Shown here: piece by piece, positions 1 to 64,000 of the stretch
Numbering within the stretch: the first letter of the stretch is position 1
How the letters are laid out: every line of letters starts with the position of its first letter
From: an uncultured delta proteobacterium
GTDB lineage: Bacteria; Desulfobacterota; Desulfobacteria; Desulfobacterales; Desulfosarcinaceae
Reading direction: 5' to 3'
Assembly (NCBI GenBank): GCA_963697225.1
Contig: CAVONM010000013.1
Location: 42,375-106,374, forward strand
Length of the DNA: 64,000 nt
The notes under the pieces: generated by a model
Databases searched by the model: none
Seen by the model: the letters and a program-made list of their open reading frames with translations, nothing else
What the model was told of the DNA's origin: nothing
Made by a program: the position numbers and the translations under genes

Positions 1-3
1 TCG

Positions 4-441
4 GTGCCGCCGTGTGTCCGGAGATATATCGACCATCGCCTGGCCGCCTATGAACAGGTGCTGGCGAATGTCCGGGACCATCAGCTTGACCATCCGCTGG
101 ACACGGCTGTTGCGATCTGGGACCAGCATCTTTTTTTCGAGACCCACGAGTATCTCGAACCGCACTGGATGACCGCCGACGGGGACGAAAAAAAGCTGCT
201 CCAGGCCATCATCCGGGCAGCCGGTGCATACGTGCACCTGGAGCAGGGGAATCTCACCGGAGCCAAGCGCATTGCCGCCAAGGCGGCGGCCGTGCTGGAG
301 GTGCATCAGGACCGGTTGGCACCCTACGCCGACCCTCGGCTGCTTCTGGCTAAGCTCAGGGCCCTGGACCCCACGCCGCCGATGCTTGCCGGAACTGCCG
401 GGCAGACAAATCGATCGATGCGGACGATCGATCGTCCATGA
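4..441 (+). CDS. DUF309-domain protein. Possibly 5' partial because the ORF opens 3 nt from the window edge on a GTG.
   Basis: Motif FFETHEYLEPHW...LQAIIRAAGAYVHLEQGN matches the DUF309 HE..E..W signature. Convergent with the HNH gene. Confidence 0.5.
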   Translation: MPPCVRRYIDHRLAAYEQVLANVRDHQLDHPLDTAVAIWDQHLFFETHEYLEPHWMTADGDEKKLLQAIIRAAGAYVHLEQGNLTGAKRIAAKAAAVLEVHQDRLAPYADPRLLLAKLRALDPTPPMLAGTAGQTNRSMRTIDRP

Positions 442-451
442 TGTCATCGGA

Positions 452-958
452 TCACATCAACCCCAGTTCAACCAGCAGCGCGTAGACGCCGGAATGGCGA
501 AGGCGGATCCGGATAAACTCGGCGATGGTGGGCTGCCAGGGGCGATGACGCAGGGCCATCCCGGCTTCCCGGGGCAAGCGTGCGCCCTTTTTGTGATTGC
601 AGGCCCGGCAGCAGGCCACGCAATTGTCAAAATCGTTTTTCCCCCCCCGCGACCGTGGAATGACGTGGTCCATGGTGATGGGCTTGGTCCGGGATCCGCA
701 ATAGGCGCAGGCAAACCGGTCCCGGGCCAGGACGTTTCGGCGTGAAAAGGGAACGCGGCCCCGGTAGACGCTTCTGACTACCTTGACCAGCACGGCCACC
801 GCCGGTGCCCGGAACGTGCGGCTTACACCCTGGATCACCCGATCCGAAAACTTCAGGACCCTGACTTTTTCGGCGAACATCAGGCCCATGGCTTTTTTCC
901 AGTCCACCAGGCCGAGAAAAGAATAATCCCCGTTGAGCAGAATGCAGCTTCCGTTCAT
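452..958 (-). CDS. HNH endonuclease family protein
   Basis: Motif CAYCGSR...MDHVIPRSRGGKNDFDNCVACCRACNHKKG is a classic HNH Cys/His box. The start was chosen at MNGS (958) because it forms an ATGA overlap with the upstream small ORF. Confidence 0.7.
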   Translation of the reverse strand: MNGSCILLNGDYSFLGLVDWKKAMGLMFAEKVRVLKFSDRVIQGVSRTFRAPAVAVLVKVVRSVYRGRVPFSRRNVLARDRFACAYCGSRTKPITMDHVIPRSRGGKNDFDNCVACCRACNHKKGARLPREAGMALRHRPWQPTIAEFIRIRLRHSGVYALLVELGLM

Positions 959-1078
959 GTCGCCGATTCCTCTATCAGGGTATCGATGTAAAAGGTGTAG
1001 GCGATGGGTGGAATCCCATACCATTTGAGCATGGGCAGATCACGCAGTCCTTCCAGTGCCTGCCGGGAAGCCGGTGTC
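955..1078 (-). CDS. Small hypothetical protein (41 aa, MTPASRQALEGLRDLPMLKWYGIPPIAYTFYIDTLIEESAT), translationally coupled to the HNH gene
   Basis: GGAGG lies 5 nt upstream of the ATG at 1078. The stop codon overlaps the HNH start as ATGA. No known domain recognised. Confidence 0.25.
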
Positions 1079-1161
1079 ATGAAATCCTCCTCAATCGGGT
1101 TGTCGCTTTGAAAACGGGAAAGGCTGAATCGAATCTGGAATGAATAAATAAATCGGTTTTT

Positions 1162-1206
1162 ACCACCGTTGTCAATATGCAATTATTGCTGATTGACACC
1201 GGTGGT
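1162..1206. promoter_or_regulatory. 15-bp inverted repeat ACCACCGTTGTCAAT-N15-ATTGACACCGGTGGT in the AT-rich divergent promoter region. Candidate operator.
   Basis: Read directly from the sequence. There is one mismatch between the arms. The repeat lies between the minus-strand small ORF/HNH operon and the plus-strand FAD-linked oxidase gene. Confidence 0.4.
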
Positions 1207-1275
1207 GGAACTTTTTAAATTGGCTCGTCAATACTTACAACAACCGGCCTTAAACCGATCAGACCAAGGAGAAGA

Positions 1276-2658
1276 ATGATGGAGCTGTTCTCGCAAACCC
1301 AGAGGGACGCCCTTACCACTTTCGTGGACCCGGACCGCTTTTCCACCGGCCAGTCCAACCGCGAGCTTCACATCAAGGATATCTCCCCACACCGGGGCAA
1401 ACTGCCCGCCGGCATCATCTGGCCCATGACCACCGGGGAAGTGTCCACCATCCTTGCCTACACTTATGCCCAAGGTATTCCCGTCACTCCCTGGGGGGCC
1501 GGCACCAGCACCGAAGGCAACCCCCTGCCGATGCGCGGCGGCCTGGTGATGGACATGACCCGCATGAACCGGATCATTGCCATCCGGCCCCAGGATCTCC
1601 AGGTCGATGTGCAGCCCGGCGTGTTTCGAAAAACCCTCAACCAGCATACCGGCCGGTCGGGGCTTTTCTTTCCGCCGGACCCCGGCGCCGACGCCACCAT
1701 CGGCGGCATGATCGCCAACAATGCCTCGGGCGTGCAGACCATCAAATACGGTGCTACAAAGGACTACGTGATGCGCCTCGTGGTGGTGCTGCCCGATGGA
1801 CGGGTGATCCACACCGGTGGAAAGGCTCACAAATCCTCATCGGGCTACGATCTTACCCGGCTCTTCGTGGGGTCCGAGGGAACCTTGGGGGTGGTGACCG
1901 AAGCCACCTTGAAACTGGCCGGCATTCCCGTCGTCCACCTGGCCGTGACGGTGATCTTTGACTCTCTTGAGGCAGCTTCGGAAACCGTGGCAGTGCTCAT
2001 GGGATCGGGGTTGGCGCCGGCTGCGCTGGAACTGCTCACCCCGGAACTCATCGCGCTGATGAACCGGGAAAAGAACCTGGGACTTGCCGAAAAGCCGTCC
2101 CTGTTCTGCGAATTTCACGGCATCAGCGAAGCGGCACTGAATGAGACCGCAGCCCTGGCCGAGGCACTGTGCCGGGACGGCGGCGCCCTTGGCTTTAAAA
2201 CCGGCGTCAAGGAACGGGAGCGCAAGGAGCTGTGGCGGGCCCGACACGAGGCCTGGGAGACCATTCACCGGGCCTATCCGGGGCGGGAGACGCTGATCGT
2301 CGACGCGGCGGTACCCATCTCCAGCTATCCGCAGATGGTCCTTTTTTCCCAGCAGCAGCTGGATGAAAAAAAAGCCGTGGGGTTTGTTTTCGGCCACGCC
2401 GGGGACGGCAATCTGCATGTGGTAATGGTGGGTGACCCGGCCGATGACCAAGAATGGGCGTCCCTCGAGGCGATCAACCACAGCATCGTCCACCGGGCGG
2501 TGGAAGTGGGCGGGACCTGCACCGGCGAGCACGGAATCGGTGTCGGCAAACGTCAATTCATGCAGCTGGAGCACGGTGAGGGCTATGGACTGATGAAGCA
2601 GATCAAGGACCTGATGGATCCCAAGGGATTGATGAACCCGGGGAAGATGTTTCTATAG
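1276..2658 (+). CDS. FAD-linked oxidase (GlcD / D-lactate dehydrogenase-like FAD-binding oxidoreductase)
   Basis: 460-aa protein with an FAD_binding_4-type N-terminal half and an FAD-oxidase C-terminal half (GHAGDGNLH...GTCTGEHGIGVGK). Confidence 0.85.
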   Translation: MMELFSQTQRDALTTFVDPDRFSTGQSNRELHIKDISPHRGKLPAGIIWPMTTGEVSTILAYTYAQGIPVTPWGAGTSTEGNPLPMRGGLVMDMTRMNRIIAIRPQDLQVDVQPGVFRKTLNQHTGRSGLFFPPDPGADATIGGMIANNASGVQTIKYGATKDYVMRLVVVLPDGRVIHTGGKAHKSSSGYDLTRLFVGSEGTLGVVTEATLKLAGIPVVHLAVTVIFDSLEAASETVAVLMGSGLAPAALELLTPELIALMNREKNLGLAEKPSLFCEFHGISEAALNETAALAEALCRDGGALGFKTGVKERERKELWRARHEAWETIHRAYPGRETLIVDAAVPISSYPQMVLFSQQQLDEKKAVGFVFGHAGDGNLHVVMVGDPADDQEWASLEAINHSIVHRAVEVGGTCTGEHGIGVGKRQFMQLEHGEGYGLMKQIKDLMDPKGLMNPGKMFL

Positions 2659-2769
2659 ACAGCTTCGGGACGTCGCTGGCACTGATTCATGTCGATGTCA
2701 GTCTATGCCACAACCGGACAACCACGCATGGAAGCTATGGGCATCCTAACGGTCATGGCTGTCGGTGCT

Positions 2770-3237
2770 TTACTTTCTGGCTTTGCCGGCAAGGTATTCG
2801 ATGGTGACCCGCACCACAGTCGTTTGGTCCATCAGACGGTCGATATAGGCGTCCCCGGCAGCAATGTGGTCGGGGGCATATTTGGCCACCAGGGCACGCA
2901 GAGCGGTTTTTTTCAACATCTTGTCTTCGATGACGTCGGCATTGCCGGACACCACCACGCTTTCGTAGCGGGTGGAGAATTTTTCGGGCAGCAACTCGGT
3001 CTTGCCCACCACACAAAAGGAGACCCCTTTGTTGGCGGTGATGTTTTCCAGCTTTTGACCTTCGGTGGCACAGTGAAAAAAGATGTTGTCTTCGATCACA
3101 ACATAATTCACAGGTATGCCGTAAGGTCGGTTGCTTTTGTCCGACGTGCTCAAAATGCCGTACTCGCCGCGTTGCAGCAGCGCCTTGGCGGCGGTATCGT
3201 CAAGCCGCCGGTCTTCCCGCCTCAATGGTTTCGTCAT
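2770..3237 (-). CDS. Pyridoxamine 5'-phosphate oxidase-like FMN-binding protein (NimA/general stress protein 26 family)
   Basis: 155 aa. The YGIPVNYVV...FFHCATEGQK...FCVVGKTE pattern is typical of the PNPOx-like split-barrel family. Confidence 0.65.
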   Translation of the reverse strand: MTKPLRREDRRLDDTAAKALLQRGEYGILSTSDKSNRPYGIPVNYVVIEDNIFFHCATEGQKLENITANKGVSFCVVGKTELLPEKFSTRYESVVVSGNADVIEDKMLKKTALRALVAKYAPDHIAAGDAYIDRLMDQTTVVRVTIEYLAGKARK

Positions 3238-3438
3238 GGGGGTATCCCTTTCCCAGGGGTTGTGCCGATGCGCCTGTCATCGGGTTGGTTTCGCCTTATT
3301 GTCCGGATACCTTTTTTTTGTGTGGATTGCAAATCAAAGCGGCCAATTAACCGAATGAGTATGTGGAGGTGGGCAGTATTGCGGCCCCTTTCGATTCTGT
3401 GCATGCCGAGGCGCTTCCTTCAATCGCTGCCAAACTCG

Positions 3439-4248
3439 TCACCCCTCCAACTCGACCGTCTCCACCAGCACTCGTGCCGTACCCTGCTTGTAAAAGCCCA
3501 GCCGCTTGGCGGCCCCCGCGCTCAGATCGATCATCCGTCCTTCGATAAAGGGCCCGCGGTCGTTCACCCGAACGACGATGCTGCGCCGGTTGGACAGGTT
3601 GGTCACCCGTACGAAGATGGGCAGGGGCAGGTGTTTGTGGGCGGCGCTCAGCCCATCGGGGCTGAAGGCCTCGCCGTTGGCCGTCATGTGGCCGCCCCGC
3701 TGCCGGTAGGTTTCATCACCGTACCAGGAGGCGATGCCTTTTTCACGATAGGTCGTGGCCTGTGCCATTGTCATGGGTACATAGCGCTTGCCCCGGACCG
3801 TGTAGGGTGAATCCTTGACGCGGCCCTGGGCAATGGCCTCCTTGGGGGACAGTCCGTCGATGGTGTCGATGTCGTCATGGGTCAACGGCCAGGAGAGCGG
3901 CGCCGTAATCACGTCGAAGGTGAATCCGCCGACGGTGTAGACGGTGCTGCCGGCAAACTTGGTCACCTTGTAGGCCATGACCACGGTTCCCTTGGTCAGC
4001 CGGTAGGTGGTTCGTATCACACCGCAGGCGGAAAGGATCAGGCATGTCGCAGCCAGCAGGGCGATATAATAGCGCACTGGCCGATTGCTTTTCCGATTAC
4101 CAGGCTGTTGAAAAACTATTTCGTTTGGCCAACCATCGTTAAAATTTGGCTCAAAATACTCATTTATCACACATAAACTCCGCTTTTTCGCCGAATTTTG
4201 CCTTGTCTTGCCCGCGCTCATGACGTTTTTCAACACCCTGTTATGCAT
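3439..4248 (-). CDS. rlpA: Septal ring lytic transglycosylase RlpA-family lipoprotein (DPBB domain). The true start is probably the internal GTG at 4077.
   Basis: ASWYGDE...GGHMTANGEAF...AAHKHLPLPIFVRVTNLSNRRSIVVRVNDRGPF is the RlpA double-psi beta-barrel. A lipobox signal MRYYIALLAATCLILSAC follows the GTG at 4077. Confidence 0.8.
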   Translation of the reverse strand: MHNRVLKNVMSAGKTRQNSAKKRSLCVINEYFEPNFNDGWPNEIVFQQPGNRKSNRPVRYYIALLAATCLILSACGVIRTTYRLTKGTVVMAYKVTKFAGSTVYTVGGFTFDVITAPLSWPLTHDDIDTIDGLSPKEAIAQGRVKDSPYTVRGKRYVPMTMAQATTYREKGIASWYGDETYRQRGGHMTANGEAFSPDGLSAAHKHLPLPIFVRVTNLSNRRSIVVRVNDRGPFIEGRMIDLSAGAAKRLGFYKQGTARVLVETVELEG

Positions 4249-4262
4249 GTTTTTGATAGTGA

Positions 4263-5414
4263 TTATTGTTTGCGCACCACCAGGCTGCCGATGGAATAGC
4301 CCGCGCCGAAGGAGCAGATGACGCCGTGGTCGCCCGGTTGCAAGTCCTGGTGGTAGAGGTGTAAGGCGATCAACGAACCGGCCGAGGCGGTGTTGGCGTA
4401 GCGGTCCAGCACGATGGGCGCCTCATCGAAGGTGGCCTCGCGTCCCAGCAGTTTGCCGCCGATATGCAGGTTCATGTTGATATTGGCCTGGTGAAACCAC
4501 CAGCGTTTGATGTCTGGCACGTTCAATCCATGTAGTGAGATATGGTCCGTCAAGTGCTGGACGGCCATGGGGCAGACCTCTTTGAACACCCGGCGGCCGT
4601 TCTGATGAAACAGCTTGTCGGCACCGAACGGGTCCACATCGTTGGCCCGGCTGACATAGCCGAAGTTGGAGCGCACATGGCTGGAGAACTTGGTTTTGGC
4701 CCGGGTGCTGAGAATTTCATAGCGGTGCGGCGCCGTGGAGGTGTCGGCACCCTCCACGATTGTCGCCGTGGCCACGTCGCCGAAGATGAAGTGGCTGTCC
4801 CGATCGCAGTAATTGACCTGGGGCGAGGTCAGTTCCGGGTTGATGGCCAGCACGCAGCGGGCCGTACCGGCCGCGACCATTTCGTAGGCGCGGTGCAGGG
4901 CGAAGGTGGCCGCCGAGCAGGCCACCAGCATGTCGAAACCGAAGCCATTGATGCCCAGGACCTCCTGCACCTCGATGGCGATGGCGGGATAGGACCGCTG
5001 GGTATAGGCGCATGAAACGATGACCGCATCGATGTCGGCCGCCGTCTTGCCGGCGGCGTCCATGGCGCTTCGCGCCGCGTGGACGGCCATTTCGGCCTGG
5101 TCGGAGACCGCCTCGTCCGGCCGTTCCAGAATGGCCGGGCGCATGCGGTCCACATCCAGAATCCCGTCCTTGACGTAGACATAACGCTGTTTGATGCCGG
5201 AGGCTTTTTCGATGAATTCCACCGAACTGAGCGGTTTCGCTTCCCGTTCGCCGGCCGCGATGGCCTCAGCATGCCGGTCATTGTAGCGATTGGCCCATTG
5301 GTTGTAGGCGGTTACCAGTTCGTCGTTGGTGATGATATGGTCGGGCGTCCACAGCCCGCTGCCGCTGATGACAACCCTGGGGCGTGCTGAAGCTGACATG
5401 GCGATCCTTTGCAA
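4263..5414 (-). CDS. 3-oxoacyl-ACP synthase III (FabH-like) family protein with an N-terminal insertion
   Basis: Catalytic Cys (ACSAATFALH), His (WFHQANINM) and Asn (NTASAGS) of the KAS III triad are present. An insert of about 30 aa follows the first glycine-rich loop. The gene abuts the upstream PLP enzyme gene (its start at 5414 is 1 nt from that gene's end at 5415). Confidence 0.8.
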   Translation of the reverse strand: MQRIAMSASARPRVVISGSGLWTPDHIITNDELVTAYNQWANRYNDRHAEAIAAGEREAKPLSSVEFIEKASGIKQRYVYVKDGILDVDRMRPAILERPDEAVSDQAEMAVHAARSAMDAAGKTAADIDAVIVSCAYTQRSYPAIAIEVQEVLGINGFGFDMLVACSAATFALHRAYEMVAAGTARCVLAINPELTSPQVNYCDRDSHFIFGDVATATIVEGADTSTAPHRYEILSTRAKTKFSSHVRSNFGYVSRANDVDPFGADKLFHQNGRRVFKEVCPMAVQHLTDHISLHGLNVPDIKRWWFHQANINMNLHIGGKLLGREATFDEAPIVLDRYANTASAGSLIALHLYHQDLQPGDHGVICSFGAGYSIGSLVVRKQ

Positions 5415-6569
5415 TTATTTCAAGACGTTTTCAAAATCGTCGATCAGATCCCGCGTGTCTTCGATGCCCACGGAAAGGCGAATCAGGGAGTCGCTGATGC
5501 CGGCAGCCTTGCGTTCCTCGGCGCTCATGCCCGCATGCGAAGTGATGGCCGGCCGGGTAACCAGCGTCTCCACGCCGCCTAAACTGGGGGCTACGATGGG
5601 TACTGTGACGCGCCGCATGAATCGCTCGGCGGCTGCCAGGCCGCCTTTCAGTTCGAAGCTGACCATCCCGCCGAATCCCTCCAGCAGTTCTCTGGCCCGG
5701 CCATGGCCGGGTTGGTCGGGCAGGCCGGGGTAGTTGACCCGATCGACGGCAGGATGGGCGGCGAGGGTCTCGGCAAGCTTCTGGGCGCTGTGGTTCTGGT
5801 GACGAACGCGCAGGGCCAGGGTTTTCATCCCCCGGTGCAGGAGAAAACAGGCGTGGGGGTCCAGGCATCCGCCCAGGTGAATCAGCTTGTGGGCGATCTT
5901 TTTCAACAGCGGCTCCGTGCCGATGACCGCCCCGGCCACGATATCCGAATGGCCGTTCAGATACTTGGTACAGCTGTGCAGGGAGATGTCGTAGCCCCAT
6001 TCGGCCGGCCGGAAATTGACCGGCGTGGCAAAGGTGTTATCGATCATGGAGATCAGGCCGTTGGCTCTGGCAAACTCGGCCAGGGCCTTCAGGTCACCCA
6101 CCTGGATCAGCGGGTTGGTGATGGTTTCCACATACACGCCGCGGGTGTTCGGCTTGAGCATGGGCGTCCAGGATGCGGGATCGTCGGCGTCGATAAAATC
6201 GAACTGAAACCCCAGGGGGACCAAATCCGAGACGATGAAATCCTGGGTGCCCCCGTAAAGGCAGTTCTGCACCAGGATGTGGTCTCCGGGGGAGAAGAGG
6301 GCCAGCAGGGTCGTGGAGATGGCTGCCATGCCGCTGGCCGTCACCAGGGCAGCCTCGGCGTTCTCCAGGGCCGCCAACTTTTTGTGAAGCACCTCGTGGT
6401 TGGGTGTGTTGTTCATGCGGATGTATTTCAATTCATCATAGCTGGACTGGCCGGCGTACTCGAAGGTGGACGACTGGAATATCGGCAGGCTCACGGCCCC
6501 GCAGATGCGCGTTTCGGGTTCTCCGGCATGGATCAGCCGGGTGTCGATGTGATGCTTTTTACTGGCCAT
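5415..6569 (-). CDS. PLP-dependent Cys/Met-metabolism enzyme (cystathionine gamma-synthase / beta-lyase / methionine gamma-lyase family)
   Basis: 384 aa. SLHSCTKYLNGHSD holds the PLP-lysine motif. Overall pattern is that of trans-sulfuration enzymes. Confidence 0.85.
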   Translation of the reverse strand: MASKKHHIDTRLIHAGEPETRICGAVSLPIFQSSTFEYAGQSSYDELKYIRMNNTPNHEVLHKKLAALENAEAALVTASGMAAISTTLLALFSPGDHILVQNCLYGGTQDFIVSDLVPLGFQFDFIDADDPASWTPMLKPNTRGVYVETITNPLIQVGDLKALAEFARANGLISMIDNTFATPVNFRPAEWGYDISLHSCTKYLNGHSDIVAGAVIGTEPLLKKIAHKLIHLGGCLDPHACFLLHRGMKTLALRVRHQNHSAQKLAETLAAHPAVDRVNYPGLPDQPGHGRARELLEGFGGMVSFELKGGLAAAERFMRRVTVPIVAPSLGGVETLVTRPAITSHAGMSAEERKAAGISDSLIRLSVGIEDTRDLIDDFENVLK

Positions 6570-6669
6570 GGTGACTCCTTTGATGGTCCCAAGGGTTGAA
6601 AATTTTTATTTGATCTTTACTTTCTTTCCATCGGAATGAACAGATTAGCATGTTTTCTGGGGAGAGACC

Positions 6670-7014
6670 ATGATCGAATCCAGTGCATTCGGTGTCATGA
6701 CCATTGACGGCCGCACCTATACCTCCGATCTGTTCATCTTTCCGGACGGGCGTGTGCAAGACGGGTGGTGGCGGCGGCGCGGGCACGCGCTGGGTGTTGA
6801 TGATATCATGGCGCTTGTCGACGATTCACTAGATCTGATCGTGGCCGGCACGGGCATTAGTGGGCGCATGCGACCGGAGGCCGACCTGTCCACCTTTCTC
6901 AGGGAAAAGGGCATCGATCTCATTGCCGAACCCAATTCTGGTGCCATACCAATCTATAACCAGAAGGTCACGATGGGATTGAAGGTTGGTGCCTGCTTTC
7001 ATCTGACTTGCTGA
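6670..7014 (+). CDS. Mth938-like (DUF498) domain protein
   Basis: 114 aa. IDGRTYTSDLFIFPDGRV...LDLIVAGTG...GIDLIAEPN matches the Mth938/NDUFAF3-like fold pattern. Confidence 0.55.
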   Translation: MIESSAFGVMTIDGRTYTSDLFIFPDGRVQDGWWRRRGHALGVDDIMALVDDSLDLIVAGTGISGRMRPEADLSTFLREKGIDLIAEPNSGAIPIYNQKVTMGLKVGACFHLTC

Positions 7015-7084
7015 AAGGTCCGTATGACCGTTGATTTTTCAATCGCTAACCATGAGACAACCATCTTCAATGGCAACAGCTAAC

Positions 7085-7351
7085 ATGTCGAAATCAGAAC
7101 GCGACACCGATTTCAAAATGGTCCTGGAAATTCACAATGCCGGCGATCGTGTCTTTTTGCGATCGATCCTGGATGCGGAAGGGATAGACTACTTCATTCA
7201 GGGGGAGACGGTTGCGCCTTACATCTTTAATGCTGTGCCCATGCGGCTGATGGTCAAAAAGGATCAGGTGGCGCAGGTCGAGGCACTTTTAGGCAACTTT
7301 ATGCAATCCTCTGCATATGGTGGATTAAAAAGAATGATCGATGAATCATGA
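7085..7351 (+). CDS. DUF2007-like small protein (putative signal-transducing protein)
   Basis: MVLEIHNAGDRVFLRSILDAEGIDYFIQGE...RLMVKKDQVAQVEALL fits the DUF2007 pattern. The start was chosen at MSKSE and is uncertain. Confidence 0.4.
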   Translation: MSKSERDTDFKMVLEIHNAGDRVFLRSILDAEGIDYFIQGETVAPYIFNAVPMRLMVKKDQVAQVEALLGNFMQSSAYGGLKRMIDES

Positions 7352-7443
7352 ATTTAAATTAAAAAGCATTGCCCCCATTTTCCTCATGGCTATGGGTTCC
7401 CTTCAGAAAAACAACGCGCAGCAGATGGAACAGGGAGTGTGCG

Positions 7444-8043
7444 ATGATAAAGATAGCCGCTGTTTTCGGCAGCCCCCGGCGCAAGGGCAACACGTCAACC
7501 CTTCTTCACCATGCCATCGCCGGCGCTCGTGATGCGGGTGCCCAAGTCACGGAAATCGTGTTGCGGGATTTGGACATGTCGCCCTGCCTGGAATTCTACG
7601 GCTGCAAAAAGGACGGGCGGTGTGTGATCAAGGACGACTATGGGGACATAGAGGAACTGTTTCAGCACATCGATGGCCTGATGCTTGCCTCACCGATTTT
7701 CTTTTACACGGTCAGTGCCCATACCAAGATCCTGATGGATCGCTGCAATTCCCTGTGGGTCAAGAAATACTGGATCGACAAGCAGCCTTTTGGCCGTAAA
7801 AACTACCCTCGCAAGGGCCTGTTCATCTCCGTCGGGTCGACCAAGGGTAAGAAACTGTTCGACGGTGCGCTGCTCAGCGTCAAATATTTCATGGATGCTT
7901 TGGATATGGAGCTCTGGAAAACCCTGCTTTTCAGGGGAATTGAAACGGAGGGGCAGATTTTTCAGCATCCATCGGCCCTGAAGGATGCCTCTGATGCCGG
8001 TAAAGCGCTGGTAGGGACATTGTCGGAACGCCGAGCATCATAA
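7444..8043 (+). CDS. NADPH-dependent FMN reductase / flavodoxin-like fold protein
   Basis: MIKIAAVFGSPRRKGNTSTLL...IDGLMLASPIFFYTVSAHTKILMDR is typical of FMN_red / iron-sulfur flavoprotein family members. Confidence 0.75.
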   Translation: MIKIAAVFGSPRRKGNTSTLLHHAIAGARDAGAQVTEIVLRDLDMSPCLEFYGCKKDGRCVIKDDYGDIEELFQHIDGLMLASPIFFYTVSAHTKILMDRCNSLWVKKYWIDKQPFGRKNYPRKGLFISVGSTKGKKLFDGALLSVKYFMDALDMELWKTLLFRGIETEGQIFQHPSALKDASDAGKALVGTLSERRAS

Positions 8044-8159
8044 GTCGTTTTCATTCAGAATCGGCATCTTTCCTCCCAGGCGGCGTTCTCGCTCAATGAC
8101 AATCCTCAACTTAGTGCGGCTACGTCGGCAGCTTCAACCTCGCTGCGACCTTGACACCT

Positions 8160-11100
8160 TCAGCTTTCAGTTTGCTTGGCTATCGGCGGAAACGTCGTGG
8201 CCCGGGCGAAGGCCATGGCGAAATCAGGTTCGGAGGCCAGTTCCAGATAGCGGATGCGGCGGCTCAGGGCGCGGGCTTCCGATCTCAATTTTTTATCCAA
8301 GAGGGCCATTACGATCCCCACGCCTGCCAGATTTTCTCTGGGGATAACTTCTCCTTCGGCAACGACCGGCGGAAGCATGCCGATGGCCAGGGCGTTTTTC
8401 CAGTTGAAGCGGGCCCCGAAGGCACCGGTGAGGATGGTTCGGTCGATTTTTTCGATGCCTGCCTTGCGCATGAGAAATTCGATGCCCGTGATAAGCGCCC
8501 CCTTGGCCAGTTGAATCTGGCGGACGTCTTTCAAGGTGACTGCAATATCGCTGCCGGTGGTGGTTTGATCGCTGCTTGCGATGGTGTAGTGGCGTCCGAT
8601 GCCCGCTTGGTCGGAAACCACCCCGTCGATGGTCTCATCCAGCCGGCCGTTGGGCAGGATGGCCCCGATGTGGCGCAGGGCGGCGATGGCGTCTATGATG
8701 CCTGAGCCGCAAATGCCCATGGGCCTGTTTTGTCCGTCATTTCCCAGTACTTCGTAGTCAATGCGGCGGCTGCCTTTATCCGGCCATGCACGATGGATGG
8801 CGCCGGAGACCGCACGCATGCCGCAGGAGATCTGGGCCCCTTCCAGTGCCGGACCGGTGGCGCAGCTGGTGACCCACAATCCTTCCCGGTTGCCCAGCAC
8901 CACCTCGCCGTTGGTGCCGATATCCACAATGAGGGTGATCTCGTCGCGTTCGTGGGGTCGGTCGGCCAGAATGGCGGCCATGGTGTCTCCACCCACAAAA
9001 CCCGACACGACCGGCATGAAAAATACCGAAACGGCCGGATCGGTGACCAGCCCCAGATCTCCGGCGCTGAATGGCGGCGGGTTCAGTGTCAGGGGCAGAT
9101 AGGGGAAAACCCCCAGCCCATAGGGATGAAGCCCGGCAAAAACCTGCTGCATGGTGGTGTTGCCGCAGATGCCCACCTCATCGATGTCGCCGACTGTGGC
9201 GCCAACCTGTTCCAGGCAGCGGGTCATGAGAAAATTGATCGCTTCGGTGGCCAGATGTTGGAGTTGATCCAGGTGCGCATCCTTTTCGTTGATTCGGCTG
9301 ATGCGGCTGATCACGTCCTCGCCGAAGCGCCGTTGGGGATTGACACAGGCATCGGCGGCCAGCAGTGCGCCGGTCTCCAGATTGCACAGATAGCCTGCCA
9401 CCGACGTGGTGCCCAGGTCAACGGCGAACCCGAGGCCGGGGGTTTGCCTGCCTGCCAAAATACGGTGTAGGCCGGTCTCTTCGTGCACCACCAGGGTGAA
9501 GGCTTTCAGGCTGTCGCGATATTTGGCCAGCTGCCGCAAGGATGCAATATCGGCAGCCGAGGCGGCCGGTTCGCCGACCTGCGCAGCCAGCCAGTCCAGC
9601 AGGCTTTCCGGGACGTGGTCTGTTTTCAGGCCCGGCGAGCGGTCTTCAACGGCCAGGCGCCGGGTCATGGCATCCACTGGATAGCTGCCAGCGATGCCGG
9701 TTTTGCCTCTTGCTTCGGAATTTCCAGCCAAGGTGTCGGGGATGGTGACCGTTCCTTTGCCGATGGCCCGGGCCTGGCAGGCCAGCCGGGATCCATCGGC
9801 CATTTGATCAGGTGTGAGCACATCCAGTTCCGCCTGGGTGGCTGAAGAGAAATTCGCCTTGGGATGGACGATAACGCGGCACTTGCCGCAGACCCCCATG
9901 CCGCCGCAGTCGGCACGGATGTCGATGCTATGCGCGGCACCCAGTTCCTGGAGGGTTTGCTCTTCCTCTATGGCTACCTTGAGACCGGCCGGTTCGAAGG
10001 TGACCTGGCGGATGTGGCTGAAATTTACGGTGCCAGCGGTGCTCATATCCGACCGATGTTTCTTTTCCCGGCTGCCGTCTGCCTCGACGGTGGTGTCTGC
10101 CCCCCCGGTGAGCAAAAAACTATCGCTGCCATAGGTTTTCACCCGATCCGCTGCCGTAAACCAGCCGCTGCTGCGTACCTGCAGTTCCCGGGAAAGAAAG
10201 GCTGATCGTACATCTAACCGACCACCGGCCACACGCCACTGGATGCAGCGGTAAGGCGTGAAGCCCGCTTCGCTTTTCGATCGGCTGCGGGTGGCGATAC
10301 CGCCGGTTTCGGTGGACCCGTAGACCTCCACCAGATCCACGCCCGTTGCCTTGGAAAATGCCGCGCCGTCGGCTTCGGCCAGTGGGCCGGCCGAGGAAAA
10401 AGCCAGCCGCAGGGCGCCTTTTCCCGGCGGGTTTTCTCTGAGCGCCTGGTAGTGGACCGGCACGCCCACGAAAATGGTGGGTGACGTGTCGGTCATTTGA
10501 CGTTTGATCGCTTCGGGAAAGGAGGGGGTCTGTGCCACCACCCGGGCAGATGCCACCAGGGGTACCAGCAGGGAATAGAGCAGCCCGTAAATCTGCAGGG
10601 CCGGCACGCTGGCCAGAATGCGGTCGCCGCTGCTGATCTCGTAACACTTTATCAGATAGTCCACTTCGCCCAGCAGATTGCGCGGCGTCTTGGACCACAG
10701 GCGCGGGGCGCCGGTGGATCCGCCGGTGAGTAGAACCACCCAGGGCCGGTCAGCATTGGGCGCTTCGTCAGGCGCCAGGGCCTCCGCTTCGTCGTCCAGT
10801 TGCTGGGGTTCGATGACCGTAATCGTTGTCGGCAAGGGTGCTGGGGGACGTGTGATGATTCGGGTGAAGCCGGTCCGGCGATGAAGTTCGGAAACTGTGT
10901 TTGCTGAGAAGTCATCAGGAATCAGCAAGCTCGGACCGTCGACGAGTGTCGCCAGTATGGCCGCGGCCAATACCGAGCGATCATCCGTACCCATGCATAC
11001 CGGGGCCTTGTCTTCGCCGTCGCTGGTCAGCACCGCCCGAATCCGTCTGGCCATCCGGTAGATCCCATCGTAATTGATGCCGGGCATGGTAAATGCCTGA

Positions 11101-11177
11101 CCGGGTCGTTCCGGTCCCGACAATAGCCGTTGCATTCGCATCACCACCGGATCGGTCTTTTTCTTTGCCTCGGTCAT
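8160..11177 (-). CDS. Fusion protein: N-terminal adenylate-forming (AMP-binding) domain + plant-type [2Fe-2S] ferredoxin domain + C-terminal ASKHA ATPase of the RACo/DUF4445 type
   Basis: AMP-binding motifs LLTGGSTGAPRLWSKT and VYGSTETGG are present. The ferredoxin Cys motif is CGGMGVCGKCRV...LACQA. The ASKHA phosphate loops are FAVDLGTTSVAGYL...NPQRRFGEDVISRI and IVDIGTNGEVVLG. Confidence 0.8.
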   Translation of the reverse strand: MTEAKKKTDPVVMRMQRLLSGPERPGQAFTMPGINYDGIYRMARRIRAVLTSDGEDKAPVCMGTDDRSVLAAAILATLVDGPSLLIPDDFSANTVSELHRRTGFTRIITRPPAPLPTTITVIEPQQLDDEAEALAPDEAPNADRPWVVLLTGGSTGAPRLWSKTPRNLLGEVDYLIKCYEISSGDRILASVPALQIYGLLYSLLVPLVASARVVAQTPSFPEAIKRQMTDTSPTIFVGVPVHYQALRENPPGKGALRLAFSSAGPLAEADGAAFSKATGVDLVEVYGSTETGGIATRSRSKSEAGFTPYRCIQWRVAGGRLDVRSAFLSRELQVRSSGWFTAADRVKTYGSDSFLLTGGADTTVEADGSREKKHRSDMSTAGTVNFSHIRQVTFEPAGLKVAIEEEQTLQELGAAHSIDIRADCGGMGVCGKCRVIVHPKANFSSATQAELDVLTPDQMADGSRLACQARAIGKGTVTIPDTLAGNSEARGKTGIAGSYPVDAMTRRLAVEDRSPGLKTDHVPESLLDWLAAQVGEPAASAADIASLRQLAKYRDSLKAFTLVVHEETGLHRILAGRQTPGLGFAVDLGTTSVAGYLCNLETGALLAADACVNPQRRFGEDVISRISRINEKDAHLDQLQHLATEAINFLMTRCLEQVGATVGDIDEVGICGNTTMQQVFAGLHPYGLGVFPYLPLTLNPPPFSAGDLGLVTDPAVSVFFMPVVSGFVGGDTMAAILADRPHERDEITLIVDIGTNGEVVLGNREGLWVTSCATGPALEGAQISCGMRAVSGAIHRAWPDKGSRRIDYEVLGNDGQNRPMGICGSGIIDAIAALRHIGAILPNGRLDETIDGVVSDQAGIGRHYTIASSDQTTTGSDIAVTLKDVRQIQLAKGALITGIEFLMRKAGIEKIDRTILTGAFGARFNWKNALAIGMLPPVVAEGEVIPRENLAGVGIVMALLDKKLRSEARALSRRIRYLELASEPDFAMAFARATTFPPIAKQTES

Positions 11178-11490
11178 TGAATGAGAAGTCCCTTCAAATG
11201 GTTACTGTTATATCAGGCTATCGATGGGGTCAAGGTGATTAACCGGCTGTCCACTTGACACCGTCCGATTATTTCACTACCTAACGGGTTCTCGCCTGCA
11301 CCTTTGTCGAGATGTGATCGACTTGTAATTACCTGTGGAGGTCCATGGATGTACGGTTGTACCCGCCCGCTGACCAATCTTGAACCCAGCTGCATCGCAC
11401 AAAAAACCTTTTGCCCGATCACCGGCAGTGTCCCGGCATCGGCGCCTGTGGGCTGGCGTAGATGCCGGACTGCACCCGAACGGTCTGCCC

Positions 11491-12384
11491 ATGACCGATA
11501 GGCCAGATTCGCGATTGCCAGAAAAACCACCGGTCGTCTTGGGCCTGCTGGGCGGCCTCGCCGTCTTTGTTTCAGCCTTTTGTTTTTACTTCTCCACAGT
11601 CGTGATTCGTTGGTCCCGTGAGGGGGTGGCCATCGATTCCGCCTATTTCGCTTTTTTCCGATTCTTGCTGGGATTTGCAGTGGTCTGTGTGATCATGGGT
11701 GTGCGCCGGCAGAAACCGGCCCCCAGGCGCTATCATCTTCTCATCGGCCGCACACTGGGAAACTGCATTGCCGTGTATTGTTTTTACCAGGCGGTGCGCT
11801 ACACCTCGGTGGTCGAGGCCAATATTTTGAACATGACCTATCCCATCTTCGTGGCCATCCTGTCCTGGATCCTGCTGCGCCGCCAGCGGGATGCGGTTGC
11901 CGTGGCCATGGTGGTGGTGGCCATTGCCGGGGTCTGGCTGATTCTTCAGCCCGGCCGCATGGGCATGGGTGTCCACAGTCTCTGGGGATTGAGTTCGGGG
12001 ATCAGTGCGGCCGTTTCCATTTTCTATTTAAATCTCAGCCGGCAGCACCACGATGCCAACACCGTCCTGTTTTACATGTTCGGCCTGGGATCGGTGTTGA
12101 TGTTTCTCTTCTTCCGGGAGCATTTCTTCTGGCCGAATGGCCGTGAGCTATATTATCTGACGCTGTGCGGCGGGGCTGGCATTGCCGGCCAGTTTCTGAT
12201 CACCCTTGGGTTTCGCTATGTCACGGCCGTGGAGGGCGGCGTCATCTCCTCGACACGGATATTGCTGGCCGGCATACTGGGGCCGTGGTTGGTGGCGGAT
12301 CCTTCTTTGGGAACGGCTGGATGGATGGGTGCCTTGCTGATCTTCGGGGCCAACGTGGTGCTTGCTGTTCGCAAAGGCCGCTGA
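11491..12384 (+). CDS. EamA/DMT-family transporter (10 TM)
   Basis: Two EamA-like hydrophobic halves. Transcribed divergently from the fusion gene. Start chosen at MTDRPD. Confidence 0.7.
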   Translation: MTDRPDSRLPEKPPVVLGLLGGLAVFVSAFCFYFSTVVIRWSREGVAIDSAYFAFFRFLLGFAVVCVIMGVRRQKPAPRRYHLLIGRTLGNCIAVYCFYQAVRYTSVVEANILNMTYPIFVAILSWILLRRQRDAVAVAMVVVAIAGVWLILQPGRMGMGVHSLWGLSSGISAAVSIFYLNLSRQHHDANTVLFYMFGLGSVLMFLFFREHFFWPNGRELYYLTLCGGAGIAGQFLITLGFRYVTAVEGGVISSTRILLAGILGPWLVADPSLGTAGWMGALLIFGANVVLAVRKGR

Positions 12385-12455
12385 CGCGACCGGCTTTCCT
12401 ACCGGTGCATCACCGGCGGATACCAATGATCCCCCAAACGGAAAACACAGCCGAT

Positions 12456-15400
12456 TTACCTGGGCCTGGCCACGTGCCAAATCATATCCGTCCGGTTTCC
12501 GGAGGTCAGGCAGGTGAGTATTTCGAATCCGCATTTGTCGAGGGTGGTGCGGATTGCCGTTTGGCTGCGGCAGCAAGCCTGACGTCCGCCTATTCTGAGC
12601 GCCAAATGCACTAGCTGCCGGCGCCAGTGGGGTCTGTTCGACCGGGGCAGCAGCGATCGCATGATCAGACGACCACCGGGAAGCAGGCGCTCATGGATGC
12701 GTTCCAGGGTTTTTTCCAACTCCCAGTCCTGCAGGAAGTGACCTACGTCGATCATGGTCGCCAGATTCAGCAGCACATCCATTGCCGGCAAATCGGGTGC
12801 GGATCCCCTGACGATGCGCCCCTGTTCGCCCAACACCAGGGCAGCCACCCGCACCCGCTCGGGCTGCGGATCGATGCCGTGGATGGTGGCGTGGGGATAA
12901 TGCTCGGCCAGCCAGCAGGCCGACACGCCGTACCCGCAGCCCACATCCAGGATGTTGGCCAGGTCGGTTTTTTTCGGCACCAGTGCCGCCAGCTCACTCA
13001 AGAGCGGGTCCACCCGTTGCGAGTAGTGGGCAAACAGGCGCGGGCAGGGCGCCATGTTGCGGTAGCGCCAGGCGACGCCTTCGGCGGCTGGGGGTGGATT
13101 TTCGAACCGTCGTTTCAACAAAGGGGGCAGGATCAGCAGCGTGCCGACAAGGCAATAGCCGATGCCGAAAAAGGAGATCTGTCCGGCGCTTTTCAACAGA
13201 TCATGATCGGCGCCCCAGATTGCGGCAGCACCCACCAGGGTGCAACCGGCGGCCATGACCAGTGCCGTTCGAACCACCGAGAAACAGGGATTGTCGAACC
13301 GCTGGTAGCGCTGGTATCCCCGGACCATGAGCAGGGGACTGCATACGCCCACGCCCAGTATGATTACCGACAGCAGCATCAGTGCGGTGAGGTTTAGTGG
13401 GTGGCCCAACATGCCCATGGTGCCCAACGTACAAATATAGGCGAAGGCCGGGGGCAGCAGGGCAATGAGCAGCAGGCCCATATCGGCCATATAGAAGGCC
13501 AGCAGAAAGGTCAGGACTGCCCCGATGAGCAGCAGCATCGCGATAAGTCCATCGTACAGCCGTTTTTCCATGCGTTGGGAGAGGTGTGCCGGATCGAATA
13601 TAGCCGATATGTCGGATATCCGGTCGTAAAATCGCTGGTTGTCAAAGTGCACACGGGGGGTGATGCGGGTTACCTGGCGCCATTGACCGTCGTTTCCGTC
13701 CCTATGGATACCCAGCAGCGTCTGTACGCTCGGCGGGATGGTGGTCGGGTGGGGGGATGCGGCGGTGATCATGGTCAAAAACGGGTCAAATACACCCTCG
13801 GCAAACCCCTGGGCCGCGCCTTCCCGATTCACCGCCGCGCTGACCATGCGGACGCGTTCCGCGGTCCAGAATTGGTTCCAGGCGTCGAAATTGTCTGCGC
13901 TGCGGCTGCGTCCGGGCCAAAACAGGGATGGTGTCAATGCCTTTTCGATGCTGCCGGCGTGGGTTTCGGTTTCGAGTCGCTCCAGCAACCGGTCGTTTTT
14001 GGCCTGAAGGGCGGCCAGGTCGTTTGCCTCGGTCACCAGATAGACGCTGGAAAAAATGTCACCCCACACACGGGTGATCAATTCCTCCGCCGCACGCGTT
14101 TCCCGGCTGACGCCGCTCATGGCTTTCGGGTCCGTGGCAATGTGGGGCCGGATGAAAAGGGACAGCCCCACCGCAGTCAACAGGGCCAACGCCAGTCCCG
14201 GCCAGCCGGCTGAAAAGAGACGGCCCAGCAGCCGTGGAAAACGGCGTTCGGCAGGCACCGCACGGTGCTGGTCGTCCGTCAGGATCCGGGGGAAGACGGT
14301 GTGGACGAACAGGCAGGAAAAGCCGATCCCCATTGCAGTAACCCACCCTATTTGTTCGAAAACGGCAACGCCGCGGGCGGCCATGGCGCCGAAGACACCG
14401 ATGGTGGTGAGCACGGCCGGCAGCCCGATGGCCCGGATTTCACGGGAGGCCTGCCTTGTCCGTTTTTTACCGCCATTGTCGACAAAGAGCATGTAGGCGA
14501 TGCCGTGGTGTATGGTGATCGAAACCATTACACTCCCGAAGCCCAGTACCATGATGGAAATGCTGTCGTGACTCAATGAAAAGACGAAAACGGCCATGAC
14601 TGTCCCGACCAGTGCCGGCAACAGGGCCAACAGTCCCGCCAGAGGATTGGAAAAGGCGGCCAGCAGCAGTACACCGATGCCCACCGCGGTCCACCGGATG
14701 GCCCGATGCACGTCCCGTTTAACGATGGTTTCGTTGTCCAGGGTGGAACGAAAGGTTCCTGCGGTGGTCAGGGTGATCCCACTGCCGATATTTTGTTTCA
14801 GGCCCTCATCCAGTTCGTGGAAGAATCCTGTCAGGGCGCGCGCCACGGTCGTGTCCGTGCCGTGACCGATCGGGGTGGCCAGGATCAGCAGGTGGCGGTG
14901 GTCGGCGGAGAGAAAACGGCCGCGGTGAATGGTCGTCCCGGGTGTTGGATTCATGGCGGCCAGTCGGGAGAGGATGCTCTGGCGCAGACCCAGCGGGTCG
15001 GTGGCCAATGCCGATGCTGGACTGATGCCGGCCATCCGGTTGTGGTCAGCCCCGCTCCTGGTCAGGGCTTGATGAATTGCCTCGTCGGTCAACAACGGGG
15101 CGACCTGCTGCGCCAACTCCCCCGCGGTAAACAATACAGGCAGATGATGGCAGACCAGATCCGCCAGATCGACAAGTCCCTGCTGCATAGACGGATGTTG
15201 CCTCTGCGCGAACAGGTCGCTTTGCTTCATCCGGTTTTCGACCATTTCTGCGGCGGCGACCAGTCGTGACATATCCCCCTTGATGGATTCGATGTCGATG
15301 GCGATTTGATTGGTTTTTATGATGCCCAGTCCGTCGGCAATCTCAGGGTTGTCCGTGAACAGCGGGCCTGGCATGTCATTATCGATGGTGATGCGGTTGA

Positions 15401-15479
15401 ATGCGACCAGGAAAAGGGTCGCACCGATGAGGGTGACCGCTGCCAGCGCAAACATGTTGATGGACGAATTCAGTCGCAT
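12456..15479 (-). CDS. MMPL/RND-like 'predicted exporter' (COG4258-type, two 6-TM bundles) fused to a C-terminal class I SAM-dependent methyltransferase domain
   Basis: About 800 aa of membrane protein with two transmembrane clusters separated by periplasmic-like domains. The C-terminal ILDVGCGYGVSACWLAEHYPHATIHGIDPQPERV...LPGGRLIM is SAM-MTase motif I plus post-I. Confidence 0.75.
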   Translation of the reverse strand: MRLNSSINMFALAAVTLIGATLFLVAFNRITIDNDMPGPLFTDNPEIADGLGIIKTNQIAIDIESIKGDMSRLVAAAEMVENRMKQSDLFAQRQHPSMQQGLVDLADLVCHHLPVLFTAGELAQQVAPLLTDEAIHQALTRSGADHNRMAGISPASALATDPLGLRQSILSRLAAMNPTPGTTIHRGRFLSADHRHLLILATPIGHGTDTTVARALTGFFHELDEGLKQNIGSGITLTTAGTFRSTLDNETIVKRDVHRAIRWTAVGIGVLLLAAFSNPLAGLLALLPALVGTVMAVFVFSLSHDSISIMVLGFGSVMVSITIHHGIAYMLFVDNGGKKRTRQASREIRAIGLPAVLTTIGVFGAMAARGVAVFEQIGWVTAMGIGFSCLFVHTVFPRILTDDQHRAVPAERRFPRLLGRLFSAGWPGLALALLTAVGLSLFIRPHIATDPKAMSGVSRETRAAEELITRVWGDIFSSVYLVTEANDLAALQAKNDRLLERLETETHAGSIEKALTPSLFWPGRSRSADNFDAWNQFWTAERVRMVSAAVNREGAAQGFAEGVFDPFLTMITAASPHPTTIPPSVQTLLGIHRDGNDGQWRQVTRITPRVHFDNQRFYDRISDISAIFDPAHLSQRMEKRLYDGLIAMLLLIGAVLTFLLAFYMADMGLLLIALLPPAFAYICTLGTMGMLGHPLNLTALMLLSVIILGVGVCSPLLMVRGYQRYQRFDNPCFSVVRTALVMAAGCTLVGAAAIWGADHDLLKSAGQISFFGIGYCLVGTLLILPPLLKRRFENPPPAAEGVAWRYRNMAPCPRLFAHYSQRVDPLLSELAALVPKKTDLANILDVGCGYGVSACWLAEHYPHATIHGIDPQPERVRVAALVLGEQGRIVRGSAPDLPAMDVLLNLATMIDVGHFLQDWELEKTLERIHERLLPGGRLIMRSLLPRSNRPHWRRQLVHLALRIGGRQACCRSQTAIRTTLDKCGFEILTCLTSGNRTDMIWHVARPR

Positions 15480-15632
15480 GCGGATCGCCTTTTGGGCAAG
15501 AAACGGGTTCCAGGAAACAGCCGGTTGATGTGTAGCGTCAGTTCCATCGGGTCATTGTTGACGATCACCGGCAGCTGCGGTACCCGGATGCATGATTCCG
15601 GAGAATGATCCGGCTCCATGGCTTGGTGCCGG

Positions 15633-16226
15633 TTATTTCTGAACGCCCCATCGTTCGCGGATGTTGCGATGGTGGCAGGCCACGATGAACAAGGCGGTCA
15701 CCACGGCGCCGACGCCGGCCCGCCAATCGGTTCCCATAGCGATCGTCGTTCCGGCGGCCAGCGTAACCACCATGGCAAAAGATGACAGAAACGGCGTTCG
15801 CCAGACCAGGTGTGCCGCCCCCCAAGCCAGGGTGCCGACACCGGCCCACATCGGTGCGATCACCAGGGTGAAACCCAGGTAGTTGGCCACCCCCTTGCCT
15901 CCCTTGAGGCCGTGAAAGCAGGGAAAGCGATTACCCAGGATCAGCCCGAGGCCCGCCCATGGCACCTGCCAGAAGGGCAACAGTGATCGGGCCACCAGGG
16001 CCACAGCGACCGCCCGACCCACGTCCAGCAGCAGGACTGCCAAGGCCCAGCCGATGCCTGCCTGCCGAAAGACATTAGTGGCACCGGGGTTGCCGCTGCC
16101 GTGACGACGCGGGTCACCGCGACCGGTGAATCGAAATGCCAGGATGGAAAAATTTACCGATCCGGCCAAATAGGCAGCGGCAATCATGAAGATGAATGTC
16201 GGCAGATGTGTGGCGGGCATGATCAT
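15633..16226 (-). CDS. plsY: Glycerol-3-phosphate acyltransferase PlsY (acyl-phosphate dependent)
   Basis: SGNPGATN signature, FPCFHGLKGGKGVA, 197-aa polytopic protein. Confidence 0.85.
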   Translation of the reverse strand: MIMPATHLPTFIFMIAAAYLAGSVNFSILAFRFTGRGDPRRHGSGNPGATNVFRQAGIGWALAVLLLDVGRAVAVALVARSLLPFWQVPWAGLGLILGNRFPCFHGLKGGKGVANYLGFTLVIAPMWAGVGTLAWGAAHLVWRTPFLSSFAMVVTLAAGTTIAMGTDWRAGVGAVVTALFIVACHHRNIRERWGVQK

Positions 16227-16592
16227 TGTTAAGCCATCAACAGAAAAAGGTTAACCTGCATGATGTTTCGGATCGAAGTGGCCATCTGATCACAGCCAAT
16301 CCCAACGCGGGGGAGTGTATTTTCACCATCCACGGTTCAATTCGGGTTGGGTTCAGTTTCGCTTCGGGCCTTTTCGTGTCGATACGATATCGGCAGCTGC
16401 TGATACGCGGATTTCGGCTGAAGAGCAATAGTCTTGAAAGGGCATGATTGTCAATCCTCGCCGTGATCGCTGACGGCAACCAATGACCCCTCCGGCAACA
16501 GGCGGTCGACCGGCCAATCTGCTACAAATCCTTGACAATTGATTGCCGAACGGGTCTATTGGACATCTATTTATTGCTTTTATTCCAACACG

Positions 16593-17390
16593 ATGGGAGG
16601 AGCGATGGGGCTTAAAGAGCACGAATACATCAGGCAGACACTGGAGCGCTACACCAACTGCAAACTGGAGGATTTTTGCAGCCACGTGCTGATCACCAAT
16701 TTTCGTCAGTACATCAAAGCCTTTTCCGAGCAAACCGGGTGCGACATTCATGAGGGCAATTTCCGGATCGTCAATGCACCGGCGTTGGACTGCACAATGA
16801 TCGATTTCGGCATCGGCTCGCCTCAGGCGGCCCTGGTAATCAACGGCCTGGCCTACCTGGACAATCTGAAGTCGGTGGTCATGCTCGGGATGTGCGGCGG
16901 TATCGACGACATCCTGGAAGTGGGCGACTTCGTGGTGCCGACGGCCGCGATTCGGGGGGAGGGAACCAGCCGCCATTACCTGCCCATGGAATTCCCGGCC
17001 CTGCCGGCCATGTCCGTGAACCTGTTGTGCATCGGTGCCGTCAAGGCGCGCAAGATCGTTCCCCGCTGCGGTATCGTCTACACCACTGACCGCCGATTGT
17101 GGGAATTCGATGACGCTTTCGTGGACCACCTGCGTTGTCAGCGAATCCTGGCGATCGAGATGGAACTGGCCACGCTCTTCTCCGTGGCTTACCGCTATGA
17201 AGTGCCCATCGGTTCGATCATGCTGGTTTCAGACATGCCCTTGCAGCGGCGCGGCATCAAAGACAAGAAACTGCACGAGGAAATATACAAGAATCACATG
17301 AACATCCACCTGGATATTGCAATGGATGCCGTTTCCAATCTCAAGGCCCGATGGCCGGATGTGGAGCGGCAGTTGCACAGCGAGTGGTAA
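16593..17390 (+). CDS. Nucleoside phosphorylase-family protein (PNP_UDP_1 fold; AMP nucleosidase / MTA nucleosidase-like)
   Basis: VVMLGMCGGIDD...ILAIEMELATLFSVA motifs of phosphorylase family 1. Confidence 0.65.
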   Translation: MGGAMGLKEHEYIRQTLERYTNCKLEDFCSHVLITNFRQYIKAFSEQTGCDIHEGNFRIVNAPALDCTMIDFGIGSPQAALVINGLAYLDNLKSVVMLGMCGGIDDILEVGDFVVPTAAIRGEGTSRHYLPMEFPALPAMSVNLLCIGAVKARKIVPRCGIVYTTDRRLWEFDDAFVDHLRCQRILAIEMELATLFSVAYRYEVPIGSIMLVSDMPLQRRGIKDKKLHEEIYKNHMNIHLDIAMDAVSNLKARWPDVERQLHSEW

Positions 17391-17521
17391 TAGGCTTTAA
17401 GATAATGCATTTGGGCTGCGTTATCGGTCGTCGCAGTATACCAAATACGGCTTCCTCCCTCTGGCCTTGCCAAAAACATTATCTTGAAGCCTATGGGTGG
17501 GGCGTCGTGCCATTTCACGTG

Positions 17522-18289
17522 TTATGCCGGCAGGATGACTTCCAGTTCGATTTTGGAGAAGTCGTCCTTGCGAAGGGACAGGTGGTAGCCACGCACCTTG
17601 ATGTTGATCCTGTCATCGGAGGCCTTCACCTCCTCCAGTTCAATGATACTGCCAGGGGTGATGTCCAACTCCTTTAGCTTGTCCACGATGGTGCCTTTGC
17701 CTCTGACGCGGATCAGTCGGGCGACCTGACCCGACTCGAGGCTTTCCAGGGTGATCGTTTCCCGCCTGGCCTGTTGAAACTGCCGTTGACGTTTTTTTAG
17801 ATCATCCATGCATCGGGTGATGGCGTTCTCACACCCGGACAGGGCATTGTCCTTCTCGCAGAACTGGCGAAACCCCCCGATCCACTCCTCCCCCCCGCGG
17901 GGGCATATCTGGATGAACTCCACGAAGCGCACCAACCGGTCGATGATGGTCGGCGAAACGGCATGCTCCATCTTGCAGGCGGTGTCTTCCGCCTCCCGCT
18001 CCTCCACATCCAGCACTTTGGTGAAAAAATCCTTGAGGATTTCGTGGCGGCGTACAATGTCCCGGGCCAGGATTTCACCGCGGGGAGTCAGGGTGATCAC
18101 GTCGTAAGGGGCGTAGTTGATGTGGCCTTTTTCCGCCAACAGCCGCAGGGCGCCGGTGACCGAGGCACTGTTGACCGCCATGCGGACAGCAATGTCCTTT
18201 GCCCGTGCGGCCTTTTTACCGGAGACGATATGGTATATGGCCTCCAGATAATCCTCCATACTGGCGCTCAGTCGCTTGCTTTTCGGCAT
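17522..18289 (-). CDS. DtxR/IdeR-family metal-dependent transcriptional repressor with a C-terminal FeoA/SH3-like domain and a Cys-rich insert
   Basis: N-terminal HTH (MEDYLEAIYHIV...), metal-site residues ACKMEHAV, C-terminal SH3-like LESGQVARLIRV. An extra segment reads CPRGGEEW...CEKDNALSGCENAITRC. Confidence 0.8.
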   Translation of the reverse strand: MPKSKRLSASMEDYLEAIYHIVSGKKAARAKDIAVRMAVNSASVTGALRLLAEKGHINYAPYDVITLTPRGEILARDIVRRHEILKDFFTKVLDVEEREAEDTACKMEHAVSPTIIDRLVRFVEFIQICPRGGEEWIGGFRQFCEKDNALSGCENAITRCMDDLKKRQRQFQQARRETITLESLESGQVARLIRVRGKGTIVDKLKELDITPGSIIELEEVKASDDRINIKVRGYHLSLRKDDFSKIELEVILPA

Positions 18290-18354
18290 GCTGTTACTTA
18301 TCTTTGTTTGGCATCCGTTTACAGGATCAAGCAGGTCGTACCATGAATGCCGCG

Positions 18355-18372
18355 GTTGACGAATTCGTCAAC
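18355..18372. promoter_or_regulatory. Perfect 18-bp palindrome GTTGACGAATTCGTCAAC in the divergent intergenic region between the DtxR-family gene and the ferritin-like gene. Candidate operator.
   Basis: Read directly from the sequence. It does not match the canonical DtxR or Fur box that I recall. Confidence 0.4.
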
Positions 18373-18520
18373 GCGGGATTCCAATCGTCCGCGGAGTGTA
18401 CACGGGCGGTTGAAAATGTGTCAAGATGATTTTGGAAGCCCTAAAAAAGCAAGGAACGTCAATCACATGGACCCCAAAACGGTGGCTTGCCGGACCCGCT
18501 AAGCCCACAAGGAGGAACCG

Positions 18521-19018
18521 ATGACGGAAAACAGTGCGCTGGATATTCTTAAACATGCAATTCTGCTGGAAAAGCGGGGGAAATCGTTTTATCGGACGGT
18601 GGCAAATCAATCCACGAACAGTGATGTGAAGGCTTTCTTTGAAACCATGGCCACCGAAGAAGTCCAGCACGTCAAAATCCTTTCCGATCAGTTCAAGGCC
18701 TTCAAGGAAACCGGTAAATTCAAACCAGCGGACACCCTGGAAACGGGCTCCATCTCAAAAAATGTTTTGACGCCGGAGGTCAAGGGGCGCATTGCCGCTG
18801 CAGATTTCGAAGCGGCAGCCATTTCGGCGGCCATGCTCATGGAGGAGCGTGCCATCACGCTGTATGCCAAACGAGGCAATGAGGCCCTGGACCCGGAAGA
18901 GAAAAAACTATACCAGTGGCTGGCTGACTGGGAAAAAGAACACCTGGCGTTTCTCGCCGCTATCGACGCGGAGTTGAAGGAGCGAATCTGGAATGACAGC
19001 GGTTTCTGGCCCTTCTAA
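18521..19018 (+). CDS. Ferritin-like / rubrerythrin-like diiron-fold protein (no rubredoxin domain)
   Basis: 165 aa with two E..H-containing helices (TEEVQHVKIL, EKEHLAFLAA). Confidence 0.55.
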   Translation: MTENSALDILKHAILLEKRGKSFYRTVANQSTNSDVKAFFETMATEEVQHVKILSDQFKAFKETGKFKPADTLETGSISKNVLTPEVKGRIAAADFEAAAISAAMLMEERAITLYAKRGNEALDPEEKKLYQWLADWEKEHLAFLAAIDAELKERIWNDSGFWPF

Positions 19019-19204
19019 ATCAATCTTCGCCACCTCCCCGCGGACGACCCCAAGTCCCGGGGAGGCAGCTGCTTGACTGTTTTTTTCCTACCAACCAGCT
19101 ACCACGCCTTCCTTCATCCAGTCGTTGAAAATATTAGCGGCGGCCTTACCATATTAGAAAACAACCATCACGATCCGTGATGTTGAGATAAAGGAGATCA
19201 TCCA

Positions 19205-19717
19205 ATGAACGAAAATGCAAGTGCCAAAGAACTGTTCGAAACGGGAATGACTGAGTTTGCCAACGCCAGGTATGACAGAAGTATCGCCCATTTTACCCGG
19301 GCAATCGAAAAGGACACCGGCCATGCGCTGGCGGCCGTCAGTCGCGGGGCGGCCTACCTCAAGCTGGATATGTTGGACCTGGCGCGGGATGATTTTGAGC
19401 GTGCAATAAAGATCGATCCGGAGTATGCTCGAGCCTATCACATGCGTGGGCTGGTCAGCGAGAAACGAGGGGACGATCATACCGCTCTGGCCGATTTTGA
19501 CCGGGCCATCGATCTGAATCCGGATTACGGCGCCGCCTATTACAGTCGTGCAGCCCTTCACGCAAAGATGGCCAACACGGAAAAAGCCCAGGAGGACATC
19601 GAAATGGTGGCCCACCTGGGAAACCGCAACATGGAATCCTTCATGAATGAGAACAACGTCTGGCATACCCAGCAGATGCGGGTGGAGGACGCCATCGAAA
19701 CCGAACTGCAGCGCTAA
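19205..19717 (+). CDS. Tetratricopeptide-repeat protein
   Basis: Repeated A..Y...G...A..DF..A pattern across 3-4 TPR units. Confidence 0.65.
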   Translation: MNENASAKELFETGMTEFANARYDRSIAHFTRAIEKDTGHALAAVSRGAAYLKLDMLDLARDDFERAIKIDPEYARAYHMRGLVSEKRGDDHTALADFDRAIDLNPDYGAAYYSRAALHAKMANTEKAQEDIEMVAHLGNRNMESFMNENNVWHTQQMRVEDAIETELQR

Positions 19718-19936
19718 ATGACTTCGATAAAATTGACTTGACTCGGTCGGTGGGTATGGATTAAGTTTGCATCAATCATAAACAGACGCCACGAAGACGT
19801 TGCGGTAAACATAAAAAAGAACGCGTTACAAGGCCACGAAGGCATCGGCAGATAAATTTCATCTGCTTTAGTCTCGCGGCCTTTTTCGTTCTCAGCAGTC
19901 GAAACGAGAAGGTTTTTTAAATGGAGGTTCCCGGTC

Positions 19937-20125
19937 ATGTGTGAAGCCAATGCTTATATGGTCAAAGACGATGAAGAAACCCTGCTCATGGAATCCGTCG
20001 ACCTGGTGGAGCCCGAAGCGGACGGCACGTTCCGCCTGGTGGGGATTTTTGGCGACCAGATTGTTATCAAAGGAAAGATCAAGCGGATGAATCTTGTGGA
20101 TCACCGCATTCTGTTTGAAGAATAG
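19937..20125 (+). CDS. cooT: CooT-family nickel-binding protein (62 aa)
   Basis: Begins MCEANAY with the conserved Cys2 Ni ligand. 62-aa length and the LV.IFGDQ...KG.IK pattern match the CooT family as I recall it. Confidence 0.5.
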   Translation: MCEANAYMVKDDEETLLMESVDLVEPEADGTFRLVGIFGDQIVIKGKIKRMNLVDHRILFEE

Positions 20126-20154
20126 AAGACCCGCCTGCCATTTAATATCTCAAG

Positions 20155-21090
20155 CTACTCAAGTCGAGAGACCAGCTCTGCAGCCGTTGAACAGTTCTCA
20201 CCGCCGGCCGCTTCGATACTCCGTCGATAATTATGGCTGGCTCGTCCGCCGACCACCAGCGGGAATCCATTATTCAGCAAGTCAGACAGGCGGGTGAGTT
20301 CGTCTTGCATGAAGGCATCATCGACGCGACAGGTGATGCTCAGGGCAATCATTTCCGCGCCAGGGATAGAACAGGCAGCGGCGATCTCTTCAGCCGGCAG
20401 ATTAAAACCTAAAAAGACCGGTTCCCAACCGTGATCCTGTGCAGTAACGGCTACGGCCAGAGCGCCCAGGTAACAGCACTGGCCGGCCGGTGCGGCGATC
20501 AGCAAGCATGGCTTTTCAGCGGCATCGCCGGTGGGATGACTCAGCAAGCCAATGAGTTGCGCATGAATGACGACCGAGGCCATCTGTCCATGAACAATCC
20601 GCAATGATCCATCAGACCACCTGCGGCCAACCTGCTCCATGAGCGGACAGAATATCGTGTCAATCAAGGCTTGACGGCTGAAGGCCGCGGCTGCCTGCCG
20701 CAGTATGCCCTGCAGCGCCTTGCCGTCAAGCATGGCAACGGCTTCTAAACTATGGCTGACTATCTCAGTTGGGGCGATGCCGGCGGGCATTTTTGAATCG
20801 TCGTGAGTTGGCTCGTTGGGCTGGATGGCGGGTGGTGTGGTGGGTTCCGCCAGCTCGACCAATTGGGCCCGATCGAGACCGGCAATGTGCGATATGCTGT
20901 GGCCATTCTGGATCACCCGTCTGAGCAGGACGAGGCGGTCGATGTCCGACTGGCTGAACAATCGGCGGCCATTGGCCAACCGCTGCGGCGCAACCGCATG
21001 GTATCGGCGTTCCCATGCCCGGATCACATGGGTGGAAAGACCGGTGTGTAAACTGACAAAGCCAATCGGAAAGGCAACCGGACCGGGCAT
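20155..21090 (-). CDS. MerR-family regulator with a C-terminal cobalamin (B12)-binding domain (CarH/LitR-like)
   Basis: N-terminal MerR HTH (FPIGFVSLHTGLSTHVIRAWERRY). C-terminal B12-binding Rossmann-like domain (LLIAAPAGQCCYLGALAVAVTAQDHGWEPVFLG...). Confidence 0.7.
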   Translation of the reverse strand: MPGPVAFPIGFVSLHTGLSTHVIRAWERRYHAVAPQRLANGRRLFSQSDIDRLVLLRRVIQNGHSISHIAGLDRAQLVELAEPTTPPAIQPNEPTHDDSKMPAGIAPTEIVSHSLEAVAMLDGKALQGILRQAAAAFSRQALIDTIFCPLMEQVGRRWSDGSLRIVHGQMASVVIHAQLIGLLSHPTGDAAEKPCLLIAAPAGQCCYLGALAVAVTAQDHGWEPVFLGFNLPAEEIAAACSIPGAEMIALSITCRVDDAFMQDELTRLSDLLNNGFPLVVGGRASHNYRRSIEAAGGENCSTAAELVSRLE

Positions 21091-21529
21091 CGTATCTACT
21101 CCATTCGAGAAAAATGTGGCCTCGCGCAAACGATCCCATGAATGCTTAGCGCCCCGCCTGTCGTCGATGACCCATCATGCATAGCAAAACACACTTTTCA
21201 TTGTTGACAATTTGCCCGCTACCCCACCAAAAGCAGCAGGGGTAGTTTCTGTAGTGGCGGCTTTTCCGAGTTCATCGACGCTGGCGGGCCCGATTTTATT
21301 CGTCGACAAGTTTGGAAATGGCCAGCGCGCAGGCATTCACGGCTTCATCAGGTCCATCCAAGTTGATGATATGATTTTCAAGATCAAAATCTACAATCGT
21401 GCAGCCATGGTTTTCAACCGTCATCTTGATTACATTCAAAAATGTTGCTTCATCCATAAGAGTCATCCTTCCCATCCGTCATCCTGCGACAAAAAGGATT
21501 GCCGGTGACAGATTTACGTCAATGTTGGG

Positions 21530-21742
21530 TCAAATTGATTCGACCAACCTATTTGCCTGGGGCACATCTGTCAAGATGCATGAACCCGCGAAAGCTGCCC
21601 GAAAAATGGGGCACGGGGAACCGGAGATCCCCGTGCGTGATCGAGTCAGAACCATCAAATCGTTGGGGCAAATGTACATGCATGCAGTTTTGTCCCCGCC
21701 TTTGCAACCATCGCATTTTTCAGCGATTACGAAACTAGGCAT
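21530..21742 (-). pseudogene. Remnant of the adenylylsulfate reductase beta subunit (AprB-like N-terminus only, about 32 matching residues)
   Basis: MPSFVIAEKCDGCKGGDKTACMYICPNDLMVL matches the AprB N-terminal [4Fe-4S] region. The sequence then diverges and stops. A strong GGAGG lies before the ATG. No aprA follows. Confidence 0.45.
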
Positions 21743-22206
21743 ATAACCTCCTTGCCTGTTCGGGTTAAATGTGACGCGCATCCTCGGTGCCGAAACAGTT
21801 GCAGATGGCACTATGATTTATGCCATGCCCATCATGGCACTCCAATAAAATAGGGCAGCGGGCGCGTGTGTCAATGTTTTGTCTAGTTAGAGGACTCAGT
21901 TTGTTGGGTAGTCGCCCATTGATCGACGCGGGCATCTCGTTTCCACCGAAGACTAACGGCAGCCGATTCTTCTTGTGCATCAGGCGCGACTCTCCGAACC
22001 ATTCAGAGTGGCATGCGGATTACCCGGCTTCCGATCAGAAAGGGCTCAATGCTCATGCGGCGAAACCAACCAAATGGTGAAGGCGTCTCGATTTTTCAGG
22101 CCGACAAAAAAACGAATTGCCAATGTCAAAATTGTGTTTAATATCTGTCTAACAAAACTTATTAATTTTGCTTATTCACCTTAACGATAAAATAATTGTG
22201 AAGATA

Positions 22207-23547
22207 ATGAACGTTCTTCGAAAACGAGCTAGTGTCAAGAAACTTCGCATCGGGCTAACGGATAAGGACCTCGAACGCCTATTTGAGATTCACGCCACAG
22301 ATTCGGCTGCAGTGCTGGCCAGGCGGACAGGGTTGCCCTATTTGATGATCTACAACATCGTTCATAGGCGGGTGATGTCGGTGAGCCATCGGCACTACAT
22401 GACGCTATACGGCCGACCTGCGCCCCAGCAGGTGACGTTGAAGGTGGATGGTGAGCTATTCAGGGCAATGGCTGAATTGTGGCTGTTTCTCAACCAGGGG
22501 CTCACTCGGGCAGACCTTTACCGTGAGCTGTTTGGACTGGAATCTCATCAAAAAACCGATCACCGGATTTTCAATGGAAAGATCCATGCCGTCGATGCCA
22601 GACTTGAGCACATCATGAGACAGAAATTTTCAAATGCGGGTGTCGACACGCAACTGTTGAATCAATGGCTGGAAGAATTCGATTCGATGCCGCACAGCGA
22701 TTGGGTTCCGTACTCCCGCATACGGCCGGCACTGGTGTATCTGTGGGAAAAATTGGGCGTTCACCCGACATCGGTGTTGAATCAGTCCGTCGTCAGATAC
22801 GAAACCGGAATCCTCAAGCGCGTTTCCCGGAGCACCGCTGATCGAATCGAGGCGTTAAAAAACAAAACGGAAAGGGAACTCCGGGAAGATCGAAAACAGG
22901 ATACGGAGAAGATCAAGGAATCTGTTGTCGGTGGAAAACGCGGGTACACGCTTTATTCCGACATCAGGGACGAACTGTTTTTTTTATGCAGAACCACACG
23001 AAGAGGTGCCAAATACTATTTGGGACGAAGCCCTTGGACCTATGAAAAAGGGAGGGCCAAACGAATTGCCAATTGGAGAGCCATCAAGATTTTGCAGGAC
23101 TGCGATCGGTTCATCCGGCAGTCACCCGCCATACCCCTGGCCAATCTGCCACAATCGCGACAATGGGCGCAGGTCCACCGACTGATCGATGTCCTGGTGG
23201 CCCGAACCGCCCAGCTGCTCTCCGACAAGGATGGCATCGCTTTCGAAAAGCGCATCCTGCGACCGTCTCACACGCGGGTTGAATACAACAACCCGTATCA
23301 TGGCTTTACACCCTTCGACATGGCCTCGCGTGTGTTGGGGATGAAACCCAGGGCCTTCGACCTGATGGTGGCGAGAAATTGTGAAATTTTCAGGACCGTG
23401 GGTAAATTCGCCCAGCGCTGGTACCTTCCCGACCTGTATCTGCGGGAGCTGTCCAGGAAGAAAGATTTTGAATTGATCTCGGCCAAATATGAATTGATGG
23501 CCAAAGACGATCGCCGCCCGCGGCCAATCGATGCCTGCATGAACTAG
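22207..23547 (+). CDS. Hypothetical protein (446 aa), no recognisable domain. Preceded by a 400-bp AT-rich segment.
   Basis: Long uninterrupted ORF with lower GC than the surrounding sequence. A promoter-like AT-rich region lies upstream. Confidence 0.5.
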   Translation: MNVLRKRASVKKLRIGLTDKDLERLFEIHATDSAAVLARRTGLPYLMIYNIVHRRVMSVSHRHYMTLYGRPAPQQVTLKVDGELFRAMAELWLFLNQGLTRADLYRELFGLESHQKTDHRIFNGKIHAVDARLEHIMRQKFSNAGVDTQLLNQWLEEFDSMPHSDWVPYSRIRPALVYLWEKLGVHPTSVLNQSVVRYETGILKRVSRSTADRIEALKNKTERELREDRKQDTEKIKESVVGGKRGYTLYSDIRDELFFLCRTTRRGAKYYLGRSPWTYEKGRAKRIANWRAIKILQDCDRFIRQSPAIPLANLPQSRQWAQVHRLIDVLVARTAQLLSDKDGIAFEKRILRPSHTRVEYNNPYHGFTPFDMASRVLGMKPRAFDLMVARNCEIFRTVGKFAQRWYLPDLYLRELSRKKDFELISAKYELMAKDDRRPRPIDACMN

Positions 23548-23573
23548 CTGGAACGGTAAGGCCAGACACCATC

Positions 23574-23777
23574 CTATTTAAACGCATCTACGCTGGATAC
23601 GTTGAATCGGTTGTACAACAGATCGATGCCAAAACCCGGGCCACAGCCGACTTCCAATGCCCGTGCCCTCCTTGTGGGACCACCCATTTCCAACAATTGC
23701 CGCGTTTCAAGATGGTTTTGCAGAAAGGCGCGAAAAGGGCTGGGGATGAAGAGGCGCTCTAAAAAATTAAGTTGCAT
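23574..23777 (-). pseudogene. Truncated SAM-methyltransferase fragment (67 aa, ends right after motif I LEVGCGPGFG)
   Basis: Only the N-terminal portion of a class I methyltransferase is present. Overlaps the stop region of the upstream SDR-family gene. Confidence 0.3.
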
Positions 23778-25293
23778 TAATCAACTCCGGGCCGAGCACG
23801 ACACGCGCCCCACTTTGTCGGGCGATGCCCTTGAGCATATCGCGAAACACCCATTGATGGGCCGGATAGAGGCCATACCAGTAGCCCAACCCCAACAGTC
23901 CCCGGGACAGGAATGCCGACTGGAGCACCAACTCGGTATGGCCCGATCGGGGGGACAGCTGGAACACCATCAGCGCGCCGCCGGGCGCCTTCATGCGAGA
24001 TTCGAGTACCAGTCGGCGGGGGCGATGGATCTGGGACACACGCCAGAAGTGAAAGTGCTCGTCGACATCCAGCTGTCTGGCATGACGACGTCTTTTTTTC
24101 AGGCCGGGACCGCCGATGAATGCATCCAGTGCCCCCCGGGCCAACCAAAGTAAACGGTTGCCATAGTACCCCTGCTCTCCGCCGATGGCCTCGACGGTCT
24201 GCCAAACCGTATCGATTTCCGCCGCCAGGACGATGCGAAAACCCATGGTCAGGGTCGTTCCGCCGGCATAATCGGCATCACCGCAGGCGGTCCATTCCGG
24301 CGGCAAGAGCGTGTCGATGGGCAGGTCGCAGGCATCCTGCTCCGCCTGGGGCTGCCTGTCCAGGGCGATTCGTATGGTCTCCTCAGCGCGCTGCAGCGCC
24401 AGCGGGACGATGTCGCGGATGCGGTTGTCTCGGCAGACCACCGGAATACTCAACCCCTCGGCCAACGGTCTGGCGATGATCGACGGAACAGGCGTGACCA
24501 GGTGGATCCAAAGGGAACTCAATCTGGGGGTCAGCACCGGTACAGGGAAAATGATCCGTGGCATCAACCCGGCAATGTCGGCGTAGGTATGGATGAGGTC
24601 GCGATAACTGAGCACCTCCGGTCCGCCGATATCGAAGGTTTCGCCGATGGTCCCGGGCGATTCCAGGCAGCCGCACAGGTAACCCAGGACATCCGTAATG
24701 GCGATGGGCTGGCAGGGGGTGCTGACCCATCGGGGGGTGACCATGACCGGCAGGCGGTCCACCAGGTATCTGAGCATTTCGAACGACGCGCTGCCCGACC
24801 CCAGTATCATGGCCGCCCGCAGACAGGTCACCGGCACGGCGCTTTCCCGGAAAATCGCCTCCACCTCGTGGCGTGAGCGCAGGTGCTTGCTCAAATCCGG
24901 GTGGTCTGCGTCGCCCAGGCCGCCCAGGTAGATTATTCTTCGGACTTTGCGAGTCGATGCGACCGTCGCCATGTTCAGCGCCGCCCTGCGGTCGGCGTCG
25001 GCGAATCCGTGCTTGCCGGCGATCATGGAGTGGATCAGGTAGTATACAACCTCGCAGCCAGTCACCGCCTGCTCGACGGAGGCCAGGTCAAGGGCATCCA
25101 TGGCCACGATCTCCACGTTGGCGTGACCGTGCCAGGGACGGTTTTCCAAGCGCCGCGGGTTGCGCGCACAGGCCCTTACCCGATAGCCCTTGGCGAGAAG
25201 CCACGGCACCAGACGGCCGCCCACGTAGCCGGTGGCACCGGTAACCAGGATGGGTCGTTTGTATGTGGTCTCTTTTTTGGCCTTGGTGTTCAT
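23767..25293 (-). CDS. NAD(P)-binding atypical SDR (NmrA-like) domain fused to a C-terminal DUF2867 domain
   Basis: ILVTGATGYVGGRLVPWLLAKGY Rossmann motif at the N-terminus. The C-terminal 180 aa resemble DUF2867. Confidence 0.7.
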   Translation of the reverse strand: MNTKAKKETTYKRPILVTGATGYVGGRLVPWLLAKGYRVRACARNPRRLENRPWHGHANVEIVAMDALDLASVEQAVTGCEVVYYLIHSMIAGKHGFADADRRAALNMATVASTRKVRRIIYLGGLGDADHPDLSKHLRSRHEVEAIFRESAVPVTCLRAAMILGSGSASFEMLRYLVDRLPVMVTPRWVSTPCQPIAITDVLGYLCGCLESPGTIGETFDIGGPEVLSYRDLIHTYADIAGLMPRIIFPVPVLTPRLSSLWIHLVTPVPSIIARPLAEGLSIPVVCRDNRIRDIVPLALQRAEETIRIALDRQPQAEQDACDLPIDTLLPPEWTACGDADYAGGTTLTMGFRIVLAAEIDTVWQTVEAIGGEQGYYGNRLLWLARGALDAFIGGPGLKKRRRHARQLDVDEHFHFWRVSQIHRPRRLVLESRMKAPGGALMVFQLSPRSGHTELVLQSAFLSRGLLGLGYWYGLYPAHQWVFRDMLKGIARQSGARVVLGPELINAT

Positions 25294-25791
25294 TGGCAGA
25301 GCTTTCGCTTTAGGTCAAAAGTCTTATGCGAAGCGGCGCGAAACGGGTTCCAGGGTTCATGGCCTGACTGCGCCTGCTCATGCGAGCAGGCCATAAACCA
25401 TGAAATGGGCAATCACCCGGCAATCGAAACCAGGGATGCTTTTCCGATATACGCCATGGTCTCTTCATACTTGTCCCGCTTGCTGTATATTGAACCCCGC
25501 CATGAAAAGAGGAACGTATCAGTGTCAGATCAATCGGCGGGCATCGTTGATGCATGTCATTTGCGTCCATACATGTTCAATACTATAATGAGATAATCAC
25601 GAAAAACCAATACCCAAACGGAACCTACTGACCCCTGACGCTGTCGGCTGAAAATTGACTTCTCTATGACAATGGTCATCCTAAATGGGTAGCCCGGTCA
25701 ACCCGATCCACGCAAGCAATCGCGACACACCCATTTCATGTGCAAATTCATTTGCAAACGGGTTACCATACAAATGAGGAGTTCAGTCGCC

Positions 25792-26505
25792 ATGAACGCG
25801 CCGCCGGCAGCAATAGTAACACCTGATGCAGGGCCCCTGTCTATCCATGCCCACCGCCTGACCCGCATATACACGGTCGGTTCGGTGCAGGTGACCGGTA
25901 TCGACAGGATCGATCTTTCCGTTGTCCGGGGCCAGTTGGTGGTGCTCAAGGGCGACAGCGGTTCGGGGAAAAGCACGCTGCTATCGTTGTTGGCCGGGTT
26001 GGACCGGCTCTCCACCGGGGAGCTGGTCGTGGCCGGCCACGACCTGAATCACTGCAGGGAAGCCGAACTGACCGACTTTCGACGCAATACCGTCGGTATG
26101 ATCTTTCAGGCTTTCAATCTGCTGCCGACGTTGACCGTGCTGGAAAACGTCTGCCTGCCTGCACTCCTGGCCGGCCGCGCCTTCCGTGCAGTTCGATCCA
26201 GGGCAGAGGAACTGCTCGACTGGCTCGGCCTGGGCGACCGCCTCAACCACCAGCCGCGTCAGCTCTCCGGCGGAGAAATGCAGCGCAGCGCCATCGCCCG
26301 GGCGCTGATCAATGATCCGGCCATCGTTCTGGCCGACGAGCCCACGGGGAACCTGGACTCACGCAATGCCCGCAAGGTCATGGCCCTGCTGGCCGATCTG
26401 AACCGCCGGTTCGACCGGACCGTCGTGATTGCCACCCACAGCGACCTGGCTGACGAATACGCCACCATGGTGCTCAGGCTGCGAGACGGCCGCGTGGCCC
26501 CATGA
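25792..26505 (+). CDS. ABC transporter ATP-binding protein (LolD/MacB/AttE-like)
   Basis: Walker A GDSGSGKSTLL, signature LSGGEMQR, Walker B IVLADEPTGNLD. GAGGAG RBS before the ATG at 25792. Confidence 0.85.
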   Translation: MNAPPAAIVTPDAGPLSIHAHRLTRIYTVGSVQVTGIDRIDLSVVRGQLVVLKGDSGSGKSTLLSLLAGLDRLSTGELVVAGHDLNHCREAELTDFRRNTVGMIFQAFNLLPTLTVLENVCLPALLAGRAFRAVRSRAEELLDWLGLGDRLNHQPRQLSGGEMQRSAIARALINDPAIVLADEPTGNLDSRNARKVMALLADLNRRFDRTVVIATHSDLADEYATMVLRLRDGRVAP

Positions 26506-29105
26506 ACGGCGCCATGGCGACGATGTCGGGCGGCCTGCGCCTGTTTGGCTGGTTCACCCTGCGTCACCTGCGCAGCCACATGGGTCGGACCCTGGCGGTG
26601 CTGCTGGGAATTGCCCTGGGTGCGGCGGTCTTCACCAGTGTCCGCCTGGCCGTGCAGGCCACCATGGATTCCTATTCGCGAAGCATGGACCTGATCGCCG
26701 GCAGCAGCGACCTGACCCTGTTCCGCCCCGGCGGCCGGGTCCCCGATACGCTGGTGGCGGCGCTGATGCAGAACCCGTTTGTCCTCACGGCGTCGCCGGT
26801 TCTGTCTGCCTATGTCAGACCGGCCGACCATGAAACCCCCTTCCTGTTGATCGGTTTCGATCCCATCCTGGATCGCGATCTGCGCAGGTGGACCGTTCAA
26901 TCCACGGGTGAAGGCAAGGCGGCCGACTGGGCGTCGATGATGACCCAGCCCTTTTCCTTGCTGATCGGGGCGAAACTGGGCCAACAGTTCGGCTGGCAAG
27001 AGGGCCAATCGATCAAGCTGGTTCACTCCCGGCAGACCCTGGATTTCAAGGTCCTGGCCCTGCTGGATCCCGGCGGGCTGGCTTTGGTGGAGGGTGGTCG
27101 CATCGCCATGTGCGACATTGCCACCTTCCAGGAATTCACCGGCCAGTTCGGCCTGGCGGACCGCATCGACATACGATTGAAGCCTGACGCTGCAGGGGAC
27201 GCATCGACCACCCTGCAAGCGCTGCTGCCCGCCGGCGTCGTCATGCGGTCGCCCTCGGCGCTCAGTGAAAGCGGCCAGGGAATGATCCGGGCCTACCAGC
27301 TCAGTCTTACCTTTTTGAGTTTCATATCCCTGTTCGTGGGCATGTTTCTGGTCTACAGCCTGGTGGCGCTCAATGCCGCCGCCCGTCGACGCGAGCTGGC
27401 GGTCATGCGGGCCACCGGTGCGTCGGGGCGGCTGCTCTTTTTCCTGTTCGTGGGCGAAGGGGCCTTTATCGGCCTGTGCGGATGGCTGTTGGCCCTGCCG
27501 ATCAGCAGCCTGCTGGTCAAAACCCTGCTGGCGGGTGTCAGCCGGACCGTGTCCGTGCTTTTCGTTCGCGTGCAGGTGGATGGACTGACCCTGGACCCCT
27601 GGGAAATTCTGCTCTCCTTTGGCGTCACCCTGGCCGTTTCCGTGCTGGCGTCCCTGCAGCCGGCTCGCGAGGCCATGCAAGTACCTCCGCGAGAAGCGCT
27701 GGACATCTCCCCCACCGCCAATATACGGCCGCGACTGATTCGTCGCATGGCCCTGGGGGGCCTCGGCCTGCTGTTGCTGGTCTATCCCATCGCCCGGCTG
27801 CCCAGCCCGCCGTCGGTCTCCCTGCCCGGGTACCTGGCGGCGTTGCTGTTGTTTGTGGGCTTCGCGCTATTGGCTCCCCTGATGTTGCAGCAAGTCGGCC
27901 GGCTGATGGCCCCGCGGTTGCTGTACCTGGGCGGCCAACCGGCTTTTTTGGCCGCCGGTTACCTCAAACAAAGCGGTGTCCAGACCGCCATTTCCGTGGG
28001 CTCACTGATCACGGCGGTGGCCCTGTTTACCGCCCTGGTGGTCATGATTCACAGCTTCCGCAGCACCGTGGCCCTGTGGGTGCAGCAGAGCATCGCCGGC
28101 GACATCTACATTCGCCCCAAACTGGCCGAACTGAATCGTTTCCGTGACCCGTTGCCGCCGCGTGTCGTGGCAGCGGTGCAGACTCTGCCGGTTCCCGTTG
28201 AACTGGTGCCCATGCATCGCCTGGAATTGCAGGTCAACGGACACCAGCACCTATTCGAGGCCATGGATTACGACGCCTATGCCAGGCGCAGCCGATTTAT
28301 CTGGATGGGCGGCGACATCCGGCAAATCGAAGCCGATCTGATCGCCGGCAGGGGCGTCGCGGTATCGGAGGTCTTCGCCAACAGCACCGGTCTGAAAGCC
28401 GGCGACCGCTATCGGGTCCAGATCGGCAGGCATCTGTTCGACGAACCGATCCTGGGAATCTTTCGCGACTACCGTACCCGGGGCGGCGCGGTGTATTATT
28501 CGCTGACCCACTACCAACGGCGCTTCGACGATCCGACCTGGAGCGGCGTTCAGGTCAATTTAACCGAGCGCGGGCCCGGTCTGGCGGGTGCCGTCGACCG
28601 GGTGCACACCGCGCTTCTGGATTGCTGCGGGGAGACGATCGAGATGATGGAGGGCCCGAGCCTGCGCCAGGCCGTCCTGCAGGTATTCGACGAAACTTTT
28701 GCTATCACCACCGTCCTGCTGCTGATTGCCCTGGTGGTGGCCGCCCTGGGAATCGCCACCACCCTGGCCGTGCTGGTGCTCCAGCGCCGCCGGCAGCTCA
28801 ACACCATCCGCGCCGTGGGCGGCAGTGCCGCCCAGCTGCGGCGCATGATTTTCTGGGAAGCGGGCCTGATCGTGATGGTAGGCCAGGCAGCCGGGCTGGC
28901 CTGCGGGTTCATCCTGTCGACCCTGCTGATCTTCGTCGTCAACCGGCAATCGTTTGGATGGACCTTCGTCTACCAGGTCGACTGGCCGTCTCTGCTCGCA
29001 GCCGTGCCGTTGATTTTCGCTGCGGCCCTGCTGGCCGCCCTGCCGGCGGTCAATCTGGCCCTGAGCTCGTCACCGGCCATGCTGCTGCGCGGGGGAACCC
29101 GTTAA
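26502..29105 (+). CDS. ABC transporter permease with duplicated FtsX/MacB-like domains (about 860 aa, YbbP/AttFG-like)
   Basis: Two FtsX-type 4-TM modules separated by large extracytoplasmic domains. Overlaps the ATPase gene by 4 nt. Confidence 0.8.
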   Translation: MNGAMATMSGGLRLFGWFTLRHLRSHMGRTLAVLLGIALGAAVFTSVRLAVQATMDSYSRSMDLIAGSSDLTLFRPGGRVPDTLVAALMQNPFVLTASPVLSAYVRPADHETPFLLIGFDPILDRDLRRWTVQSTGEGKAADWASMMTQPFSLLIGAKLGQQFGWQEGQSIKLVHSRQTLDFKVLALLDPGGLALVEGGRIAMCDIATFQEFTGQFGLADRIDIRLKPDAAGDASTTLQALLPAGVVMRSPSALSESGQGMIRAYQLSLTFLSFISLFVGMFLVYSLVALNAAARRRELAVMRATGASGRLLFFLFVGEGAFIGLCGWLLALPISSLLVKTLLAGVSRTVSVLFVRVQVDGLTLDPWEILLSFGVTLAVSVLASLQPAREAMQVPPREALDISPTANIRPRLIRRMALGGLGLLLLVYPIARLPSPPSVSLPGYLAALLLFVGFALLAPLMLQQVGRLMAPRLLYLGGQPAFLAAGYLKQSGVQTAISVGSLITAVALFTALVVMIHSFRSTVALWVQQSIAGDIYIRPKLAELNRFRDPLPPRVVAAVQTLPVPVELVPMHRLELQVNGHQHLFEAMDYDAYARRSRFIWMGGDIRQIEADLIAGRGVAVSEVFANSTGLKAGDRYRVQIGRHLFDEPILGIFRDYRTRGGAVYYSLTHYQRRFDDPTWSGVQVNLTERGPGLAGAVDRVHTALLDCCGETIEMMEGPSLRQAVLQVFDETFAITTVLLLIALVVAALGIATTLAVLVLQRRRQLNTIRAVGGSAAQLRRMIFWEAGLIVMVGQAAGLACGFILSTLLIFVVNRQSFGWTFVYQVDWPSLLAAVPLIFAAALLAALPAVNLALSSSPAMLLRGGTR

Positions 29106-29135
29106 TAATACTTGGTTGGAGGGGAAATTATAAAA

Positions 29136-30271
29136 TGGGACGCTGCAGGAATTTCAGCCTTCTTGTCCGGACCGCGTTGCTGATTGCGCTTTCCGCCTTT
29201 ACGGCGATTGCGGCAGACAACGGATTTCTGCAGGTCACCGGCCCCTGCCGGCTCTTCTTTCCCGCCGATCACGGCCCCCACACGGATTACCGCACCGAAT
29301 GGTGGTATTACACGGGTAATCTGACCGACGGAGACAACAACCGCTTCGGCTTTCAGCTGACCTTTTTCCGCAGCGGGCTGCAACCGCCCGACCAACGCAG
29401 ACAGTGGCCGGATCCGGCCTCGGCCTGGCGCACCGACCAGATTTACCTGGCCCATGCCGCGGTCAGCGATATCGACGGCGGCCGCCACTTGCAGGCTGAG
29501 CGGATGGCTCGTCCGGTTCTCTCCCTGGCCGGGGCGGACCAGGTGGGTGGCCTGGTAACCATCCACGTCCATGGCTGGCAGGCCGTCATTGCGCCCGAGG
29601 CGCATCGCCTGCAGGCCAGCGCCGAAGCGTTTGCCCTGACCCTCGACCTGACACCGGACAAGCCTATTGTCCTGCACGGTGACAGCGGATACAGCCGCAA
29701 AGGTCAGTCGCCCGAGCACGCCAGCTGCTACTACTCTTTTACCCGCCTGCTGGCCTCGGGCAGCCTGACCGTGGACGGTACCCGCCATGAGGTTCAGGGA
29801 TCGGCCTGGATGGACCACGAGTTCAGCACGGCTCCCCTGCAGCCGGGCATCACCGGCTGGGATTGGTTCAGCCTGCAGTTGGGTGACCGGACCGAGATCA
29901 TGATCTTTTTACTGCGTCAACCGGACGGGACCTTGAATCCGGCCTCCAGCGGTACGTACGTGCTACCCTCGGGGCAGACGCGGCACCTGTCGCGCGGCGA
30001 TGTGCGCATCGAGCCACTTTCGCATTGGACCAGTCCCATCAGCGGCGCCCGCTACCCGGTCGAGTGGCAGGTGGCCGTGGTTCCACTGGACGTGGAGCTG
30101 ACCGTAACGGCCAACCTTGACGACCAGGAGATGCGCACCCCGAACAGCACCAATGTAGTTTACTGGGAAGGCAGCGTGCAGGCCAAGGGAACCCGCAACG
30201 AAAAGGCGATCGATGGCGTCGGTTATGTGGAGCTGACCGGTTATGCCCGACCGTTCGATGCACCCATGTAA
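29136..30271 (+). CDS. AttH-like lipocalin/CrtC-domain (hydroxyneurosporene synthase-like) secreted protein
   Basis: Signal peptide. Motifs TEWWYYTGNL, RFGFQLTFFR, GSAWMDHEF. ABC-ATPase / FtsX permease / AttH-like is the attEFGH-type gene order. Confidence 0.6.
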
Positions 30272-30350
30272 GCTAACACACCCCTGGTTTGACAACGCAG
30301 GTCGTGTGGATAGCTTACTTCATTATTCACCCGGGCAAACAGGAGGCGAT

Positions 30351-30839
30351 ATGAAAGCAATTACCGCCACCATCGCACTGATGTTCATCGGCGTTTCGAT
30401 GGCCGCCGCTGCCGGCAGCCCGTCCGTCAAACCGTCGGTTTCGAAAGATGCGCAATACTACAATGCAGGCGTTGACTTGATGCTGGCCAAGAAATTTACC
30501 GATGCGGAAAAGCAGTTCCGCAAAGCCCTTGAACGCAACGAGCGCTTCGCCGAAGCTCACAACAAGCTGGCCTACACCCTGCGAAAACAGGGTCCAGATC
30601 ACTACGCCGAGGCCCTCGAACACTATAACCGGGCGATTGAATTGAAGCCGAACCTGGCTGAACCCTACATGTATCGCGGGGTGCTGCACATTCAGATGGG
30701 CAAACCCTCCCTTTCCCAGGAAGATCACAATAAACTCGTCGCCATGAATTCGCCCCTGGCCGCTGAGCTGCAGTACGTGGTCGAAAACGGCCGCGAAAAA
30801 GAACCGGAACCGTTTTTCGGTGTGTCTCGTAAAATGTGA
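30351..30839 (+). CDS. Secreted TPR-repeat protein
   Basis: Signal peptide MKAITATIALMFIGVSMAAAAG, then TPR-like repeats. Confidence 0.55.
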   Translation: MKAITATIALMFIGVSMAAAAGSPSVKPSVSKDAQYYNAGVDLMLAKKFTDAEKQFRKALERNERFAEAHNKLAYTLRKQGPDHYAEALEHYNRAIELKPNLAEPYMYRGVLHIQMGKPSLSQEDHNKLVAMNSPLAAELQYVVENGREKEPEPFFGVSRKM

Positions 30840-30889
30840 TCTGGAAGATCAAGTGGGCCCAGACCGGGATTGACAAAATTGAGATTTGG

Positions 30890-30918
30890 ATGACAAGCGG
30901 TCGCGTATGTCGTATTAT
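30890..30918 (+). promoter_or_regulatory. Sigma70-like promoter candidate ATGACA-N17-TATTAT upstream of the hemerythrin/encapsulin operon
   Basis: Hexamers and spacing read from the sequence. About 110 nt upstream of the ATG at 31030. Confidence 0.3.
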
Positions 30919-31029
30919 ATCCCATAATCGCCTGATGTGCAGACGGGCCTTGTATGGCCTGTGAGAATGGTGGAAACCCCCGCCCATCGTCCCCACCACC
31001 AGACACCCAAATTTTCTAAAGGAGAACAT

Positions 31030-31545
31030 ATGGACATCATCGATGCATTGGTCGGTCACCACCAGGAACTCAGAAAACTCTACCAGGCGTCGGAAAGCGA
31101 TGCGGGCCGGTTCGCCGAATTTGTGCGTCACCTCGTGGTTCACCACACCATGGAGGAGAAGTACTTTTACGATTTGCTCCAGAAGGTCGCCGATGCCCGC
31201 CACGATTCCCTTGAAGCGGTCAACGAGCACCATATCATTGAATTGATCATCAAGGATGCCGAAGGATTTCCTAAAGATCACGAAGGCTTTCCCATCAAGG
31301 TGGAAGGCCTTGGCGAATACACCTCCCACCACCTGGACGAGGAGGAGGCGGAAATCTTTCCCATGGCGCGCGCCCGTTTCAGCCCCGAGGACCTGATGAT
31401 CCTGGGAAAGCTATTCCTCGAGGCCAAACAAAAAATGCTTGCCATTGAATTACCGGAGGTGCCTGCGCAGATCAATCAACGGGCTGCTGGCTCGAAACAG
31501 GTTCAGGCCAGCTCGCAAGGGCTTGGCATCGGCAGCTTGAAATAA
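31030..31545 (+). CDS. Hemerythrin-like (HHE cation-binding) protein with a C-terminal encapsulin targeting peptide: predicted encapsulin cargo
   Basis: Multiple H..E/HH pairs (VGHHQELR, LVVHHTMEEKY, EHHIIELI, SHHLDEEEAE). The C-terminus ...SSQGLGIGSLK matches the family-1 encapsulin cargo-loading peptide consensus (SLGIGSLK/R-like). Lies 46 nt upstream of the shell gene. Confidence 0.8.
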   Translation: MDIIDALVGHHQELRKLYQASESDAGRFAEFVRHLVVHHTMEEKYFYDLLQKVADARHDSLEAVNEHHIIELIIKDAEGFPKDHEGFPIKVEGLGEYTSHHLDEEEAEIFPMARARFSPEDLMILGKLFLEAKQKMLAIELPEVPAQINQRAAGSKQVQASSQGLGIGSLK

Positions 31546-31591
31546 CGACCCCGTCCGATTCATCTAAACATCTATCGAAAATGGAGAAACC

Positions 31592-32410
31592 ATGGATATA
31601 CTGAAAAGAGAGCTGGCACCGATTCCGCAGCAGGCTTGGGCTGAAATCGATGCGCAAGCGGCAAGAAGCCTGAAAGCGATCCTGTCGGCCAGAAAAGTCA
31701 TTGACCTGACAGGGCCCATGGGACCGGATTTTCCAGGAGTGCCCGAGGGACGCCTGGAATATCCGGGCAACCAGTCGCCAACCGGGCTGTCCTATGGCAT
31801 TCACAAGGTTCATCACCTGGTGGAGACCCGTATTCCCTTCGAACTGGACATCAAGGAGATGGACAATGCCGTCCGTGGGGCCAAAGACCTCGATTTGGCC
31901 AATCTGGAAGCCGCCGCACTGGAGATCGCCCTGTTTGAAGAGAGTGCGGTTTACCACGGACTGCCCCAGGCCAACATCAAAGGGCTCAAACATTGTGCTG
32001 ATCAGGAATGCCTGACCATCGGATCGACGCCGGAACAATTGCTCGAGGCTATCGCCGAGGGGCTGACTGTCTTCGCCGGCCGCTCCGTCGAAGGACCCTT
32101 CTCCTTTGTCGTGGGGCCTAAACTGTGGAGCCGGATGTCCGCACACCTGCAGGGCTACCCGGTTAAAATGCAGGCTGAGAATATCCTGGGCGGAACGGTG
32201 CTGCTTAGCCCCTATCTAACCGGCGATTTCGAGATGGAAGCATACATGGTCTCCCAGCGGGGCGGTGATTTCGAGATCATTTTGGGCAACGATCTGGCGA
32301 TCGGCTATGACAGCCATACGACCAGCACCGTCGGGCTTTACTTCACGGAATCCTTTACCTTTAGAATCCTCGATGCCGCCGGCGTCATTCATTTTACGGC
32401 TCAGGTGTAG
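31592..32410 (+). CDS. Family 1 encapsulin nanocompartment shell protein (Linocin M18 / HK97-fold)
   Basis: MDILKRELAPIPQQAWAEID... and C-terminal ...QRGGDFEIILGNDLAIGYDSH...FTESFTFRILD align closely with the Thermotoga maritima encapsulin that I recall ([20 protein letters not shown]...[22 protein letters not shown]...ITETFTFQVV). Confidence 0.9.
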   Translation: MDILKRELAPIPQQAWAEIDAQAARSLKAILSARKVIDLTGPMGPDFPGVPEGRLEYPGNQSPTGLSYGIHKVHHLVETRIPFELDIKEMDNAVRGAKDLDLANLEAAALEIALFEESAVYHGLPQANIKGLKHCADQECLTIGSTPEQLLEAIAEGLTVFAGRSVEGPFSFVVGPKLWSRMSAHLQGYPVKMQAENILGGTVLLSPYLTGDFEMEAYMVSQRGGDFEIILGNDLAIGYDSHTTSTVGLYFTESFTFRILDAAGVIHFTAQV

Positions 32411-32492
32411 GTCAATCCATCCACGGCGTAACAGAGACCACCGCCATGGCTGCTTAACCCAAAATCGAAGGAATAACTAAAGGAGGCTAACC

Positions 32493-32738
32493 ATGGTCGA
32501 CAAAGCGGCACTGTGTGAAAAAATAAAATCGATATACCCGGACATCGGCGAATGTGGCATCGACATCAAAGTGGATTATGACGATGAAAAGCGGACTACC
32601 ATTTTATACCTGCGCAGGGGCAACAAGGAAGTCAAGCACTACCTGCCGGATGAAGACGCGGAGGCATGTATGGCGGGGCGGCAGTGCGTCGCCCTGGGTG
32701 TGGAGATCGCCCAGCTCAGGGATGAGCGCTACCTCTGA
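32493..32738 (+). CDS. Small Cys-containing hypothetical protein (81 aa) immediately downstream of the encapsulin gene
   Basis: Strong AAAGGAGG RBS. Four Cys. No domain recognised. Confidence 0.35.
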   Translation: MVDKAALCEKIKSIYPDIGECGIDIKVDYDDEKRTTILYLRRGNKEVKHYLPDEDAEACMAGRQCVALGVEIAQLRDERYL

Positions 32739-33184
32739 TGGCAACCTGAACTTTAGCGGCACCCACCCAAAACCATTTTCGAATCGGAAAACTGCGGATA
32801 TAGCCGGCGTCGGCCAGTTGCGGCAGCAGGGTTCCGGCCTGGCGCAGGGAAAGCAGCAGGCCGACATAAACGGACGGGGCACAGATGGCGCCCAAGAGCC
32901 AGAGAAGCACCAACGTGGCGCTGGCCACCTGTTCAGCCAATCTGGAGGCAGCGCCGTTGAGCAAGTTCATCACGTACTTCTCAGGCGGTGCGCTGCATTC
33001 CGAATCGGGAATGGCTGAGCATGCCCTGTCGTAGCGGTCATCGCCGCTCAATTTCCCATAGACCCGCTCGACGTGGCTGGGCTTGGATGCCATGTCTTGT
33101 TCTCACTCGCTCCTTGCGTTAATCTTTGGCTTTGAAACTGGCCGAACCGCATGAAAAATGGACAATGCCCACTCTCGGGGCCAG

Positions 33185-33571
33185 CTATCCATCCGCTTGG
33201 CTTTCAAGGGCATGGCGCTTCAGCTGAGCCAAGGGGACGTGATTCAAGACCCTGCTGTGCGTGGCGGCAAGGATTACTGGCGGCGCGCAGCCGTTTTCTT
33301 CGGCCTCTTCCCATCGGTCGACACACAGGCACCAGCGATCTCCCGGCTTGAGTCCGGGAAAACCAGCTGTCGGCTGGGGCGTGCTTAGATCGTTGCCGCG
33401 ACGTCTGGTAAATTCCAGAAATGCATCGGTCACCTGGGCGCAGACGCCATGTCGACCGATGTCGCCGGGTCCAATGCGGCAGTCTCCGTCGCGCAGAAAA
33501 CCGGTCAATGGTTGCAGGCTGCATGTTTACAGCGATTCCCCGATAACGTTAACCGCTTTTTGGTTTGCCAT
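33185..33571 (-). pseudogene. DUF2237-family gene interrupted by an in-frame TAA after codon 14
   Basis: AAAGGAGG-N8-ATG at 33571 gives MANQKAVNVIGESL, then TAA (33529-33527). The same frame continues TCSLQPLTGFLRDGDC...GDRWCLCVDRWEEA, the DUF2237 signature. Confidence 0.5.
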
Positions 33572-33884
33572 GGCAAGCCTCCTTTAAAGATTCAGTGTAG
33601 TTGTGTAATAACTCATGCCTAATAAGTTATGGCATCCGACGGCAAGGGCAATGTCAAGCGGGTGGTTGTAAGATGACAGTTTCAAGCTACCGGAAAGACC
33701 CCTTTTGAACCACAACGGCTACCCACGACCTTTCTCGGGCGACGGGTATAATGGGTCGACACGGTTCCTCTTTTTATCTATAGTAATCCAGCCGCTTTTG
33801 AGCGGGTACAATTCATCAAGGTTTTCAAATCGGCACGACCATCGCTGACTCGCCTCTGCCACGTGGGATGGCCAATGGATTGAC

Positions 33885-34874
33885 ATGACGACCAACGCCA
33901 AGAAATTGAAATTGCTGGTCACCGGGGCTTCCGGGTTTATCGGTTTCGAGGTCTCCCGTCAGCTTTCGCGCGGTGGGTATCGACCCCGGCTGATGATCCG
34001 TCAACCGGGCGATGATTGCGAGATCTGTCGATTCGATGCGGACATCGCCCTGGCGGACCTGAGACATCCCGATTGCCTGCGGCAAGCCGTCAAAGGTGTC
34101 GACGGCATCATTCACCTCGGGGCAAGGGCTACTTTCGAATCATACGCCACGTTGAAGCCATCCATCCTGGATGGGTCGATCGCCTTGATGGAGGCTGGTA
34201 TCGAGGCCGGGGTTCGCCGGTTTGTATACAGTTCAAGCATGCTCGTATACAGCGGCCAGGCATCCCTTGTCACTGCCGATACCCCGGTCAATCCGGTACT
34301 CGATTATGGCCGCATCAAGGTGGACACGGAAAAGCGGTTGTCGGCGATGGCCGCATCGGCGGGCATGGCCTTCACGGCCCTGCGGTTGCCGCATGTATAC
34401 GGCCTTCGAGATCTTTATTTTCGCCAACTGCAAGCCGGTCGTCTTATTCTGCCGGGGCTAGGCAAAAACATCTATACGCACCTTCACGTCGCCGATGCGG
34501 CCGCGGCCATTATCACCTGTGCGGAGCAATCCTATTCCGGCGTCCTGCCCGTTGGCGATCGCCTGCCATCGACATGGGCCACATTTCTAAACATCGTCAG
34601 GCAGCACTACCCAAATGCCCGCGTGCTTATGTTTCCCCAATGGTTGGCCCTGCTGGCCACGGCCCTGCTGACGCCGTTCCGACGAATTCGCCCCAACCCT
34701 GGCTTGGAAACACCGGGTGCCGTGCGTAGCTACAATTTCAATCTCGCCGTCGACCCCGACCTGCTGTGGCAGGACCTCGGGTTGGCACCCCAGTATGGGA
34801 CCATCCGCGAAGGCATCCCCGCGGCGGTTGCCTCAAAACGAGATACAGACATCTTGACCACCCGGTTGAGGTGA
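33885..34874 (+). CDS. NAD-dependent epimerase/dehydratase-family (extended SDR) protein
   Basis: LLVTGASGFIGFEV Rossmann motif. YGRIK catalytic Y..K. Confidence 0.8.
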   Translation: MTTNAKKLKLLVTGASGFIGFEVSRQLSRGGYRPRLMIRQPGDDCEICRFDADIALADLRHPDCLRQAVKGVDGIIHLGARATFESYATLKPSILDGSIALMEAGIEAGVRRFVYSSSMLVYSGQASLVTADTPVNPVLDYGRIKVDTEKRLSAMAASAGMAFTALRLPHVYGLRDLYFRQLQAGRLILPGLGKNIYTHLHVADAAAAIITCAEQSYSGVLPVGDRLPSTWATFLNIVRQHYPNARVLMFPQWLALLATALLTPFRRIRPNPGLETPGAVRSYNFNLAVDPDLLWQDLGLAPQYGTIREGIPAAVASKRDTDILTTRLR

Positions 34875-34911
34875 GAAAACCGGATGCGTGGAACGCCACG
34901 TTGCATCCAGC

Positions 34912-35328
34912 CTATTCGAATACGATTTGCTGGATAGCCAGATAATGCGTTACCTCATTTTTTTCATTGTGGATGGGGGCAATTTTCCATTGCATGATAA
35001 ACTCTGAGCCATCCTTGCGATAATTGATGGCACGTCCATGAAATACCTTTCCATGGGAAATATCGATGTTTAATTGATCGATGACCGCCATGTCTGTTTT
35101 CGGCCCTTGCAAAATAGACGGGGATTTCCCCATAACCTCATGCGGTCCGTAACCAGTTAGTTCACAGAACGCCGGGTTGACGTATATGATCGGATAACCC
35201 GGCCCTGCTTCGGAGATGATGATCGAGTTGTAGGACTCTTCCATGGAAGCCTCCAGCAGACGCTTCATAATATACCGATAGTTTTCATCTTTATCGAAAA
35301 TCTCAAAAATATCATTTTCGGGTTTCAT
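34912..35328 (-). CDS. Stand-alone PAS domain protein, LOV-like but lacking the photoactive cysteine
   Basis: IIYVNPAFCELTGYGPHEVMGKSPSILQGPKTD parallels the LOV motif (GRNCRFLQG) with Ser-Pro in place of Asn-Cys. 138 aa with no output domain. Confidence 0.6.
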   Translation of the reverse strand: MKPENDIFEIFDKDENYRYIMKRLLEASMEESYNSIIISEAGPGYPIIYVNPAFCELTGYGPHEVMGKSPSILQGPKTDMAVIDQLNIDISHGKVFHGRAINYRKDGSEFIMQWKIAPIHNEKNEVTHYLAIQQIVFE

Positions 35329-35552
35329 TGGCTTTCCTCCTGAACAGATGTGGTTGATTGATTAGATTAGGTTGTTGAGCATAACGTATAGGACCGGGTT
35401 GATCTTTAATAAGACGCTTTTTGGAAAACGCTAAAAAGGCCCACAGGATAGGGTCGAGTCACCAAAACGAACAGTGGATGCCAATATCAGCCATGGGCCA
35501 CCGATGCGAATGGTTGGCGGATATGTGATGCTACGGGTGCGGCAACAAGGGA

Positions 35553-37394
35553 TCAATCGAACATGAAGGCCACAGAGGCGGCCCCCAATCCGGCACTGGC
35601 GCCGATGACTGGTGAGATGTTGACCTCGGCCACCGGGGTTTTGGCGGCGAGCGTTGTCATTTGCCGCGCATACCAATCGGCCGCCGACCGGTTGTTGGCA
35701 TGCAAAACAATATAGTTCCAGATGGTTCGGTCCCGACTGGTGAGGTTGATGTGCGCCATGACCTTTTTCATATTGGCCTTCTGGCTGAAGGCCTTGCCAA
35801 ACACCATCGAATTCCCGTCCGTATCCATCGACACAATCGGATTGAGGTTGAGAAGTTTGGCCAGCAGGCCTTTCAACGGAGAGACGCGCCCCCCCCTGAC
35901 CATGTATTTTAGCGTTTTTACACTTACCAGGATGCGCGTATCGTCAATCCATCGAGCGGTCTGGTCAATAATCTCGTCATGGGCGACCCCCTTTTCAATT
36001 GCCTGGGCGATGCGCAACACAATCAACCCCAACCCACCCGAGATGTTTTTCGAATCAATGACGCTGATGGGTTTCCCGCAAGCACGGCTGATTGTTTCCG
36101 CGGCTTTGCAACTGCTGAAATAGGTCCCGCTGAACTTGGCGGTCAGATGGACCGCGATAACCGCATCGTAATGCGCTGCCAGACGGGCATACAGATTTTT
36201 GAAAGCAATTTCGTTCACCTGGGCGGTTTTGGGGTAGTCGTCTCTATTATCGATGCGCCGGTAGAACTGTTCGGGGTGCATGGTAATCTTATCCAGATAG
36301 TGATTGTTACCGAAGTAGATGTTTATGGGCAGCATATGGATCTGATAGTCGTCGATCAAGGCCGGTGAGAGGTCGCACGCCGAATCGGTGACCAGGGCAA
36401 TCTTCCATTTTCGCTCATAGATGACCTGGCTCTGCCTGAGCATATCGTCGGCTTTTTGAAAGGTCAGGGTCCCATGATGCTGAAGCGTTTCAAACAGTCG
36501 GCCCGGGTGGCTGGTGTGGACATGCAGACGGCTGGCCTTAGCTGCACCGGCAACCACGACGGAATCGCCATGTTCAGAAAGGATCTCGGACAGCCGGTTG
36601 TGATCCAGGGACACATTGCGGATTATTGCCTCCGTACAATAGCGATAAACCACTTCCTTGGGAACATCGCTTTCTACCGGCATTTGATCGCTAGTGTCCT
36701 CCCGCACGCGGTCGTCGGTGGTCAACTTGACGAGATGGCGGATGCTATTTTTACGGATACATTCAATAATGCCGTCAATAAAATAGACGAAGGCCTTGGC
36801 GCCGGCATCGACCACATCAGCCTTGGCCAGGACGTCCAGCTGCAGTTTGGTCTCGGCCAACGCCTTTTCGAGGATTGCTTTCGAGTCGACAAACAATTGG
36901 CCAAAATCGTCGATTCGGTGCTGCTTAGCGTCGATGAAATCGGCCCAGGCGCTGACGATGGTCAAGAGGGTGCCTTCCACCGGGTCCGCCACTGCCTGGT
37001 AGATGTATCGCACCGCATTTTTTACGCTTGCAGTAAACGGCTCAATCGAAACACTGGCCAGGTCGTCGGTTTCACTGCTCACACCGAAGAGGAACTGGGC
37101 GAAGATGATGCCTGAATTACCGCGTGCGTTCATCAGGGCCGTCTCGGCAATCCGATCAAGCATTTGTTTGTATGGCCGCTCCGGCCTAACCGAATCGACG
37201 ACCGCACCTAAGGTAAATGCCATGTTGGCTCCGGTGTCGCCGTCTTTGACGGGAAAGACGTTGATCCGGTTCAGCCGCTCCTGGTTGGCAACGACCTTCC
37301 GGGTGCCGGCCAGGAACATGTAATACAACCATCGACCATCAATTTCTCTCATAGGGCGGGTTACTTTACTACCATCAGGTTGATTGAACCCCAA
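35553..37394 (-). CDS. DAK2-domain / DegV-domain fusion protein (YloV-like)
   Basis: N-terminal DAK2 (KDGDTGANM). C-terminal DegV fatty-acid-binding domain (IALVTDSACDL...). Confidence 0.8.
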   Translation of the reverse strand: MGFNQPDGSKVTRPMREIDGRWLYYMFLAGTRKVVANQERLNRINVFPVKDGDTGANMAFTLGAVVDSVRPERPYKQMLDRIAETALMNARGNSGIIFAQFLFGVSSETDDLASVSIEPFTASVKNAVRYIYQAVADPVEGTLLTIVSAWADFIDAKQHRIDDFGQLFVDSKAILEKALAETKLQLDVLAKADVVDAGAKAFVYFIDGIIECIRKNSIRHLVKLTTDDRVREDTSDQMPVESDVPKEVVYRYCTEAIIRNVSLDHNRLSEILSEHGDSVVVAGAAKASRLHVHTSHPGRLFETLQHHGTLTFQKADDMLRQSQVIYERKWKIALVTDSACDLSPALIDDYQIHMLPINIYFGNNHYLDKITMHPEQFYRRIDNRDDYPKTAQVNEIAFKNLYARLAAHYDAVIAVHLTAKFSGTYFSSCKAAETISRACGKPISVIDSKNISGGLGLIVLRIAQAIEKGVAHDEIIDQTARWIDDTRILVSVKTLKYMVRGGRVSPLKGLLAKLLNLNPIVSMDTDGNSMVFGKAFSQKANMKKVMAHINLTSRDRTIWNYIVLHANNRSAADWYARQMTTLAAKTPVAEVNISPVIGASAGLGAASVAFMFD

Positions 37395-37729
37395 TATTGC
37401 ATAAACAGTATGGAAAAAGATAGCTAAATGAAAGGTGTCATAATGAATATAAACAGGATTCTACCATTTTCTGGATGTCACCAACGGTGATTTTCCAAGA
37501 ATGGCTCAGTTTATCTCATTATGTTTACCTTCCAGGGAAGCTGGAGGACTTCAGATCCCGTGTTGTCAAGGGATCGCGGTAGCCGAATACAGCTTCACCC
37601 TTGACGCCTTAGCTCTGAAGCCCTTCAGCTTTTGCAACGTTGGGGTGAACAGTTCATCTGCGGGTGGATAGCCATCAATAAACCCCATTATCGGTCATGC
37701 GGTCAAGTAATCAAAGCAAGACAGCATAC

Positions 37730-37750
37730 CAGGCCTTCTGGAAAGGCCTG
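37730..37750 (-). terminator. Perfect 8-bp GC-rich hairpin (CAGGCCTT-CTGGA-AAGGCCTG) about 270 nt downstream of lon
   Basis: Read from the sequence. The minus-strand reading is followed by a T-rich stretch. Assignment as a terminator is tentative. Confidence 0.3.
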
Positions 37751-38015
37751 AAGAATTGGTTTCAATCAAATGCGTTTCATGTCAGTGTCATGCTGCCATT
37801 TCCTGTTCAGCGGTCACTGCTCCGGAGCTCCTGTTTGTGACCCCATCGCGCGTGACGGCCTCGGCCAATTCGAACAGCGCCTCTCCTTCGACGACTTCAT
37901 CTTTGAGCAGTTGACCGACCATTTTAACCAGCAGCTCCCGGTTGGCTGTCAGAATCTGTAAAGTGACGTTGTTTTTTCATGTCAACCCCCTCATTTGTCT
38001 ATGACCGTGACTCAC

Positions 38016-40511
38016 TTAACAGGCCAGAGGCATCCGATCCGTATCACATTCATCGCCGGCACCGATGTCCGCGGGGGAACCGCCGTCTTTTGACGCTTTG
38101 CCATCAGGCTGGTCGGCGAACGCCTCGGCGATGGCTTCGTCAATGCGGTCCACGGTCACAAAGGTCATCTCGCTGCGGACCTCATCAGGCAGCTCTTCAA
38201 CGTCGGAGTTATTCCGCCGCGGCAGAATCACCGTTTTCAGTCCGGCGCGATGGGCTGCCAGCGCTTTCATCTTGATGCCGCCAACCGGAAGCACTCGGCC
38301 GCGAAGCGTTATTTCACCGGTCATGCCGACATCGCTGCGAACAGGTTTGTCGCTGAAAAGGCTGGCCAGGGTCATGACCATGGCCACGCCTGCCGAGGGA
38401 CCGTCTTTGGGCAGCGCACCGGCTGGGACATGCACGTGCACATCCGAATTTTGGAAGGCAGACGGATCGATGCCCAACAGTTCTGCTTTCGTTCGCACAT
38501 AGCTGAGTGCAATTTCGGCACTCTCTTTCATCACACTGCCCAACTGACCCGTCAGGGAGAGTCGGCCTTTGCCCGGCATGCGAGATGCCTCGATGTAAAG
38601 AATATCACCCCCGACCGATGTTACCGCCAGACCGGTAGCGATTCCCGGCACATTAAAGGTTTCCGATCGCTCGGCGTCGAAACGCTCCTTCTTCAAATAA
38701 TCACGAACCATCTGTTCCGTTACCACCACATGAGACCACCCCTTTTCGCTCAGCGCCACGATGCCTTTGCGGCAGATGGCAGCGATATGCCGCTCGAGAT
38801 TTCGCACACCGGCCTCGCGGGTATAGTCGTGGATAATTTTCAAGACGGCATCCTCCACAAAGGTAACCTCGTCATCCGCTAACCGATGCGACTTGAGCTG
38901 ACGGGGAATAAGGTGCCGTCGGGCAATCTGATGCTTTTCGAGCGCCGTGTACCCATCGATATGGATGATTTCCATGCGGTCTCTCAGCGGGCCCGGTATG
39001 GTGTCCAGCCCATTGGCCGTAGCGATAAAAATGACTTCGCTGAGATCGAAGTCCACATCCAGGTAGTGATCGCGAAAGGTGCTGTTTTGCGCCGGGTCCA
39101 GGACCTCCAGCAGCGCGCTGCTGGGGTCGCCACGCCAGCCCTGACCGATCTTGTCGATTTCGTCGAGCATAAACACCGGATTGCGGGTGCCCGCCCGTTT
39201 GATTGACTGGATAATTCGTCCGGGCATCGCTCCGATATAGGTACGACGATGGCCGCGTATTTCGGCCTCATCCCTGACGCCTCCCAGACTCATACGGGTA
39301 AATTTGCGGCCCAGGGCACGCGCCACGCTGCGTCCCAAACTGGTCTTGCCGACGCCCGGAGGGCCGACCAGACACAAAATTACGCCCATGGCGGACTTTT
39401 CTTCAGCCTCGTTCTGCGCCCCTTTTCGGTCCTCTACAAGACTCCTCACGGCAATGTATTCGATCAGGCGTTCTTTGATTTCCTCCAGGCCATAGTGGTC
39501 CTCATCCAGAATGCGCCGCGCGTCGGCAATGTCACCGCTGTCGTCGCTTAGTTGTCCCCAAGGCAGATCGATCAGCCAGTCAAGGTAGGTCTTGATGATC
39601 GGATACTCTGCCGATTGGGGAGGCATTTGCTGCATGCGTTCCATTTCGCGGACCGCTTCCTTTCGCGCTTCATCGGGCATGTCTGAACCCTCGATCCGCT
39701 CGGCGTAATCATCCGACTCCGACGAGGGGTCATCGGTTTCGCCCAATTCCTTTTTTATGGCCTTGAGCTGTTGCCTCAAAAAGTAATCCCGTTGCGATTT
39801 GCTCATTTTTTCTTGAACTTCGGACTTTATTTTTTTTCCGATGTTGAGCATTTCCTTTTCGCGCGACAAATGCGAAAGAAGCACACGAATTTTCTGAGAC
39901 ACACTGTCGATCTCGAGCAACTCCTGCCGCACTTCCGTGGTCAGATTCATGTTGAATGTCGTAACGTAGGTCAGCTGAAGCGGATCGCTGATGCGCGATA
40001 TCGTCTCGGCGGCCTCTTTTGAAGAATTCGGGGTCATTGCCAGCACTTCAAATACCGTGTCACGCAACTGGCGTTGCAGCACCTCCAACTCGATACCCGT
40101 TTCCACGATCTCCGGGGCGTGAAGCACACTCGCCTTGAGGTGCGGGCCACCGGTTTGCCAAGTGGACACCTTGAACCTGCGGATTCCGTTCAACAAGGCG
40201 ACCATGACACCCTCTTCATTTTTTTTGGCATGCAGAATCTTGGCAATGGTTCCAACCTCATAAAGTTGACCCGGTACGGGATGTTCGATTGCCGGGTCCT
40301 TGACCGTCAGCAGCCCAACCGTCCGATCCGCTTTCATGGCATCGTCGATCATAGATGCTGAACTGAAGGAGATCATGAACGGCACACTCATCTGAGGAAA
40401 CGCCACCATGCTGCGAACCGGCAAAATGGGTATGATGTCCTGAGCGTCGGTCTTGACTTCGATCATGTCGTCTTCGTTGCTGCTTATAACCTCATTTGTG
40501 TCTAATTTCAT
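38016..40511 (-). CDS. lon: ATP-dependent Lon protease (La)
   Basis: Lon N-terminal domain. AAA+ Walker A GPPGVGKTSLGRS. Protease catalytic region PKDGPSAGVAMVMTLAS. 831 aa. Confidence 0.95.
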   Translation of the reverse strand: MKLDTNEVISSNEDDMIEVKTDAQDIIPILPVRSMVAFPQMSVPFMISFSSASMIDDAMKADRTVGLLTVKDPAIEHPVPGQLYEVGTIAKILHAKKNEEGVMVALLNGIRRFKVSTWQTGGPHLKASVLHAPEIVETGIELEVLQRQLRDTVFEVLAMTPNSSKEAAETISRISDPLQLTYVTTFNMNLTTEVRQELLEIDSVSQKIRVLLSHLSREKEMLNIGKKIKSEVQEKMSKSQRDYFLRQQLKAIKKELGETDDPSSESDDYAERIEGSDMPDEARKEAVREMERMQQMPPQSAEYPIIKTYLDWLIDLPWGQLSDDSGDIADARRILDEDHYGLEEIKERLIEYIAVRSLVEDRKGAQNEAEEKSAMGVILCLVGPPGVGKTSLGRSVARALGRKFTRMSLGGVRDEAEIRGHRRTYIGAMPGRIIQSIKRAGTRNPVFMLDEIDKIGQGWRGDPSSALLEVLDPAQNSTFRDHYLDVDFDLSEVIFIATANGLDTIPGPLRDRMEIIHIDGYTALEKHQIARRHLIPRQLKSHRLADDEVTFVEDAVLKIIHDYTREAGVRNLERHIAAICRKGIVALSEKGWSHVVVTEQMVRDYLKKERFDAERSETFNVPGIATGLAVTSVGGDILYIEASRMPGKGRLSLTGQLGSVMKESAEIALSYVRTKAELLGIDPSAFQNSDVHVHVPAGALPKDGPSAGVAMVMTLASLFSDKPVRSDVGMTGEITLRGRVLPVGGIKMKALAAHRAGLKTVILPRRNNSDVEELPDEVRSEMTFVTVDRIDEAIAEAFADQPDGKASKDGGSPADIGAGDECDTDRMPLAC

Positions 40512-40609
40512 AGTAACACCTCAGTGTTTGGGTTTGATCGATGCCTCTTTAAATTTATGAAATATATGTTAAACATTATCTTGACATTGGCAATCGGTTT
40601 TTTTATTAT

Positions 40610-41569
40610 TTGTTCATGAACTTAAAGTCTACCTACACCATCAAATATGTTGCGTCGAAAACAGGGTTGAAGCCTTACCTGATTCGGAGTTGGGAAATGC
40701 GTTATCAGGCAATTTGCCCGCAGCGATCCGACAGCAATCGCCGATGTTTCACCGATAACGATGTCAAGCGATTGAGATTGCTCAAGCTAGCGGTGGACGA
40801 AGGGCATCCCATCTCCGCAGTCGCCAAAAGGAGCAGCGATGAACTCAGCCGCCTGCTGGGACGGGGTTTCGCCTTGGTCAATTGTGACGACACCACCGAT
40901 TTCGGTACTGCATCCAGTGGTTTTGCCGACGGCGCAATGGCTGCGCAATTCGTCGAACAAGCGCTATCGCATATCATTCGACTGAACCCGTCGGCGTTGG
41001 AGCATGTGCTGAATGGTGCGGCTGTCGACATGCCCCGACAATCATTTTTGCAAACGGTGGTGTTGCCCCTGTTTGAAAGAATCGGTGAGCTCTGGCGCCT
41101 CGGTAAATTGAAGACCATCAACGAACACATGGCATCGATCGTTGTCCGTACCATTTTATGGGATATGCTGCGCAGCGTCCACCTATCCGAGGCAGCCCCC
41201 AGGATCGTTGTTGCCACACCTGTGGGCCACTGGCATGAACTGGGAGCCTTGGCTTCAGCGCTGGCGGCGTCTGAATCGGGTTGGCGCGTCTATTATTTTG
41301 GCCCCAACCTCCCGGCTGAGGAGATCGCCTATGCGGCCAAAAAATTCAGTGTCAGGGCCTTGGCCCTGAGCCTCTGTCACCTGGTTAACGATCACCGCCT
41401 GAGTGGTGAACTGAAAAAACTCCGTCGTTTGGTCGGCAGCGACCTGCCGATCTTTATCGGCGGGCCGGGTACCGAACCGGTTCGCCAGACCCTCGTGCAA
41501 ATCAACGCGGTATCGGGTATCAATCTGGGTGGATTCAGGGATAAGCTCGAAGCGTTGGCCAAGGCGTGA
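40610..41569 (+). CDS. MerR-family regulator with C-terminal B12-binding domain (second CarH/LitR-like paralog)
   Basis: MerR HTH (YTIKYVASKTGLKPYLIRSWEMRY) plus a B12-binding-like C-terminal half (IVVATPVGHWHELGALASALAASESGWRVYYFG). Confidence 0.7.
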   Translation: MFMNLKSTYTIKYVASKTGLKPYLIRSWEMRYQAICPQRSDSNRRCFTDNDVKRLRLLKLAVDEGHPISAVAKRSSDELSRLLGRGFALVNCDDTTDFGTASSGFADGAMAAQFVEQALSHIIRLNPSALEHVLNGAAVDMPRQSFLQTVVLPLFERIGELWRLGKLKTINEHMASIVVRTILWDMLRSVHLSEAAPRIVVATPVGHWHELGALASALAASESGWRVYYFGPNLPAEEIAYAAKKFSVRALALSLCHLVNDHRLSGELKKLRRLVGSDLPIFIGGPGTEPVRQTLVQINAVSGINLGGFRDKLEALAKA

Positions 41570-41693
41570 GCCGCCTTTGTCAATCGGTGCCGCAAGGCTT
41601 CATGCAGAAAATCGATTGTGGTCATTTTGATCGGGGCGGGGAGACAGATGTGAAATGGCCGTCAGCAATCCTTCCGGCTGACGGCCATATGCT

Positions 41694-41984
41694 CTACTGG
41701 ACCGGTTTCATGCCGTGCACCTCTGTAAATGCGTCCCACTCATCGACGCCGACTTCACCATCACCGTTGGTGTCGATCATGTCAAAACCGGAGCGCCATT
41801 TTTCCACGTTGGGCGTGATGAACTCGTTGAATGTCAACACACCATCGCTGTCCTTGTCCAACGCTGTCATGTCCCAAACCATACTCATATCCCCGTGCCC
41901 GCCGTAATGGTGTCCGGCAAATGCGATAAACGGCAGCGTCAAGGCTACCATTGCCAGTACCACTGCATATCTTTTAACTTTCAT
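41694..41984 (-). CDS. Secreted EF-hand calcium-binding protein
   Basis: Signal peptide plus two canonical EF loops, DKDSDGVLTFNEF and DTNGDGEVGVDEW. Confidence 0.65.
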   Translation of the reverse strand: MKVKRYAVVLAMVALTLPFIAFAGHHYGGHGDMSMVWDMTALDKDSDGVLTFNEFITPNVEKWRSGFDMIDTNGDGEVGVDEWDAFTEVHGMKPVQ

Positions 41985-42012
41985 ACGGACCTCCCAGCTC
42001 ACATGTGGAGCA

Positions 42013-42800
42013 TTATTGGTGAAAAGTTAAACAAATATTAAACTTCAGATGCCATTTGTCAATGGTGATCGATTGAACTGAGATGGCGAGCGCATTCCCC
42101 GCCGCTTGTCGAAGCGAAGTAGAGATTCCGCTCATCTTGTGGATATAGTTGGCAGATGAGACGTAGGGTTTGGTTGCCACCATGCCGCCATCGGCGAACT
42201 GGCTCATTCCTCGGGTGTTAACGATCTCCACCCACTGAACGGCATCGATATAGACGCCCAGATACCAGTTGTCGACTTCATTTGGGTGGACACCTGCCAA
42301 GAGGGCGAAATTGCCGGTGATCATCAATCGATAGATGTGCTGGGCGACATCGCTGCGGGACGTTAAAAAATGCTCCGCGTCAACGACGGTCGATGGAACG
42401 GTCAGGCGTGATGCGAGGTCTGCGGGCTCGATGTCGAGGCGGTATTCGCCCGGTTGCATGTCTTCAAAGCGATCCACCTGCTGCTCCTTGATCAATCGGG
42501 CCAGATTGCGCTTAAAGGATCGTTCATTGTGTGGGTCATCCAGGCGAAGGTACACCAAACGGTGTCCCTGGCGTGAGAGGGCCGCGCCGAAATGGCGCAT
42601 GGCGCTGAAAAACACTGAATGGGGTGCTTAACGGAGTCCGTCTCCTGGCGCACTTCCATGAGCGTGTAAATGGTGTCTTTGCGAACCTTCTCGAACCAGC
42701 TGTGTTGCGCGTTGAGTTGGTTGCCGGGGATCAATCGAAGGGTTACGCTTCTCTTCATCAGTGTTCCTCCCCAAATGTTTGGCGGCCATGTGGGGTTCAA
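42013..42800 (-). pseudogene. Decayed cryptochrome/photolyase-related (COG3046-type) gene with an internal deletion and a frameshift
   Basis: One frame encodes an N-terminal-like MKRSVTLRLIPGNQL... Another frame gives FFSAMRHFGAALSRQGHRLVY... joined directly to the C-terminal signature RLMITGNFALLAGV...WVEIVNTRGMSQFADGGMVATKPYVSSANYIHKMSG. About 250 aa of the roughly 500-aa family length are present. Confidence 0.45.
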
Positions 42801-43351
42801 TTACCGGTCGTGGGACCGGGTTGATGCTGGGTGTGTCATTGACAAGAATGCTTGGTGACGAGAACCAACATAGTATAAACACCGGTAAACGACCAATAAT
42901 TCTCCTCAGGACGTTGATTAAGACCTGCGCGTTGCCTGTTGAGGTTAATTCTCGATAGGCCACCATTCGTATTCTTTTCGAGCTGGTAGTATTTCGCCAT
43001 CATTTTAACCGAAATCAGTCATCATTGCGGATTCATCCTAACTAGTTAAATTGTTAAATATATGAATAATTTTATTCATCCCAATCTTAAGGCACAAGCC
43101 TGCATTTGATTCTGAACGAAGATGAGAATCAACTGACAATTTCAAGTCGCTTTCTGAAATGTTGAGGATATTTAGAATGATTGTATTTTTCATAATCTAC
43201 ACAGTTTTTTTCATAATCGCGTCTGCCGCTGGTTGGAGTGTCGCATCGTCAATGTGACTCTCCGGATCTACTGAAGCATCCGCATCTTGTTTTTAGAGGC
43301 GATGCTTGTTGTTTGGCCCAGCATTTTTAAAAGTACTTTCAGGTCATATTT

Positions 43352-43651
43352 ATGATTCAAAGGCGCACGATCGGCATCATTGGCAAGGGAAACGTCGGCG
43401 TGGCTGTGGCGTATGCCATTTTCTTGCAGGCAAGGGCCAATGAAATTATCCTGATCGATAAAAACCGGAAAAAAGCCGAAGGTGAGGCCATGGATCTTAC
43501 CCACGGGCAGGCCTTTGTCGAAAAGACGGTCGTTCATGTTGGGGACTATTCCGATCTTGCCGCGGCTCAGATAGTTATCATCACTGCCGGTGTTGCTCAA
43601 CAGCCGGGCGAACACCGTATCGACATTGACTTGGCAGACATCGACTTGTAG
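43352..43651 (+). pseudogene. ldh: N-terminal fragment (99 aa) of an L-lactate/malate dehydrogenase
   Basis: IGIIGKGNVGVAVAYAIFLQARANEIILIDKNRKKAEGEAMDLTHGQAF...IVIITAGVAQQPGEHRIDI is the LDH NAD-binding N-terminus. The ORF stops about 210 aa early. It sits in an AT-rich pocket. Confidence 0.55.
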
Positions 43652-43718
43652 TATCTCACCTTTTCGTGCATGATCCTGATTGTGGGTTATCGGCACACGC
43701 TGGAAGGTAAAAAATAGG

Positions 43719-44084
43719 ATGATTGAACAGAAAAGAAGACAACACCCCCGCTGTATGGAAGACACGGCAGTCAACTATCATTTCTTGAACCATTCAACGC
43801 AGCATGAGGCGATCGCGCGGAATTATAGTCGTTTCGGCATGTATTTCGAGGCGCAGCGCTCATTGTCACCGGGAACGATTATCGTCCTACGCAGATACGG
43901 ATGCAAAGATCCTGTCGACCCTGATCTTGCACCTGCTTACTGTTCCGGGGACCGTGAGGCTTCAGAAGCATGCCAGGAACTAAAGACGCAAGTATTTGGT
44001 GAAGTCAAGCGCAGTGAGATGCTTAAGGGGACGACGGAGGAGCGCTTTGGTATCGCTGTCCGTTACATTGGGCCGGCAACATAG
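43719..44084 (+). CDS. Hypothetical protein, possibly PilZ-like
   Basis: RRQHPR...NYSRFGMYFE is loosely similar to PilZ RxxxR / DxSxxG motifs. Weak. Confidence 0.25.
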   Translation: MIEQKRRQHPRCMEDTAVNYHFLNHSTQHEAIARNYSRFGMYFEAQRSLSPGTIIVLRRYGCKDPVDPDLAPAYCSGDREASEACQELKTQVFGEVKRSEMLKGTTEERFGIAVRYIGPAT

Positions 44085-44093
44085 TCCATTCAG

Positions 44094-44807
44094 GTGCGAA
44101 ATTGCTATCCTGACTTTTCATGGATTTCTTTAAGCTTTCAAAACTGTCTGGATAAATGGCAAATGTGTATTAAGACCGTCTCGAGACTCTTACTATGCAC
44201 AATATCGTTCATTTTTTTGAATGGCTTCGTCGGTATGCCAATTCATCCTGCCACTGCTGAACCCGATGCTGAAGAGCTGCTCAACAAACAACGGATTGTA
44301 TACAGAATAAAACCGGAAAGAAGAGGTGGAGAGGCATTCAAACTGATTTACCTCGTACCGGTTCCGGTCGATGTTTTCTGGAGGTTCAAGACCGACTTTG
44401 GTGGTGATTTCCTTCTCAGCAACAGATACATAAAGGAACATCGGCTTATCCTTGAGTCGGGCAATGCCACCGTCACTGAGAACAGCTACTCGAACGCGCC
44501 AAACGAGACGTTCAGATGGCATACGACCCTGTATCCCGATCAACACCGCTTGGATTTCCAGTTGGAAAACCCCCGGGAATGCGGGCAAAAGTTCCACTAT
44601 GGCACGATACGAATGGAACCATTCCGATCATACACCAAAGTCACCCACACGGCTTACTTTGATTTTTTCGGTGCATTTATCTGGGTTAATCTTCGCATCG
44701 CAGGCGGCATGACCTCATTTTTAATGTACACCGCCCGTTGGGAAAGGGATACTGTTTTGCGCTTACGGCACCGATACGAGACTGAACCCTCCCCGCGGCC
44801 GCGATGA
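44094..44807 (+). CDS. Hypothetical secreted protein
   Basis: Signal-peptide-like segment LLLCTISFIFLNGFVGMPIHPATA. No domain recognised. Confidence 0.3.
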   Translation: MRNCYPDFSWISLSFQNCLDKWQMCIKTVSRLLLCTISFIFLNGFVGMPIHPATAEPDAEELLNKQRIVYRIKPERRGGEAFKLIYLVPVPVDVFWRFKTDFGGDFLLSNRYIKEHRLILESGNATVTENSYSNAPNETFRWHTTLYPDQHRLDFQLENPRECGQKFHYGTIRMEPFRSYTKVTHTAYFDFFGAFIWVNLRIAGGMTSFLMYTARWERDTVLRLRHRYETEPSPRPR

Positions 44808-44956
44808 GCGGAATCTCTGCTGTTGCCCCGACAAGGGGCGGGGAATGTGCTCGCTATCGCGGTTCAGCAGGTCAAATGAAGGACTCGAACGCTTGACCAG
44901 ATGCGCCGCACCATAGAAACTGTTAAGACTTCCTTTTATTTCTTCGGGTAACGATT

Positions 44957-45529
44957 GTGAAGGTTTCAATGCGATTGTTCATTTTGTCATTCATTTCAGG
45001 CCTGCTGTCTTACCTCTCGGTTTCATTGCCGCATCTGTTATCCGCTTGGTTTAACCTGTCAGATGATGCCTTTTTTATTCTTCCCGGGTTGTTTTTCGGT
45101 ATGCTCGTCCTCGCACCACGCGTCAATAACGCAAAATTCCGCGCTCTGCGACGCGTGGGCTTGCTGATTTTCAGCTTAGGCGCATGGTATGTGGCGGTGA
45201 CGGTTGGATTCCAGGTGTTACCGTGGGTCCATCAATTGGCGATGCTGTCGTGTGGAATATCGGGAAGTATCGGTGTGCTTCTGCTTATTGCAGCAAGCCG
45301 CTATCTCGTGCCTTTGAATTTGAGTGTTTCTTCTCTTCTGATTGCTCTGCTCGTTGGTTTTATCGGCGGCGGTATCATCGGCATGGCCCTCGTGCAGCCA
45401 AGGACCAGCTTGTCCAGTGAATTGCTCTATTTTTTTGGTTTTCTATTTTGGCATTGCGGTGTTGCCTGGGCGCTTTTAGGCAGACCACGGACCACCGGCA
45501 GCAACAGACCGAGGCGCACTGCGGCATAA
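44957..45529 (+). CDS. Hypothetical polytopic membrane protein (5 predicted TM, several intramembrane His)
   Basis: Hydrophobicity pattern. Lies 300 nt upstream of sdhA on the same strand. Confidence 0.4.
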   Translation: MKVSMRLFILSFISGLLSYLSVSLPHLLSAWFNLSDDAFFILPGLFFGMLVLAPRVNNAKFRALRRVGLLIFSLGAWYVAVTVGFQVLPWVHQLAMLSCGISGSIGVLLLIAASRYLVPLNLSVSSLLIALLVGFIGGGIIGMALVQPRTSLSSELLYFFGFLFWHCGVAWALLGRPRTTGSNRPRRTAA

Positions 45530-45828
45530 ATCGCGCAGCTGCCTGCTAAGGTCTGATCCACCATACCAGACAACCCAATGGGACAGCCGAGAGTGGGGCC
45601 TTGGAAAATATCGAATCGCGAATGCTCGCCTTTCACCCTGAAAAAATTGTTGTGACAATGATCACACAACGCTTCAGTACCACATTTTCAGTTGCTCTGG
45701 AAACAACGTTGGATGAAGATGGAACGAAACGTCGATGTCTTTCTCGGCGTAGGCCCAAAAAAATCCTTGTCTGAATCCTGCGCAATTGGTTTAATGCCGG
45801 ATAATATAACGATTCCAACCACAGGGAG

Positions 45829-47571
45829 GTGCCCGTGATCCATCAATTCGACACGGTAATCGTCGGCTCCGGCGGTGCCGGTCTTTATGCCGCACTGGAA
45901 GCCAGCCAGCAATCCAAAACGGCGGTTCTTTCCAAGCTTTACCCGATCCGCAGCCATACCGGTGCTGCCCAGGGTGGCATCAGCGCCGCATTGGGCAATG
46001 TGGAGGAGGACAAACCCGAATGGCACGCCTTCGACACGGTTAAGGGCGGTGACTACCTCGTTGATCAGCAGGCGGCCAAAATACTTACCGAAGAGGCTGT
46101 CCAGGCAGTCTATGATCTGGAGAACCGCGGCCTGCCATTTAACCGTACACCCGAGGGACGCATCGACCAGCGCCGCTTCGGCGGCCATACGCGCAATTTT
46201 GGCGAAGGCCCCGTTCGTCGGGCCTGCTATGCGGCCGATCGTACGGGTCACATGATCCTGCAGACACTCTATCAGCAGTGTATCAAAAACGAAGTGGCTT
46301 TTTTCGACGAGTTTCAGGTTGTGGATCTGCTCCTGGACGGGACCACCACCCAGGGGGTCGTGGCCGTGGAACTGGCCACCGGTGAGCTGCATGTCTTCGC
46401 CGCCAAGGCCGTCCTGTTCGCAACCGGCGGGTTCGGGCGCATCTTCAAGATCACCTCCAACGCCTACGCCAACACGGGTGACGGCCCGGCGGTATGCGCC
46501 CGGCGAGGGATTCCCTTAGAGGACATGGAGTTCTTCCAGTTTCACCCCACCGGCATCATGGGGTTGGGCATCCTGATTTCCGAAGCGGTGCGCGGGGAAG
46601 GCGGCATCCTGCGCAACCGGGACGGGGAGCGCTTCATGCAGCGCTACTCGCCGACGCTGCTGGATCTGGCCCCCCGCGACATCGTCGCCCGGTCCATACT
46701 GACCGAGATCCGCGCCGGCCAGGGGATTCGCGGGGATCGCAAGATCGATGACTACGTCCATCTGGACGCCACACACCTGGGCAAGGCGGTCCTGGCCAGC
46801 AAACTGCCCGACATCACCGGCTTCTGTAAGACATATCTGGGTATCGATCCGGCCGAGACGCCCATACCGGTGCTGCCTACGGCGCATTATGCCATGGGCG
46901 GAATCCCCACGGATGTTCACGGGCGGGTGATCATGGACGCTGCCGGAACCATTGTCGACGGCCTATACGCGGCCGGGGAGTGTGCATGCGTTTCCGTGCA
47001 TGGGGCCAACCGTTTAGGGACCAACAGCCTGCTCGACCTGGTGGTGTTCGGCCGGCGGGCCGGTCAGCACATCGGCGGCTATGTTAAGCAGGCCGACATG
47101 CCCCAGCCGAACGCAACCGCCGCCGACGAGGCGCGTGCCTTTATCGATCGCTTGACCGACGGCTCATCCGGACCCCACGGTGGGCACATCACGGATGAGA
47201 TGCAGACCACCATGATGGAAAAGGTGGGGATTTATCGCAACGAGAAGGAGATGCAGGCGGCCGTGGATGACATTCAGGCGCTGCGGCAGCGCTACCGGTC
47301 CGTGCGCGTCCAGGACACCGCCAAGCCGTTCAACACCGACCTGCTCGAAATTATCGAGCTGGGCAACCTGCTGGATCTGTCGCTGCTGACGGCAACGGCA
47401 GCCCTCGATCGCCGGGAAAGCCGCGGGGCTCACAGCCGGGAGGATTTCTCGGAAAGGGACGACGGCGACTGGCTCAAGCACTCCCTGGCCTATCTGGAAG
47501 GGGACACGGTCAGGCTTGACTACAAAGCGGTAGACACAAGCATTTGGGAACCCAAACCGCGCACCTATTGA
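45829..47571 (+). CDS. sdhA: Succinate dehydrogenase / fumarate reductase flavoprotein subunit
   Basis: [16 protein letters not shown] motif. The [10 protein letters not shown] histidine is the covalent FAD-attachment site. 580 aa. Confidence 0.95.
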
Positions 47572-47587
47572 TTCCAAGGAGGCGACC

Positions 47588-48313
47588 ATGAAAATCATCC
47601 TCAACATCCAGCGTTACAACCCCGACGTCGACGACGCCCCCTACTTCCAGGAATACAGCGTGGAGGTGGGTCCCAACCAGCGGCTGCTGGACGCCTTGAT
47701 GCTGGTCAAACGCTTTCAGGACGGCAGTCTGGGGTTCCGCAAGAGCTGCGCCCACGGCGTCTGCGGGTCCGATGCCATGCGTATAAACGGGAAGGACGGC
47801 CTGGCCTGCAAGACCCTGGTCAAGGAGGTGGCCCAAAAGGAAGGCGATACGGTCACGCTGGAACCGCTCAGGTACCTGCCGGTTCAGCGCGATCTGATCG
47901 TCAACCAGGCCGAATTTTTCAAGAAGTACCGTTCGGTCAAGCCGTTCCTGATCAACGACGAACCGGTGGCGGAAAAAGAACGCATACAGTCACAAGACGA
48001 ACGCATGCAATTCGACGACACCACCAACTGCATCCTGTGCGCCTCGTGCTACTCGGCCTGTCCGGTTCTGCAAGACAATACCGATTTTCTGGGACCGGCC
48101 GCCATCGCCCAGGCCTACCGCTTTAACGCCGACACCCGTGACCGTGGATTCGATGAGCGCTTGGCCGTGCTGGATCAACCCGATGGCGTGTGGCCCTGCC
48201 AGAACCATTTCAAGTGCACGCAATCCTGCCCGCGTTCCATTCTGATTACCAAGCGGATCAACCAGACCAAGCGATTGATCGAGAAACACAAGGAGAAAAA
48301 GGGCGACAACTGA
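47588..48313 (+). CDS. sdhB: Succinate dehydrogenase / fumarate reductase iron-sulfur subunit
   Basis: 2Fe-2S (CAHGVCGSDAMRING), 4Fe-4S and 3Fe-4S (CILCASCYSACP) cysteine clusters. Confidence 0.9.
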   Translation: MKIILNIQRYNPDVDDAPYFQEYSVEVGPNQRLLDALMLVKRFQDGSLGFRKSCAHGVCGSDAMRINGKDGLACKTLVKEVAQKEGDTVTLEPLRYLPVQRDLIVNQAEFFKKYRSVKPFLINDEPVAEKERIQSQDERMQFDDTTNCILCASCYSACPVLQDNTDFLGPAAIAQAYRFNADTRDRGFDERLAVLDQPDGVWPCQNHFKCTQSCPRSILITKRINQTKRLIEKHKEKKGDN

Positions 48314-48323
48314 GTGCGTCGTC

Positions 48324-48845
48324 TCAGTGCGGCGTATCGAAAGAGTCCAGCAGCATTTCGGGATGATCGGCATCATCCCCTTTGGCCTCGGGGTGGCTGT
48401 TGATGAAACGGGCACAGGCGTTCCAGCGCAAGACGGCATCCTGGTTGTGCGGGTCGCAGCCGGCCAGCGCTTCACCATAGGCTTTCATGGCTTTGACGAA
48501 CCAATCATAAGCCACGGTTCCTGAACCCGGGCCGCCCTGATTGAAATGAAACTTGGCCCGCCGCTCGAATACAATCCCAGTGTAATAGGATTTGCAGTAG
48601 GCGCTGTCCAGCCGGGCCACGATGTCCCGGGCTTGTTCAAAGGAGGGGTTGAGCCCGCTCTCGGAAAACATGTCGGTCAATGCCAGCAGAAGGACGATCA
48701 AGGCATCCTGATTGTCGGGGGCGACCGCCAGGATGTCCAGGCAGATGCTTTCCGCCCCGTCCGGTTCATTGAGCATACGATAGCGTTTGGCCATATCGAG
48801 TGCGGATGGAACCGCTTCGGGTTTGAGGGTTTTCAGTTCGACCAT
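48324..48845 (-). CDS. Hypothetical protein
   Basis: ORF with plausible start MVELK. No domain recognised. Confidence 0.35.
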   Translation of the reverse strand: MVELKTLKPEAVPSALDMAKRYRMLNEPDGAESICLDILAVAPDNQDALIVLLLALTDMFSESGLNPSFEQARDIVARLDSAYCKSYYTGIVFERRAKFHFNQGGPGSGTVAYDWFVKAMKAYGEALAGCDPHNQDAVLRWNACARFINSHPEAKGDDADHPEMLLDSFDTPH

Positions 48846-49104
48846 ATCGACCTCCCTTCCGGTTAAGTTGACAGCAGCCATCGATCACTGGAAACCACTA
48901 TTATACGAAGTATTCACTTATTTTCAAGAGGCGGTCACCATCCAATACCGTTTCGTAACGAAATGCTAGAGGGATGCAAACCCTGTCGCCACGCATCAAT
49001 TGGCTCATAAGGATAACTATTACCGTGATCGATTTCAGATGACGGCAAGGGGTGTTTTGCATGGACATTGAAGACAAGCTACCGGGCCGAAACGGATACC
49101 ACCC

Positions 49105-50106
49105 ATGACCTCTCGAGCCACCCTCGTGCTTGCCAACCACCGCCCGGAAACGATTCCAGCGGCGCAGCAGCTGATGGTCCGCCACGATAGGGTGATTCTC
49201 GAAGAACCGCCCGACCCTCAGTTCCTGTCCATGCTCAACGGGCAGGTGCCCATCGATGCCTACCTCGAGACCCAGGACCTGGAGTATCCTGAATTCAGCC
49301 GCCGCATGGCCGACGTCCTGCGCGAATGCCATCGGGCCGGCACCCGGCTATACCAGATCGAGCCCTTTATCGACCATCTGCTGTCCATTCACGAACGGTT
49401 TGCCGGCGGGGACGGTCCGTCGAACCTGCCGACCGGCACGGCCCTGCACCGGGTCTACCTGGCCGAACGGGAAGCCACCGCCGCATTGATCGACTTTTAC
49501 ACCGTGTCGACCAGCGGACCGTTGGCAGCTACCATCGAGGCGGTCAAGCGGTTCGCCCGCAGCGATGCTCAGCGTTTCGCATTGCGTGACCGGATGCGGG
49601 CAGCGGCCATGGCCGACGTCATCGCGGCCCCCGGCCGCACCTATATCGAGGCCGGGCTGATCCACTTTCCCCTGTGGCACGAGCTCAGGCGGCGGCTGCC
49701 GACAGGCTACCCCCTTCGCGTGCATTTTCTCATGGCCGATGCCGTGCGATCCATGGGCTATCGCAGTCACCTGTATGGCCCCGGAGACCTGCTGACCCTG
49801 CACTACCGTTTTCACCCGCAGCGTCGATTTCAAGGGGAAGATCTTCTCGCGGCGCGTGCGCTGATCTACAGCAAACTGATCGCCAAGGACGAGATTATCG
49901 ACGCCGACGAACCTTATCCGCACACCCGTGATGAATTGGAGGTGGGTGCCGTGACAGCCCGGCTCACCTTGACCGACTGTCGCCGCCTGTACCCGCCGAT
50001 CCGAGGGGCGGCCACCACTACAGCCCGTGAGATGGTGCGGCACTATCTGGGCTTTTTCGAGGAAACAGACGAGCCATCCATGAACACAGGGAAAATACCG
50101 CGATGA
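49105..50106 (+). CDS. Hypothetical protein (333 aa), first gene of the inositol/glucosamine operon
   Basis: ORF. ATGA overlap with the HAD gene. No domain recognised. Confidence 0.45.
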   Translation: MTSRATLVLANHRPETIPAAQQLMVRHDRVILEEPPDPQFLSMLNGQVPIDAYLETQDLEYPEFSRRMADVLRECHRAGTRLYQIEPFIDHLLSIHERFAGGDGPSNLPTGTALHRVYLAEREATAALIDFYTVSTSGPLAATIEAVKRFARSDAQRFALRDRMRAAAMADVIAAPGRTYIEAGLIHFPLWHELRRRLPTGYPLRVHFLMADAVRSMGYRSHLYGPGDLLTLHYRFHPQRRFQGEDLLAARALIYSKLIAKDEIIDADEPYPHTRDELEVGAVTARLTLTDCRRLYPPIRGAATTTAREMVRHYLGFFEETDEPSMNTGKIPR

Positions 50107-50756
50107 TCAAAGCGATGCTATTCGATTTCGGGCTGGTTATCTCGACCCCGCGTTCGACGGACTGCTTTCGCGCATACGAACGGGATCTGGGGATCGCCGA
50201 GGGCAGCATCAACCCAATCATGTTCGACGGCCCGGCCTGGCAGGACGCCCTGATCGGTCGGTTGACCATGCAGGCCTACTGGCGTGCCATCGGCCCGTCG
50301 CTGGGCCTGACCAGGCAACGGCAGATCGACGCCTTCCGCTGTCGCTACTACCATGACGAATCCGTCAACCCAGACGTCCTGCGCCTGATTCGGCGGCTCC
50401 ACGGCACTTACTACTTGGCGGTGCTTTCCAATCATCCGCCGGGCCTGGATCAATGGCTGAGCGACTGGGGCATTCGGGATCTTTTCGACGTGATTTACTG
50501 TTCCGGTGACGAGGGCCGGGTCAAACCCGATCCAGCGGTGTACCAAGCCACCCTCGACCGCCTGGGGGTACGGCCGGCCGAAGCCGTATTTATCGACGAT
50601 ACCGCGGGGCACGTGACGGCCGCGCAAGCCTTGGGCATTCACGGGATTGTCTTCAGTGATGCCCACCGTCTCGAAAGGGATCTGGATACCCTTTTGGGTG
50701 AGGACCAGTCAGCTCATCTGCCACCGCGCACCATCGAGACCCCGTATGAAGGTTAA
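50103..50756 (+). CDS. HAD-superfamily hydrolase (beta-phosphoglucomutase/phosphatase-like)
   Basis: MLFDFGLV (motif I DxG variant) and FIDDTAGHV (motif IV). Confidence 0.7.
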   Translation: MIKAMLFDFGLVISTPRSTDCFRAYERDLGIAEGSINPIMFDGPAWQDALIGRLTMQAYWRAIGPSLGLTRQRQIDAFRCRYYHDESVNPDVLRLIRRLHGTYYLAVLSNHPPGLDQWLSDWGIRDLFDVIYCSGDEGRVKPDPAVYQATLDRLGVRPAEAVFIDDTAGHVTAAQALGIHGIVFSDAHRLERDLDTLLGEDQSAHLPPRTIETPYEG

Positions 50757-50760
50757 ACCC

Positions 50761-51483
50761 ATGACGCATCGGAAGACCGCGAAAAGCCTGCTTGGAGCCC
50801 TCCTCCTGGAAGGCGGTGGTGAGTTCGGTGGCAGGATGGCGGACCCCGACCGCGAAGCCCTGTCTGCTGCAGGTGGTCCAAGCGCAAGGGTCGCCATCAT
50901 CCCGGCCGCAGCTGCACCGGACCACAATGACGAACGGGCCGGACAGAACGCGGTGCGCTGGTTTCGACATTTAGGCGCCTTGCAGGTCGAAAGCCTGCCC
51001 CTGGTCGACCGGGTCTCAGCCAATGACCCCGCCATTGCCGACCGCCTGCTCAAGGCCCGACTGATCTACCTGCTGGGCGGGTTTCCCGCTCACCTGGCCC
51101 TCAGCCTTCAGGGCAGCCGCAGCTGGCAGGCCGTGCTGCAGGCTTATAAATCCGGCGCAGTGATTGCCGGCAGCAGTGCCGGAGCCATGGTGCTCTGCAG
51201 CGATTATTACGACCCGGCGGGCCACGCGGTCGCCCCCGGCCTCGGACTTCTTTCCCGCACCTGTGTCATTCCCCATCACGAGACCGTTGGCTGGCGCTGG
51301 GCGCCCGTTTTACAAAAAGCGCTGCCGGACGATGTGCTGTTGGGAATCGATGAAGAAACCGGTGCCCTGAACCTGCCCGCGCAAGACCACTGGCGAGTCT
51401 ACGGCAAAGGGCGGGTAACGCTTTACCGCAAAAACCGGGTGACAGTTTTTGGCCCCGGCCAGACATTCCGTTTGGATGGTTGA
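50761..51483 (+). CDS. Peptidase S51-family protein (cyanophycinase / dipeptidase E-like)
   Basis: IYLLGGFP and AVIAGSSAGAMVL (Ser nucleophile elbow) motifs. Confidence 0.6.
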   Translation: MTHRKTAKSLLGALLLEGGGEFGGRMADPDREALSAAGGPSARVAIIPAAAAPDHNDERAGQNAVRWFRHLGALQVESLPLVDRVSANDPAIADRLLKARLIYLLGGFPAHLALSLQGSRSWQAVLQAYKSGAVIAGSSAGAMVLCSDYYDPAGHAVAPGLGLLSRTCVIPHHETVGWRWAPVLQKALPDDVLLGIDEETGALNLPAQDHWRVYGKGRVTLYRKNRVTVFGPGQTFRLDG

Positions 51484-51699
51484 GGCAACCGCCACGCCAA
51501 TGTGGGAAAACCGGTCACACCGCCTTGAGCGGAATTGCTCAGGACAGTCGAGATCGGGTCGGCTTTTGACTTGCATTCCGAAATCCTCTATACTCATTTG
51601 AATTCTATCCGGACTCAGCGGTATGGTCTTGCCATCCGATGACCTATCGGATCCGGCCATGGCGATTACTCTGAAGCGCTCCCACTGCCCTGTTCAATC

Positions 51700-52965
51700 A
51701 TGAAAGGCCCCATGGCAAATCCTCATGGAAAAATAGTTCTCATGGGTTCCGGTGAGCTGACGGCCACCATGGTGGAGGTGCACAAGGGCCTTTTGCAGCA
51801 GTTGCCGGGAACACCCCGGGCCGTATTTCTGGACACCCCGGCCGGTTTTCAACTCAACGTGGACCAGATATCGGCCCGGGCGGCCGACTATTTTCGGACC
51901 CGTGTCCGCCACCCGCTGACCGTGGCCTCGTTCAAGTCTAACACGCCCACCAGCGACTATGACGACCTTCAGGCAAACCGCGTGTTGCGCCAGGCCGACT
52001 TTGTTCTCATCGGGCCGGGCAGCCCGACCTATGCCTTGCGGCAATGGCAGCAATCGCCCGTACCCGATCTGCTCGCTGACTGCGTAATCACGGGTGGATG
52101 CCTGGTCGCTGCCAGCGCCGCCGCCCTGACCATGGGCCGCTTCACCCTGCCGGTATACGAAATCTACAAGGTCGGGCAGGATCCGCACTGGATTGACGGC
52201 CTGGACCTGTTGGGCCGCTTCGGCCTGAACCTGGTGGTGGTGCCCCACTGGAACAACGCCGAAGGCGGCAACCACGACACGCGTTTCTGCTTTATGGGCG
52301 CCACGCGGTTCGATGCCATGGCGGACATGCTGCCGCACCGACTACCCATACTGGGCCTGGACGAACATACCGCCTGCATCCTGGACCTGGCCACCGATCA
52401 GGCCGAGGTCAAGGGCATCGGCGGCATCACCGTGCGAACCCCCGACGGCGCGATGACGGTCAAGAGCGGTGACCGTTTTGCCCTGTCGGTGTTGCGGGAA
52501 GGGTCGATCACACCCAATCGGATCGTTGAACCACCCGAATCGGAATCCGTGCCACTGCCGACGGATGCCAACCAAGCGTTCTGGCTGAGCGCGCACGACC
52601 TGGTAGCCCGCTTCGAGACAGGCCTCGATCAAGGGGACGCGCGCGCCGCGACGAACGCACTCTTGGAGTTCGACCGCATCGTCTGGTGTGCCCAACACGG
52701 GCTTGAGGATGAGGCGGTCGTTGCCCAGGCCCGCGACACATTACGCGATATGATCGTTCTTTTGGGAAACCAGATGGCCGCCTCACCCAAACTTCGGGAG
52801 GAGCGCCTGGCCCCGCTGGTGGAAGCGCTGCTGGGTCTGCGCCAGAAGCTGCGCCGGGAAGCGCAATGGGACGCGGCCGACATGCTGCGTGCCGCCCTGA
52901 GCGCCATCGGCATTCAGGTGGAAGACACCCCGGACGGCCATCGCTGGCACCTGACATCGCCATAG
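51700..52965 (+). CDS. S51/class-I-glutamine-amidotransferase-like domain fused to a C-terminal domain resembling the anticodon-binding C-terminus of cysteinyl-tRNA synthetase
   Basis: N-terminal KIVLMGSGEL...FVLIGPGSPTYAL has the S51-like fold, with the nucleophile-elbow Ser apparently replaced (TGGCLVAASAA). The C-terminal LRQKLRREAQWDAADMLRAALSAIGIQVEDTPDGHRWHL parallels the E. coli CysRS C-terminus (...[24 protein letters not shown], from memory). Confidence 0.55.
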   Translation: MKGPMANPHGKIVLMGSGELTATMVEVHKGLLQQLPGTPRAVFLDTPAGFQLNVDQISARAADYFRTRVRHPLTVASFKSNTPTSDYDDLQANRVLRQADFVLIGPGSPTYALRQWQQSPVPDLLADCVITGGCLVAASAAALTMGRFTLPVYEIYKVGQDPHWIDGLDLLGRFGLNLVVVPHWNNAEGGNHDTRFCFMGATRFDAMADMLPHRLPILGLDEHTACILDLATDQAEVKGIGGITVRTPDGAMTVKSGDRFALSVLREGSITPNRIVEPPESESVPLPTDANQAFWLSAHDLVARFETGLDQGDARAATNALLEFDRIVWCAQHGLEDEAVVAQARDTLRDMIVLLGNQMAASPKLREERLAPLVEALLGLRQKLRREAQWDAADMLRAALSAIGIQVEDTPDGHRWHLTSP

Positions 52966-53015
52966 TCGATGCAATGCCTGACAGCGGCCATCCATTCACT
53001 GAGGAATCGATAACC

Positions 53016-54668
53016 ATGAAGCAACACCCCCAGCTATCTCTGCTGTTCGTCATGCAGGCATCGCCATCCGGGCCGGCGCCGTTGGTCGCCTATCTTGACG
53101 CGATCCCCCATGTCCGAGTGGATGTTGAACCGGTTTTGCCCGAAAATCTGAGCGACTACGACGTCTTGATCACGCTGGGGACTGCGGCAGGTGCCGTCGG
53201 GCGGGAATTGGAAGATTTTGTCCATGCGGGTGGTGGTTGGCTGGTCGCAGTCGATGCATCACCCGGTCCCCTGCCGGCCCTGCTGGGCGTCGCCGTCGAG
53301 CCGCCCGGACCGGAGGCTGAATTGCGCGTGCTGTTTGAAAGGCCTGATCACCCCTTGGGCGTTCGGCTGCCGGATGCGCTCTATCTGACCGGGCGTTACC
53401 AGGTGCTGACGCCCACCGATGATGACACCGAAACCCTGCTCTATGCCGACTGGCACTATGCGCATACCCCGGTGCTCACCCAGCGCCCGGTGGGCCGGGG
53501 CCAGGTGGCCTGTACCACCCTGCAGGCCCTTGACCATCCTGTGGTGCAGCAAATTTTCTACCGCCTGCTTGTCAATCTCGCCGGCCGCCCGATCACGCCG
53601 GATCCACTAAGCGTGGGGATTTTGGGCTACGCCCCCTCCGTGGGACGGCTGCACGGCCTGGGTATCGACCACACCGCGGGGCTGGAACTGCGGGCCGTGT
53701 GCGACCTGAACCCGGCGCGCAGCGATCAGGCGCGCAAGGATTTCCCGGATATCCGGGTTCTGCCCACGGCTGACGCGCTGGCTGCGGCTGACGGAATCGA
53801 TCTGGTCATTGTGGCCACGCCCCCCAATATCCATGCCGACAATTGCCTGCAGATGATGGCGGCCGGAAAACATGTGGTTTGCGAAAAACCGCTGGCCCTG
53901 AACCGCCGGGAGACCGATGCCCTGCAGAACCTGGCCCAGCAAAACCAGGTCCATTTGAGCTGTCACCAGAACCGCCGGTGGGACCCGGATTACCTCACGA
54001 TCAAAGATAGCCTGAAACGAGGGCTCATCGGCGAGCTGTTCTACCTGGAAACCTTCGTTGGCGACTATCACCACCCCTGCGGGTACTGGCATTCGCACGC
54101 TTCCGTCTCCGGCGGCACCAGCTATGACTGGGGCGCCCACTATCTTGACTGGATCGTCAGCCTGATTCAGCGGCCGATTACGGCGGTGATCGGCACCCGC
54201 CACAAACGGGTCTGGCGGGATGTGACCAATGCCGACCAGGAACGCATTCAAATTCGCTTTGAAGGCGGCATCGAGGCCGAATTTATGCATTCCGACATCG
54301 CCGCGGCCCGCAAGCCGAAATGGTATCTGCTGGGCACTAGCGGGGCGATCACCGGCCGCTGGCAGGATGTGCATACCCACACCATCGATAGAGACCATTA
54401 CTACCGCCGCCACGATATCCCGGTTACCGAGATGACGCCGGAGATGGCCATTTCCTATCGCCGGGCCGAGGGTGAGATCATCCGCATCACCCCGGCCGTG
54501 GCCGAGCGTGAGCCCTATTGCTTCCACCGCAACCTGGCCGACCATCTCCTGCTGGGCGAACCGATCACCGCCCCTTTGGCCGATTCCGTCCAAGTGGTGG
54601 CCATTTTGGAAGCTGCTGCCCGCTCCATGCAGCAGGGAGGCACGCTGGAGGCGCTCGATGGCATCTGA
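53016..54668 (+). CDS. ThuA-like (class I GATase-like) domain fused to a Gfo/Idh/MocA-family NAD(P) oxidoreductase
   Basis: N-terminal about 230 aa are ThuA-like (YDVLITLGTAAG...GGGWLVAVDAS). The C-terminal half has a VGILGYAPSVGRLHG Rossmann motif and the EKP motif (HVVCEKPLA) of Gfo/Idh/MocA. Confidence 0.65.
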   Translation: MKQHPQLSLLFVMQASPSGPAPLVAYLDAIPHVRVDVEPVLPENLSDYDVLITLGTAAGAVGRELEDFVHAGGGWLVAVDASPGPLPALLGVAVEPPGPEAELRVLFERPDHPLGVRLPDALYLTGRYQVLTPTDDDTETLLYADWHYAHTPVLTQRPVGRGQVACTTLQALDHPVVQQIFYRLLVNLAGRPITPDPLSVGILGYAPSVGRLHGLGIDHTAGLELRAVCDLNPARSDQARKDFPDIRVLPTADALAAADGIDLVIVATPPNIHADNCLQMMAAGKHVVCEKPLALNRRETDALQNLAQQNQVHLSCHQNRRWDPDYLTIKDSLKRGLIGELFYLETFVGDYHHPCGYWHSHASVSGGTSYDWGAHYLDWIVSLIQRPITAVIGTRHKRVWRDVTNADQERIQIRFEGGIEAEFMHSDIAAARKPKWYLLGTSGAITGRWQDVHTHTIDRDHYYRRHDIPVTEMTPEMAISYRRAEGEIIRITPAVAEREPYCFHRNLADHLLLGEPITAPLADSVQVVAILEAAARSMQQGGTLEALDGI

Positions 54669-55668
54669 GATCCAATGGGGCATTCTGGGCAACGCCACCA
54701 TCGCCCGCAAATGCGTCATCGGCGCCATCCAGAAATCGCGCAACGGTTGCGTGCGGGCACTGGCCAGCCGATCGCCTGAAAAAGCGCGTGACGTGGCCAG
54801 GCAGCACGGTATTCCCAACCTGTATGGGAGCTATCAGGCGCTGCTCGACGATCCCGCGGTAACGGCGGTTTATCTTCCGCTGCCCAATCACCTGCATTGG
54901 CCCTGGACCCAAAAAGCGCTGGCGGCCGGCAAACACGTCCTGTGTGAAAAGCCAATCGCCTGCAACGCCCAGGAAGCTGAATCGATGGCCGCCGCTGCCC
55001 GCAAGGCCGACCGGCTGCTGATGGAGGCCTTCATGTATCGCTTTCATCCGCGCAGCCGGCGCATCAAGCAGATGGTCGTGCAGGACGAGATCGGCAGGCC
55101 CAGGCTCATCCGGGCGGCGTTTAGCTACCCCATGGCCGCAAAGCTCCTACAGAGCGGTGACAACGCCCGCCTTCGGCCGGAAATGGGCGGCGGTGCGTTA
55201 CTGGACGTGGGCTGTTATGGGGTCAGCGTGGCCCGCTGGTTGATGAACGCCGAACCGGTGAGCGTCCAGGCCCAGGCATCCTTTCATCCTTCCGGCGTGG
55301 ACTGGCACCTGATTGGCAGCCTCTATTTCGGCCCCCGGCGCATGGCCGTCGTCGAAGCCAGTTTTATTGCAGCCCTGCAGCAGACCTACAGCGTGGTGGG
55401 GGACCGCGGGGCCATCGAGCTGCCCCACGACGCCTTTATCCCCTGGGAGAAAGACGCCGTGTTCGTGCTGCGCGGCCTTGACGACGAGACCGGCACCCGG
55501 CAGACCATCGCCGGTGTTGACGAATATCAATTGATGGTGGAGCATTTTGCCGACGCCGTGCTGGATCTTTCACCACTGGCCTATTCACCCGAAGAGAGCA
55601 TCGCCAACATGCGGGTGTTGGACGCCCTGTCCCGGGCCGCCCGCAGCGGCCGGCGTGAGGCGATATGA
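54658..55668 (+). CDS. Gfo/Idh/MocA-family oxidoreductase (inositol/sugar dehydrogenase-like)
   Basis: WGILGNATIARK Rossmann motif and HVLCEKPIA motif. Confidence 0.8.
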   Translation: MASEIQWGILGNATIARKCVIGAIQKSRNGCVRALASRSPEKARDVARQHGIPNLYGSYQALLDDPAVTAVYLPLPNHLHWPWTQKALAAGKHVLCEKPIACNAQEAESMAAAARKADRLLMEAFMYRFHPRSRRIKQMVVQDEIGRPRLIRAAFSYPMAAKLLQSGDNARLRPEMGGGALLDVGCYGVSVARWLMNAEPVSVQAQASFHPSGVDWHLIGSLYFGPRRMAVVEASFIAALQQTYSVVGDRGAIELPHDAFIPWEKDAVFVLRGLDDETGTRQTIAGVDEYQLMVEHFADAVLDLSPLAYSPEESIANMRVLDALSRAARSGRREAI

Positions 55669-56726
55669 CCGGCGACCCAAAGTATCCGCAAGGGATGGAA
55701 ACGGAAAACGGCCCCATGCGCAGCGCAGCAGCGACCCGCCACGATGTTCGGACCGAAACCCTGGAGAGCCTGGCAAGATACTGGCAAGGTGGCGAACATA
55801 CGCTGAAATGGGCCTGCCCCTTCGTTCTGCCACAATGGCTGAGCGCCTGGTGGCCAATCGCTGACAGGGATTGGTCACCATATATCCTGTCCGTATACCA
55901 CCAAGGGCTGCTGGCTGGCATCGCCCCGCTGATGCGAAGAGACCACCAGGCCCGTCTCATCGGTGATGCCGACCTCTGCGATCATCTGGATGTCGTCGTG
56001 GTCCCGCAGCATGCCGAGAAATTTTGCCAGGCCCTGCTCGATGGTCTGGCGCGTGACGGGGTCCGAGAGCTGGAGTTGTCGCCAATTCGCCAGGATTCAT
56101 CGGTGATGACCCACCTGATACCCATGGCCGAAGAATGGGGTGTGCGGGTCAGCCATGACCACCTTGCCCAATTGTTTGCCATGCCACTGCCCGCCAGTTG
56201 GGAGTCCTATCTTCAGGGTCTGAGTGGCAAGGAGCGCCATGAGATCCGGCGAAAGATCAGACGGCTTCACCAAGCCGGCCGCGTGACCCTGCGCTGCATT
56301 GGTCATGCTGCCGAGGTGCCGGCGGCCATGGAGACCTTTTTGACCCTGTTCAAGGCCAACCGAACCGACAAGGCGGCCTTCATGACCGACAAGATGATGG
56401 CCTTTTTTCTCCGATTGGCCGCTAACCTGGCCGCATCGGATCTCTTGAAACTGTACTTTTTGGATCTGGACGGCCGGCCCGTCGCGGCAACCCTGTGCAT
56501 CGATGACCGGTCCACGGTCTACCTTTACAACAACGGCTATGATGCGGCGTACCAGTCCCTGAGCATCGGCCTGCTGAGCAAGGTGCTAACCATAAAGGCC
56601 AGCATCGGTGACGGCCGGCAGGTCTATGATTTTCTCAAGGGCTCGGAAGCATACAAAAGTAGATTGGGCGGCCAGCCGATAGATGTTTACGGTTGCTCGC
56701 TGGAATTCGGCCAAACTGGGAAATGA
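55665..56726 (+). CDS. GNAT-fold acyltransferase of the FemAB-like/CelD/BioF2-like type (Acetyltransf_6)
   Basis: The C-terminal LKLYFLDLDGRPVAATLCIDDRSTVYLYNNGYD...SIGLLSKVL...YDFLKGSEAYKSRLGGQP pattern is characteristic of this family. ATGA overlap with the upstream gene. Confidence 0.6.
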   Translation: MTGDPKYPQGMETENGPMRSAAATRHDVRTETLESLARYWQGGEHTLKWACPFVLPQWLSAWWPIADRDWSPYILSVYHQGLLAGIAPLMRRDHQARLIGDADLCDHLDVVVVPQHAEKFCQALLDGLARDGVRELELSPIRQDSSVMTHLIPMAEEWGVRVSHDHLAQLFAMPLPASWESYLQGLSGKERHEIRRKIRRLHQAGRVTLRCIGHAAEVPAAMETFLTLFKANRTDKAAFMTDKMMAFFLRLAANLAASDLLKLYFLDLDGRPVAATLCIDDRSTVYLYNNGYDAAYQSLSIGLLSKVLTIKASIGDGRQVYDFLKGSEAYKSRLGGQPIDVYGCSLEFGQTGK

Positions 56727-57963
56727 GATGTCGATGAAGCCACTGACCATCGCCATGCTCAGCATCCATTCCAGCCCTATCGGAGAGCTGGGCACCCGTG
56801 ACACCGGCGGCATGAGCGTCTACGTGCGGGAACTGGCCCGCGAAATGGGCAACATGGGGCACCAGGTGGATATTTTCACCCATGCGTGGCGCGACGATGC
56901 ATCGACGGTAGTGGTCCTGGCCACCCGTGTCCGCCTGATATCACTCAGCATCAGCCACCGCGGTCCGCATTCCAAGGCCGGTCTTTATGCCCATGCGGGC
57001 GACCATGCTGCAACCATCGAGGGCTTTCGCCGACACCAAGCGCGCACCTACGACCTGATCCACAGCCATTACTGGCTTTCGGGTCACGTGGGCCGGCTGC
57101 TCAAGGAGCGCTGGCAGCGGCCCCACGCGATTACCTTTCATACGCTGGGCGCTGCGAAGGCCGAGACCGGTGTCGGCGCTGTCGAACCCACCCTTCGGCT
57201 GGCGGTTGAAAAGGAGCTGGTATTGGCCTGTGACGGTCTGCTGGCACCCTGTGAGGGTGAAAAAACCAATTTGATGCATTATTATGGAGCAGATGCAGCC
57301 AAAATCGCCATGGTCCCCGGTGGCGTTGATGTTGACCACTTTCGGCCCATGGACAAAACCATGGCCCGGCGGCGGCTGGGAATTGACCCCCGCGTCAGCT
57401 TGCTGCTTGCCATCGGGCGGCTGACACCCCAGAAGGGACAGGACCGGATCATCGAGGCGCTGCCCCACATTGAAACCGGGAGCCGGCCGCAGTTGCTGGT
57501 GGTGGGAGGCAACGGAGACGGTGACCCTGAACGGCGACGCCTGCAGAATATTGCCGCCGCAGCGGGCGTGCAGGAACGGGTAACCTTTTGCGGCAGCGTT
57601 GCCCACCGCGACCTGCCGGTGTATTATGCGGCGGCGGATGTCGTCGTGCTGGCCTCACATTATGAAAGCTTCGGGCTGGTGGGTATAGAGGCCCTGGCAT
57701 GCGGGCGGCCGGTGGTTTCCACCCCGGTGGGTGTGATGGCCGAACTGGCCCGCCTGCAGCGACCCGGCATTATCACTGCCGAGGGGTCACCGGCCGCCTT
57801 GGCCGCAGGTATCACCATCGCCGGGGATCGGGCGCTGGACTGGCCCGACCACATCATTCGCCAGAGCGTCAGGGACTATGGCTGGACCAACGCGACTGCG
57901 GCGGCCCTGGCGGCCTACCGGGCCGCCATGCAGGTCGCCCCTGCCGTCCATGGGTGGCCATGA
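56727..57963 (+). CDS. GT4 glycosyltransferase, MshA/BshA-like (predicted UDP-GlcNAc:inositol-phosphate or similar N-acetylhexosaminyl transferase)
   Basis: N-terminal IAMLSIHSSPIGELGTRDTGGMSVYV and C-terminal EXXXXE-type ESFGLVGIEALACGRPVV motifs of GT4 retaining transferases. Organisation closely resembles MshA. Confidence 0.75.
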
Positions 57964-58069
57964 ATGCCCGGTCATTCAGCCGATGCATTGCGTCTCACAT
58001 TGATCGGTAACACACCCATCACGTTTCATCCGCCATCGTCCAACCCGGGCGGATGATGAAAGGATAACC

Positions 58070-58804
58070 ATGAAACTGATTGTTCATGACACGATTCCGG
58101 ACGCGCCGGCACGGAAGCCCTGTGACGTCCTCGTGCTCTCGGCGCATCCGGATGACGCCGAATTCGGGGCTGCCGGGACGGTCATTCGCTGGGTCGATGA
58201 GGGCCGGCGCATCGTTTATGCCATTGCCACCAATGGTGACAAAGGTACCAGCGATCGCACCCTGACCCCTGAGGTGCTGGCCGCCATTCGCCGGGACGAA
58301 CAGGCACGCGCGGCCACATCTATCGGCGTCCACGAAATCGTTTACCTGGGATACCCGGATCAGGGTCTCGAGGATACCCCCGCGCTGCGCAAGGACGTCG
58401 TTCGCCTGTTGCGGATTTTTCGCCCCCGCATACTGGTCACTTCGGATCCGTATCGGCGCTATCTTTGGCACCGGGACCATCGCATCATCGGCCAGGTGGC
58501 CATGGATGCCGTGTTTCCTTACGCCCGGGACCACATGGCCTATCCCGATCTTCTCGAAAAGGGCCTGGAACCCCACAAGGTGGCAGAGGTCTTCTTCTGG
58601 GGGACCGAAGACATCGACTACCGCTCGGATATTACCGACACATTCGAGCGTAAAATCAAAGCCCTGCGCTGCCACGCCAGCCAGATGAAAGAATTCAGGT
58701 TTTCGGACCCGGTGGAATGGTTAAAGGAGCGCTGTCGCGAGATGGCCCAAGGCTCCGATTTTGAACTGGCCGAAGGGTTTCATCGGGTGGCCCTGCCGAT
58801 GTAG
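58070..58804 (+). CDS. PIG-L/LmbE-family N-acetylglucosaminyl deacetylase (MshB/BshB-like)
   Basis: VLSAHPDDAEFGAAGT zinc-binding motif. HRDH present. Confidence 0.8.
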   Translation: MKLIVHDTIPDAPARKPCDVLVLSAHPDDAEFGAAGTVIRWVDEGRRIVYAIATNGDKGTSDRTLTPEVLAAIRRDEQARAATSIGVHEIVYLGYPDQGLEDTPALRKDVVRLLRIFRPRILVTSDPYRRYLWHRDHRIIGQVAMDAVFPYARDHMAYPDLLEKGLEPHKVAEVFFWGTEDIDYRSDITDTFERKIKALRCHASQMKEFRFSDPVEWLKERCREMAQGSDFELAEGFHRVALPM

Positions 58805-58889
58805 CCCTTTCTGGTGATTCCCATTCATACGGTCGGCATCCGCGGCTGCGGCTGCCTCTCCATTAAAACCTAAAAAAGGTGATAAACGC

Positions 58890-60254
58890 GTGTACAAACG
58901 ATCCGAAGCACCACACAACGCCAGGAACAGCCCCACCCCCGTTGCGCGGCCTGAAGGTCGCCTGGGGGTGTTGATTCCGGGTATGGGGGCAGTGGCCACC
59001 ACGTTTATCGGCGGTGTGCTGGCAATTCGCCGCGGCCTGGGCAAACCGATCGGCGCCCTGTCCCAAATGGGTACCCTGTCGATGGGCGGCGCCCCGTCCG
59101 AGGGCGACCGCCTGATCCGGGATGTGGTTCCCCTGGCCCGGATGGACGACCTCGTTTTCGGCGGCTGGGACATCTTCGATGACGACATGTATGCCGCTGC
59201 CGTCACTGCCGGGGTGCTGGCACAACCGACCCTGGATGGCATCCGATCGGACCTGCAGGCCATACGGCCAATGCCGGCAGTGTTTGACAGGCGTTATGTC
59301 AACCGGCTCGACGGACGCCACACCAAGTCGGGACGCTCCAAAATGGATCTTGCCGATCAGGTTCGTGCGGACATCCGGGCTTTCAAGGCCGCCAACGGCC
59401 TTGCACGCATGGTCATGATCTGGTGCGGCAGCACCGAAGTCTATTCCCAGCCAGGGCCGGTGCACCAATCCGTGAGCAGTTTTGAAGCGGGTCTGAAAAC
59501 CGACGATCCGGGAATCGCCCCCAGCATGATATACGCCTATGCGGCCATCCAGGAAGGTCTGCCATTTGTCAACGGCGCCCCCAATTTGACAGAGGAGATT
59601 CCCGCCCTGCAGGCCATGGCGCAGCAACACCAGGTGCCCCTGAGCGGCAAGGATTTCAAGACCGGTCAGACCATGATCAAAACCGTTCTGGCACCCGCTT
59701 TCAGGGCGCGGCTGCTGGGGGTCGCCGGCTGGTTTTCCACCAACATATTAGGCAATCGGGACGGCGAGGTGCTGGATGACCCACAGGCGCTGAAGGCCAA
59801 AGAGATCAGTAAACTGAGCGCGTTGGAGCATATCCTGCAGCCGGGATTATTCCCCGATCTTTACGCGGATCTGCATCACAGTGTCAAAATCAACTATTAC
59901 CCGCCGCGGGGTGACAACAAAGAAGGCTGGGACAATATCGATATTTTCGGCTGGCTCGGGTATCCCATGCAAATCAAGATCAATTTTCTGTGCCGCGACA
60001 GCATCCTGGCTGCCCCACTGGTATTGGATGTGGCCTTGTTTATGGATCTGGCGGCACGCGCCGGTTGGCACGGCCCGCAGGACTGGCTCTCTTTTTATTA
60101 CAAAAGCCCGATTACCCCCGCGGGCGTATCGGTAGAACACGATCTGTTTAAACAACTCGAGCGATTGACTGCCAGGCTGAACCAGGCCGCGCAGGCGGCC
60201 GTTCGAAGCAAGGCGTTTAGTGGCAACCACCAAAAAAGGAGACTTTCAACATGA
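58890..60254 (+). CDS. ino1: myo-Inositol-3-phosphate synthase (bacterial/archaeal type)
   Basis: 454 aa. N-terminal NAD-binding LGVLIPGMGAVATTFIGGV and conserved MIPS core motifs (NGAPNL, SGKDFKTGQT). Confidence 0.8.
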   Translation: MYKRSEAPHNARNSPTPVARPEGRLGVLIPGMGAVATTFIGGVLAIRRGLGKPIGALSQMGTLSMGGAPSEGDRLIRDVVPLARMDDLVFGGWDIFDDDMYAAAVTAGVLAQPTLDGIRSDLQAIRPMPAVFDRRYVNRLDGRHTKSGRSKMDLADQVRADIRAFKAANGLARMVMIWCGSTEVYSQPGPVHQSVSSFEAGLKTDDPGIAPSMIYAYAAIQEGLPFVNGAPNLTEEIPALQAMAQQHQVPLSGKDFKTGQTMIKTVLAPAFRARLLGVAGWFSTNILGNRDGEVLDDPQALKAKEISKLSALEHILQPGLFPDLYADLHHSVKINYYPPRGDNKEGWDNIDIFGWLGYPMQIKINFLCRDSILAAPLVLDVALFMDLAARAGWHGPQDWLSFYYKSPITPAGVSVEHDLFKQLERLTARLNQAAQAAVRSKAFSGNHQKRRLST

Positions 60255-60712
60255 AGCAACTGCAACCGGGAAATGCAGCACCGGCGTTCAGCGCATTGGA
60301 TCAGCACGGCGGTAGCGTCAATCTGTCCGATTTCAAGGGGCGCAGGGTATTCATCTTTTTCTACCCCAAAGCCAATACCTCCGGCTGAACGACCCAGGCC
60401 CAGGCGGTGCGGGACGCACTGCCCGATCTGACGGCTGCCGGCGTGGCCGTTATTGGCATCAGTCCGGACCCGGTCGCTCAGCAGAAAAAATTCGACGACA
60501 AGCACGGTCTGGGGTTTGCCCTGCTCAGCGACAGCGACCACCACATTGCCGACGCCTACGGCGTGTGGGGCGAAAAGAAAATGACTGGCAAGACCTATAT
60601 GGGGATCGAGCGGTCGGCGTTTTTGATCAATGAATCTGGCAACATCAGCGCCACCGGTTACAACATCAGCCCCCAGCAAACGATGCCCGCATTGAAGCAG
60701 TGGCTGGCGTGA
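60251..60712 (+). CDS. bcp: Peroxiredoxin (Bcp/PrxQ-type) with an in-frame TGA at the peroxidatic Cys position: predicted selenocysteine-containing peroxiredoxin
   Basis: Reads ...VFIFFYPKANTSG-TGA-TTQAQAVRD... The canonical Bcp motif is FYPKA.TPGCTTQAC. The TGA (60386-60388) is in frame with the ATG at 60251, which overlaps the ino1 stop as ATGA. The protein has no Cys at all. A 9-bp hairpin lies 15 nt downstream of the TGA. Confidence 0.7.
60403..60423 (+). promoter_or_regulatory. Candidate SECIS-like hairpin (GGCGGUGCG-GGA-CGCACUGCC) 15 nt downstream of the in-frame UGA
   Basis: Base pairing read from the sequence (one G-U pair). The position is appropriate for a bacterial SECIS. The apical loop is small, so the real structure may differ. 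Confidence 0.35.
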
Positions 60713-60807
60713 CGCAACGCCGACCGTGAACCGCGGTGTTCTGATGTCAATGAAATCCTTGCCCCATATCGATTTAATCGCTCAAATTTAACCGGTGGAG
60801 AAAAAAG

Positions 60808-61416
60808 ATGAACGCGCGACAGATAATGGACAGCGATGAATTCAAGCGCTGTGAGGCCTTTCACGGCCACGTGTGCGGCGGGCTGGCCATCGGCTATGTG
60901 GCGGCCAGGGCCGGGCTGGACTGGCTGCGGGAAAAGCGGGCTCTGGACGAAGAACTGGTGGCTATCGTGGAAACCGATGCCTGCTGTGTGGACGCTATCC
61001 AGGTGGTCACCGGCTGCACGTTGGGCAAAGGCAACCTCATCTTCCGGGACTACGGGAAGATGGGCTTTACCTTTTTCAACCGCCGCACCGGCCAGGGGGT
61101 GCGGTTGGCCATGAAACCGGACACCATCCGCGTCAACCATCGGCAGGTCGAACTACTCGGAAAAACGCGTGACGGCAGCATCACGGAAGCGGAAAAAGCC
61201 GAATTGGAAACATTGGGTAACCAGCGAACAGCCGAGGTGTTGGAAACCCGCGCCGGCGACCTGTTCTGCATGACACCGGTCACCGCCGGCATGCCGGACA
61301 GGGCCCGCATCGAGCCCTCAACACCCTGCGCCCGCTGTGGTGAGCCCACCATGGGGTCCAAACTGGCGTCGGTGGATGGCCACGCGGTTTGTCGGGCCTG
61401 CTTGGCCGCGGATTAA
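60808..61416 (+). CDS. FmdE-family protein with C-terminal zinc ribbon
   Basis: FHGHVCGGLAIGY signature of FmdE. C-terminal CARCGEP...CRAC. Confidence 0.7.
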   Translation: MNARQIMDSDEFKRCEAFHGHVCGGLAIGYVAARAGLDWLREKRALDEELVAIVETDACCVDAIQVVTGCTLGKGNLIFRDYGKMGFTFFNRRTGQGVRLAMKPDTIRVNHRQVELLGKTRDGSITEAEKAELETLGNQRTAEVLETRAGDLFCMTPVTAGMPDRARIEPSTPCARCGEPTMGSKLASVDGHAVCRACLAAD

Positions 61417-61457
61417 CTAATGGTGCCTCTATCGCGGGAGAATGTCGCGGCCATGGG

Positions 61458-62060
61458 TCACTTTGCCGCGGTATAGATGTCGTTCACCCGATCCCAGTTG
61501 ACGACGTTGAAGAAGGCGCCGATGTAATCCGGCCGGCGGTTCTGGTACTTCAGGTAATAGGCATGCTCCCAGACGTCGATGCCCATGACCGGTGTCTTTC
61601 CCTGGCTGATGGGATTGTCCTGGTTGGGCGTTGCCACGATCTCCAGATTGCCCTTGTCCAGCACCAGCCAGGTCCACCCGCTGCCGAAAAGGAGGGCGGC
61701 GGTATTCGAAAAGGTCTCCTTGAATTTCTCATGGCTGCCGAATCGTTTTTTGACGGCATCGGCAACCGGCCCACCGAACGTGACATCTTTTTTCAGCATC
61801 GGCCACCAGAACGAGTGGTTGGCATGCCCGCCGCCGTGATTGCGCACGGCTGTGCGGATGTCCTCGGGAACTGTATCGAGACTCTTCAAGAGCGCTTCGG
61901 CGCTTTTATCCTTAAACACCTCATGACCACTGAGGGCGCCATTCAGCTTGTCCACATAGGTCTGGTGGTGCTTCGTGTGGTGAATTTCCATGGTCCTGGC
62001 GTCGAAATAAGGTTCTAAAGCGTCATATGCGTAGGGTAGTTTTGGCAATGTATGATTCAT
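61458..62060 (-). CDS. sod: Fe/Mn superoxide dismutase
   Basis: [25 protein letters not shown]...DVWEHAYYL. 200 aa. Confidence 0.95.
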
Positions 62061-62237
62061 GGTTGGTTCTCCGGGTTGTGGTTTGCCAGCGGGAGATGAA
62101 CCGACTCACCTGTGCGCGACTAAACGCGCCGATTCCACGTGAACCGATGCTGTCCCGCTGTTGACAAACAATGGCGACGCACCTAAAATAAATCAAATCG
62201 ATAATTATTATATCAACATCAAAAAAAACTATATTAC

Positions 62238-63200
62238 ATGATTACCCATACCCAACTGGAGTACCTGGTGGCCGTGGACCGCCACGGGAGTTTCTCGGCG
62301 GCAGCCGCCCGGTGTTTTGTCACCCAGCCGACGTTGAGCATGCAGATTCAAAAACTAGAGGCGGAATTGGGTGTGACCTTGTTCGACCGAGGCCGGAAAC
62401 CGGTTGAGGCCACACCTGTCGGGAAGGCCGTCATTGACCGGGCCTACCGGACGCTGCGGGAATTCAAGGGCATCGTCGAGTTGGTCCATGATCAGCGGGA
62501 AGCCGTCTCGGGAGAGCTGCGCGTGGGCATCATTCCTACCCTGGGTGCTTATCTGCTGCCCCGGTTCATCCCGGATCTGCTCACATCCTATCCGCTGGTT
62601 CGGATGACCATTCAGGAACGGCTCACCGGTGACATTGTCGAGGGGTTGCGGCGGGATCTGCTGGATGTCGGCATTGCCGCCACGCCCTTGGAAGAAAAAG
62701 GGATTCGGGAGACGCCGTTGTTCCGTGAGCCGTTCTATGCCTTGGTCTCCGCCGGCCACCGGCTGGCAGACAAGAAGCGGCTGTCAACCGGGGACCTCGC
62801 GCCGGATGAGATGATTCTGCTGGACAGCGGCCACTGCCTGCGCAAACAGGTGTCCCGAATTTGCATGGGGACCTTTAACCAGGATGATCACCCGTCGGTC
62901 AGGCTGCGATTTGTGGGTGGCAGCCTGGAAGGCCTGATACGGATCGTGGAATCGGGGTACGGGGTCACGCTGCTTCCCGAATTGGCCGCCATGACCCTGG
63001 CAAAAGGTTCTCGGGAGCTGCTGCATCCGCTTGAAGCCCCGGTGCCCGCACGCGAGGTGAGCCTCATCACCCATGGGGAAGGCGTCAAGACCCGGCTGCT
63101 GGAGATCCTCAAACTGTCGATTCTAAAGGGTCTTCCTGCTGGGTTGAAAGATGCCGAAGGCGGTCACGCCCTGCGCGTTATCGGCGCAGGGAAGGCCTGA
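62238..63200 (+). CDS. oxyR: LysR-family regulator, OxyR-like (peroxide sensor)
   Basis: LysR HTH. LDSGHCLRKQVSRIC reproduces the OxyR redox Cys pair spacing (E. coli GHCLRDQAMGFC). Divergent from sod. Confidence 0.7.
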   Translation: MITHTQLEYLVAVDRHGSFSAAAARCFVTQPTLSMQIQKLEAELGVTLFDRGRKPVEATPVGKAVIDRAYRTLREFKGIVELVHDQREAVSGELRVGIIPTLGAYLLPRFIPDLLTSYPLVRMTIQERLTGDIVEGLRRDLLDVGIAATPLEEKGIRETPLFREPFYALVSAGHRLADKKRLSTGDLAPDEMILLDSGHCLRKQVSRICMGTFNQDDHPSVRLRFVGGSLEGLIRIVESGYGVTLLPELAAMTLAKGSRELLHPLEAPVPAREVSLITHGEGVKTRLLEILKLSILKGLPAGLKDAEGGHALRVIGAGKA

Positions 63201-64000
63201 TTGCTTTCCTTGCCGCATCGGGGGCCAGCAAAAGGATCACGCCGGCCGCCACCACCAGTGCGCCGGCAATTTCGATCGGGGCCAGGGTCTCGCCCAGGAT
63301 CAGGTGGGCATAGAAAACGGCGAAAGCAATTTCGGACATCACCAGAATGGATGCGATACCTGCCGGCAGCCGGCCCAATGCAAAGGTAAAAACGAAAAAA
63401 GCGAAGACGGTGGAGATGCCGATCAACCCCCCGAACCACAGGTAGGCGATGGCAGGAACCGGCGGGGGCAGAAGGCTGCCTGTGAAAAACTGGCCGGGCA
63501 GCAGGATCAGGGAGGCGATGCCGAATGCCCAGGCAAGCGTCACCACGGCACTGTAGCCGCTGCGCAACGCCTTGCCGAAGAGGCTCCATCCGGCGTACAG
63601 TGCCGGTACGAGAAAACCCACCGCAATACCGGCAAGGCTGACCTCGGGTGCACCGGCCTGGATGAGCCCGGAAACCAGAACCGTCCCCATGGCGATGACG
63701 ATCAGCGAGAAGATCTTCAACCCGGTGAGCGGCTCTTTCCAGACCATACGGGCCACAACCATCACCATCGCCGGCATGGCCGCCTGTTGAATGGTCGTAA
63801 TGGCCGCACCGTTGAGCCGGTACCCCAGGTTGAGGGCCACGTGAAAGACGCCCAAACTGACACCCATGCCAGCAATCACGGGCCAGTCCGAGCGACGGAT
63901 GGCCATGCTTTTTCGTTCGGTACCTGCGGCCAGTATGAGAAAAACGACGAACGCAGCCGTATCTCGCCAGAATGCCAGCGTCAGGGACGACACCTGGTCG
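63178..64000 (-). CDS. EamA/DMT-family transporter (may extend beyond the window end)
   Basis: Polytopic, with EamA-like repeats. The first Met in the ORF track is at 63993; the window ends at 64000. Confidence 0.55.
   Translation of the reverse strand, partial: DQVSSLTLAFWRDTAAFVVFLILAAGTERKSMAIRRSDWPVIAGMGVSLGVFHVALNLGYRLNGAAITTIQQAAMPAMVMVVARMVWKEPLTGLKIFSLIVIAMGTVLVSGLIQAGAPEVSLAGIAVGFLVPALYAGWSLFGKALRSGYSAVVTLAWAFGIASLILLPGQFFTGSLLPPPVPAIAYLWFGGLIGISTVFAFFVFTFALGRLPAGIASILVMSEIAFAVFYAHLILGETLAPIEIAGALVVAAGVILLLAPDAARKAIRPSLRR

Follow-up and report, generated by a model that had tools for sequence, protein, structure and literature searches.

A Desulfosarcina fusion protein that probably serves as a RACo-type corrinoid activator and carries a fossil adenylating domain

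The fusion gene described here lies in a 64 kb stretch of DNA from an uncultured member of the Desulfosarcinaceae (the window, meaning the whole stretch analysed; Table 1) and probably encodes a functional RACo-type activator with a fossil ANL (AMP-binding) domain, the corrinoid client of which would be encoded elsewhere in the genome. The C-terminal ~615 aa appear to constitute an intact reductive activator of this type within a Desulfosarcina-specific fusion, and the N-terminal ~360 aa are the N-subdomain of an ANL enzyme that probably came from a ladderane-like or aryl-polyene-like FASII lipid gene cluster. A first-pass annotation of the same DNA had described the gene as a three-part fusion of an adenylating domain, a 2Fe-2S ferredoxin and a RACo/ASKHA ATPase; Pfam recovers all three parts, but the ANL part consists of an N-subdomain and a ~30-aa remnant and is not a whole adenylating domain. 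The reading frame begins with ATG and contains no internal stops.

Table 1. Features of the fusion gene and its surroundings, in window coordinates.
Feature	Coordinates	Strand	Residues	Basis or remark
Whole fusion ORF	8160..11177	-	1005 aa	ANL N-subdomain, remnant, 2Fe-2S ferredoxin, linker, RACo middle, ASKHA ATPase
RACo C-terminal ASKHA ATPase domain	8184..8942	-	746-998	Pfam RACo_C_ter, dN/dS
RACo middle region	8958..9434	-	582-740	Pfam Raco_middle
Linker, Fer2 to RACo middle	9435..9737	-	481-581	Aligned to linker part of 3ZYY; folded in AlphaFold model
Plant-type [2Fe-2S] ferredoxin domain	9738..10007	-	391-480	Pfam Fer2, RACo N-domain alignment
Vestige of ANL C-terminal subdomain	10008..10103	-	359-390	Alignments, dN/dS, pLDDT
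ANL (AMP-binding) N-terminal subdomain	10104..11150	-	10-358	Pfam, AlphaFold model, Foldseek, dN/dS
Divergent intergenic region, fusion gene to EamA gene	11178..11490	.		Radical SAM/SPASM gene absent; locus comparison
EamA-family transporter gene	11491..12384	+		Divergent from fusion gene
MMPL-type exporter fused to SAM methyltransferase	12456..15479	-	1007 aa	Pfam; exporter of lipid cluster
PlsY (glycerol-3-phosphate acyltransferase)	15633..16226	-		Also adjoins orthologous radical SAM/SPASM gene in Desulfatitalea

Pfam matches to the fusion protein, taken at E<=0.1, comprise AMP-binding (aa 82-298, E 2.6e-22), Fer2 (aa 396-471, E 3.5e-9), Raco_middle (aa 582-740, E 6e-46) and RACo_C_ter (aa 746-998, E 3.5e-72), with none to BadF/BadG/BcrA/BcrD/HgdC-type or sugar kinase families. 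The crystal structure of RACo (3ZYY, E 6.8e-80) can be aligned with residues 391-997 from end to end, and the AlphaFold model finds its best structural match in RACo (chains 3ZYY_Y and 4C1N, Foldseek TM 0.82-0.84). The C-terminal module is therefore of the RACo type, as assigned earlier, and not a BadF/BcrAD protein or sugar kinase. RACo of Carboxydothermus hydrogenoformans, the reductive activator of CoFeSP and a relative of the activating enzymes of O-demethylase and other corrinoid methyltransferase systems (COG3894/DUF4445), has the same order of [2Fe-2S] ferredoxin, linker, middle domain and ASKHA ATPase and is 30-31% identical to the fusion over ~510-630 residues. Unlike RACo, the fusion has an additional ~390-aa ANL-derived region at its N-terminus, and no corrinoid protein gene adjoins it.

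A search of other genomes for the same domain architecture located this fusion in 22 assemblies, all of them from Desulfosarcina; the three from D. alkanivorans PL12, D. widdelii PP31 and D. variabilis Montpellier are complete genomes. Because the fusion recurs in this way, the junction between the ANL and Fer2 parts near nt 10000 is genuine, and an assembly artefact, a concern raised at the outset, is excluded. The architecture is seen in more than 60 protein clusters. Intact relatives are ~1070 aa long and contain a complete ANL enzyme; alignment shows that class B relatives have lost parts of the ANL region and kept RACo, and that class C relatives have kept the ANL region and lost Fer2 together with ~110 aa of the ASKHA domain. 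That each half loses parts independently across relatives argues that neither depends on the other for catalysis.

The cofactor and ATP motifs of the RACo half are all intact. The ferredoxin ligands Cys424, Cys430, Cys433 and Cys467 fall within CGGMGVCGKC...LACQ, and the motif CGGxGxCGKC...LAC[QR] is kept in nearly all aligned class A and class B relatives. The ATPase motif quoted in the first-pass annotation, DLGTTSVAGYL...NPQRRFGEDVISRI, is indeed present (aa 587-626) and opens with the ASKHA phosphate-1 motif DLGTTS (aa 587-592); this motif, phosphate-2 (DIGTNGE, aa 752-758) and the adenosine motif (LTGAFGA, aa 916-922) are essentially invariant in classes A and B; class C has degenerate forms of them. 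The cobalt-facing loop, SCATGPALEG (aa 771-780), is identical across all class A and B fusions and identical or nearly so in the closest stand-alone relatives (43-54% identity), two of five having one Leu-to-Phe exchange. Among these relatives, P0073 is a member of a classical corrinoid methyltransferase operon that also encodes a TRAP transporter, two URO-D methyltransferases, a B12-binding protein and a pterin-binding methyltransferase. In the RACo complex, the hydroxyl side chain of Ser398 ligates Co(II) (PMC4934906); the equivalent residue of the fusion is Ala773, with Thr774 adjacent, and the same loop occurs in the stand-alone relatives, including P0073. The RACo half shows a dN/dS of 0.12-0.18 in comparisons of five independent genomes from the clade to which the window belongs, indicating strong purifying selection.

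By homology to RACo, the [2Fe-2S] domain would take up an electron, the middle and ASKHA domains would dock on a corrinoid protein trapped as inactive Co(II), and ATP binding and hydrolysis would power the uphill electron transfer that yields Co(I). Counting against an activator are the Ala773 found at the position of the Co(II)-ligating Ser398 and the match to the AcsV model (NCBIfam NF040756; CoFeSP activation/regeneration protein), which scores 343.7 bits where the cut-off is 800 and is limited to aa 578-997. So does the gene neighbourhood, where, as had been noted before, a corrinoid methyl-transfer system is missing: the window ORFs scanned include no gene for CoFeSP, for a URO-D/MtaA-type or pterin-binding methyltransferase, or for a small corrinoid protein. 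The B12-related genes of the window are two encoding MerR regulators with B12-binding domains, 9 and 29 kb from the fusion gene. A second RACo-like protein, a paralog of ~520 aa that is encoded separately and widely conserved, also occurs in Desulfosarcina, so the fusion is not the sole candidate activator of the genus, which likewise counts against this role.

The ANL half is only partly preserved. Its N-subdomain retains the A3 P-loop TGGSTGAPRLWSKT (aa 151-164), A5 (YGSTETGG, aa 286-293) and A7 (SGWFTAADRV, aa 337-346), is modelled with pLDDT above 90, and is matched by Foldseek to MatB, benzoate-CoA ligase and the PqsA N-domain. Adenylation requires the A10 lysine, which is supplied by the ANL C-terminal subdomain of ~100 aa. 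Relative to intact homologues, ~70 aa of this subdomain have been deleted, leaving the ~30-aa remnant; the A8 hinge motif GRxDxxxKxxG is broken, reading GGADTTVEADGSR where intact relatives have GRxDxIVKVGGNR; and the A10 site reads TAGTVN (STAGTVN) in place of TGKIDR, with loss of the lysine. The remnant has a pLDDT of 31-41, and is thus predicted to be disordered, and drifts neutrally in the window's clade (dN/dS 0.5-1.2), as against 0.11-0.22 for the intact subdomain of relatives (0.76 in one low-divergence pair). To judge from these sequence features, the window copy has probably lost its capacity for adenylation along with the C-terminal subdomain. The N-subdomain is still under purifying selection, with a dN/dS of 0.28-0.46 in the window's clade compared with 0.14-0.42 in intact relatives; with P-loop and A5 intact, it is no dead appendage and may retain some function, which speaks against a protein that is an activator only.

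The probable source of the ANL half can be traced through its relatives. In the sister genus Desulfatitalea, the orthologous ANL protein is encoded by a stand-alone gene (474 aa) that lies beside PlsY and is divergent from an orthologous radical SAM/SPASM gene. The copy from Desulfatitalea alkaliphila (L038, 8371-9795) is 45% identical end to end to intact fusions and 40% identical to the window protein, and shares with the fusions the P-loop variant TGGSTGxP.[LM]W[ST]KT. The window protein differs from this enzyme, and from ApeH-like ANLs fused to ApeI/FabA dehydratases, in that it has no C-terminal subdomain, is joined to Fer2-RACo and is missing the partner radical SAM gene. The other nearest ANL relatives sit in clusters with ACP, KS, ApeI, ApeP, LolA and B12-radical SAM genes, and the ladderane-like FASII lipid cluster of Desulfatitalea includes B12-radical SAM enzymes. 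We know of no report of a RACo module in ladderane-type or aryl-polyene (Ape) clusters. Ladderane-type FASII clusters have been described in Kuenenia stuttgartiensis and Desulfotalea psychrophila (Rattray et al., 2009, PMC2649909), and the clusters related to the present fusion resemble them in having several radical SAM genes, including a B12-binding one, divergent FabF paralogues, a phytoene-desaturase-like oxidase, a polysaccharide-deacetylase-like gene and a SAM methyltransferase, and additionally hold LolA, ApeI/ApeP-like dehydratases and an MMPL-like exporter.

Class A loci comprise a contiguous cluster of 4HBT, PS-DH, PlsY, exporter and deacetylase genes that ends in the fusion gene, with EamA and radical SAM genes divergent from it. 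Where relatives have retained an intact ANL half, the site between the fusion and EamA genes holds a radical SAM/SPASM gene, co-directional with the EamA gene and 10 bp from it. The radical SAM/SPASM gene is present at 10 of 11 loci with an intact ANL half and absent at 9 of 10 with a truncated one, counts that come from ±10 kb of context and reflect only ~2-4 independent evolutionary events on a crude NJ tree. The window's lineage is missing both the radical SAM/SPASM and the polysaccharide-deacetylase genes, and no KS, ACP, dehydratase or B12-radical SAM gene lies within the 64 kb window. The neighbours are lipid-related, as first described, and PlsY, the exporter-methyltransferase gene and EamA are all that is left of the lipid cluster there. 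The exporter is 24% identical over 718 aa (E 1e-32) to that of the L036 cluster, and its gene has a dN/dS of 0.44-0.56 in the window's lineage versus 0.13-0.22 in lineages with an intact fusion, which signifies relaxed selection. The lipid module would thus have been dismantled in this lineage through loss of partner genes, relaxation of the exporter, and loss of the ANL C-subdomain with its A10 lysine, and purifying selection would have kept the ANL N-subdomain as an appendage with a structural or ligand-binding role. With the ANL half crippled and the lipid module dismantled, the present role of the protein is therefore most likely that of an ATP-dependent corrinoid activator only. The sequence data establish the domain layout, the state of the motifs, the distribution, the synteny and the selection pattern; the activity, the client and the loss of adenylation are deduced from them.

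Two of the alternative readings give the ANL half a continuing part. The first-pass annotation proposed that both halves act on one acyl or aryl substrate, coupling adenylation to ATP-dependent electron delivery, or that they form a carboxylic-acid-reductase-like system. The covalent joining of the modules and the genus-wide retention of the fusion speak for such cooperation, as do the intact P-loop and A5 motif and the ability of isolated ANL N-domains to hold acyl-AMP, exemplified by the PqsA N-domain (5OE3-5OE6), which is among the fold matches. Coupling to substrate adenylation is nevertheless not supported, at least for this copy, given the deleted C-subdomain, the absent A10 lysine and the broken A8 motif, nor is a carboxylic-acid-reductase-like system, given the absence of PP-binding (carrier) and reductase domains from the Pfam matches, the ANL N-subdomain being followed by Fer2-RACo. 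The reciprocal domain loss among relatives also opposes cooperation, as does the lack of relation between the settings in which the closest stand-alone proteins of the ANL and RACo kinds operate, which must be considered very unlikely. A tentative possibility that refines the activator explanation is that the N-subdomain has acquired a new role outside catalysis through which the activator is regulated, for example in docking or as a sensor of nucleotides or acyl ligands. Its dN/dS, hardly above that of intact relatives, is consistent with this proposal, as are its confidently predicted fold and the motifs LLxGPxRPGQxF, DRIL and WR..G..LD, which do not vary even in proteins with a degenerate P-loop. 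The P-loop and the A5 Glu are, however, degenerate in other class B lineages (P0026, P0044, P0052 and P0057), so nucleotide binding is not universally kept, and folding or solubility constraints on the fused protein could equally explain the purifying selection. That the whole gene is a decaying relic without function is improbable in the extreme: the lost partner genes, the partial deletion of the ANL half and the relaxed exporter gene would fit such decay, but the open reading frame, the complete set of cofactor and ATP motifs and the constraint on the RACo half across five genomes would not.

A further reading places the RACo half in the lipid pathway itself, as a dedicated ATP-driven reductant that converts cob(II)alamin to cob(I)alamin for the cluster's cobalamin-dependent radical SAM enzymes; the fusion to the ANL domain would then be a trace of the shared pathway, and the role would belong to the intact ancestors and possibly persist here. 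The type of cluster from which the ANL half derives regularly holds B12-binding radical SAM genes, the class A fusion gene terminates a contiguous lipid cluster, and RACo modules elsewhere are fused to partners from their own pathways. In those fusions, Fer2-RACo carries a C-terminal URO-D methyltransferase or cNMP-binding domain, and they likewise show RACo joining pathway partners or regulatory domains, although their added domain sits at the C-terminus and is part of corrinoid methyl transfer, whereas that of the Desulfosarcina fusion is N-terminal and of lipid-pathway origin. Against this reading, the RACo half is strongly constrained even though the cluster genes are absent from the 64 kb and the exporter is relaxed, and class C keeps the ANL domain and the radical SAM gene while dropping Fer2 and ~110 aa of the ASKHA domain. 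The B12-radical SAM genes were met in Desulfatitalea and metagenomic clusters only and so far at no Desulfosarcina locus, those same clusters lack a stand-alone RACo gene within ±10 kb, and the papers found that pair ATP-dependent reductive activation with corrinoids deal with corrinoid methyltransferases and CoFeSP. A reductant of this kind is accordingly judged unlikely, and an activator with a corrinoid client encoded elsewhere is the preferred explanation.

To our knowledge, RACo-type activators are known solely as aids to corrinoid methyl transfer, serving CoFeSP, O-demethylases and methylamine methyltransferases. Here, such a module is fused, genus-wide, to the adenylating enzyme from a lipid cluster that is uncharacterised and encodes B12-radical SAM enzymes. 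If the link is functional, it bears on how the cobalamin of B12-radical SAM enzymes stays reduced in cells, and a true reductant role would make this the first dedicated reductive activase assigned to such enzymes. Even without a functional link, the family offers a clean natural experiment on the fate of a fused protein, in which lineages have shed one half, adenylating or electron-transferring, and with it the matching neighbour genes. The window gene should not be labelled an acyl-CoA or acyl-AMP ligase, and the pattern of loss tells annotators which copies of the fusion should adenylate.

The fusion protein combines an adenylating half of the ANL type with a Fer2-RACo half, RACo being the reductive activator of corrinoid proteins (see the table below). 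Residues 391–997 cover the whole of the crystallised C. hydrogenoformans RACo (3ZYY) without large gaps (E 6.8e-80), and RACo chains also match the AlphaFold2 model of the window protein, built from an 82-sequence alignment (mean pLDDT 89), with TM values of 0.82–0.84 at 30–31% identity. The N-terminal part of the model matches ANL enzymes, including MatB, benzoate-CoA ligase and N-domain-only PqsA structures. A BadF/BcrAD or sugar-kinase identity for the ATPase is ruled out, since no such family appeared among the matches and RACo fits instead. The three-domain architecture and the RACo-like C-terminal module noticed in the first-pass annotation are thus correct. An exact-sequence look-up returned no identical record for the window protein.

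Features of the fusion gene and of other genes in the window (nucleotide positions unless marked aa)
Feature	Position	Strand	Details
Fusion ORF	8160–11177	minus	intact, 1005 aa
AMP-binding	aa 82–298		Pfam E 2.6e-22; first of four domains
Fer2	aa 396–471		Pfam E 3.5e-9; second domain
Raco_middle	aa 582–740		Pfam E 6e-46; third domain
RACo_C_ter	aa 746–998		Pfam E 3.5e-72; fourth domain
Exporter-methyltransferase gene	12456–15479		
AMP nucleosidase-like gene	16539–17390	plus	short (~260–280 aa); NCBIfam PRK07115, 270 bits (cut-off 264)
Rubrerythrin-like gene	18521–19018	plus	
First MerR+B12-binding regulator	20155–21129	minus	syntenic copy in related genomes (L001, L014, L015)
ORF flanking encapsulin gene	30496–31332	minus	no Pfam match
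Encapsulin shell gene	31592–32410	plus	Linocin_M18, E 3e-70
ORF flanking encapsulin gene	32554–33018	plus	no Pfam match
Dak2 + FakA-middle + DegV protein	35553–37394	minus	613 aa
Second MerR+B12-binding regulator	40610–41569	plus	
Low-G+C patch	42000–46000		G+C 0.49–0.50 vs 0.52–0.65 elsewhere
Fragment matching photolyase-related protein (DPRP)	42013–42615	minus	200 aa
ORF in low-G+C patch	43268–43774		no Pfam match
ORF in low-G+C patch	44094–44807		no Pfam match
ORF in low-G+C patch	44957–45529		no Pfam match
ThuA-like domain + GFO/IDH/MocA oxidoreductase	52866–54668	plus	600 aa
FemAB-like GNAT acyltransferase, GT4 glycosyltransferase, PIG-L family de-N-acetylase and myo-inositol-1-phosphate synthase genes	55665–60254	plus	in a run

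More than 60 protein clusters found by protein search share the ANL-Fer2-RACo architecture, and a scan of one genome per species located the fusion at 22 loci, all in Desulfosarcina; D. alkanivorans PL12, D. widdelii PP31 and D. variabilis Montpellier are represented by complete genomes. A mis-assembly at the ANL/Fer2 junction near nt 10000, which the first-pass annotation had raised as a possibility for positions 9900–10000, is excluded by conservation of the junction in 22 assemblies, complete genomes among them. In an exhaustive HMMER profile scan of 1.84 billion representatives, the ANL-RACo architecture occurred among the best 150 matches only in Desulfosarcina-type clusters (P0039, P0062 and P0074). 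The remaining best matches were Fer2-RACo proteins of the ordinary kind, in some cases extended by a C-terminal URO-D or cNMP-binding domain. Other RACo fusions in public data (clusters P0398, P0427 and P0496) likewise join Fer2-RACo to a C-terminal URO-D methyltransferase or cyclic-nucleotide-binding domain. A literature search for DUF4445 with AMP-binding found nothing, and no description of an ANL-RACo fusion was found in the literature on RACo/ASKHA proteins and ATP-dependent reductive activation of corrinoids.

Three classes emerge from an alignment of 77 sequences. Class A (~1070 aa, some 30 clusters) retains every motif: the ANL P-loop TGGSTGxPRLWSKT, YGSTETGG, the A8 hinge GRxDxIVKVGGNR and a 102-aa ANL C-terminal subdomain carrying A10 (TGKIDR), followed by the Fer2 cysteines and the ASKHA motifs DLGTTS, DIGTNGE and LTGAFGA, so that both halves look functional. 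Class B (~930–1005 aa) has lost the ANL C-terminal subdomain through several different deletion forms, often with degeneration of the P-loop and the A5 glutamate as well, and its Fer2 and ASKHA motifs are nearly unchanged. Among complete genomes, AP021874 has the truncated ANL half, and AP021875 and CP159846 have it intact; the D. widdelii protein DSCW_27980 is one such intact relative. Class C (~855 aa) has a complete ANL half, lacks Fer2, and carries a ~110-aa deletion within the ASKHA domain together with a degenerate phosphate-2 motif. This reciprocal pattern of loss argues that the ANL and RACo halves can work without each other.

Efficient adenylation by ANL enzymes requires the C-terminal subdomain and its A10 lysine. 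The window protein belongs to class B; it preserves the P-loop, A5 and A7 and has GGADTTVEADGSR at A8, ~70 aa are missing from the ANL half, and the A10 lysine is replaced (STAGTVN). The most economical reading of these motifs is that its ANL N-subdomain would no longer adenylate efficiently. With A8 altered, the ~70 aa missing and the A10 lysine replaced, the earlier proposal that adenylation is coupled to reductive activation is not supported for this copy, and neither is a carboxylic-acid-reductase-like system.

Selection differs among the domains in pairwise NG86 estimates made at modest divergence (dS about 0.1–0.4). Within the window's clade (the window protein and four orthologues, 86–89% identity), dN/dS is 0.12–0.18 for the RACo part (0.14–0.20 in class A), 0.13–0.42 for Fer2 (0.03–0.91) and 0.28–0.46 for the ANL N-subdomain (0.14–0.42). 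The 33-aa remnant of the ANL C-subdomain reaches 0.52–1.19, whereas the intact 102-aa subdomain of class A gives 0.11–0.22 (one low-divergence pair, 0.76). Because the remnant is also the sole internal segment predicted to be disordered in the AlphaFold2 model (aa 361–388, pLDDT 31–41), it is best regarded as a drifting linker. The RACo half, judged by its low ratios, is strongly constrained, and the ANL N-subdomain of the window's clade is still constrained. The truncated RACo part of class C, at 0.17–0.46, is not neutral either, and "decay" in this family therefore denotes the loss of parts and motifs, not pseudogenisation.

Genomic context was compared over ±10 kb around the relatives and over 64 kb for the window. 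Class A loci carry, in this order, genes for 4HBT, PS-DH, PlsY, an MMPL-methyltransferase exporter and a polysaccharide deacetylase, then EamA and radical SAM/SPASM genes that share a strand and diverge from the fusion gene. Where enough upstream sequence was available, the radical SAM/SPASM gene was present in 10 of 11 class A loci and absent from 9 of 10 class B loci, all nine of which also lack the deacetylase; one of two class C loci has it, and it is absent from the other. The neighbourhood thus follows the condition of the ANL half. This correlation is no more than suggestive, because few events underlie it: in an NJ tree, class B seems to have arisen independently at least twice, and so does class C. 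The whole 64-kb window holds no homologue of the radical SAM/SPASM enzyme, deacetylase, KS, ACP, dehydratase, LolA or B12-radical SAM enzyme. Its exporter-methyltransferase gene is homologous to the cluster exporter and shows dN/dS of 0.44–0.56 in the window lineage versus 0.13–0.22 in class A lineages; a sister genome lacks the gene altogether. The window lineage is losing the lipid module and maintaining the RACo half. A promoter and terminator scan of 7900–12600 gave background level only.

Many relatives (L002, L004, L005, L006, L007 and several of L017–L034) have a gene for RidA, a 127-aa Rid family deaminase, convergent to and directly downstream of the fusion gene; the gap is only 3 bp in L005, where the neighbourhood is otherwise unrelated, and the gene is absent from the window. 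The AMP nucleosidase-like gene adjoins PlsY in most related loci. Elsewhere in the window, the 613-aa polypeptide looks like a fusion of the fatty-acid kinase subunits FakA and FakB, the ORFs flanking the encapsulin gene could encode cargo, and the gene set at 55665–60254 recalls mycothiol-type or inositol-glycolipid biosynthesis, unexpected in Desulfobacterota. The second MerR+B12-binding (CarH-like) regulator lies ~450 bp from the photolyase-related fragment, and the presence of two such regulators in one window of a sulfate reducer may reflect a light- or B12-responsive module. The low-G+C patch may be recently acquired DNA.

A likely home of the ANL half is seen in Desulfatitalea alkaliphila, which has a stand-alone 474-aa ortholog that aligns end to end with class A fusions at 45% identity and is 40% identical to the window protein. 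This gene is divergent from a radical SAM/SPASM ortholog (65% identity to the gene divergent from class A fusions); after it come PlsY, a PS-DH dehydratase, a 4HBT thioesterase, two KS and two radical SAM genes, with an ACP, an ApeI/FabA-like dehydratase and a B12-radical SAM gene further in the cluster. Further close relatives of the ANL half occur as fusions with ApeI/FabA dehydratases or within similar ACP/KS/KR/LolA/B12-binding clusters. Some homologues of the radical SAM/SPASM gene form a fusion with an ApeP-like dehydratase in the same type of cluster, and a tetrapyrrole-modifying AhbD/NirJ identity was rejected, given these fusions and matches that fell far under the cut-offs and lay mostly in the generic SPASM region. 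Clusters of this kind are reminiscent of the unusual FASII clusters of Kuenenia stuttgartiensis and Desulfotalea psychrophila, which hold radical SAM and B12-radical SAM enzymes, FabF paralogues and phytoene-desaturase-like, polysaccharide-deacetylase-like and SAM methyltransferase genes (PMC2649909).

The closest stand-alone relatives of the RACo half (43–54% identity) include P0073, encoded in a classical corrinoid methyl-transfer operon with a TRAP transporter, GntR, two URO-D-type methyltransferases, a B12-binding corrinoid protein, a URO-D-B12 fusion and a pterin-binding methyltransferase. The Co(II)-ligating residue of RACo is Ser398 (PMC4934906). The equivalent loop reads SCATGPALEG in all class A and B fusions, is the same but for one Leu-to-Phe change in the closest stand-alone relatives, and is destroyed in class C; the Ser398 position is Ala773 in the window protein, with Thr774 next.

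Most economically, then, the window protein would be a working RACo-type activator carrying the ANL N-subdomain as the remnant of an adenylating enzyme. An electron would enter through the [2Fe-2S] cluster, and ATP-driven transfer would hand it to a Co(II) corrinoid protein, a client encoded outside the window. The two MerR+B12-binding regulators are the only B12-related genes within it, and nothing beyond loose synteny speaks for them as clients. The nearest relatives of the RACo half favour corrinoid methyltransferase systems as putative clients, and the CoFeSP of the Wood-Ljungdahl pathway is another candidate. The client cannot be inferred by elimination, because Desulfosarcina encodes another RACo-like paralog, ~520 aa long, that is conserved widely. 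This second family (L005, 20635–22191; P0121–P0240) comprises the linker, middle and ASKHA domains of RACo but no Fer2, shows 60–75% identity across Desulfosarcina and other Desulfobacterales, and is matched by thousands of proteins at E<=1e-20; in L005 its gene is not beside corrinoid genes.

The home cluster of the ANL fusion partner suggests B12-radical SAM enzymes as further candidate clients, the presence of their genes in the Desulfosarcina version of the cluster being an extrapolation from Desulfatitalea and metagenomic contigs. This candidate is weakened on two counts: the RACo half is still there where the cluster has been lost, and class C retains the pairing of ANL with radical SAM although its RACo half is incomplete. 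A role for the RACo half in the ATP-driven reduction of the neighbouring radical SAM/SPASM enzyme is unlikely, as class B keeps RACo without that gene and class C has the gene but neither Fer2 nor a complete ASKHA domain. No link between RACo and B12-radical SAM enzymes was found in the literature searched on ATP-dependent reductive activation of corrinoids, and such a client, if true, would be new biology.

What the first reader, a model, noticed from the sequence alone, without database searches (positions are those of the whole stretch)
12456..16226. MMPL-like COG4258 exporter fused to a SAM methyltransferase, co-oriented with plsY
The 1007-aa protein has two 6-TM bundles separated by periplasmic domains. 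I recall COG4258 'predicted exporter' proteins from aryl-polyene and other specialised lipid clusters. It carries a complete class-I SAM methyltransferase at its C-terminus.

Physical fusion of a lipid exporter to a methyltransferase implies methylation is coupled to export. The substrate could be a lipid head group or a carboxylate. The gene immediately follows plsY (acyl-phosphate:G3P acyltransferase). A FabH-like/PLP-enzyme operon and the adenylation fusion are within 10 kb. Together this suggests a locus for an unusual membrane lipid.
Basis: partly seen in the sequence, partly recalled or inferred. Interest (0 to 1): 0.65.

Follow-up and report, generated by a model that had tools for sequence, protein, structure and literature searches.

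The report
Lipid exporter fused to methyltransferase, orphaned copy
The gene really encodes an aryl-polyene-type lipid exporter fused to a methyltransferase, a widespread but unstudied design in sulfate-reducing bacteria, but this genome's copy has lost its partner lipid-synthesis genes and its proton-driving residues and survives only under weakened selection.

Summary
ORF 12456..15479(-) encodes 1007 aa: a 12-TM RND exporter with two periplasmic domains, plus a cytoplasmic C-terminal class-I SAM methyltransferase (MTase). It lies 153 bp downstream of a co-oriented plsY.

The fusion is not an artefact. More than 180 distinct full-length homologues (36-84% identity) exist, mostly in Desulfobacterota. 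The exporter is ApeM-like (COG4258; hhalign 98.8%, E 5e-17).

In most genomes the gene sits in a conserved cluster: B12-radical SAM, dehydratase, ACP, two radical SAM genes, two KAS genes, thioesterase, DH-PPTase, (plsY), GT25, fusion, polysaccharide deacetylase, AMP-ligase. Several of these are homologous to E. coli Ape proteins. Other lineages fuse a PlsC-type acyltransferase or a GT2 to the same exporter-MTase. This supports a shared pathway in which a lipid is acylated, methylated and exported.

The window belongs to a derived Desulfosarcina-type sub-clade. All six examined members keep only plsY and the fusion. Both mid-membrane Asp residues are replaced (D324H, D713C). 33 of 173 family-invariant positions have changed. 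dN/dS is 0.37-0.56, against 0.20-0.22 in full-cluster relatives.

The copy is retained but probably no longer works as the original proton-driven exporter. The methyl acceptor is unknown.

The parts
12456..15479 (-). Whole ORF, 1007 aa: ApeM-like RND exporter fused to a class-I SAM methyltransferase (stop codon at 12456-12458)
   Evidence: More than 180 distinct full-length homologues.
13095..15479 (-). Exporter module, residues 1-795. TM1 is at 9-29 and periplasmic domain 1 at 30-241. TM2-6 span 242-394. TM7 is at 425-440 and periplasmic domain 2 at 441-629. TM8-12 span 630-792.
   Evidence: AF2 model and hydropathy with the positive-inside rule. Foldseek: HpnN E 2e-20, MmpL3/4/5 about 1e-14. 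hhalign to E. coli ApeM: 98.8%, E 5e-17 over 563 columns. HMM scores: 85 bits for ApeM against about 40 for HpnN.
14508..14510 (-). Codon for His324, at the mid-TM4 position. It is Asp in 171 of 184 family members and aligns with the Asp of ApeM's 'ADY'.
   Evidence: The role of the TM4/TM10 Asp-Tyr dyads in the RND proton relay is taken from PMC7458404.
13338..13343 (-). Codons for Cys713-Ser714, at the mid-TM10 position. It is Asp-Tyr in most family members ('GMG[IV]DY'); ApeM has Asn-Tyr here.
   Evidence: The same motif aligns with the D344-containing TM4 motif of HpnN through internal symmetry.
12459..13094 (-). Cytoplasmic linker, helical lid and class-I SAM methyltransferase domain, residues 796-1007
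12927..12950 (-). SAM-binding motif I, LDVGCGYG (residues 844-851). The acidic residue ending strand beta-2 is D870, in 'GIDPQ'.
   Evidence: Read directly from the sequence. D845, G847, G849 and G851 are invariant in alignment A1, and the motif is kept in 78 of the 80 sequences aligned.
15480..15632 (-). 153-bp spacer between plsY and the fusion gene. In most full-cluster relatives a GT25 gene of about 244 aa sits here.
   Evidence: No terminator-like or promoter-like site in the spacer.
15633..16226 (-). PlsY-family acyl-phosphate:glycerol-3-phosphate acyltransferase, 197 aa
   Evidence: PF02660, 124.8 bits. TIGR00023 scores 102 bits, below its cutoff of 137. A co-oriented plsY lies upstream of the fusion in 17 of 80 loci and downstream in 2 more by tblastn; de novo clustering counts 20 of 80 loci. 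Its three family motifs (GSGNPGATN, GGKGVA, HHRNI) can be read in the sequence.
8160..11177 (-). AMP-binding + 2Fe-2S + RACo fusion. Its N-terminal domain is the counterpart of the cluster's ApeH-like AMP-ligase, and is a probable remnant of or accessory to the original cluster.
   Evidence: Pfam. About 41% identity to the stand-alone AMP-ligase of distant full clusters. 28% identity and E 2e-10 to E. coli ApeH. Retained in all six stripped-clade loci.

Best explanation
The gene belongs to a large, uncharacterised family found mainly in Desulfobacterota. In this family an ApeM-type (COG4258, RND superfamily) lipid exporter carries a class-I SAM methyltransferase on its cytoplasmic C-terminus.

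Native role (inferred). In its usual setting the gene lies in an aryl-polyene-like type-II FAS/PKS lipid cluster with added radical-SAM enzymes. Dedicated KAS, ACP, dehydratase and radical-SAM enzymes build a special acyl chain. An acyltransferase (PlsY here; a fused PlsC-type domain in other lineages), a glycosyltransferase and a deacetylase attach the chain to a glycerol or sugar anchor at the inner leaflet. The fused methyltransferase methylates the lipid or its head group on the cytoplasmic face. The RND module then extracts the lipid from the inner membrane, powered by the proton gradient through mid-membrane Asp residues in TM4 and TM10.

This window (shown). The gene is from a derived Desulfosarcina-type sub-clade. 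The biosynthetic genes, GT25 and the deacetylase are gone. Only plsY, the fusion and an AMP-ligase/RACo gene remain. Both Asp residues are replaced, and about a fifth of the family-invariant residues have changed across all domains. Selection is roughly two-fold weaker but still purifying.

This window (inferred). The copy is no longer the proton-driven exporter of the original product. It persists in a reduced or altered role, most likely as a membrane-embedded, SAM-binding lipid-handling partner of PlsY.
For: Fusion real and conserved.

Topology and cytoplasmic MTase.

RND lipid-exporter fold.

ApeM homology over both halves.

Conserved partner cluster and its Pfam content.

Homology of cluster parts to E. 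coli Ape proteins: KAS to ApeR/ApeO, thioesterase to ApeK, dehydratase to ApeI, ACP to ApeE, AMP-ligase to ApeH.

Rosetta-stone fusions: exporter + PF01553 acyltransferase + MTase, and GT2 + exporter + MTase.

APE precedent for acyltransferase + glycosyltransferase + MTase + RND exporter acting on one glycerolipid: PMC8253772 and bioRxiv 10.1101/2020.12.19.423268.

Window-specific state:
- No cluster genes anywhere in the 64 kb.
- The same stripped synteny in 6 of 6 clade members examined.
- Asp kept at both positions in 165 of 184 family members but lost in the window's clade, which is monophyletic with branches about 50% longer.
- The window keeps 140 of 173 conserved columns, against 171-173 in full-cluster controls.
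- dN/dS is 0.37-0.56 (upper confidence bound 0.70 or less), against 0.20-0.22.
- The fusion diverges 2.1-3.7 times faster than the flanking EamA gene, against 0.96-1.55 times in full-cluster lineages.
- SAM motif I is retained.
Against: No member of the family has been studied experimentally, and the product of the partner cluster is unknown.

A genuine unfused exporter exists in the same type of cluster (P0137), so methylation is not obligatory for export.

E. coli ApeM itself has Asn at the TM10 position and HpnN has Ala, so loss of the TM10 Asp alone would not prove inactivity. The argument rests mainly on the TM4 Asp and on the overall relaxation.

Only 64 kb of this genome is visible, so the biosynthetic cluster could lie elsewhere.

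Whether this plsY is a dedicated paralogue or the only housekeeping copy was not resolved.

The residue equivalence comes from sequence and profile alignment, not from superposed coordinates.
Confidence: 0.6

Rival explanations
1. The protein is a fully active exporter in which methylation is coupled to export. It works with plsY, the FabH-like/PLP operon and the adenylation fusion as a local locus for an unusual membrane lipid.
For: plsY and the fusion are adjacent and co-oriented, with no terminator-like site between them. The order plsY, fusion, EamA, AMP/Fer2/RACo, FMN reductase, Cys/Met-PLP enzyme, FabH-like is conserved across the stripped clade down to 63% identity. A fatty-acid-kinase-like fusion that could supply acyl-phosphate lies 20 kb away. 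The ORF is under purifying selection.
Against: The FabH-like and PLP genes are not neighbours of the fusion outside this lineage. Only 3-4 of 80 loci have a tblastn hit to either gene, and the FabH hits outside L001 are weak. The genes that are conserved with the family are all missing from the window. Both mid-membrane Asp residues and 33 of 173 invariant positions are lost. dN/dS is about twice that of full-cluster orthologues.
Confidence: 0.12
2. The gene is a functionless relic on its way to becoming a pseudogene. plsY is kept only because it is essential.
For: Conserved residues are lost evenly across the TM, periplasmic and MTase regions. The fusion is the fastest-evolving gene in the neighbourhood. 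All partner genes have been lost.
Against: dN/dS is 0.37-0.56 in all 15 pairwise comparisons, with upper bootstrap bounds of 0.70 or less, so selection is clearly still purifying. The ORF of about 1000 aa is uninterrupted in at least 15 clade members that have diverged to about 58% identity. SAM motif I and 24 of 29 invariant MTase positions are kept.
Confidence: 0.15
3. The cluster was relocated rather than lost. The biosynthetic genes lie elsewhere in the genome, and the protein still exports their methylated product using a different coupling mechanism.
For: Only 64 kb of the genome, and about 20 kb of each relative, can be seen. Related lipid RND proteins tolerate a non-acidic residue at the TM10 position: ApeM has Asn and HpnN has Ala. 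The AMP-ligase/RACo gene of the original cluster is retained next door.
Against: The TM4 Asp, which is conserved in ApeM, in HpnN (D344) and in 171 of 184 family members, is also lost. Constraint is relaxed across the whole protein. GT25 and the deacetylase, which flank the gene tightly in 55 and 59 of 80 loci, are gone too.
Confidence: 0.1

Closest known systems
ApeM, the RND exporter of aryl-polyene lipid clusters (APPE family, COG4258 'predicted exporter'), for example E. coli CFT073 WP_000185758.1
   Same: It is homologous over both TM bundles and both periplasmic domains: hhalign 98.8%, E 5e-17, 563 columns, 85 HMM bits. Its native context is a type-II PKS/FAS-like lipid cluster whose KAS, ACP, dehydratase, thioesterase and AMP-ligase are homologous to ApeR/O, ApeE, ApeI, ApeK and ApeH. 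The cluster also encodes an acyltransferase, a glycosyltransferase and a methyltransferase.
   Different: ApeM is 772 aa with no fused enzyme. Here a class-I MTase, unrelated to ApeB beyond the common fold (8.7 bits), is fused at the C-terminus. The partner cluster adds three radical-SAM genes, uses PlsY and GT25 in place of ApeD and ApeJ, and has no detected homologue of ApeC (chain-length factor), ApeG, ApeL, ApeN or ApeQ (ketoreductase). The window copy has no cluster at all and has His where ApeM has its TM4 Asp.
HpnN (hopanoid exporter, HAE-3) and the mycobacterial MmpL3/4/5 lipid exporters
   Same: These are the best structural matches: HpnN E 2e-20, MmpL about 1e-14. They share the 12-TM RND fold and transport lipids. 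MmpL proteins are also known to bind biosynthetic partners such as AcpM on the cytoplasmic face, as the titles of several PDB hits show.
   Different: Sequence similarity is weak: about 40 bits to HpnN, in the second half only. The protein scores far below the NCBIfam cutoffs for HpnN, HAE3 and MMPL: 45 bits against 752, 352 and 875. None of these proteins carries a fused methyltransferase.
Radical-SAM/FASII 'ladderane-candidate' clusters of anammox bacteria and the syntenic Desulfotalea psychrophila cluster (Rattray et al. 2009, PMC2649909)
   Same: As described in the paper, these clusters hold divergent FabF paralogues, ACP, radical-SAM enzymes (one B12-type), a polysaccharide-deacetylase-like protein, a glycosyltransferase, a 'phenylacetyl-CoA ligase', an unusual SAM methyltransferase and 'a new membrane protein'. 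This closely resembles the partner cluster found here, including in Desulfobulbales relatives of Desulfotalea (L055).
   Different: Homology was not tested here; my one attempt stayed within close Desulfobulbales orthologues. No chain named for the anammox methyltransferase AmxMT1 is among the 49 PDB sequence hits to this protein. The window itself contains none of these cluster genes.

Membership tests
RND superfamily transporter | 12 TM helices arranged 1+5 / 1+5, with large extracytoplasmic domains between TM1-2 and TM7-8, and internal two-fold sequence symmetry | tested here: met
   AF2 model and hydropathy. Foldseek hits to HpnN, MmpL, NPC1 and Patched. The TM10 motif aligns to the TM4 motif of HpnN.
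RND superfamily transporter | Mid-membrane acidic residue or residues in TM4 (and often TM10) that form the proton relay | tested here: not met
   The family consensus has Asp in TM4 (171 of 184) and Asp or Glu in TM10. The window has His324 and Cys713. The TM4 Asp aligns with the 'ADY' of ApeM. The role of these residues is taken from PMC7458404.
ApeM / APPE family (COG4258 'predicted exporter') | Sequence homology to ApeM across the whole exporter | tested here: met
   hhalign 98.8%, E 5e-17, 563 columns. HMM 85.3 bits. JGI names homologues 'predicted exporter'.
ApeM / APPE family (COG4258 'predicted exporter') | Encoded in an aryl-polyene-type cluster (KS/CLF, ACPs, dehydratases, ketoreductase, thioesterase, acyltransferase, glycosyltransferase, LolA/LolB-like proteins) | tested here: not met
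   The window has none of these genes. Family-wide the feature is partly met: the KAS, ACP, dehydratase, thioesterase and AMP-ligase are homologous to Ape proteins, but no homologue of ApeC, ApeG, ApeL, ApeN or ApeQ was detected.
MMPL family (Pfam PF03176) | Score above the Pfam gathering threshold | tested here: met
   28.1 bits against a cutoff of 20.5, covering residues 185-410 only.
HpnN / HAE-3 (TIGR03480, TIGR00921) | Score above the NCBIfam curated cutoff | tested here: not met
   45.3 bits against 751.85, and 45.8 bits against 351.9.
Class-I SAM-dependent methyltransferase | Rossmann-type alpha/beta fold, glycine-rich motif I, and an acidic residue at the end of strand beta-2 | tested here: met
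ApeB (aryl-polyene head-group methyltransferase) | Specific sequence similarity beyond the shared fold | tested here: not met
   8.7 HMM bits. hhalign 83%, 15% identity.
DVU_1556 family methyltransferase (NF045667) | Score above the NCBIfam cutoff | tested here: not met
   33.8 bits against a cutoff of 155.
PlsY (acyl-phosphate:G3P acyltransferase), for the upstream gene | Family HMM match and the three conserved motifs | tested here: inconclusive
   PF02660 scores 124.8 bits, well above its cutoff. The equivalog model TIGR00023 scores 102.1 bits, below its cutoff of 137.2. The motifs are visible in the sequence. Whether this is a paralogue or the housekeeping copy was not resolved.
Anammox/Desulfotalea radical-SAM FASII ('ladderane-candidate') cluster | Orthology of the partner-cluster genes to the Kuste3335-3352 and DP185x genes | not tested
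   There is only a resemblance in gene content, taken from PMC2649909. The homology search did not reach those taxa.

The most novel reading that the evidence does not exclude
The exporter-MTase family, and its versions with a fused acyltransferase or glycosyltransferase, would be a membrane-embedded machine in which synthesis is coupled to export. The last tailoring steps of a specialised envelope lipid, made by a radical-SAM-containing cluster, would take place on the exporter itself. In the window's sub-clade the RND scaffold would have been converted into a proton-independent lipid-presenting platform for its own methyltransferase, working with PlsY on ordinary membrane lipids. That would be an RND protein turned from transporter into enzyme scaffold.
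Probability: 0.15. Interest if true: 0.7.

Novelty: new variant of a known kind. Interest (0 to 1): 0.42.

Why it matters
RND lipid exporters with a tailoring enzyme fused to them appear not to have been described. No paper in the searched library mentions such a fusion, and databases label these proteins only generically.

The family is large: more than 180 distinct full-length sequences and 322 matching genome stretches. Its sister architectures include exporter + acyltransferase + methyltransferase. Together they give Rosetta-stone evidence that acylation, glycosylation, methylation and export of a specialised lipid are physically organised at the inner membrane.

The native partner cluster resembles both aryl-polyene clusters and the still unsolved radical-SAM 'ladderane-candidate' clusters. 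It occurs in cultured sulfate reducers such as Desulfosarcina widdelii PP31, which makes the chemistry experimentally reachable.

The window's own copy is mainly useful as a natural experiment. It shows what happens to such an exporter after its biosynthetic partners are deleted: the proton-relay residues are lost and selection weakens, yet the gene is retained for a long time.

Tried and rejected
- Anammox link. I searched with a cluster radical-SAM protein to connect the partner cluster to the anammox and Desulfotalea clusters. All 120 listed hits were Desulfobulbales orthologues of 78% identity or more, so nothing was learned about anammox.
- PlsY paralogy. I searched with PlsY to find genomes with two distinct copies. 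All listed hits were cluster-type orthologues of 64% identity or more, so the question is unresolved.
- Source contig. The 100%-identical database protein P0001 is not in the encoding-contig index, so the source contig could not be extended beyond the window.
- HpnN alignment. The HMMER alignment of the first half to HpnN had a negative score (-6.2) and placed D344 one helical turn away. I discarded it in favour of the ApeM profile alignment.
- AmxMT1. The anammox ACP-binding C-methyltransferase was considered as a relative, but no chain named for it is among the 49 PDB sequence hits.
- DVU_1556 family. Considered and rejected at 33.8 bits against a cutoff of 155.
- RNA elements and signals. 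Rfam found nothing in the window. The promoter/terminator scan was no better than shuffled sequence and showed nothing in the plsY-fusion spacer.
- 'Unfused' entries. Several in the representative search are fragments; P0152's 90% cluster also holds a 1032-aa member. P0137 is genuine.

Full report
**1. The observation**

One search lists a 1007-aa ORF at 12456..15479 on the minus strand. A 197-aa ORF at 15633..16226 lies on the same strand, 153 bp upstream.

Pfam and NCBIfam give the large protein these hits:
- a weak MMPL hit (28.1 bits against a cutoff of 20.5);
- weak HAE-3, HpnN and MMPL hits in both halves;
- clear class-I SAM methyltransferase (MTase) domains at about residues 825-990.

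The small protein is PlsY-family (PF02660, 124.8 bits). It scores below the cutoff of the PlsY equivalog model (102 against 137 bits).

An AlphaFold2 model built on 19 homologues (pLDDT 81.9, pTM 0.72) shows 12 long helices arranged 1+5 / 1+5. It also shows two alpha/beta domains in the large loops and a C-terminal Rossmann domain. Hydropathy and Lys/Arg counts place loops 334-349, 401-424 and 720-738 in the cytoplasm, along with the 'LLKRRF' that follows TM12. The methyltransferase is therefore cytoplasmic.

**2. The fusion is real**

A search of 5.8 billion proteins found 361 relatives. The 120 best-scoring are nearly all full-length proteins of about 1000-1040 aa, at 38-100% identity, that carry the methyltransferase domain. 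JGI names several of them 'predicted exporter/SAM-dependent methyltransferase'.

A scan of one genome per species found 322 matching stretches. All 80 loci kept have the gene as one ORF. They come from Desulfobacterales, Desulfatiglandales, Desulfobulbales, Syntrophobacteraceae and Desulfoarculaceae, and include cultured strains such as Desulfosarcina widdelii PP31 and Desulforhopalus sp.

SAM motif I ('(L/I/V)D(V/I)G(C/S/T)G(Y/F)G') is kept in 78 of the 80 aligned sequences, and the acidic residue ending strand beta-2 in all of them; the window protein has both.

**3. What kind of exporter**

Foldseek against the PDB ranks the hopanoid exporter HpnN first (E 2e-20). The mycobacterial lipid exporters MmpL3/4/5 follow, then NPC1 and Patched.

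I fetched the E. coli CFT073 aryl-polyene cluster and compared it directly. The exporter profile matches ApeM at 98.8% probability, E 5e-17, over 563 columns. On the HMM scale ApeM scores 85 bits, against about 40 for HpnN.

**4. Native genomic context**

I clustered all ORFs in the 80 loci de novo and annotated them with Pfam. This reveals a conserved, co-oriented cluster in this order:
- B12-binding radical SAM
- FabA/ApeI-like dehydratase
- ACP
- two radical SAM genes
- two KAS genes
- 4HBT thioesterase
- PKS-dehydratase + PPTase fusion
- an esterase-like gene in some loci
- PlsY (20 of 80 loci)
- GT25, immediately upstream (55 of 80)
- the fusion
- polysaccharide deacetylase, immediately downstream (59 of 80)
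- often an AMP-ligase

Several parts are homologous to E. coli Ape proteins:

| Cluster protein | Ape homologue | E-value |
|---|---|---|
| KAS | ApeR/ApeO | down to 1e-50 |
| Thioesterase | ApeK | 1e-19 |
| Dehydratase | ApeI | 1e-10 |
| ACP | ApeE | about 1e-7 |
| AMP-ligase | ApeH | 1e-25 |

In the aryl-polyene system, an acyltransferase (ApeD), a glycosyl/acyltransferase (ApeJ), a methyltransferase (ApeB) and the RND exporter ApeM act on one glycerolipid that is destined for the outer membrane (PMC8253772; bioRxiv 10.1101/2020.12.19.423268).

The gene content also resembles the radical-SAM/FASII clusters of anammox bacteria and Desulfotalea psychrophila described by Rattray et al. (PMC2649909). 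Their chemistry was still unresolved in 2026 (PMC13459092). I could not test that homology.

**5. Rosetta-stone architectures**

An exhaustive profile search with the exporter part alone found 1642 representatives at E below 1e-30. Besides the roughly 1000-aa fusion, Pfam shows three other architectures:
- a large class of about 1275-1300 aa: exporter + PF01553 (PlsC-type) acyltransferase + methyltransferase;
- one GT2 + exporter + methyltransferase protein;
- unfused exporters. One of these (P0137) is genuinely unfused and lies in a KAS, thioesterase, PS-DH, exporter, radical-SAM cluster.

These fusions independently tie the exporter to glycerolipid-type acylation, glycosylation and methylation. 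They support a functional link between the window's plsY and the fusion gene. They also show that the methyltransferase is a frequent but dispensable tailoring module.

**6. The window's copy is a derived, orphaned form**

- No cluster genes. tblastn with cluster proteins from the closest full-cluster relatives finds only plsY anywhere in the 64-kb window.
- Shared synteny. The window, its 83%-identical sister L001 and four further relatives (P0006, P0016, P0040, P0026) all show the same stripped order: DtxR, AMP-nucleosidase-like, plsY, fusion, EamA, AMP-binding/Fer2/RACo.
- Asp residues. In 184 distinct full-length members, 165 keep an Asp in mid-TM4 ('TVD[HQ]GIAY') and an Asp or Glu in mid-TM10 ('G[IV]DY'). 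13 have lost both and 6 have lost the TM10 one.
- One clade. An NJ tree puts nearly all degenerate forms in one clade. It is nested among Desulfosarcina-type full-cluster sequences and has root-to-tip distances about 50% longer.
- Which Asp matters. The TM4 Asp aligns with the Asp of ApeM's 'ADY'. The TM10 motif aligns with the D344-containing motif of HpnN through internal symmetry. In MmpL3 the TM4/TM10 Asp-Tyr dyads form the proton relay (PMC7458404). The window has His324 and Cys713-Ser714.
- Invariant positions. Of 173 columns at least 95% conserved in intact members, full-cluster controls keep 171-173. The window keeps 140:

| Region | Conserved columns kept |
|---|---|
| TM | 63/79 |
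| Periplasmic | 45/55 |
| MTase | 24/29 |
| Loops | 8/10 |

- Selection. dN/dS is 0.37-0.56 in all 15 stripped-clade pairs, with upper bootstrap bounds of 0.70 or less. Full-cluster pairs at similar dS give 0.20-0.22.
- Relative rate. Amino-acid divergence relative to the flanking EamA gene is 2.1-3.7 times in stripped pairs, against 0.96-1.55 times in full-cluster pairs.

The gene is therefore neither a pseudogene nor under its original constraint.

**7. Interpretation**

Shown:
- family identity, topology and ApeM homology;
- the conserved partner cluster and the alternative fusions;
- the degenerate, orphaned state of the window's clade.

Inferred:
- In the native system the methyltransferase modifies the lipid or its head group at the inner leaflet, just before proton-driven extraction by the RND module.
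- The window's copy has lost proton coupling and the original substrate, and survives in a reduced or altered role with PlsY.

Caveats:
- No family member has been studied.
- ApeM and HpnN tolerate a non-acidic TM10 residue.
- The rest of the genome is unseen.
- Whether this plsY is a paralogue is unresolved.

The 'adenylation fusion' does carry the cluster's ApeH-like ligase domain.

**8. Verdict**

The family is a new variant of a known kind: an ApeM-type exporter with a fused tailoring enzyme. It is uncharacterised and undescribed in the searched literature.

The window's instance is an orphaned, relaxed copy. Interest is therefore moderate at family level and lower for this particular locus.

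Noticed in passing
window 8160..11177 (-): A 1005-aa fusion of an AMP-binding domain, a 2Fe-2S ferredoxin domain and a RACo-type corrinoid reductive-activase (ASKHA) module. The N-terminal part is about 41% identical to the stand-alone AMP-ligase of distant full clusters and is ApeH-like. A corrinoid activase next to a cluster that normally contains a B12-radical-SAM enzyme is suggestive. The gene is split in two in L087.
   Followed up: partly
window 35553..37394 (-): A 613-aa fusion of FakA-like (Dak2) and DegV domains, that is, a fatty-acid kinase. It would produce acyl-phosphate, the acyl donor used by PlsY. It lies about 20 kb from plsY.
   Followed up: no
window 20155..21129 (-): A regulator with a MerR-type HTH fused to B12-binding domains (CarH-like). 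It is conserved at the same relative position in L081.
   Followed up: no
window about 51700..60254 (+): A run of co-oriented genes: a GFO/IDH/MocA oxidoreductase with a ThuA-like N-terminus, a GNAT/FemAB-like acetyltransferase, a GT4 glycosyltransferase and a myo-inositol-1-phosphate synthase. This may be an inositol-containing glycoconjugate or lipid pathway.
   Followed up: no
window 26502..29105 (+), within the GC-rich stretch 26-30 kb: An 867-aa MacB/FtsX-type permease in a segment whose GC content (0.64-0.65) is clearly above that of its surroundings (0.52-0.59).
   Followed up: no
window 2689..3810 (+) and 22168..23547 (+): Two sizeable ORFs (373 and 459 aa) with no Pfam match at E 0.001 or below.
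   Followed up: no
proteins P0214, P0223, P0252 (about 1205-1290 aa) and P0157 (1316 aa), from the representative search: Other lineages carry triple fusions of exporter + PlsC-type acyltransferase (PF01553) + methyltransferase, and a GT2 + exporter + methyltransferase fusion. P0157 is from a Deltaproteobacteria MAG. A Verrucomicrobiia MAG carries an exporter-MTase fusion (P0246 cluster).
   Followed up: partly
L055 2578..3630 and its homologues (partner-cluster radical SAM): This radical-SAM protein of the partner cluster is very strongly conserved. The 120 best hits are 78-93% identical across Desulfobulbales, and 2065 hits have E 1e-10 or below. Many of them have no precomputed Pfam match at all.
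   Followed up: no
L086 1..3300: Upstream of an intact 1006-aa fusion gene, the DtxR and nucleosidase genes appear only as short fragments (71 and 120 aa). This could be a local assembly problem or real decay.
   Followed up: no

Follow-up and report, generated by a model that had tools for sequence, protein, structure and literature searches.

The chromosome of a Desulfosarcina-like sulfate reducer carries a gene for a 171-amino-acid hemerythrin-like protein directly upstream of a gene for a 272-amino-acid encapsulin shell protein (Table 1). We read this pair as a two-gene family-1 (classical) encapsulin operon in which the hemerythrin-like protein is the cargo of the shell, and we put the probability of the whole reading, including the mechanism proposed below, at roughly 0.8. 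Here, the window denotes the entire 64-kb stretch of DNA that was analyzed. Its closest genomes in a scan with the shell are Desulfosarcina/Desulfobacteraceae MAGs, at 97% shell identity.

The surrounding genes encode an ABC transporter, a CrtC-like lipocalin protein, a TPR protein, a DUF2237 protein, an epimerase, a PAS protein and a DegV/Dak2 protein, that is, chromosomal housekeeping or transport functions; neither a stress regulator nor a partner reductase is apparent close to the cargo-shell pair. The original prediction had its span begin at position 30351. All of the sequence features that it listed are present, but this position is the start of the separate TPR gene, which it did not mention. 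We rejected the TPR protein as a component: its N-terminus resembles a signal peptide, and its gene adjoins the pair in the eight closest genomes only. The core system consists of the cargo and shell genes alone, with both the TPR gene and the gene for a small four-cysteine protein outside it. In 10 of 38 loci (the window counted) a DUF2237 gene lies nearby, a recurrence too sparse for a component, and it was rejected as such.

Table 1. Features of the encapsulin locus, in window coordinates
Feature	Position	Strand	Evidence
162-aa TPR protein gene, signal-peptide-like N-terminus	30351-30839	+ (upstream of cargo)	Pfam scan
Sigma-70-like promoter candidate ATGACA-N17-TATTAT, 112 nt upstream of cargo ATG	30890..30918	+	10/12 consensus positions
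Cargo ribosome-binding site AAGGAG, ATG 5 nt later	31019..31024	+	Sequence; invariant in 9 aligned close relatives
Cargo gene, 171-aa hemerythrin-like (HHE) protein with C-terminal targeting peptide	31030..31545	+	PF01814, homologues, fold match
HHE helical-bundle domain, residues 1-137	31030..31440	+	Alignment of cargo and tagless relatives
Variable linker, residues 138-163: one short helix, then a disordered stretch	31441..31518	+	AlphaFold2, alignment
C-terminal targeting (cargo-loading) peptide GLGIGSLK	31519..31542	+	Conservation, consensus match
Shell ribosome-binding site GGAG, within the 46-nt cargo-shell spacer	31583..31586	+	Sequence
Family-1 encapsulin shell protein gene, 272 aa, HK97 fold	31592..32410	+	PF04454, NF041155, solved-structure matches
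81-aa ORF, four Cys, AAGGAGG ribosome-binding site	32493-32738	+	Sequence
DUF2237 gene	33185-33508	-	

The shell gene encodes a family-1 encapsulin

The shell ORF covers the whole of the Pfam Linocin_M18 profile (PF04454; E = 3e-70), the search that the original prediction had proposed as a check, and reaches 235.7 bits with the NCBIfam model NF041155 (encap_f1, 'family 1 encapsulin nanocompartment shell protein'), whose cutoff is 100. In a search of solved structures, it aligns over its full length with the shells of T. maritima (3DKT/7K5W; E = 1e-50) and M. tuberculosis (Cfp29, 7P1T; E = 2e-45), matches 7ODW full-length, and reaches the B. linens encapsulin at an E of about 1e-42. Every one of the 23 matches at E <= 1e-10 is a family-1 shell. 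The HK97-fold, family-1 assignment made at the outset is thus borne out by both profiles and by the structure matches.

Among these matches, the T. maritima, Cfp29 and B. linens shells and the Linocin_M18 entry 7ODW are T=1 particles, which suggests a T=1 architecture for the present shell as well. The original prediction had also remarked that automated pipelines label such pairs 'Linocin M18 bacteriocin' plus 'hemerythrin'. For the shell, though only there, this remark is outdated: NCBI now gives the close relatives of the shell the correct name, 'family 1 encapsulin nanocompartment shell protein', and 'bacteriocin family protein' or 'linocin/CFP29' are the names found in older records and at JGI.

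The cargo combines a conserved hemerythrin-like domain with a variable linker and a conserved tag

The cargo matches the Pfam Hemerythrin family (PF01814; E = 1e-13, 52.3 bits against a cutoff of 25.3). Its start methionine coincides with that of every homologue aligned, and one homologue (P0121) is 100% identical. The alignment points to H11, H38, E42, H67, H101 and E105 as candidate iron ligands, a set that resembles 4 His + 2 Glu, and Y47 is invariant. Distant tagless relatives, too, all keep H38, E42 and H67, and with few exceptions also H11, H101 and E104-106.

The AlphaFold2 model of the cargo (mean pLDDT 86) shows a five-helix body followed by a disordered tail. In fold, the model comes closest to 6Q09, the iron-bound hemerythrin-like protein of M. 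kansasii (Mka HLP), a homologue of Rv2633c (probability 1.00, TM 0.66-0.69, Foldseek E = 8e-3, 15% sequence identity). By motif spacing, H38-x3-E42-x4-Y47 in the cargo equals the His45-Glu49-Tyr54 arrangement of Mka HLP. Searches of PDB sequences with either the single cargo sequence or a 39-sequence profile returned only designed helical repeats, at an E of about 0.1, and no match to a natural protein of known structure.

Along the cargo, conservation falls and rises again. Mean column conservation among the homologues is 0.81 in the HHE domain, about 0.38 in the linker (values of 0.37-0.49) and 0.99 in the C-terminal tag, and the distance from the EEE motif to the tag ranges from 58 to 72 residues. 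Model confidence declines over the same region, with block-mean pLDDT values of 58 for residues 151-160 and 41 for residues 161-170, and residues 156-171 lie below 50. Read from sequence, a conserved domain, a variable linker and a conserved tag make up the pattern of an encapsulin cargo.

The protein ends in ...SSQGLGIGSLK, so that both halves of the initial claim, an upstream hemerythrin-like gene and a C-terminal GLGIGSLK, hold. A comparison with known targeting peptides, likewise suggested at the outset, places this end in agreement with the LGIGSLK core of the published consensus SDGSLGIGSLKRS. Across the orthologous loci the tag reads GLGIG[SGKA][LI][KR] in 35 of 37, and the tail reads for the other two (L033 and L037) are unreliable. 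When all six frames of the 64-kb window were scanned, a single ORF of 50 amino acids or more had an LGIGSL-type C-terminus, the cargo itself, and no other ORF had a tag-like end that could mark a secondary cargo.

Cargo and shell genes are strictly paired

The genome scan was queried with the shell and retained 80 loci, among which Actinobacteria are absent. In each of the 37 Desulfobacterota loci that reach 70% shell identity, the cargo gene lies directly upstream of the shell gene, and it is the sole neighbor common to all 37. The next relatives of the shell, at 44-50% identity and mostly from Bacteroidota, also have an upstream ORF that ends in a tag (mostly ...LGIGKIKK), and in the five cases scanned this ORF was an EncFtn (5/5).

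Approaching the question from the cargo, we searched 1.84 billion representatives exhaustively with a profile and read the tag among the 150 best matches. Within this set, the tag is carried only by the tight, Desulfobacterota-type clade that contains the window's cargo, and no protein outside it bears one. The next cargo relatives (<=118 bits, 139-177 amino acids) are tagless and end directly past the domain.

The spacing between the two genes, 46 nt in the window and 27-93 nt in 35 related loci, fits co-transcription. Upstream of the cargo, the ATGACA-N17-TATTAT site described in the original prediction is indeed present, as a promoter-like sequence only: a scan of 3.6 kb returned six promoter-like sites against 2.0 expected, so the site alone is weak evidence. 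A TGACAA...TA(C/T)TAT element is retained in five of the eight closest genomes (L004-L007 and L036), while L003 has a degraded version. L001 and L002 lack the entire stretch between the TPR and cargo genes, leaving the TPR stop codon 14 nt from the cargo ATG. The promoter candidate is a plausible one, though not required.

A peroxide- and NO-detoxifying compartment is the favored function

In the mechanism that we propose, the shell protein would self-assemble, most likely as a T=1 icosahedron of 60 subunits with a diameter of about 24 nm, and the assembling shell would capture the co-expressed di-iron protein. Held on its flexible, poorly conserved linker, GLGIGSLK would dock in the binding groove that each shell subunit has on its inner face. 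The encapsulated di-iron center would react with H2O2, NO and possibly O2 that diffuse through the shell pores, and an oxygen-sensitive anaerobe would thereby be protected under oxidative or nitrosative stress. For assembly, T number, loading and detoxifying chemistry alike, our models are the hemerythrin encapsulin of Streptomyces sp. AA4 and the mycobacterial hemerythrin-like proteins (HLPs).

Mka HLP and Rv2633c have catalase activity (weak in Mka HLP) and NO peroxidase activity (PMC6993866, PMC8913304). A peroxide- and NO-detoxifying role of the compartment fits the data, since the cargo fold best matches Mka HLP. The cargo shares with the mycobacterial HLPs a stand-alone five-helix architecture in its predicted fold and, judged by motif spacing, the H...H-x3-E-x4-Y arrangement. 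It differs from them in that Rv2633c and Mka HLP are free proteins that have neither linker nor targeting peptide nor a partner shell gene. Because the two sides are only 15% identical, the fold match has an E of 8e-3 and there is no detectable match at the sequence level, the assignment of catalase or NO-peroxidase chemistry to the modeled cargo is tentative. The mycobacterial HLP class is marked by a stand-alone five-helix fold, 4 His + 2 Glu ligands and a Tyr that replaces the fifth His, and we do not assign the cargo to it. The predicted fold and the His/Glu/Tyr spacing nevertheless offer a lead toward an Rv2633c-type catalase/NO peroxidase rather than an O2 carrier.

This distinction bears on an alternative in which the cargo would bind O2 or NO reversibly and non-catalytically, for buffering, sequestration or sensing, and the shell would concentrate or protect the binding sites. 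The cargo domain is of the hemerythrin family, but true O2-carrying hemerythrins coordinate their iron with 5 His + Glu + Asp, whereas the cargo seems to use 4 His + 2 Glu and has an invariant Tyr that is spaced as in Mka HLP. Proteins of the Rv2633c type do not display hemerythrin-like O2 spectra (PMC6993866). Giessen and Silver considered that NO protection may be mainly binding and sequestration (10.1101/085266); against this, about 20-60 binding sites per shell would afford little buffering capacity. We regard reversible binding as unlikely.

Alternatively, the compartment might store or mineralize iron, with the cargo acting as a ferroxidase in the manner of EncFtn/Flp and depositing iron oxide, and detoxification of reactive oxygen or nitrogen species playing no part. 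The packaging of EncFtn ferroxidases by the nearest shell relatives outside the clade lends this idea some weight, as do the importance of iron handling in sulfidic habitats and the placement of hemerythrin cargos within the ferritin-like superfamily by a 2021 census (PMC8346489). Yet the cargo fits the HHE hemerythrin family and not the EncFtn or ferritin models, its best structural relative is an HLP of the catalase/NO-peroxidase type, and the characterized hemerythrin encapsulin was reported to protect from H2O2 and NO, not to mineralize iron (10.1101/085266). Taken together, these observations make an iron-storing compartment quite improbable, and a detoxifying one remains our preferred reading. 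The comparison with the T. maritima EncFtn/Flp T=1 encapsulins (3DKT, 7K5W) runs along the same lines: the shells are homologous over their full length, the order of cargo then shell is the same and so is the LGIG tag core, but the cargo here is a five-helix HHE protein (PF01814) where theirs is an EncFtn ferroxidase (PF22277), and detoxification is expected here in place of iron mineralization there.

The downstream four-cysteine gene is a lineage-specific neighbor

The small four-cysteine ORF with a strong ribosome-binding site that the original prediction had placed downstream of the shell is present, but its suggested role as a co-component did not survive comparison with other genomes: the ORF is adjacent to the pair only in the eight closest genomes, lacks a targeting motif and has homologues elsewhere without an encapsulin. 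In its fullest form, this idea amounts to a three-component system, with the 81-amino-acid protein as a functional partner, for instance a small redox protein, based on a metal or a disulfide, that re-reduces the cargo, or as a secondary cargo. The gene lies on the strand of the shell, 82 nt past the shell stop codon, and follows it in the window and in all eight of the closest genomes (8/8). The four cysteines are invariant in a family of 389 homologues. No convincing terminator was found between shell and ORF: the one candidate, a weak stem of 6 bp, falls within the shell coding sequence, and folding of the spacer is no stronger than that of shuffled controls (z = 0.64). Co-transcription of the ORF is therefore possible in this genus.

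Within 5 kb of the cargo-shell pair, however, the ORF is missing from 29 of the 37 related loci, so that its adjacency reflects no more than recent shared ancestry (shell identity of at least 94%). More distant homologues adjoin fumarase C and aconitase genes, or lie in unrelated contexts, without an encapsulin. Neither terminus (MVDKAALCEK... and ...AQLRDERYL) carries an LGIG- or TVGSL-type targeting motif. The protein belongs to no Pfam or NCBIfam family, and its AlphaFold2 model (pLDDT 78) has no significant fold match in the PDB (best E = 0.03, TM <0.5). A third component of this kind is thus very unlikely. One homologue of the ORF (P0078) has a C-terminal fragment that resembles a superoxide-reductase motif (PF01880); it comes from a single 1.5-kb contig, and we set it aside as a probable gene-call or assembly artefact.

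Finally, a prophage origin, in which the 'shell' would be the remnant of an HK97 major capsid beside an unrelated hemerythrin gene, could draw on the fold that encapsulins share with phage capsids and on a very weak, below-cutoff match to Pfam Major_capside (E = 0.025), but is effectively refuted by the score with the curated family-1 model, by a neighborhood free of phage morphogenesis genes and by the constant pairing of the gene with a cargo that carries the tag (37 of 37 genomes).

Relation to known encapsulin systems

The operon reading places the locus in a class that is already known. The hemerythrin encapsulin of Streptomyces sp. AA4 has been purified; its loading depended on the tag, each 60-mer contained about 20 cargo molecules, and the system protected from H2O2 and NO (Giessen and Silver, 10.1101/085266). 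To describe the class as predicted but biochemically poorly characterized, as the original prediction did, is thus overstated, even if the class is thinly studied and this one system alone has been characterized biochemically. At the time of the 2021 census, neither a hemerythrin-loaded encapsulin nor its cargo had an available structure (PMC8346489). That census also contains two Desulfobulbaceae/Desulfobacterales entries under 'Putative Ruberythrin', a label that may cover the present clade in place of hemerythrin.

Like the AA4 system, the present locus has a two-gene core operon with a hemerythrin-domain cargo directly upstream of a family-1 shell, an LGIGSLK-type C-terminal targeting peptide on a flexible linker, and a shell that groups with T=1-type encapsulins, the cluster to which the Heme systems belong (10.1101/085266). 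By analogy, protection from H2O2 and NO is expected of this further member. The hosts differ, AA4 being an aerobic actinobacterium and the present host a strictly anaerobic sulfate reducer of the Desulfobacterota. The DyP-loaded encapsulins of M. tuberculosis (Cfp29) and B. linens resemble the present system in another way: they too are family-1 T=1 shells that load an oxidative-stress enzyme by a C-terminal ...LGIGSLK-type tag, but their cargo is a haem dye-decolorizing peroxidase, in contrast to the non-haem di-iron protein predicted here.

It is conceivable, though we consider it doubtful, that the Desulfobacterota cargo and the actinobacterial 'Heme' cargo were recruited separately. In that case, a free HHE protein with the architecture of Rv2633c/Mka-HLP, five helices and a His/Glu/Tyr site, would have gained a linker and a tag and replaced EncFtn in a shell lineage of the EncFtn type; in the genus Desulfosarcina, the 81-amino-acid four-cysteine protein might then serve as an external reductant. 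If so, strict anaerobes would have acquired an encapsulated non-haem catalase/NO peroxidase.

In sediments, where anaerobes are exposed to pulses of O2, the compartment would add to their oxygen-defense toolkit. The locus opens no new category; it is a clean example of hemerythrin-loaded encapsulins from strictly anaerobic sulfate reducers, in which the link between cargo and shell is still missing from annotation. It also belongs to a group that has been under-counted. The 2021 census listed 45 hemerythrin cargos, 42 of them from Actinobacteria and 3 from Proteobacteria (PMC8346489), and the Desulfobacterota clade is far larger than the latter figure suggests, with at least 37 species-level genomes in our scan and 414 protein clusters at 90% identity.

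A family-1 shell gene and its predicted, tagged hemerythrin-like cargo

Four ORFs lie on the same strand between 30351 and 32738 (table). The original prediction let its encapsulin operon begin at 30351, a start that belongs to a TPR gene it did not discuss; the other features it listed are there. The proposed family-1 shell gene matches the Linocin_M18 model PF04454 over the whole profile and scores far above the cutoff of NF041155, 'family 1 encapsulin nanocompartment shell protein'. Compared with all PDB chains, the shell protein matches solved family-1 shells over its full length, namely those of Thermotoga maritima (3DKT/7K5W; E = 1e-50), a 'Linocin_M18 bacteriocin protein' (7ODW; E = 3.5e-50), M. 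tuberculosis Cfp29 (7P1T; E = 2e-45), a Klebsiella pneumoniae shell (8U50) and the 'Linocin-M18' entries 6I9G/7BCV, which we take to be the Brevibacterium linens shell. The shells of T. maritima, M. tuberculosis and B. linens are T=1, which by analogy points to a T=1 architecture of 60 subunits for the shell in the window.

Features of the encapsulin locus and its surroundings (positions in the window)
Feature	Position	Strand	Evidence
AMP-binding/RACo-type gene, ~1,005 aa	8160-11177	-
MMPL/methyltransferase gene, ~1,005 aa	12456-15479	-
ABC ATPase gene	25738-26505
Block with MacB/FtsX permease and CrtC-like lipocalin genes	26000-30250		3' of the ABC ATPase gene
TPR gene, 162 aa	30351-30839	+	several TPR Pfam models, E down to 4e-14; hydrophobic signal-peptide-like N-terminus
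Promoter-like ATGACA-N17-TATTAT	30890-30918		10/12 positions matched
Cargo gene, 171 aa	31030-31545	+	PF01814 (Hemerythrin HHE), E = 1e-13, 52.3 bits vs cutoff 25.3; tail ...SSQGLGIGSLK
Shell gene, 272 aa	31592-32410	+	PF04454 (Linocin_M18), E = 3e-70; NF041155, 235.7 bits vs cutoff 100
81-aa ORF	32493-32738	+	four Cys; AAGGAGG ribosome-binding site
125-aa ORF	32716-33093	-	hydrophobic membrane-like segments; no Pfam match
DUF2237 gene	33185-33508	-

The hemerythrin-like gene named as cargo is confirmed directly 5' of the shell gene, tail included. Its start is ATG 31030, which stands 5 nt behind an AAGGAG and whose Met is the first residue in 38 of 38 aligned homologues; on both grounds the GTG at 30937, chosen by the automatic ORF call, was rejected. 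Set against published targeting peptides, the tail matches the LGIGSLK core of the consensus SDGSLGIGSLKRS, which Giessen and Silver derived from characterised cargos (10.1101/085266). A six-frame scan of the 64-kb window found no second ORF end of this type.

An AlphaFold2 model of the cargo, computed with 39 homologues as input (mean pLDDT 86, pTM 0.77), places five helices in residues 3-137 and a short helix at 146-154, and the tail is disordered from residue 156 (pLDDT <50). Across the 39 homologues, mean column conservation is 0.81 in the domain (residues 1-137), 0.37-0.39 in the linker and 0.99 in the last eight residues, GLGIGSLK, and the EEE motif and the tag lie 58 to 72 residues apart. 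This succession of conserved domain, variable disordered linker and invariant short C-terminal peptide is the standard signature of a family-1 cargo.

The genes around the pair are ordinary chromosomal ones. Upstream they encode an ABC ATPase, a MacB/FtsX permease and a CrtC-like lipocalin protein, and downstream DUF2237, an NAD-dependent epimerase, a PAS protein and a DegV/Dak2 protein; Lon protease, a fumarate reductase/succinate dehydrogenase flavoprotein and inositol-phosphate synthase are encoded farther off. No phage gene is among these neighbours, which excludes a prophage capsid as the identity of the shell.

Conservation of the pair and change of cargo among relatives

The window's closest counterparts, in the GTDB species scan (shell identity 94-97%) as among near-identical protein cluster mates, are Desulfosarcina and Desulfobacteraceae MAGs. 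Three proteins of the locus are themselves already deposited in public databases. We compared the four window proteins by tblastn with 80 loci obtained from a genome scan with the shell. In all 37 loci with a shell identity of at least 70%, which come from Desulfobacterales, Desulfobulbales and Syntrophobacterales-type MAGs, a hemerythrin gene lies directly 5' of the shell gene at a spacing of 27-93 nt. A cargo tail of the form GLGIG[S/G/K/A][L/I][K/R], sometimes with one to five more residues, recurs in 35 of the 37; the tails read for the other two, L033 and L037, are unreliable (a partial match and a frame problem).

The 43 loci with 44-50% shell identity, mostly Bacteroidota with one Acidobacteriota and one Spirochaetaceae MAG, contain no hemerythrin gene detectable by tblastn. 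Their upstream ORF encodes ~111-162 aa (mostly ~115-125) and usually ends in a ...LGIGKIKK tag, and all five that were scanned are EncFtn (PF22277, E ~1e-40). Where shell identity falls from 70% to 50%, the type of cargo thus changes too, from hemerythrin to EncFtn in those scanned. The linker of these upstream ORFs is acidic or His-rich.

When ORFs of at least 70 aa were clustered, cargo and shell were the sole genes common to all 38 loci; the TPR gene and the 81-aa ORF adjoin the pair only in the eight closest (shell identity at least 94%). Judged by gene content, this is a two-gene system, not a three-gene one.

To place the cargo within its superfamily, we searched 1.84 billion cluster representatives exhaustively with a profile and obtained 4,841 relatives at E <= 1e-3, 10 of them at E <= 1e-30. 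Among the best 150 of the 4,841 matches, the tag is limited to the top, tight clade. The alignments of the next relatives (at most 118 bits, 139-177 aa) cover residues 1-137 and then end, with neither linker nor tag, a pattern that identifies the cargo, at the level of sequence, as a free HHE protein with an appended linker and tag. In cargo and non-cargo relatives alike, H38, E42 and H67 never vary, and H11, H101 and E104-106 hardly do; these residues are the likely iron ligands.

Flanking elements

The promoter-like element reported before the pair is present and is a reasonable promoter candidate for the window's strain. The pattern TGACAA-N17-TA(C/T)TAT is retained in the window and in loci L004-L007 and L036, and degraded in L003. 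L001 and L002 lack the intergenic region altogether, with only 14 nt between the TPR stop codon and the cargo ATG; evidently the operon can be expressed without that promoter.

The 81-aa ORF does have the four cysteines and the strong ribosome-binding site ascribed to it, and it represents a real, conserved gene family: its 389 homologues share four invariant cysteines and are annotated as hypothetical proteins throughout, and those with a named source come mostly from Desulfobacterales. Neither Pfam nor NCBIfam yielded a family match, and the model (pLDDT 78), a three-stranded sheet flanked by helices, gave no significant fold match in the PDB. The suggestion that it may be a co-component of the compartment is not supported. 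Beyond the eight closest loci, an encapsulin was never found beside its homologues in the distant loci examined, which adjoin fumarase C and aconitase genes or lie in unrelated contexts, and the ORF itself contains no targeting motif. On the comparative evidence, the compartment is unlikely to require the ORF. The Olavius symbiont Delta 3-type contigs (L084-L086), with the order 80-aa homologue, fumarase, PAS/cNMP protein, epimerase, partly mirror the window's order of 81-aa ORF, DUF2237, epimerase, PAS; by this synteny, the ORF seems to belong with the downstream block, not with the encapsulin. The fumarase C and aconitase neighbours hint at a TCA-cycle or redox-linked role for the family, unrelated to the encapsulin. 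We found no terminator between the shell gene and the 81-aa ORF, so read-through is possible in the Desulfosarcina genus.

Homologues in other genomes (L081-L086) stand between an upstream aconitase gene and a fumarase C gene that follows directly. One homologue, P0078 (126 aa), is ~45 residues longer than the 81-aa protein, ends in ...REYCNIHGLWKG and carries a precomputed PF01880 (desulfoferrodoxin/neelaredoxin) match; as its only source is one 1.5-kb contig, a genuine fusion and an artefact of gene calling or assembly are both possible.

Expected chemistry

The best fold match of the cargo is 6Q09 (probability 1.00, TM 0.66-0.69, 15% identity), the iron-bound hemerythrin-like protein of Mycobacterium kansasii (Mka HLP), an orthologue of Rv2633c (PMC6993866). 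Mka HLP is unusual among hemerythrin-like proteins in having five helices and standing alone, without a fused domain, and its iron is held by four His and two Glu, with a Tyr replacing the fifth His (His11, His45, Glu49, Tyr54) (PMC6993866). The cargo model likewise has five helices, and its H11 and H38-x3-E42-x4-Y47 are equal in spacing. The cargo has no sequence-level match in the PDB, profile search included, and the likeness of the two sites is a lead given by motif spacing, not by superposition.

Rv2633c is a non-haem di-iron catalase, and Mka HLP is a weak catalase and NO peroxidase (PMC6993866; PMC8913304). In the hemerythrin encapsulin of Streptomyces sp. AA4, co-purification of the cargo depends on the tag, ~20 cargo molecules occupy each 60-mer and the iron centre is shielded from dithionite; the cargo protects E. 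coli against H2O2 only if encapsulated, and protects against NO too (10.1101/085266). Taken together, these analogies make it most likely that the compartment would detoxify H2O2 and NO, possibly O2, within the shell. We give lower weight to a cargo that merely binds O2 or NO and to a compartment for iron storage.

Relation to the described class

The locus fits the hemerythrin ('Heme') core operon of Giessen and Silver, a C-terminally tagged hemerythrin directly 5' of a T=1-cluster shell (10.1101/085266), and every feature of that class that we looked for is present in the sequence. The encapsulin observation is thus confirmed and its interpretation as family-1 shell and hemerythrin cargo supported; packaging is predicted by analogy. 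The original prediction had called the class predicted and poorly characterised. None of the 45 hemerythrin cargos counted by Andreas and Giessen (42 Actinobacteria and 3 Proteobacteria) was structurally characterised (PMC8346489), but the class had been described and one system assayed (10.1101/085266). Its claim about annotation likewise stands in part: the current NCBI pipeline names the shell correctly, but calls the cargo only 'hemerythrin domain-containing protein' and does not link the two genes.

Two aspects are mildly new: the Desulfobacterota clade itself, in its size (at least 37 species-level genomes and 414 protein clusters at 90% identity) and in the range of its hosts, and the likeness of its cargo to HLP. 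In a part of the 2021 supplementary table, two Desulfobulbaceae/Desulfobacterales systems are labelled 'Putative Ruberythrin / hypothetical' (PMC8346489); these entries may be the same clade under another name.

Other observations in the window

GC averages 0.577 over the window, 0.64 in the region of the permease and lipocalin genes and 0.544 at 30250-32750 (TPR gene, cargo-shell pair and 81-aa ORF), with the change in composition at ~30200. A DUF2237 gene lies less than 5 kb from the pair in 10 of 38 loci, window included; in two distant loci (72% shell identity), L023 (3834-4142) and L025 (3856-4167), it is just upstream on the opposite strand. Conserved synteny or a loose functional link could account for this recurrence. 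The 125-aa ORF is convergent with the 81-aa ORF and overlaps its 3' end by 23 nt. Apart from a partial match in L036, its conservation (~79%) is confined to L004-L006, and it could be either a small membrane protein or the remnant of a gene. The two ORFs of ~1,005 aa combine domains in unusual ways. AMP-binding, 2Fe-2S ferredoxin and RACo (reductive activator of corrinoid enzymes) middle and C-terminal domains occur together in one, and the other couples an MMPL-type membrane domain with a C-terminal SAM methyltransferase.
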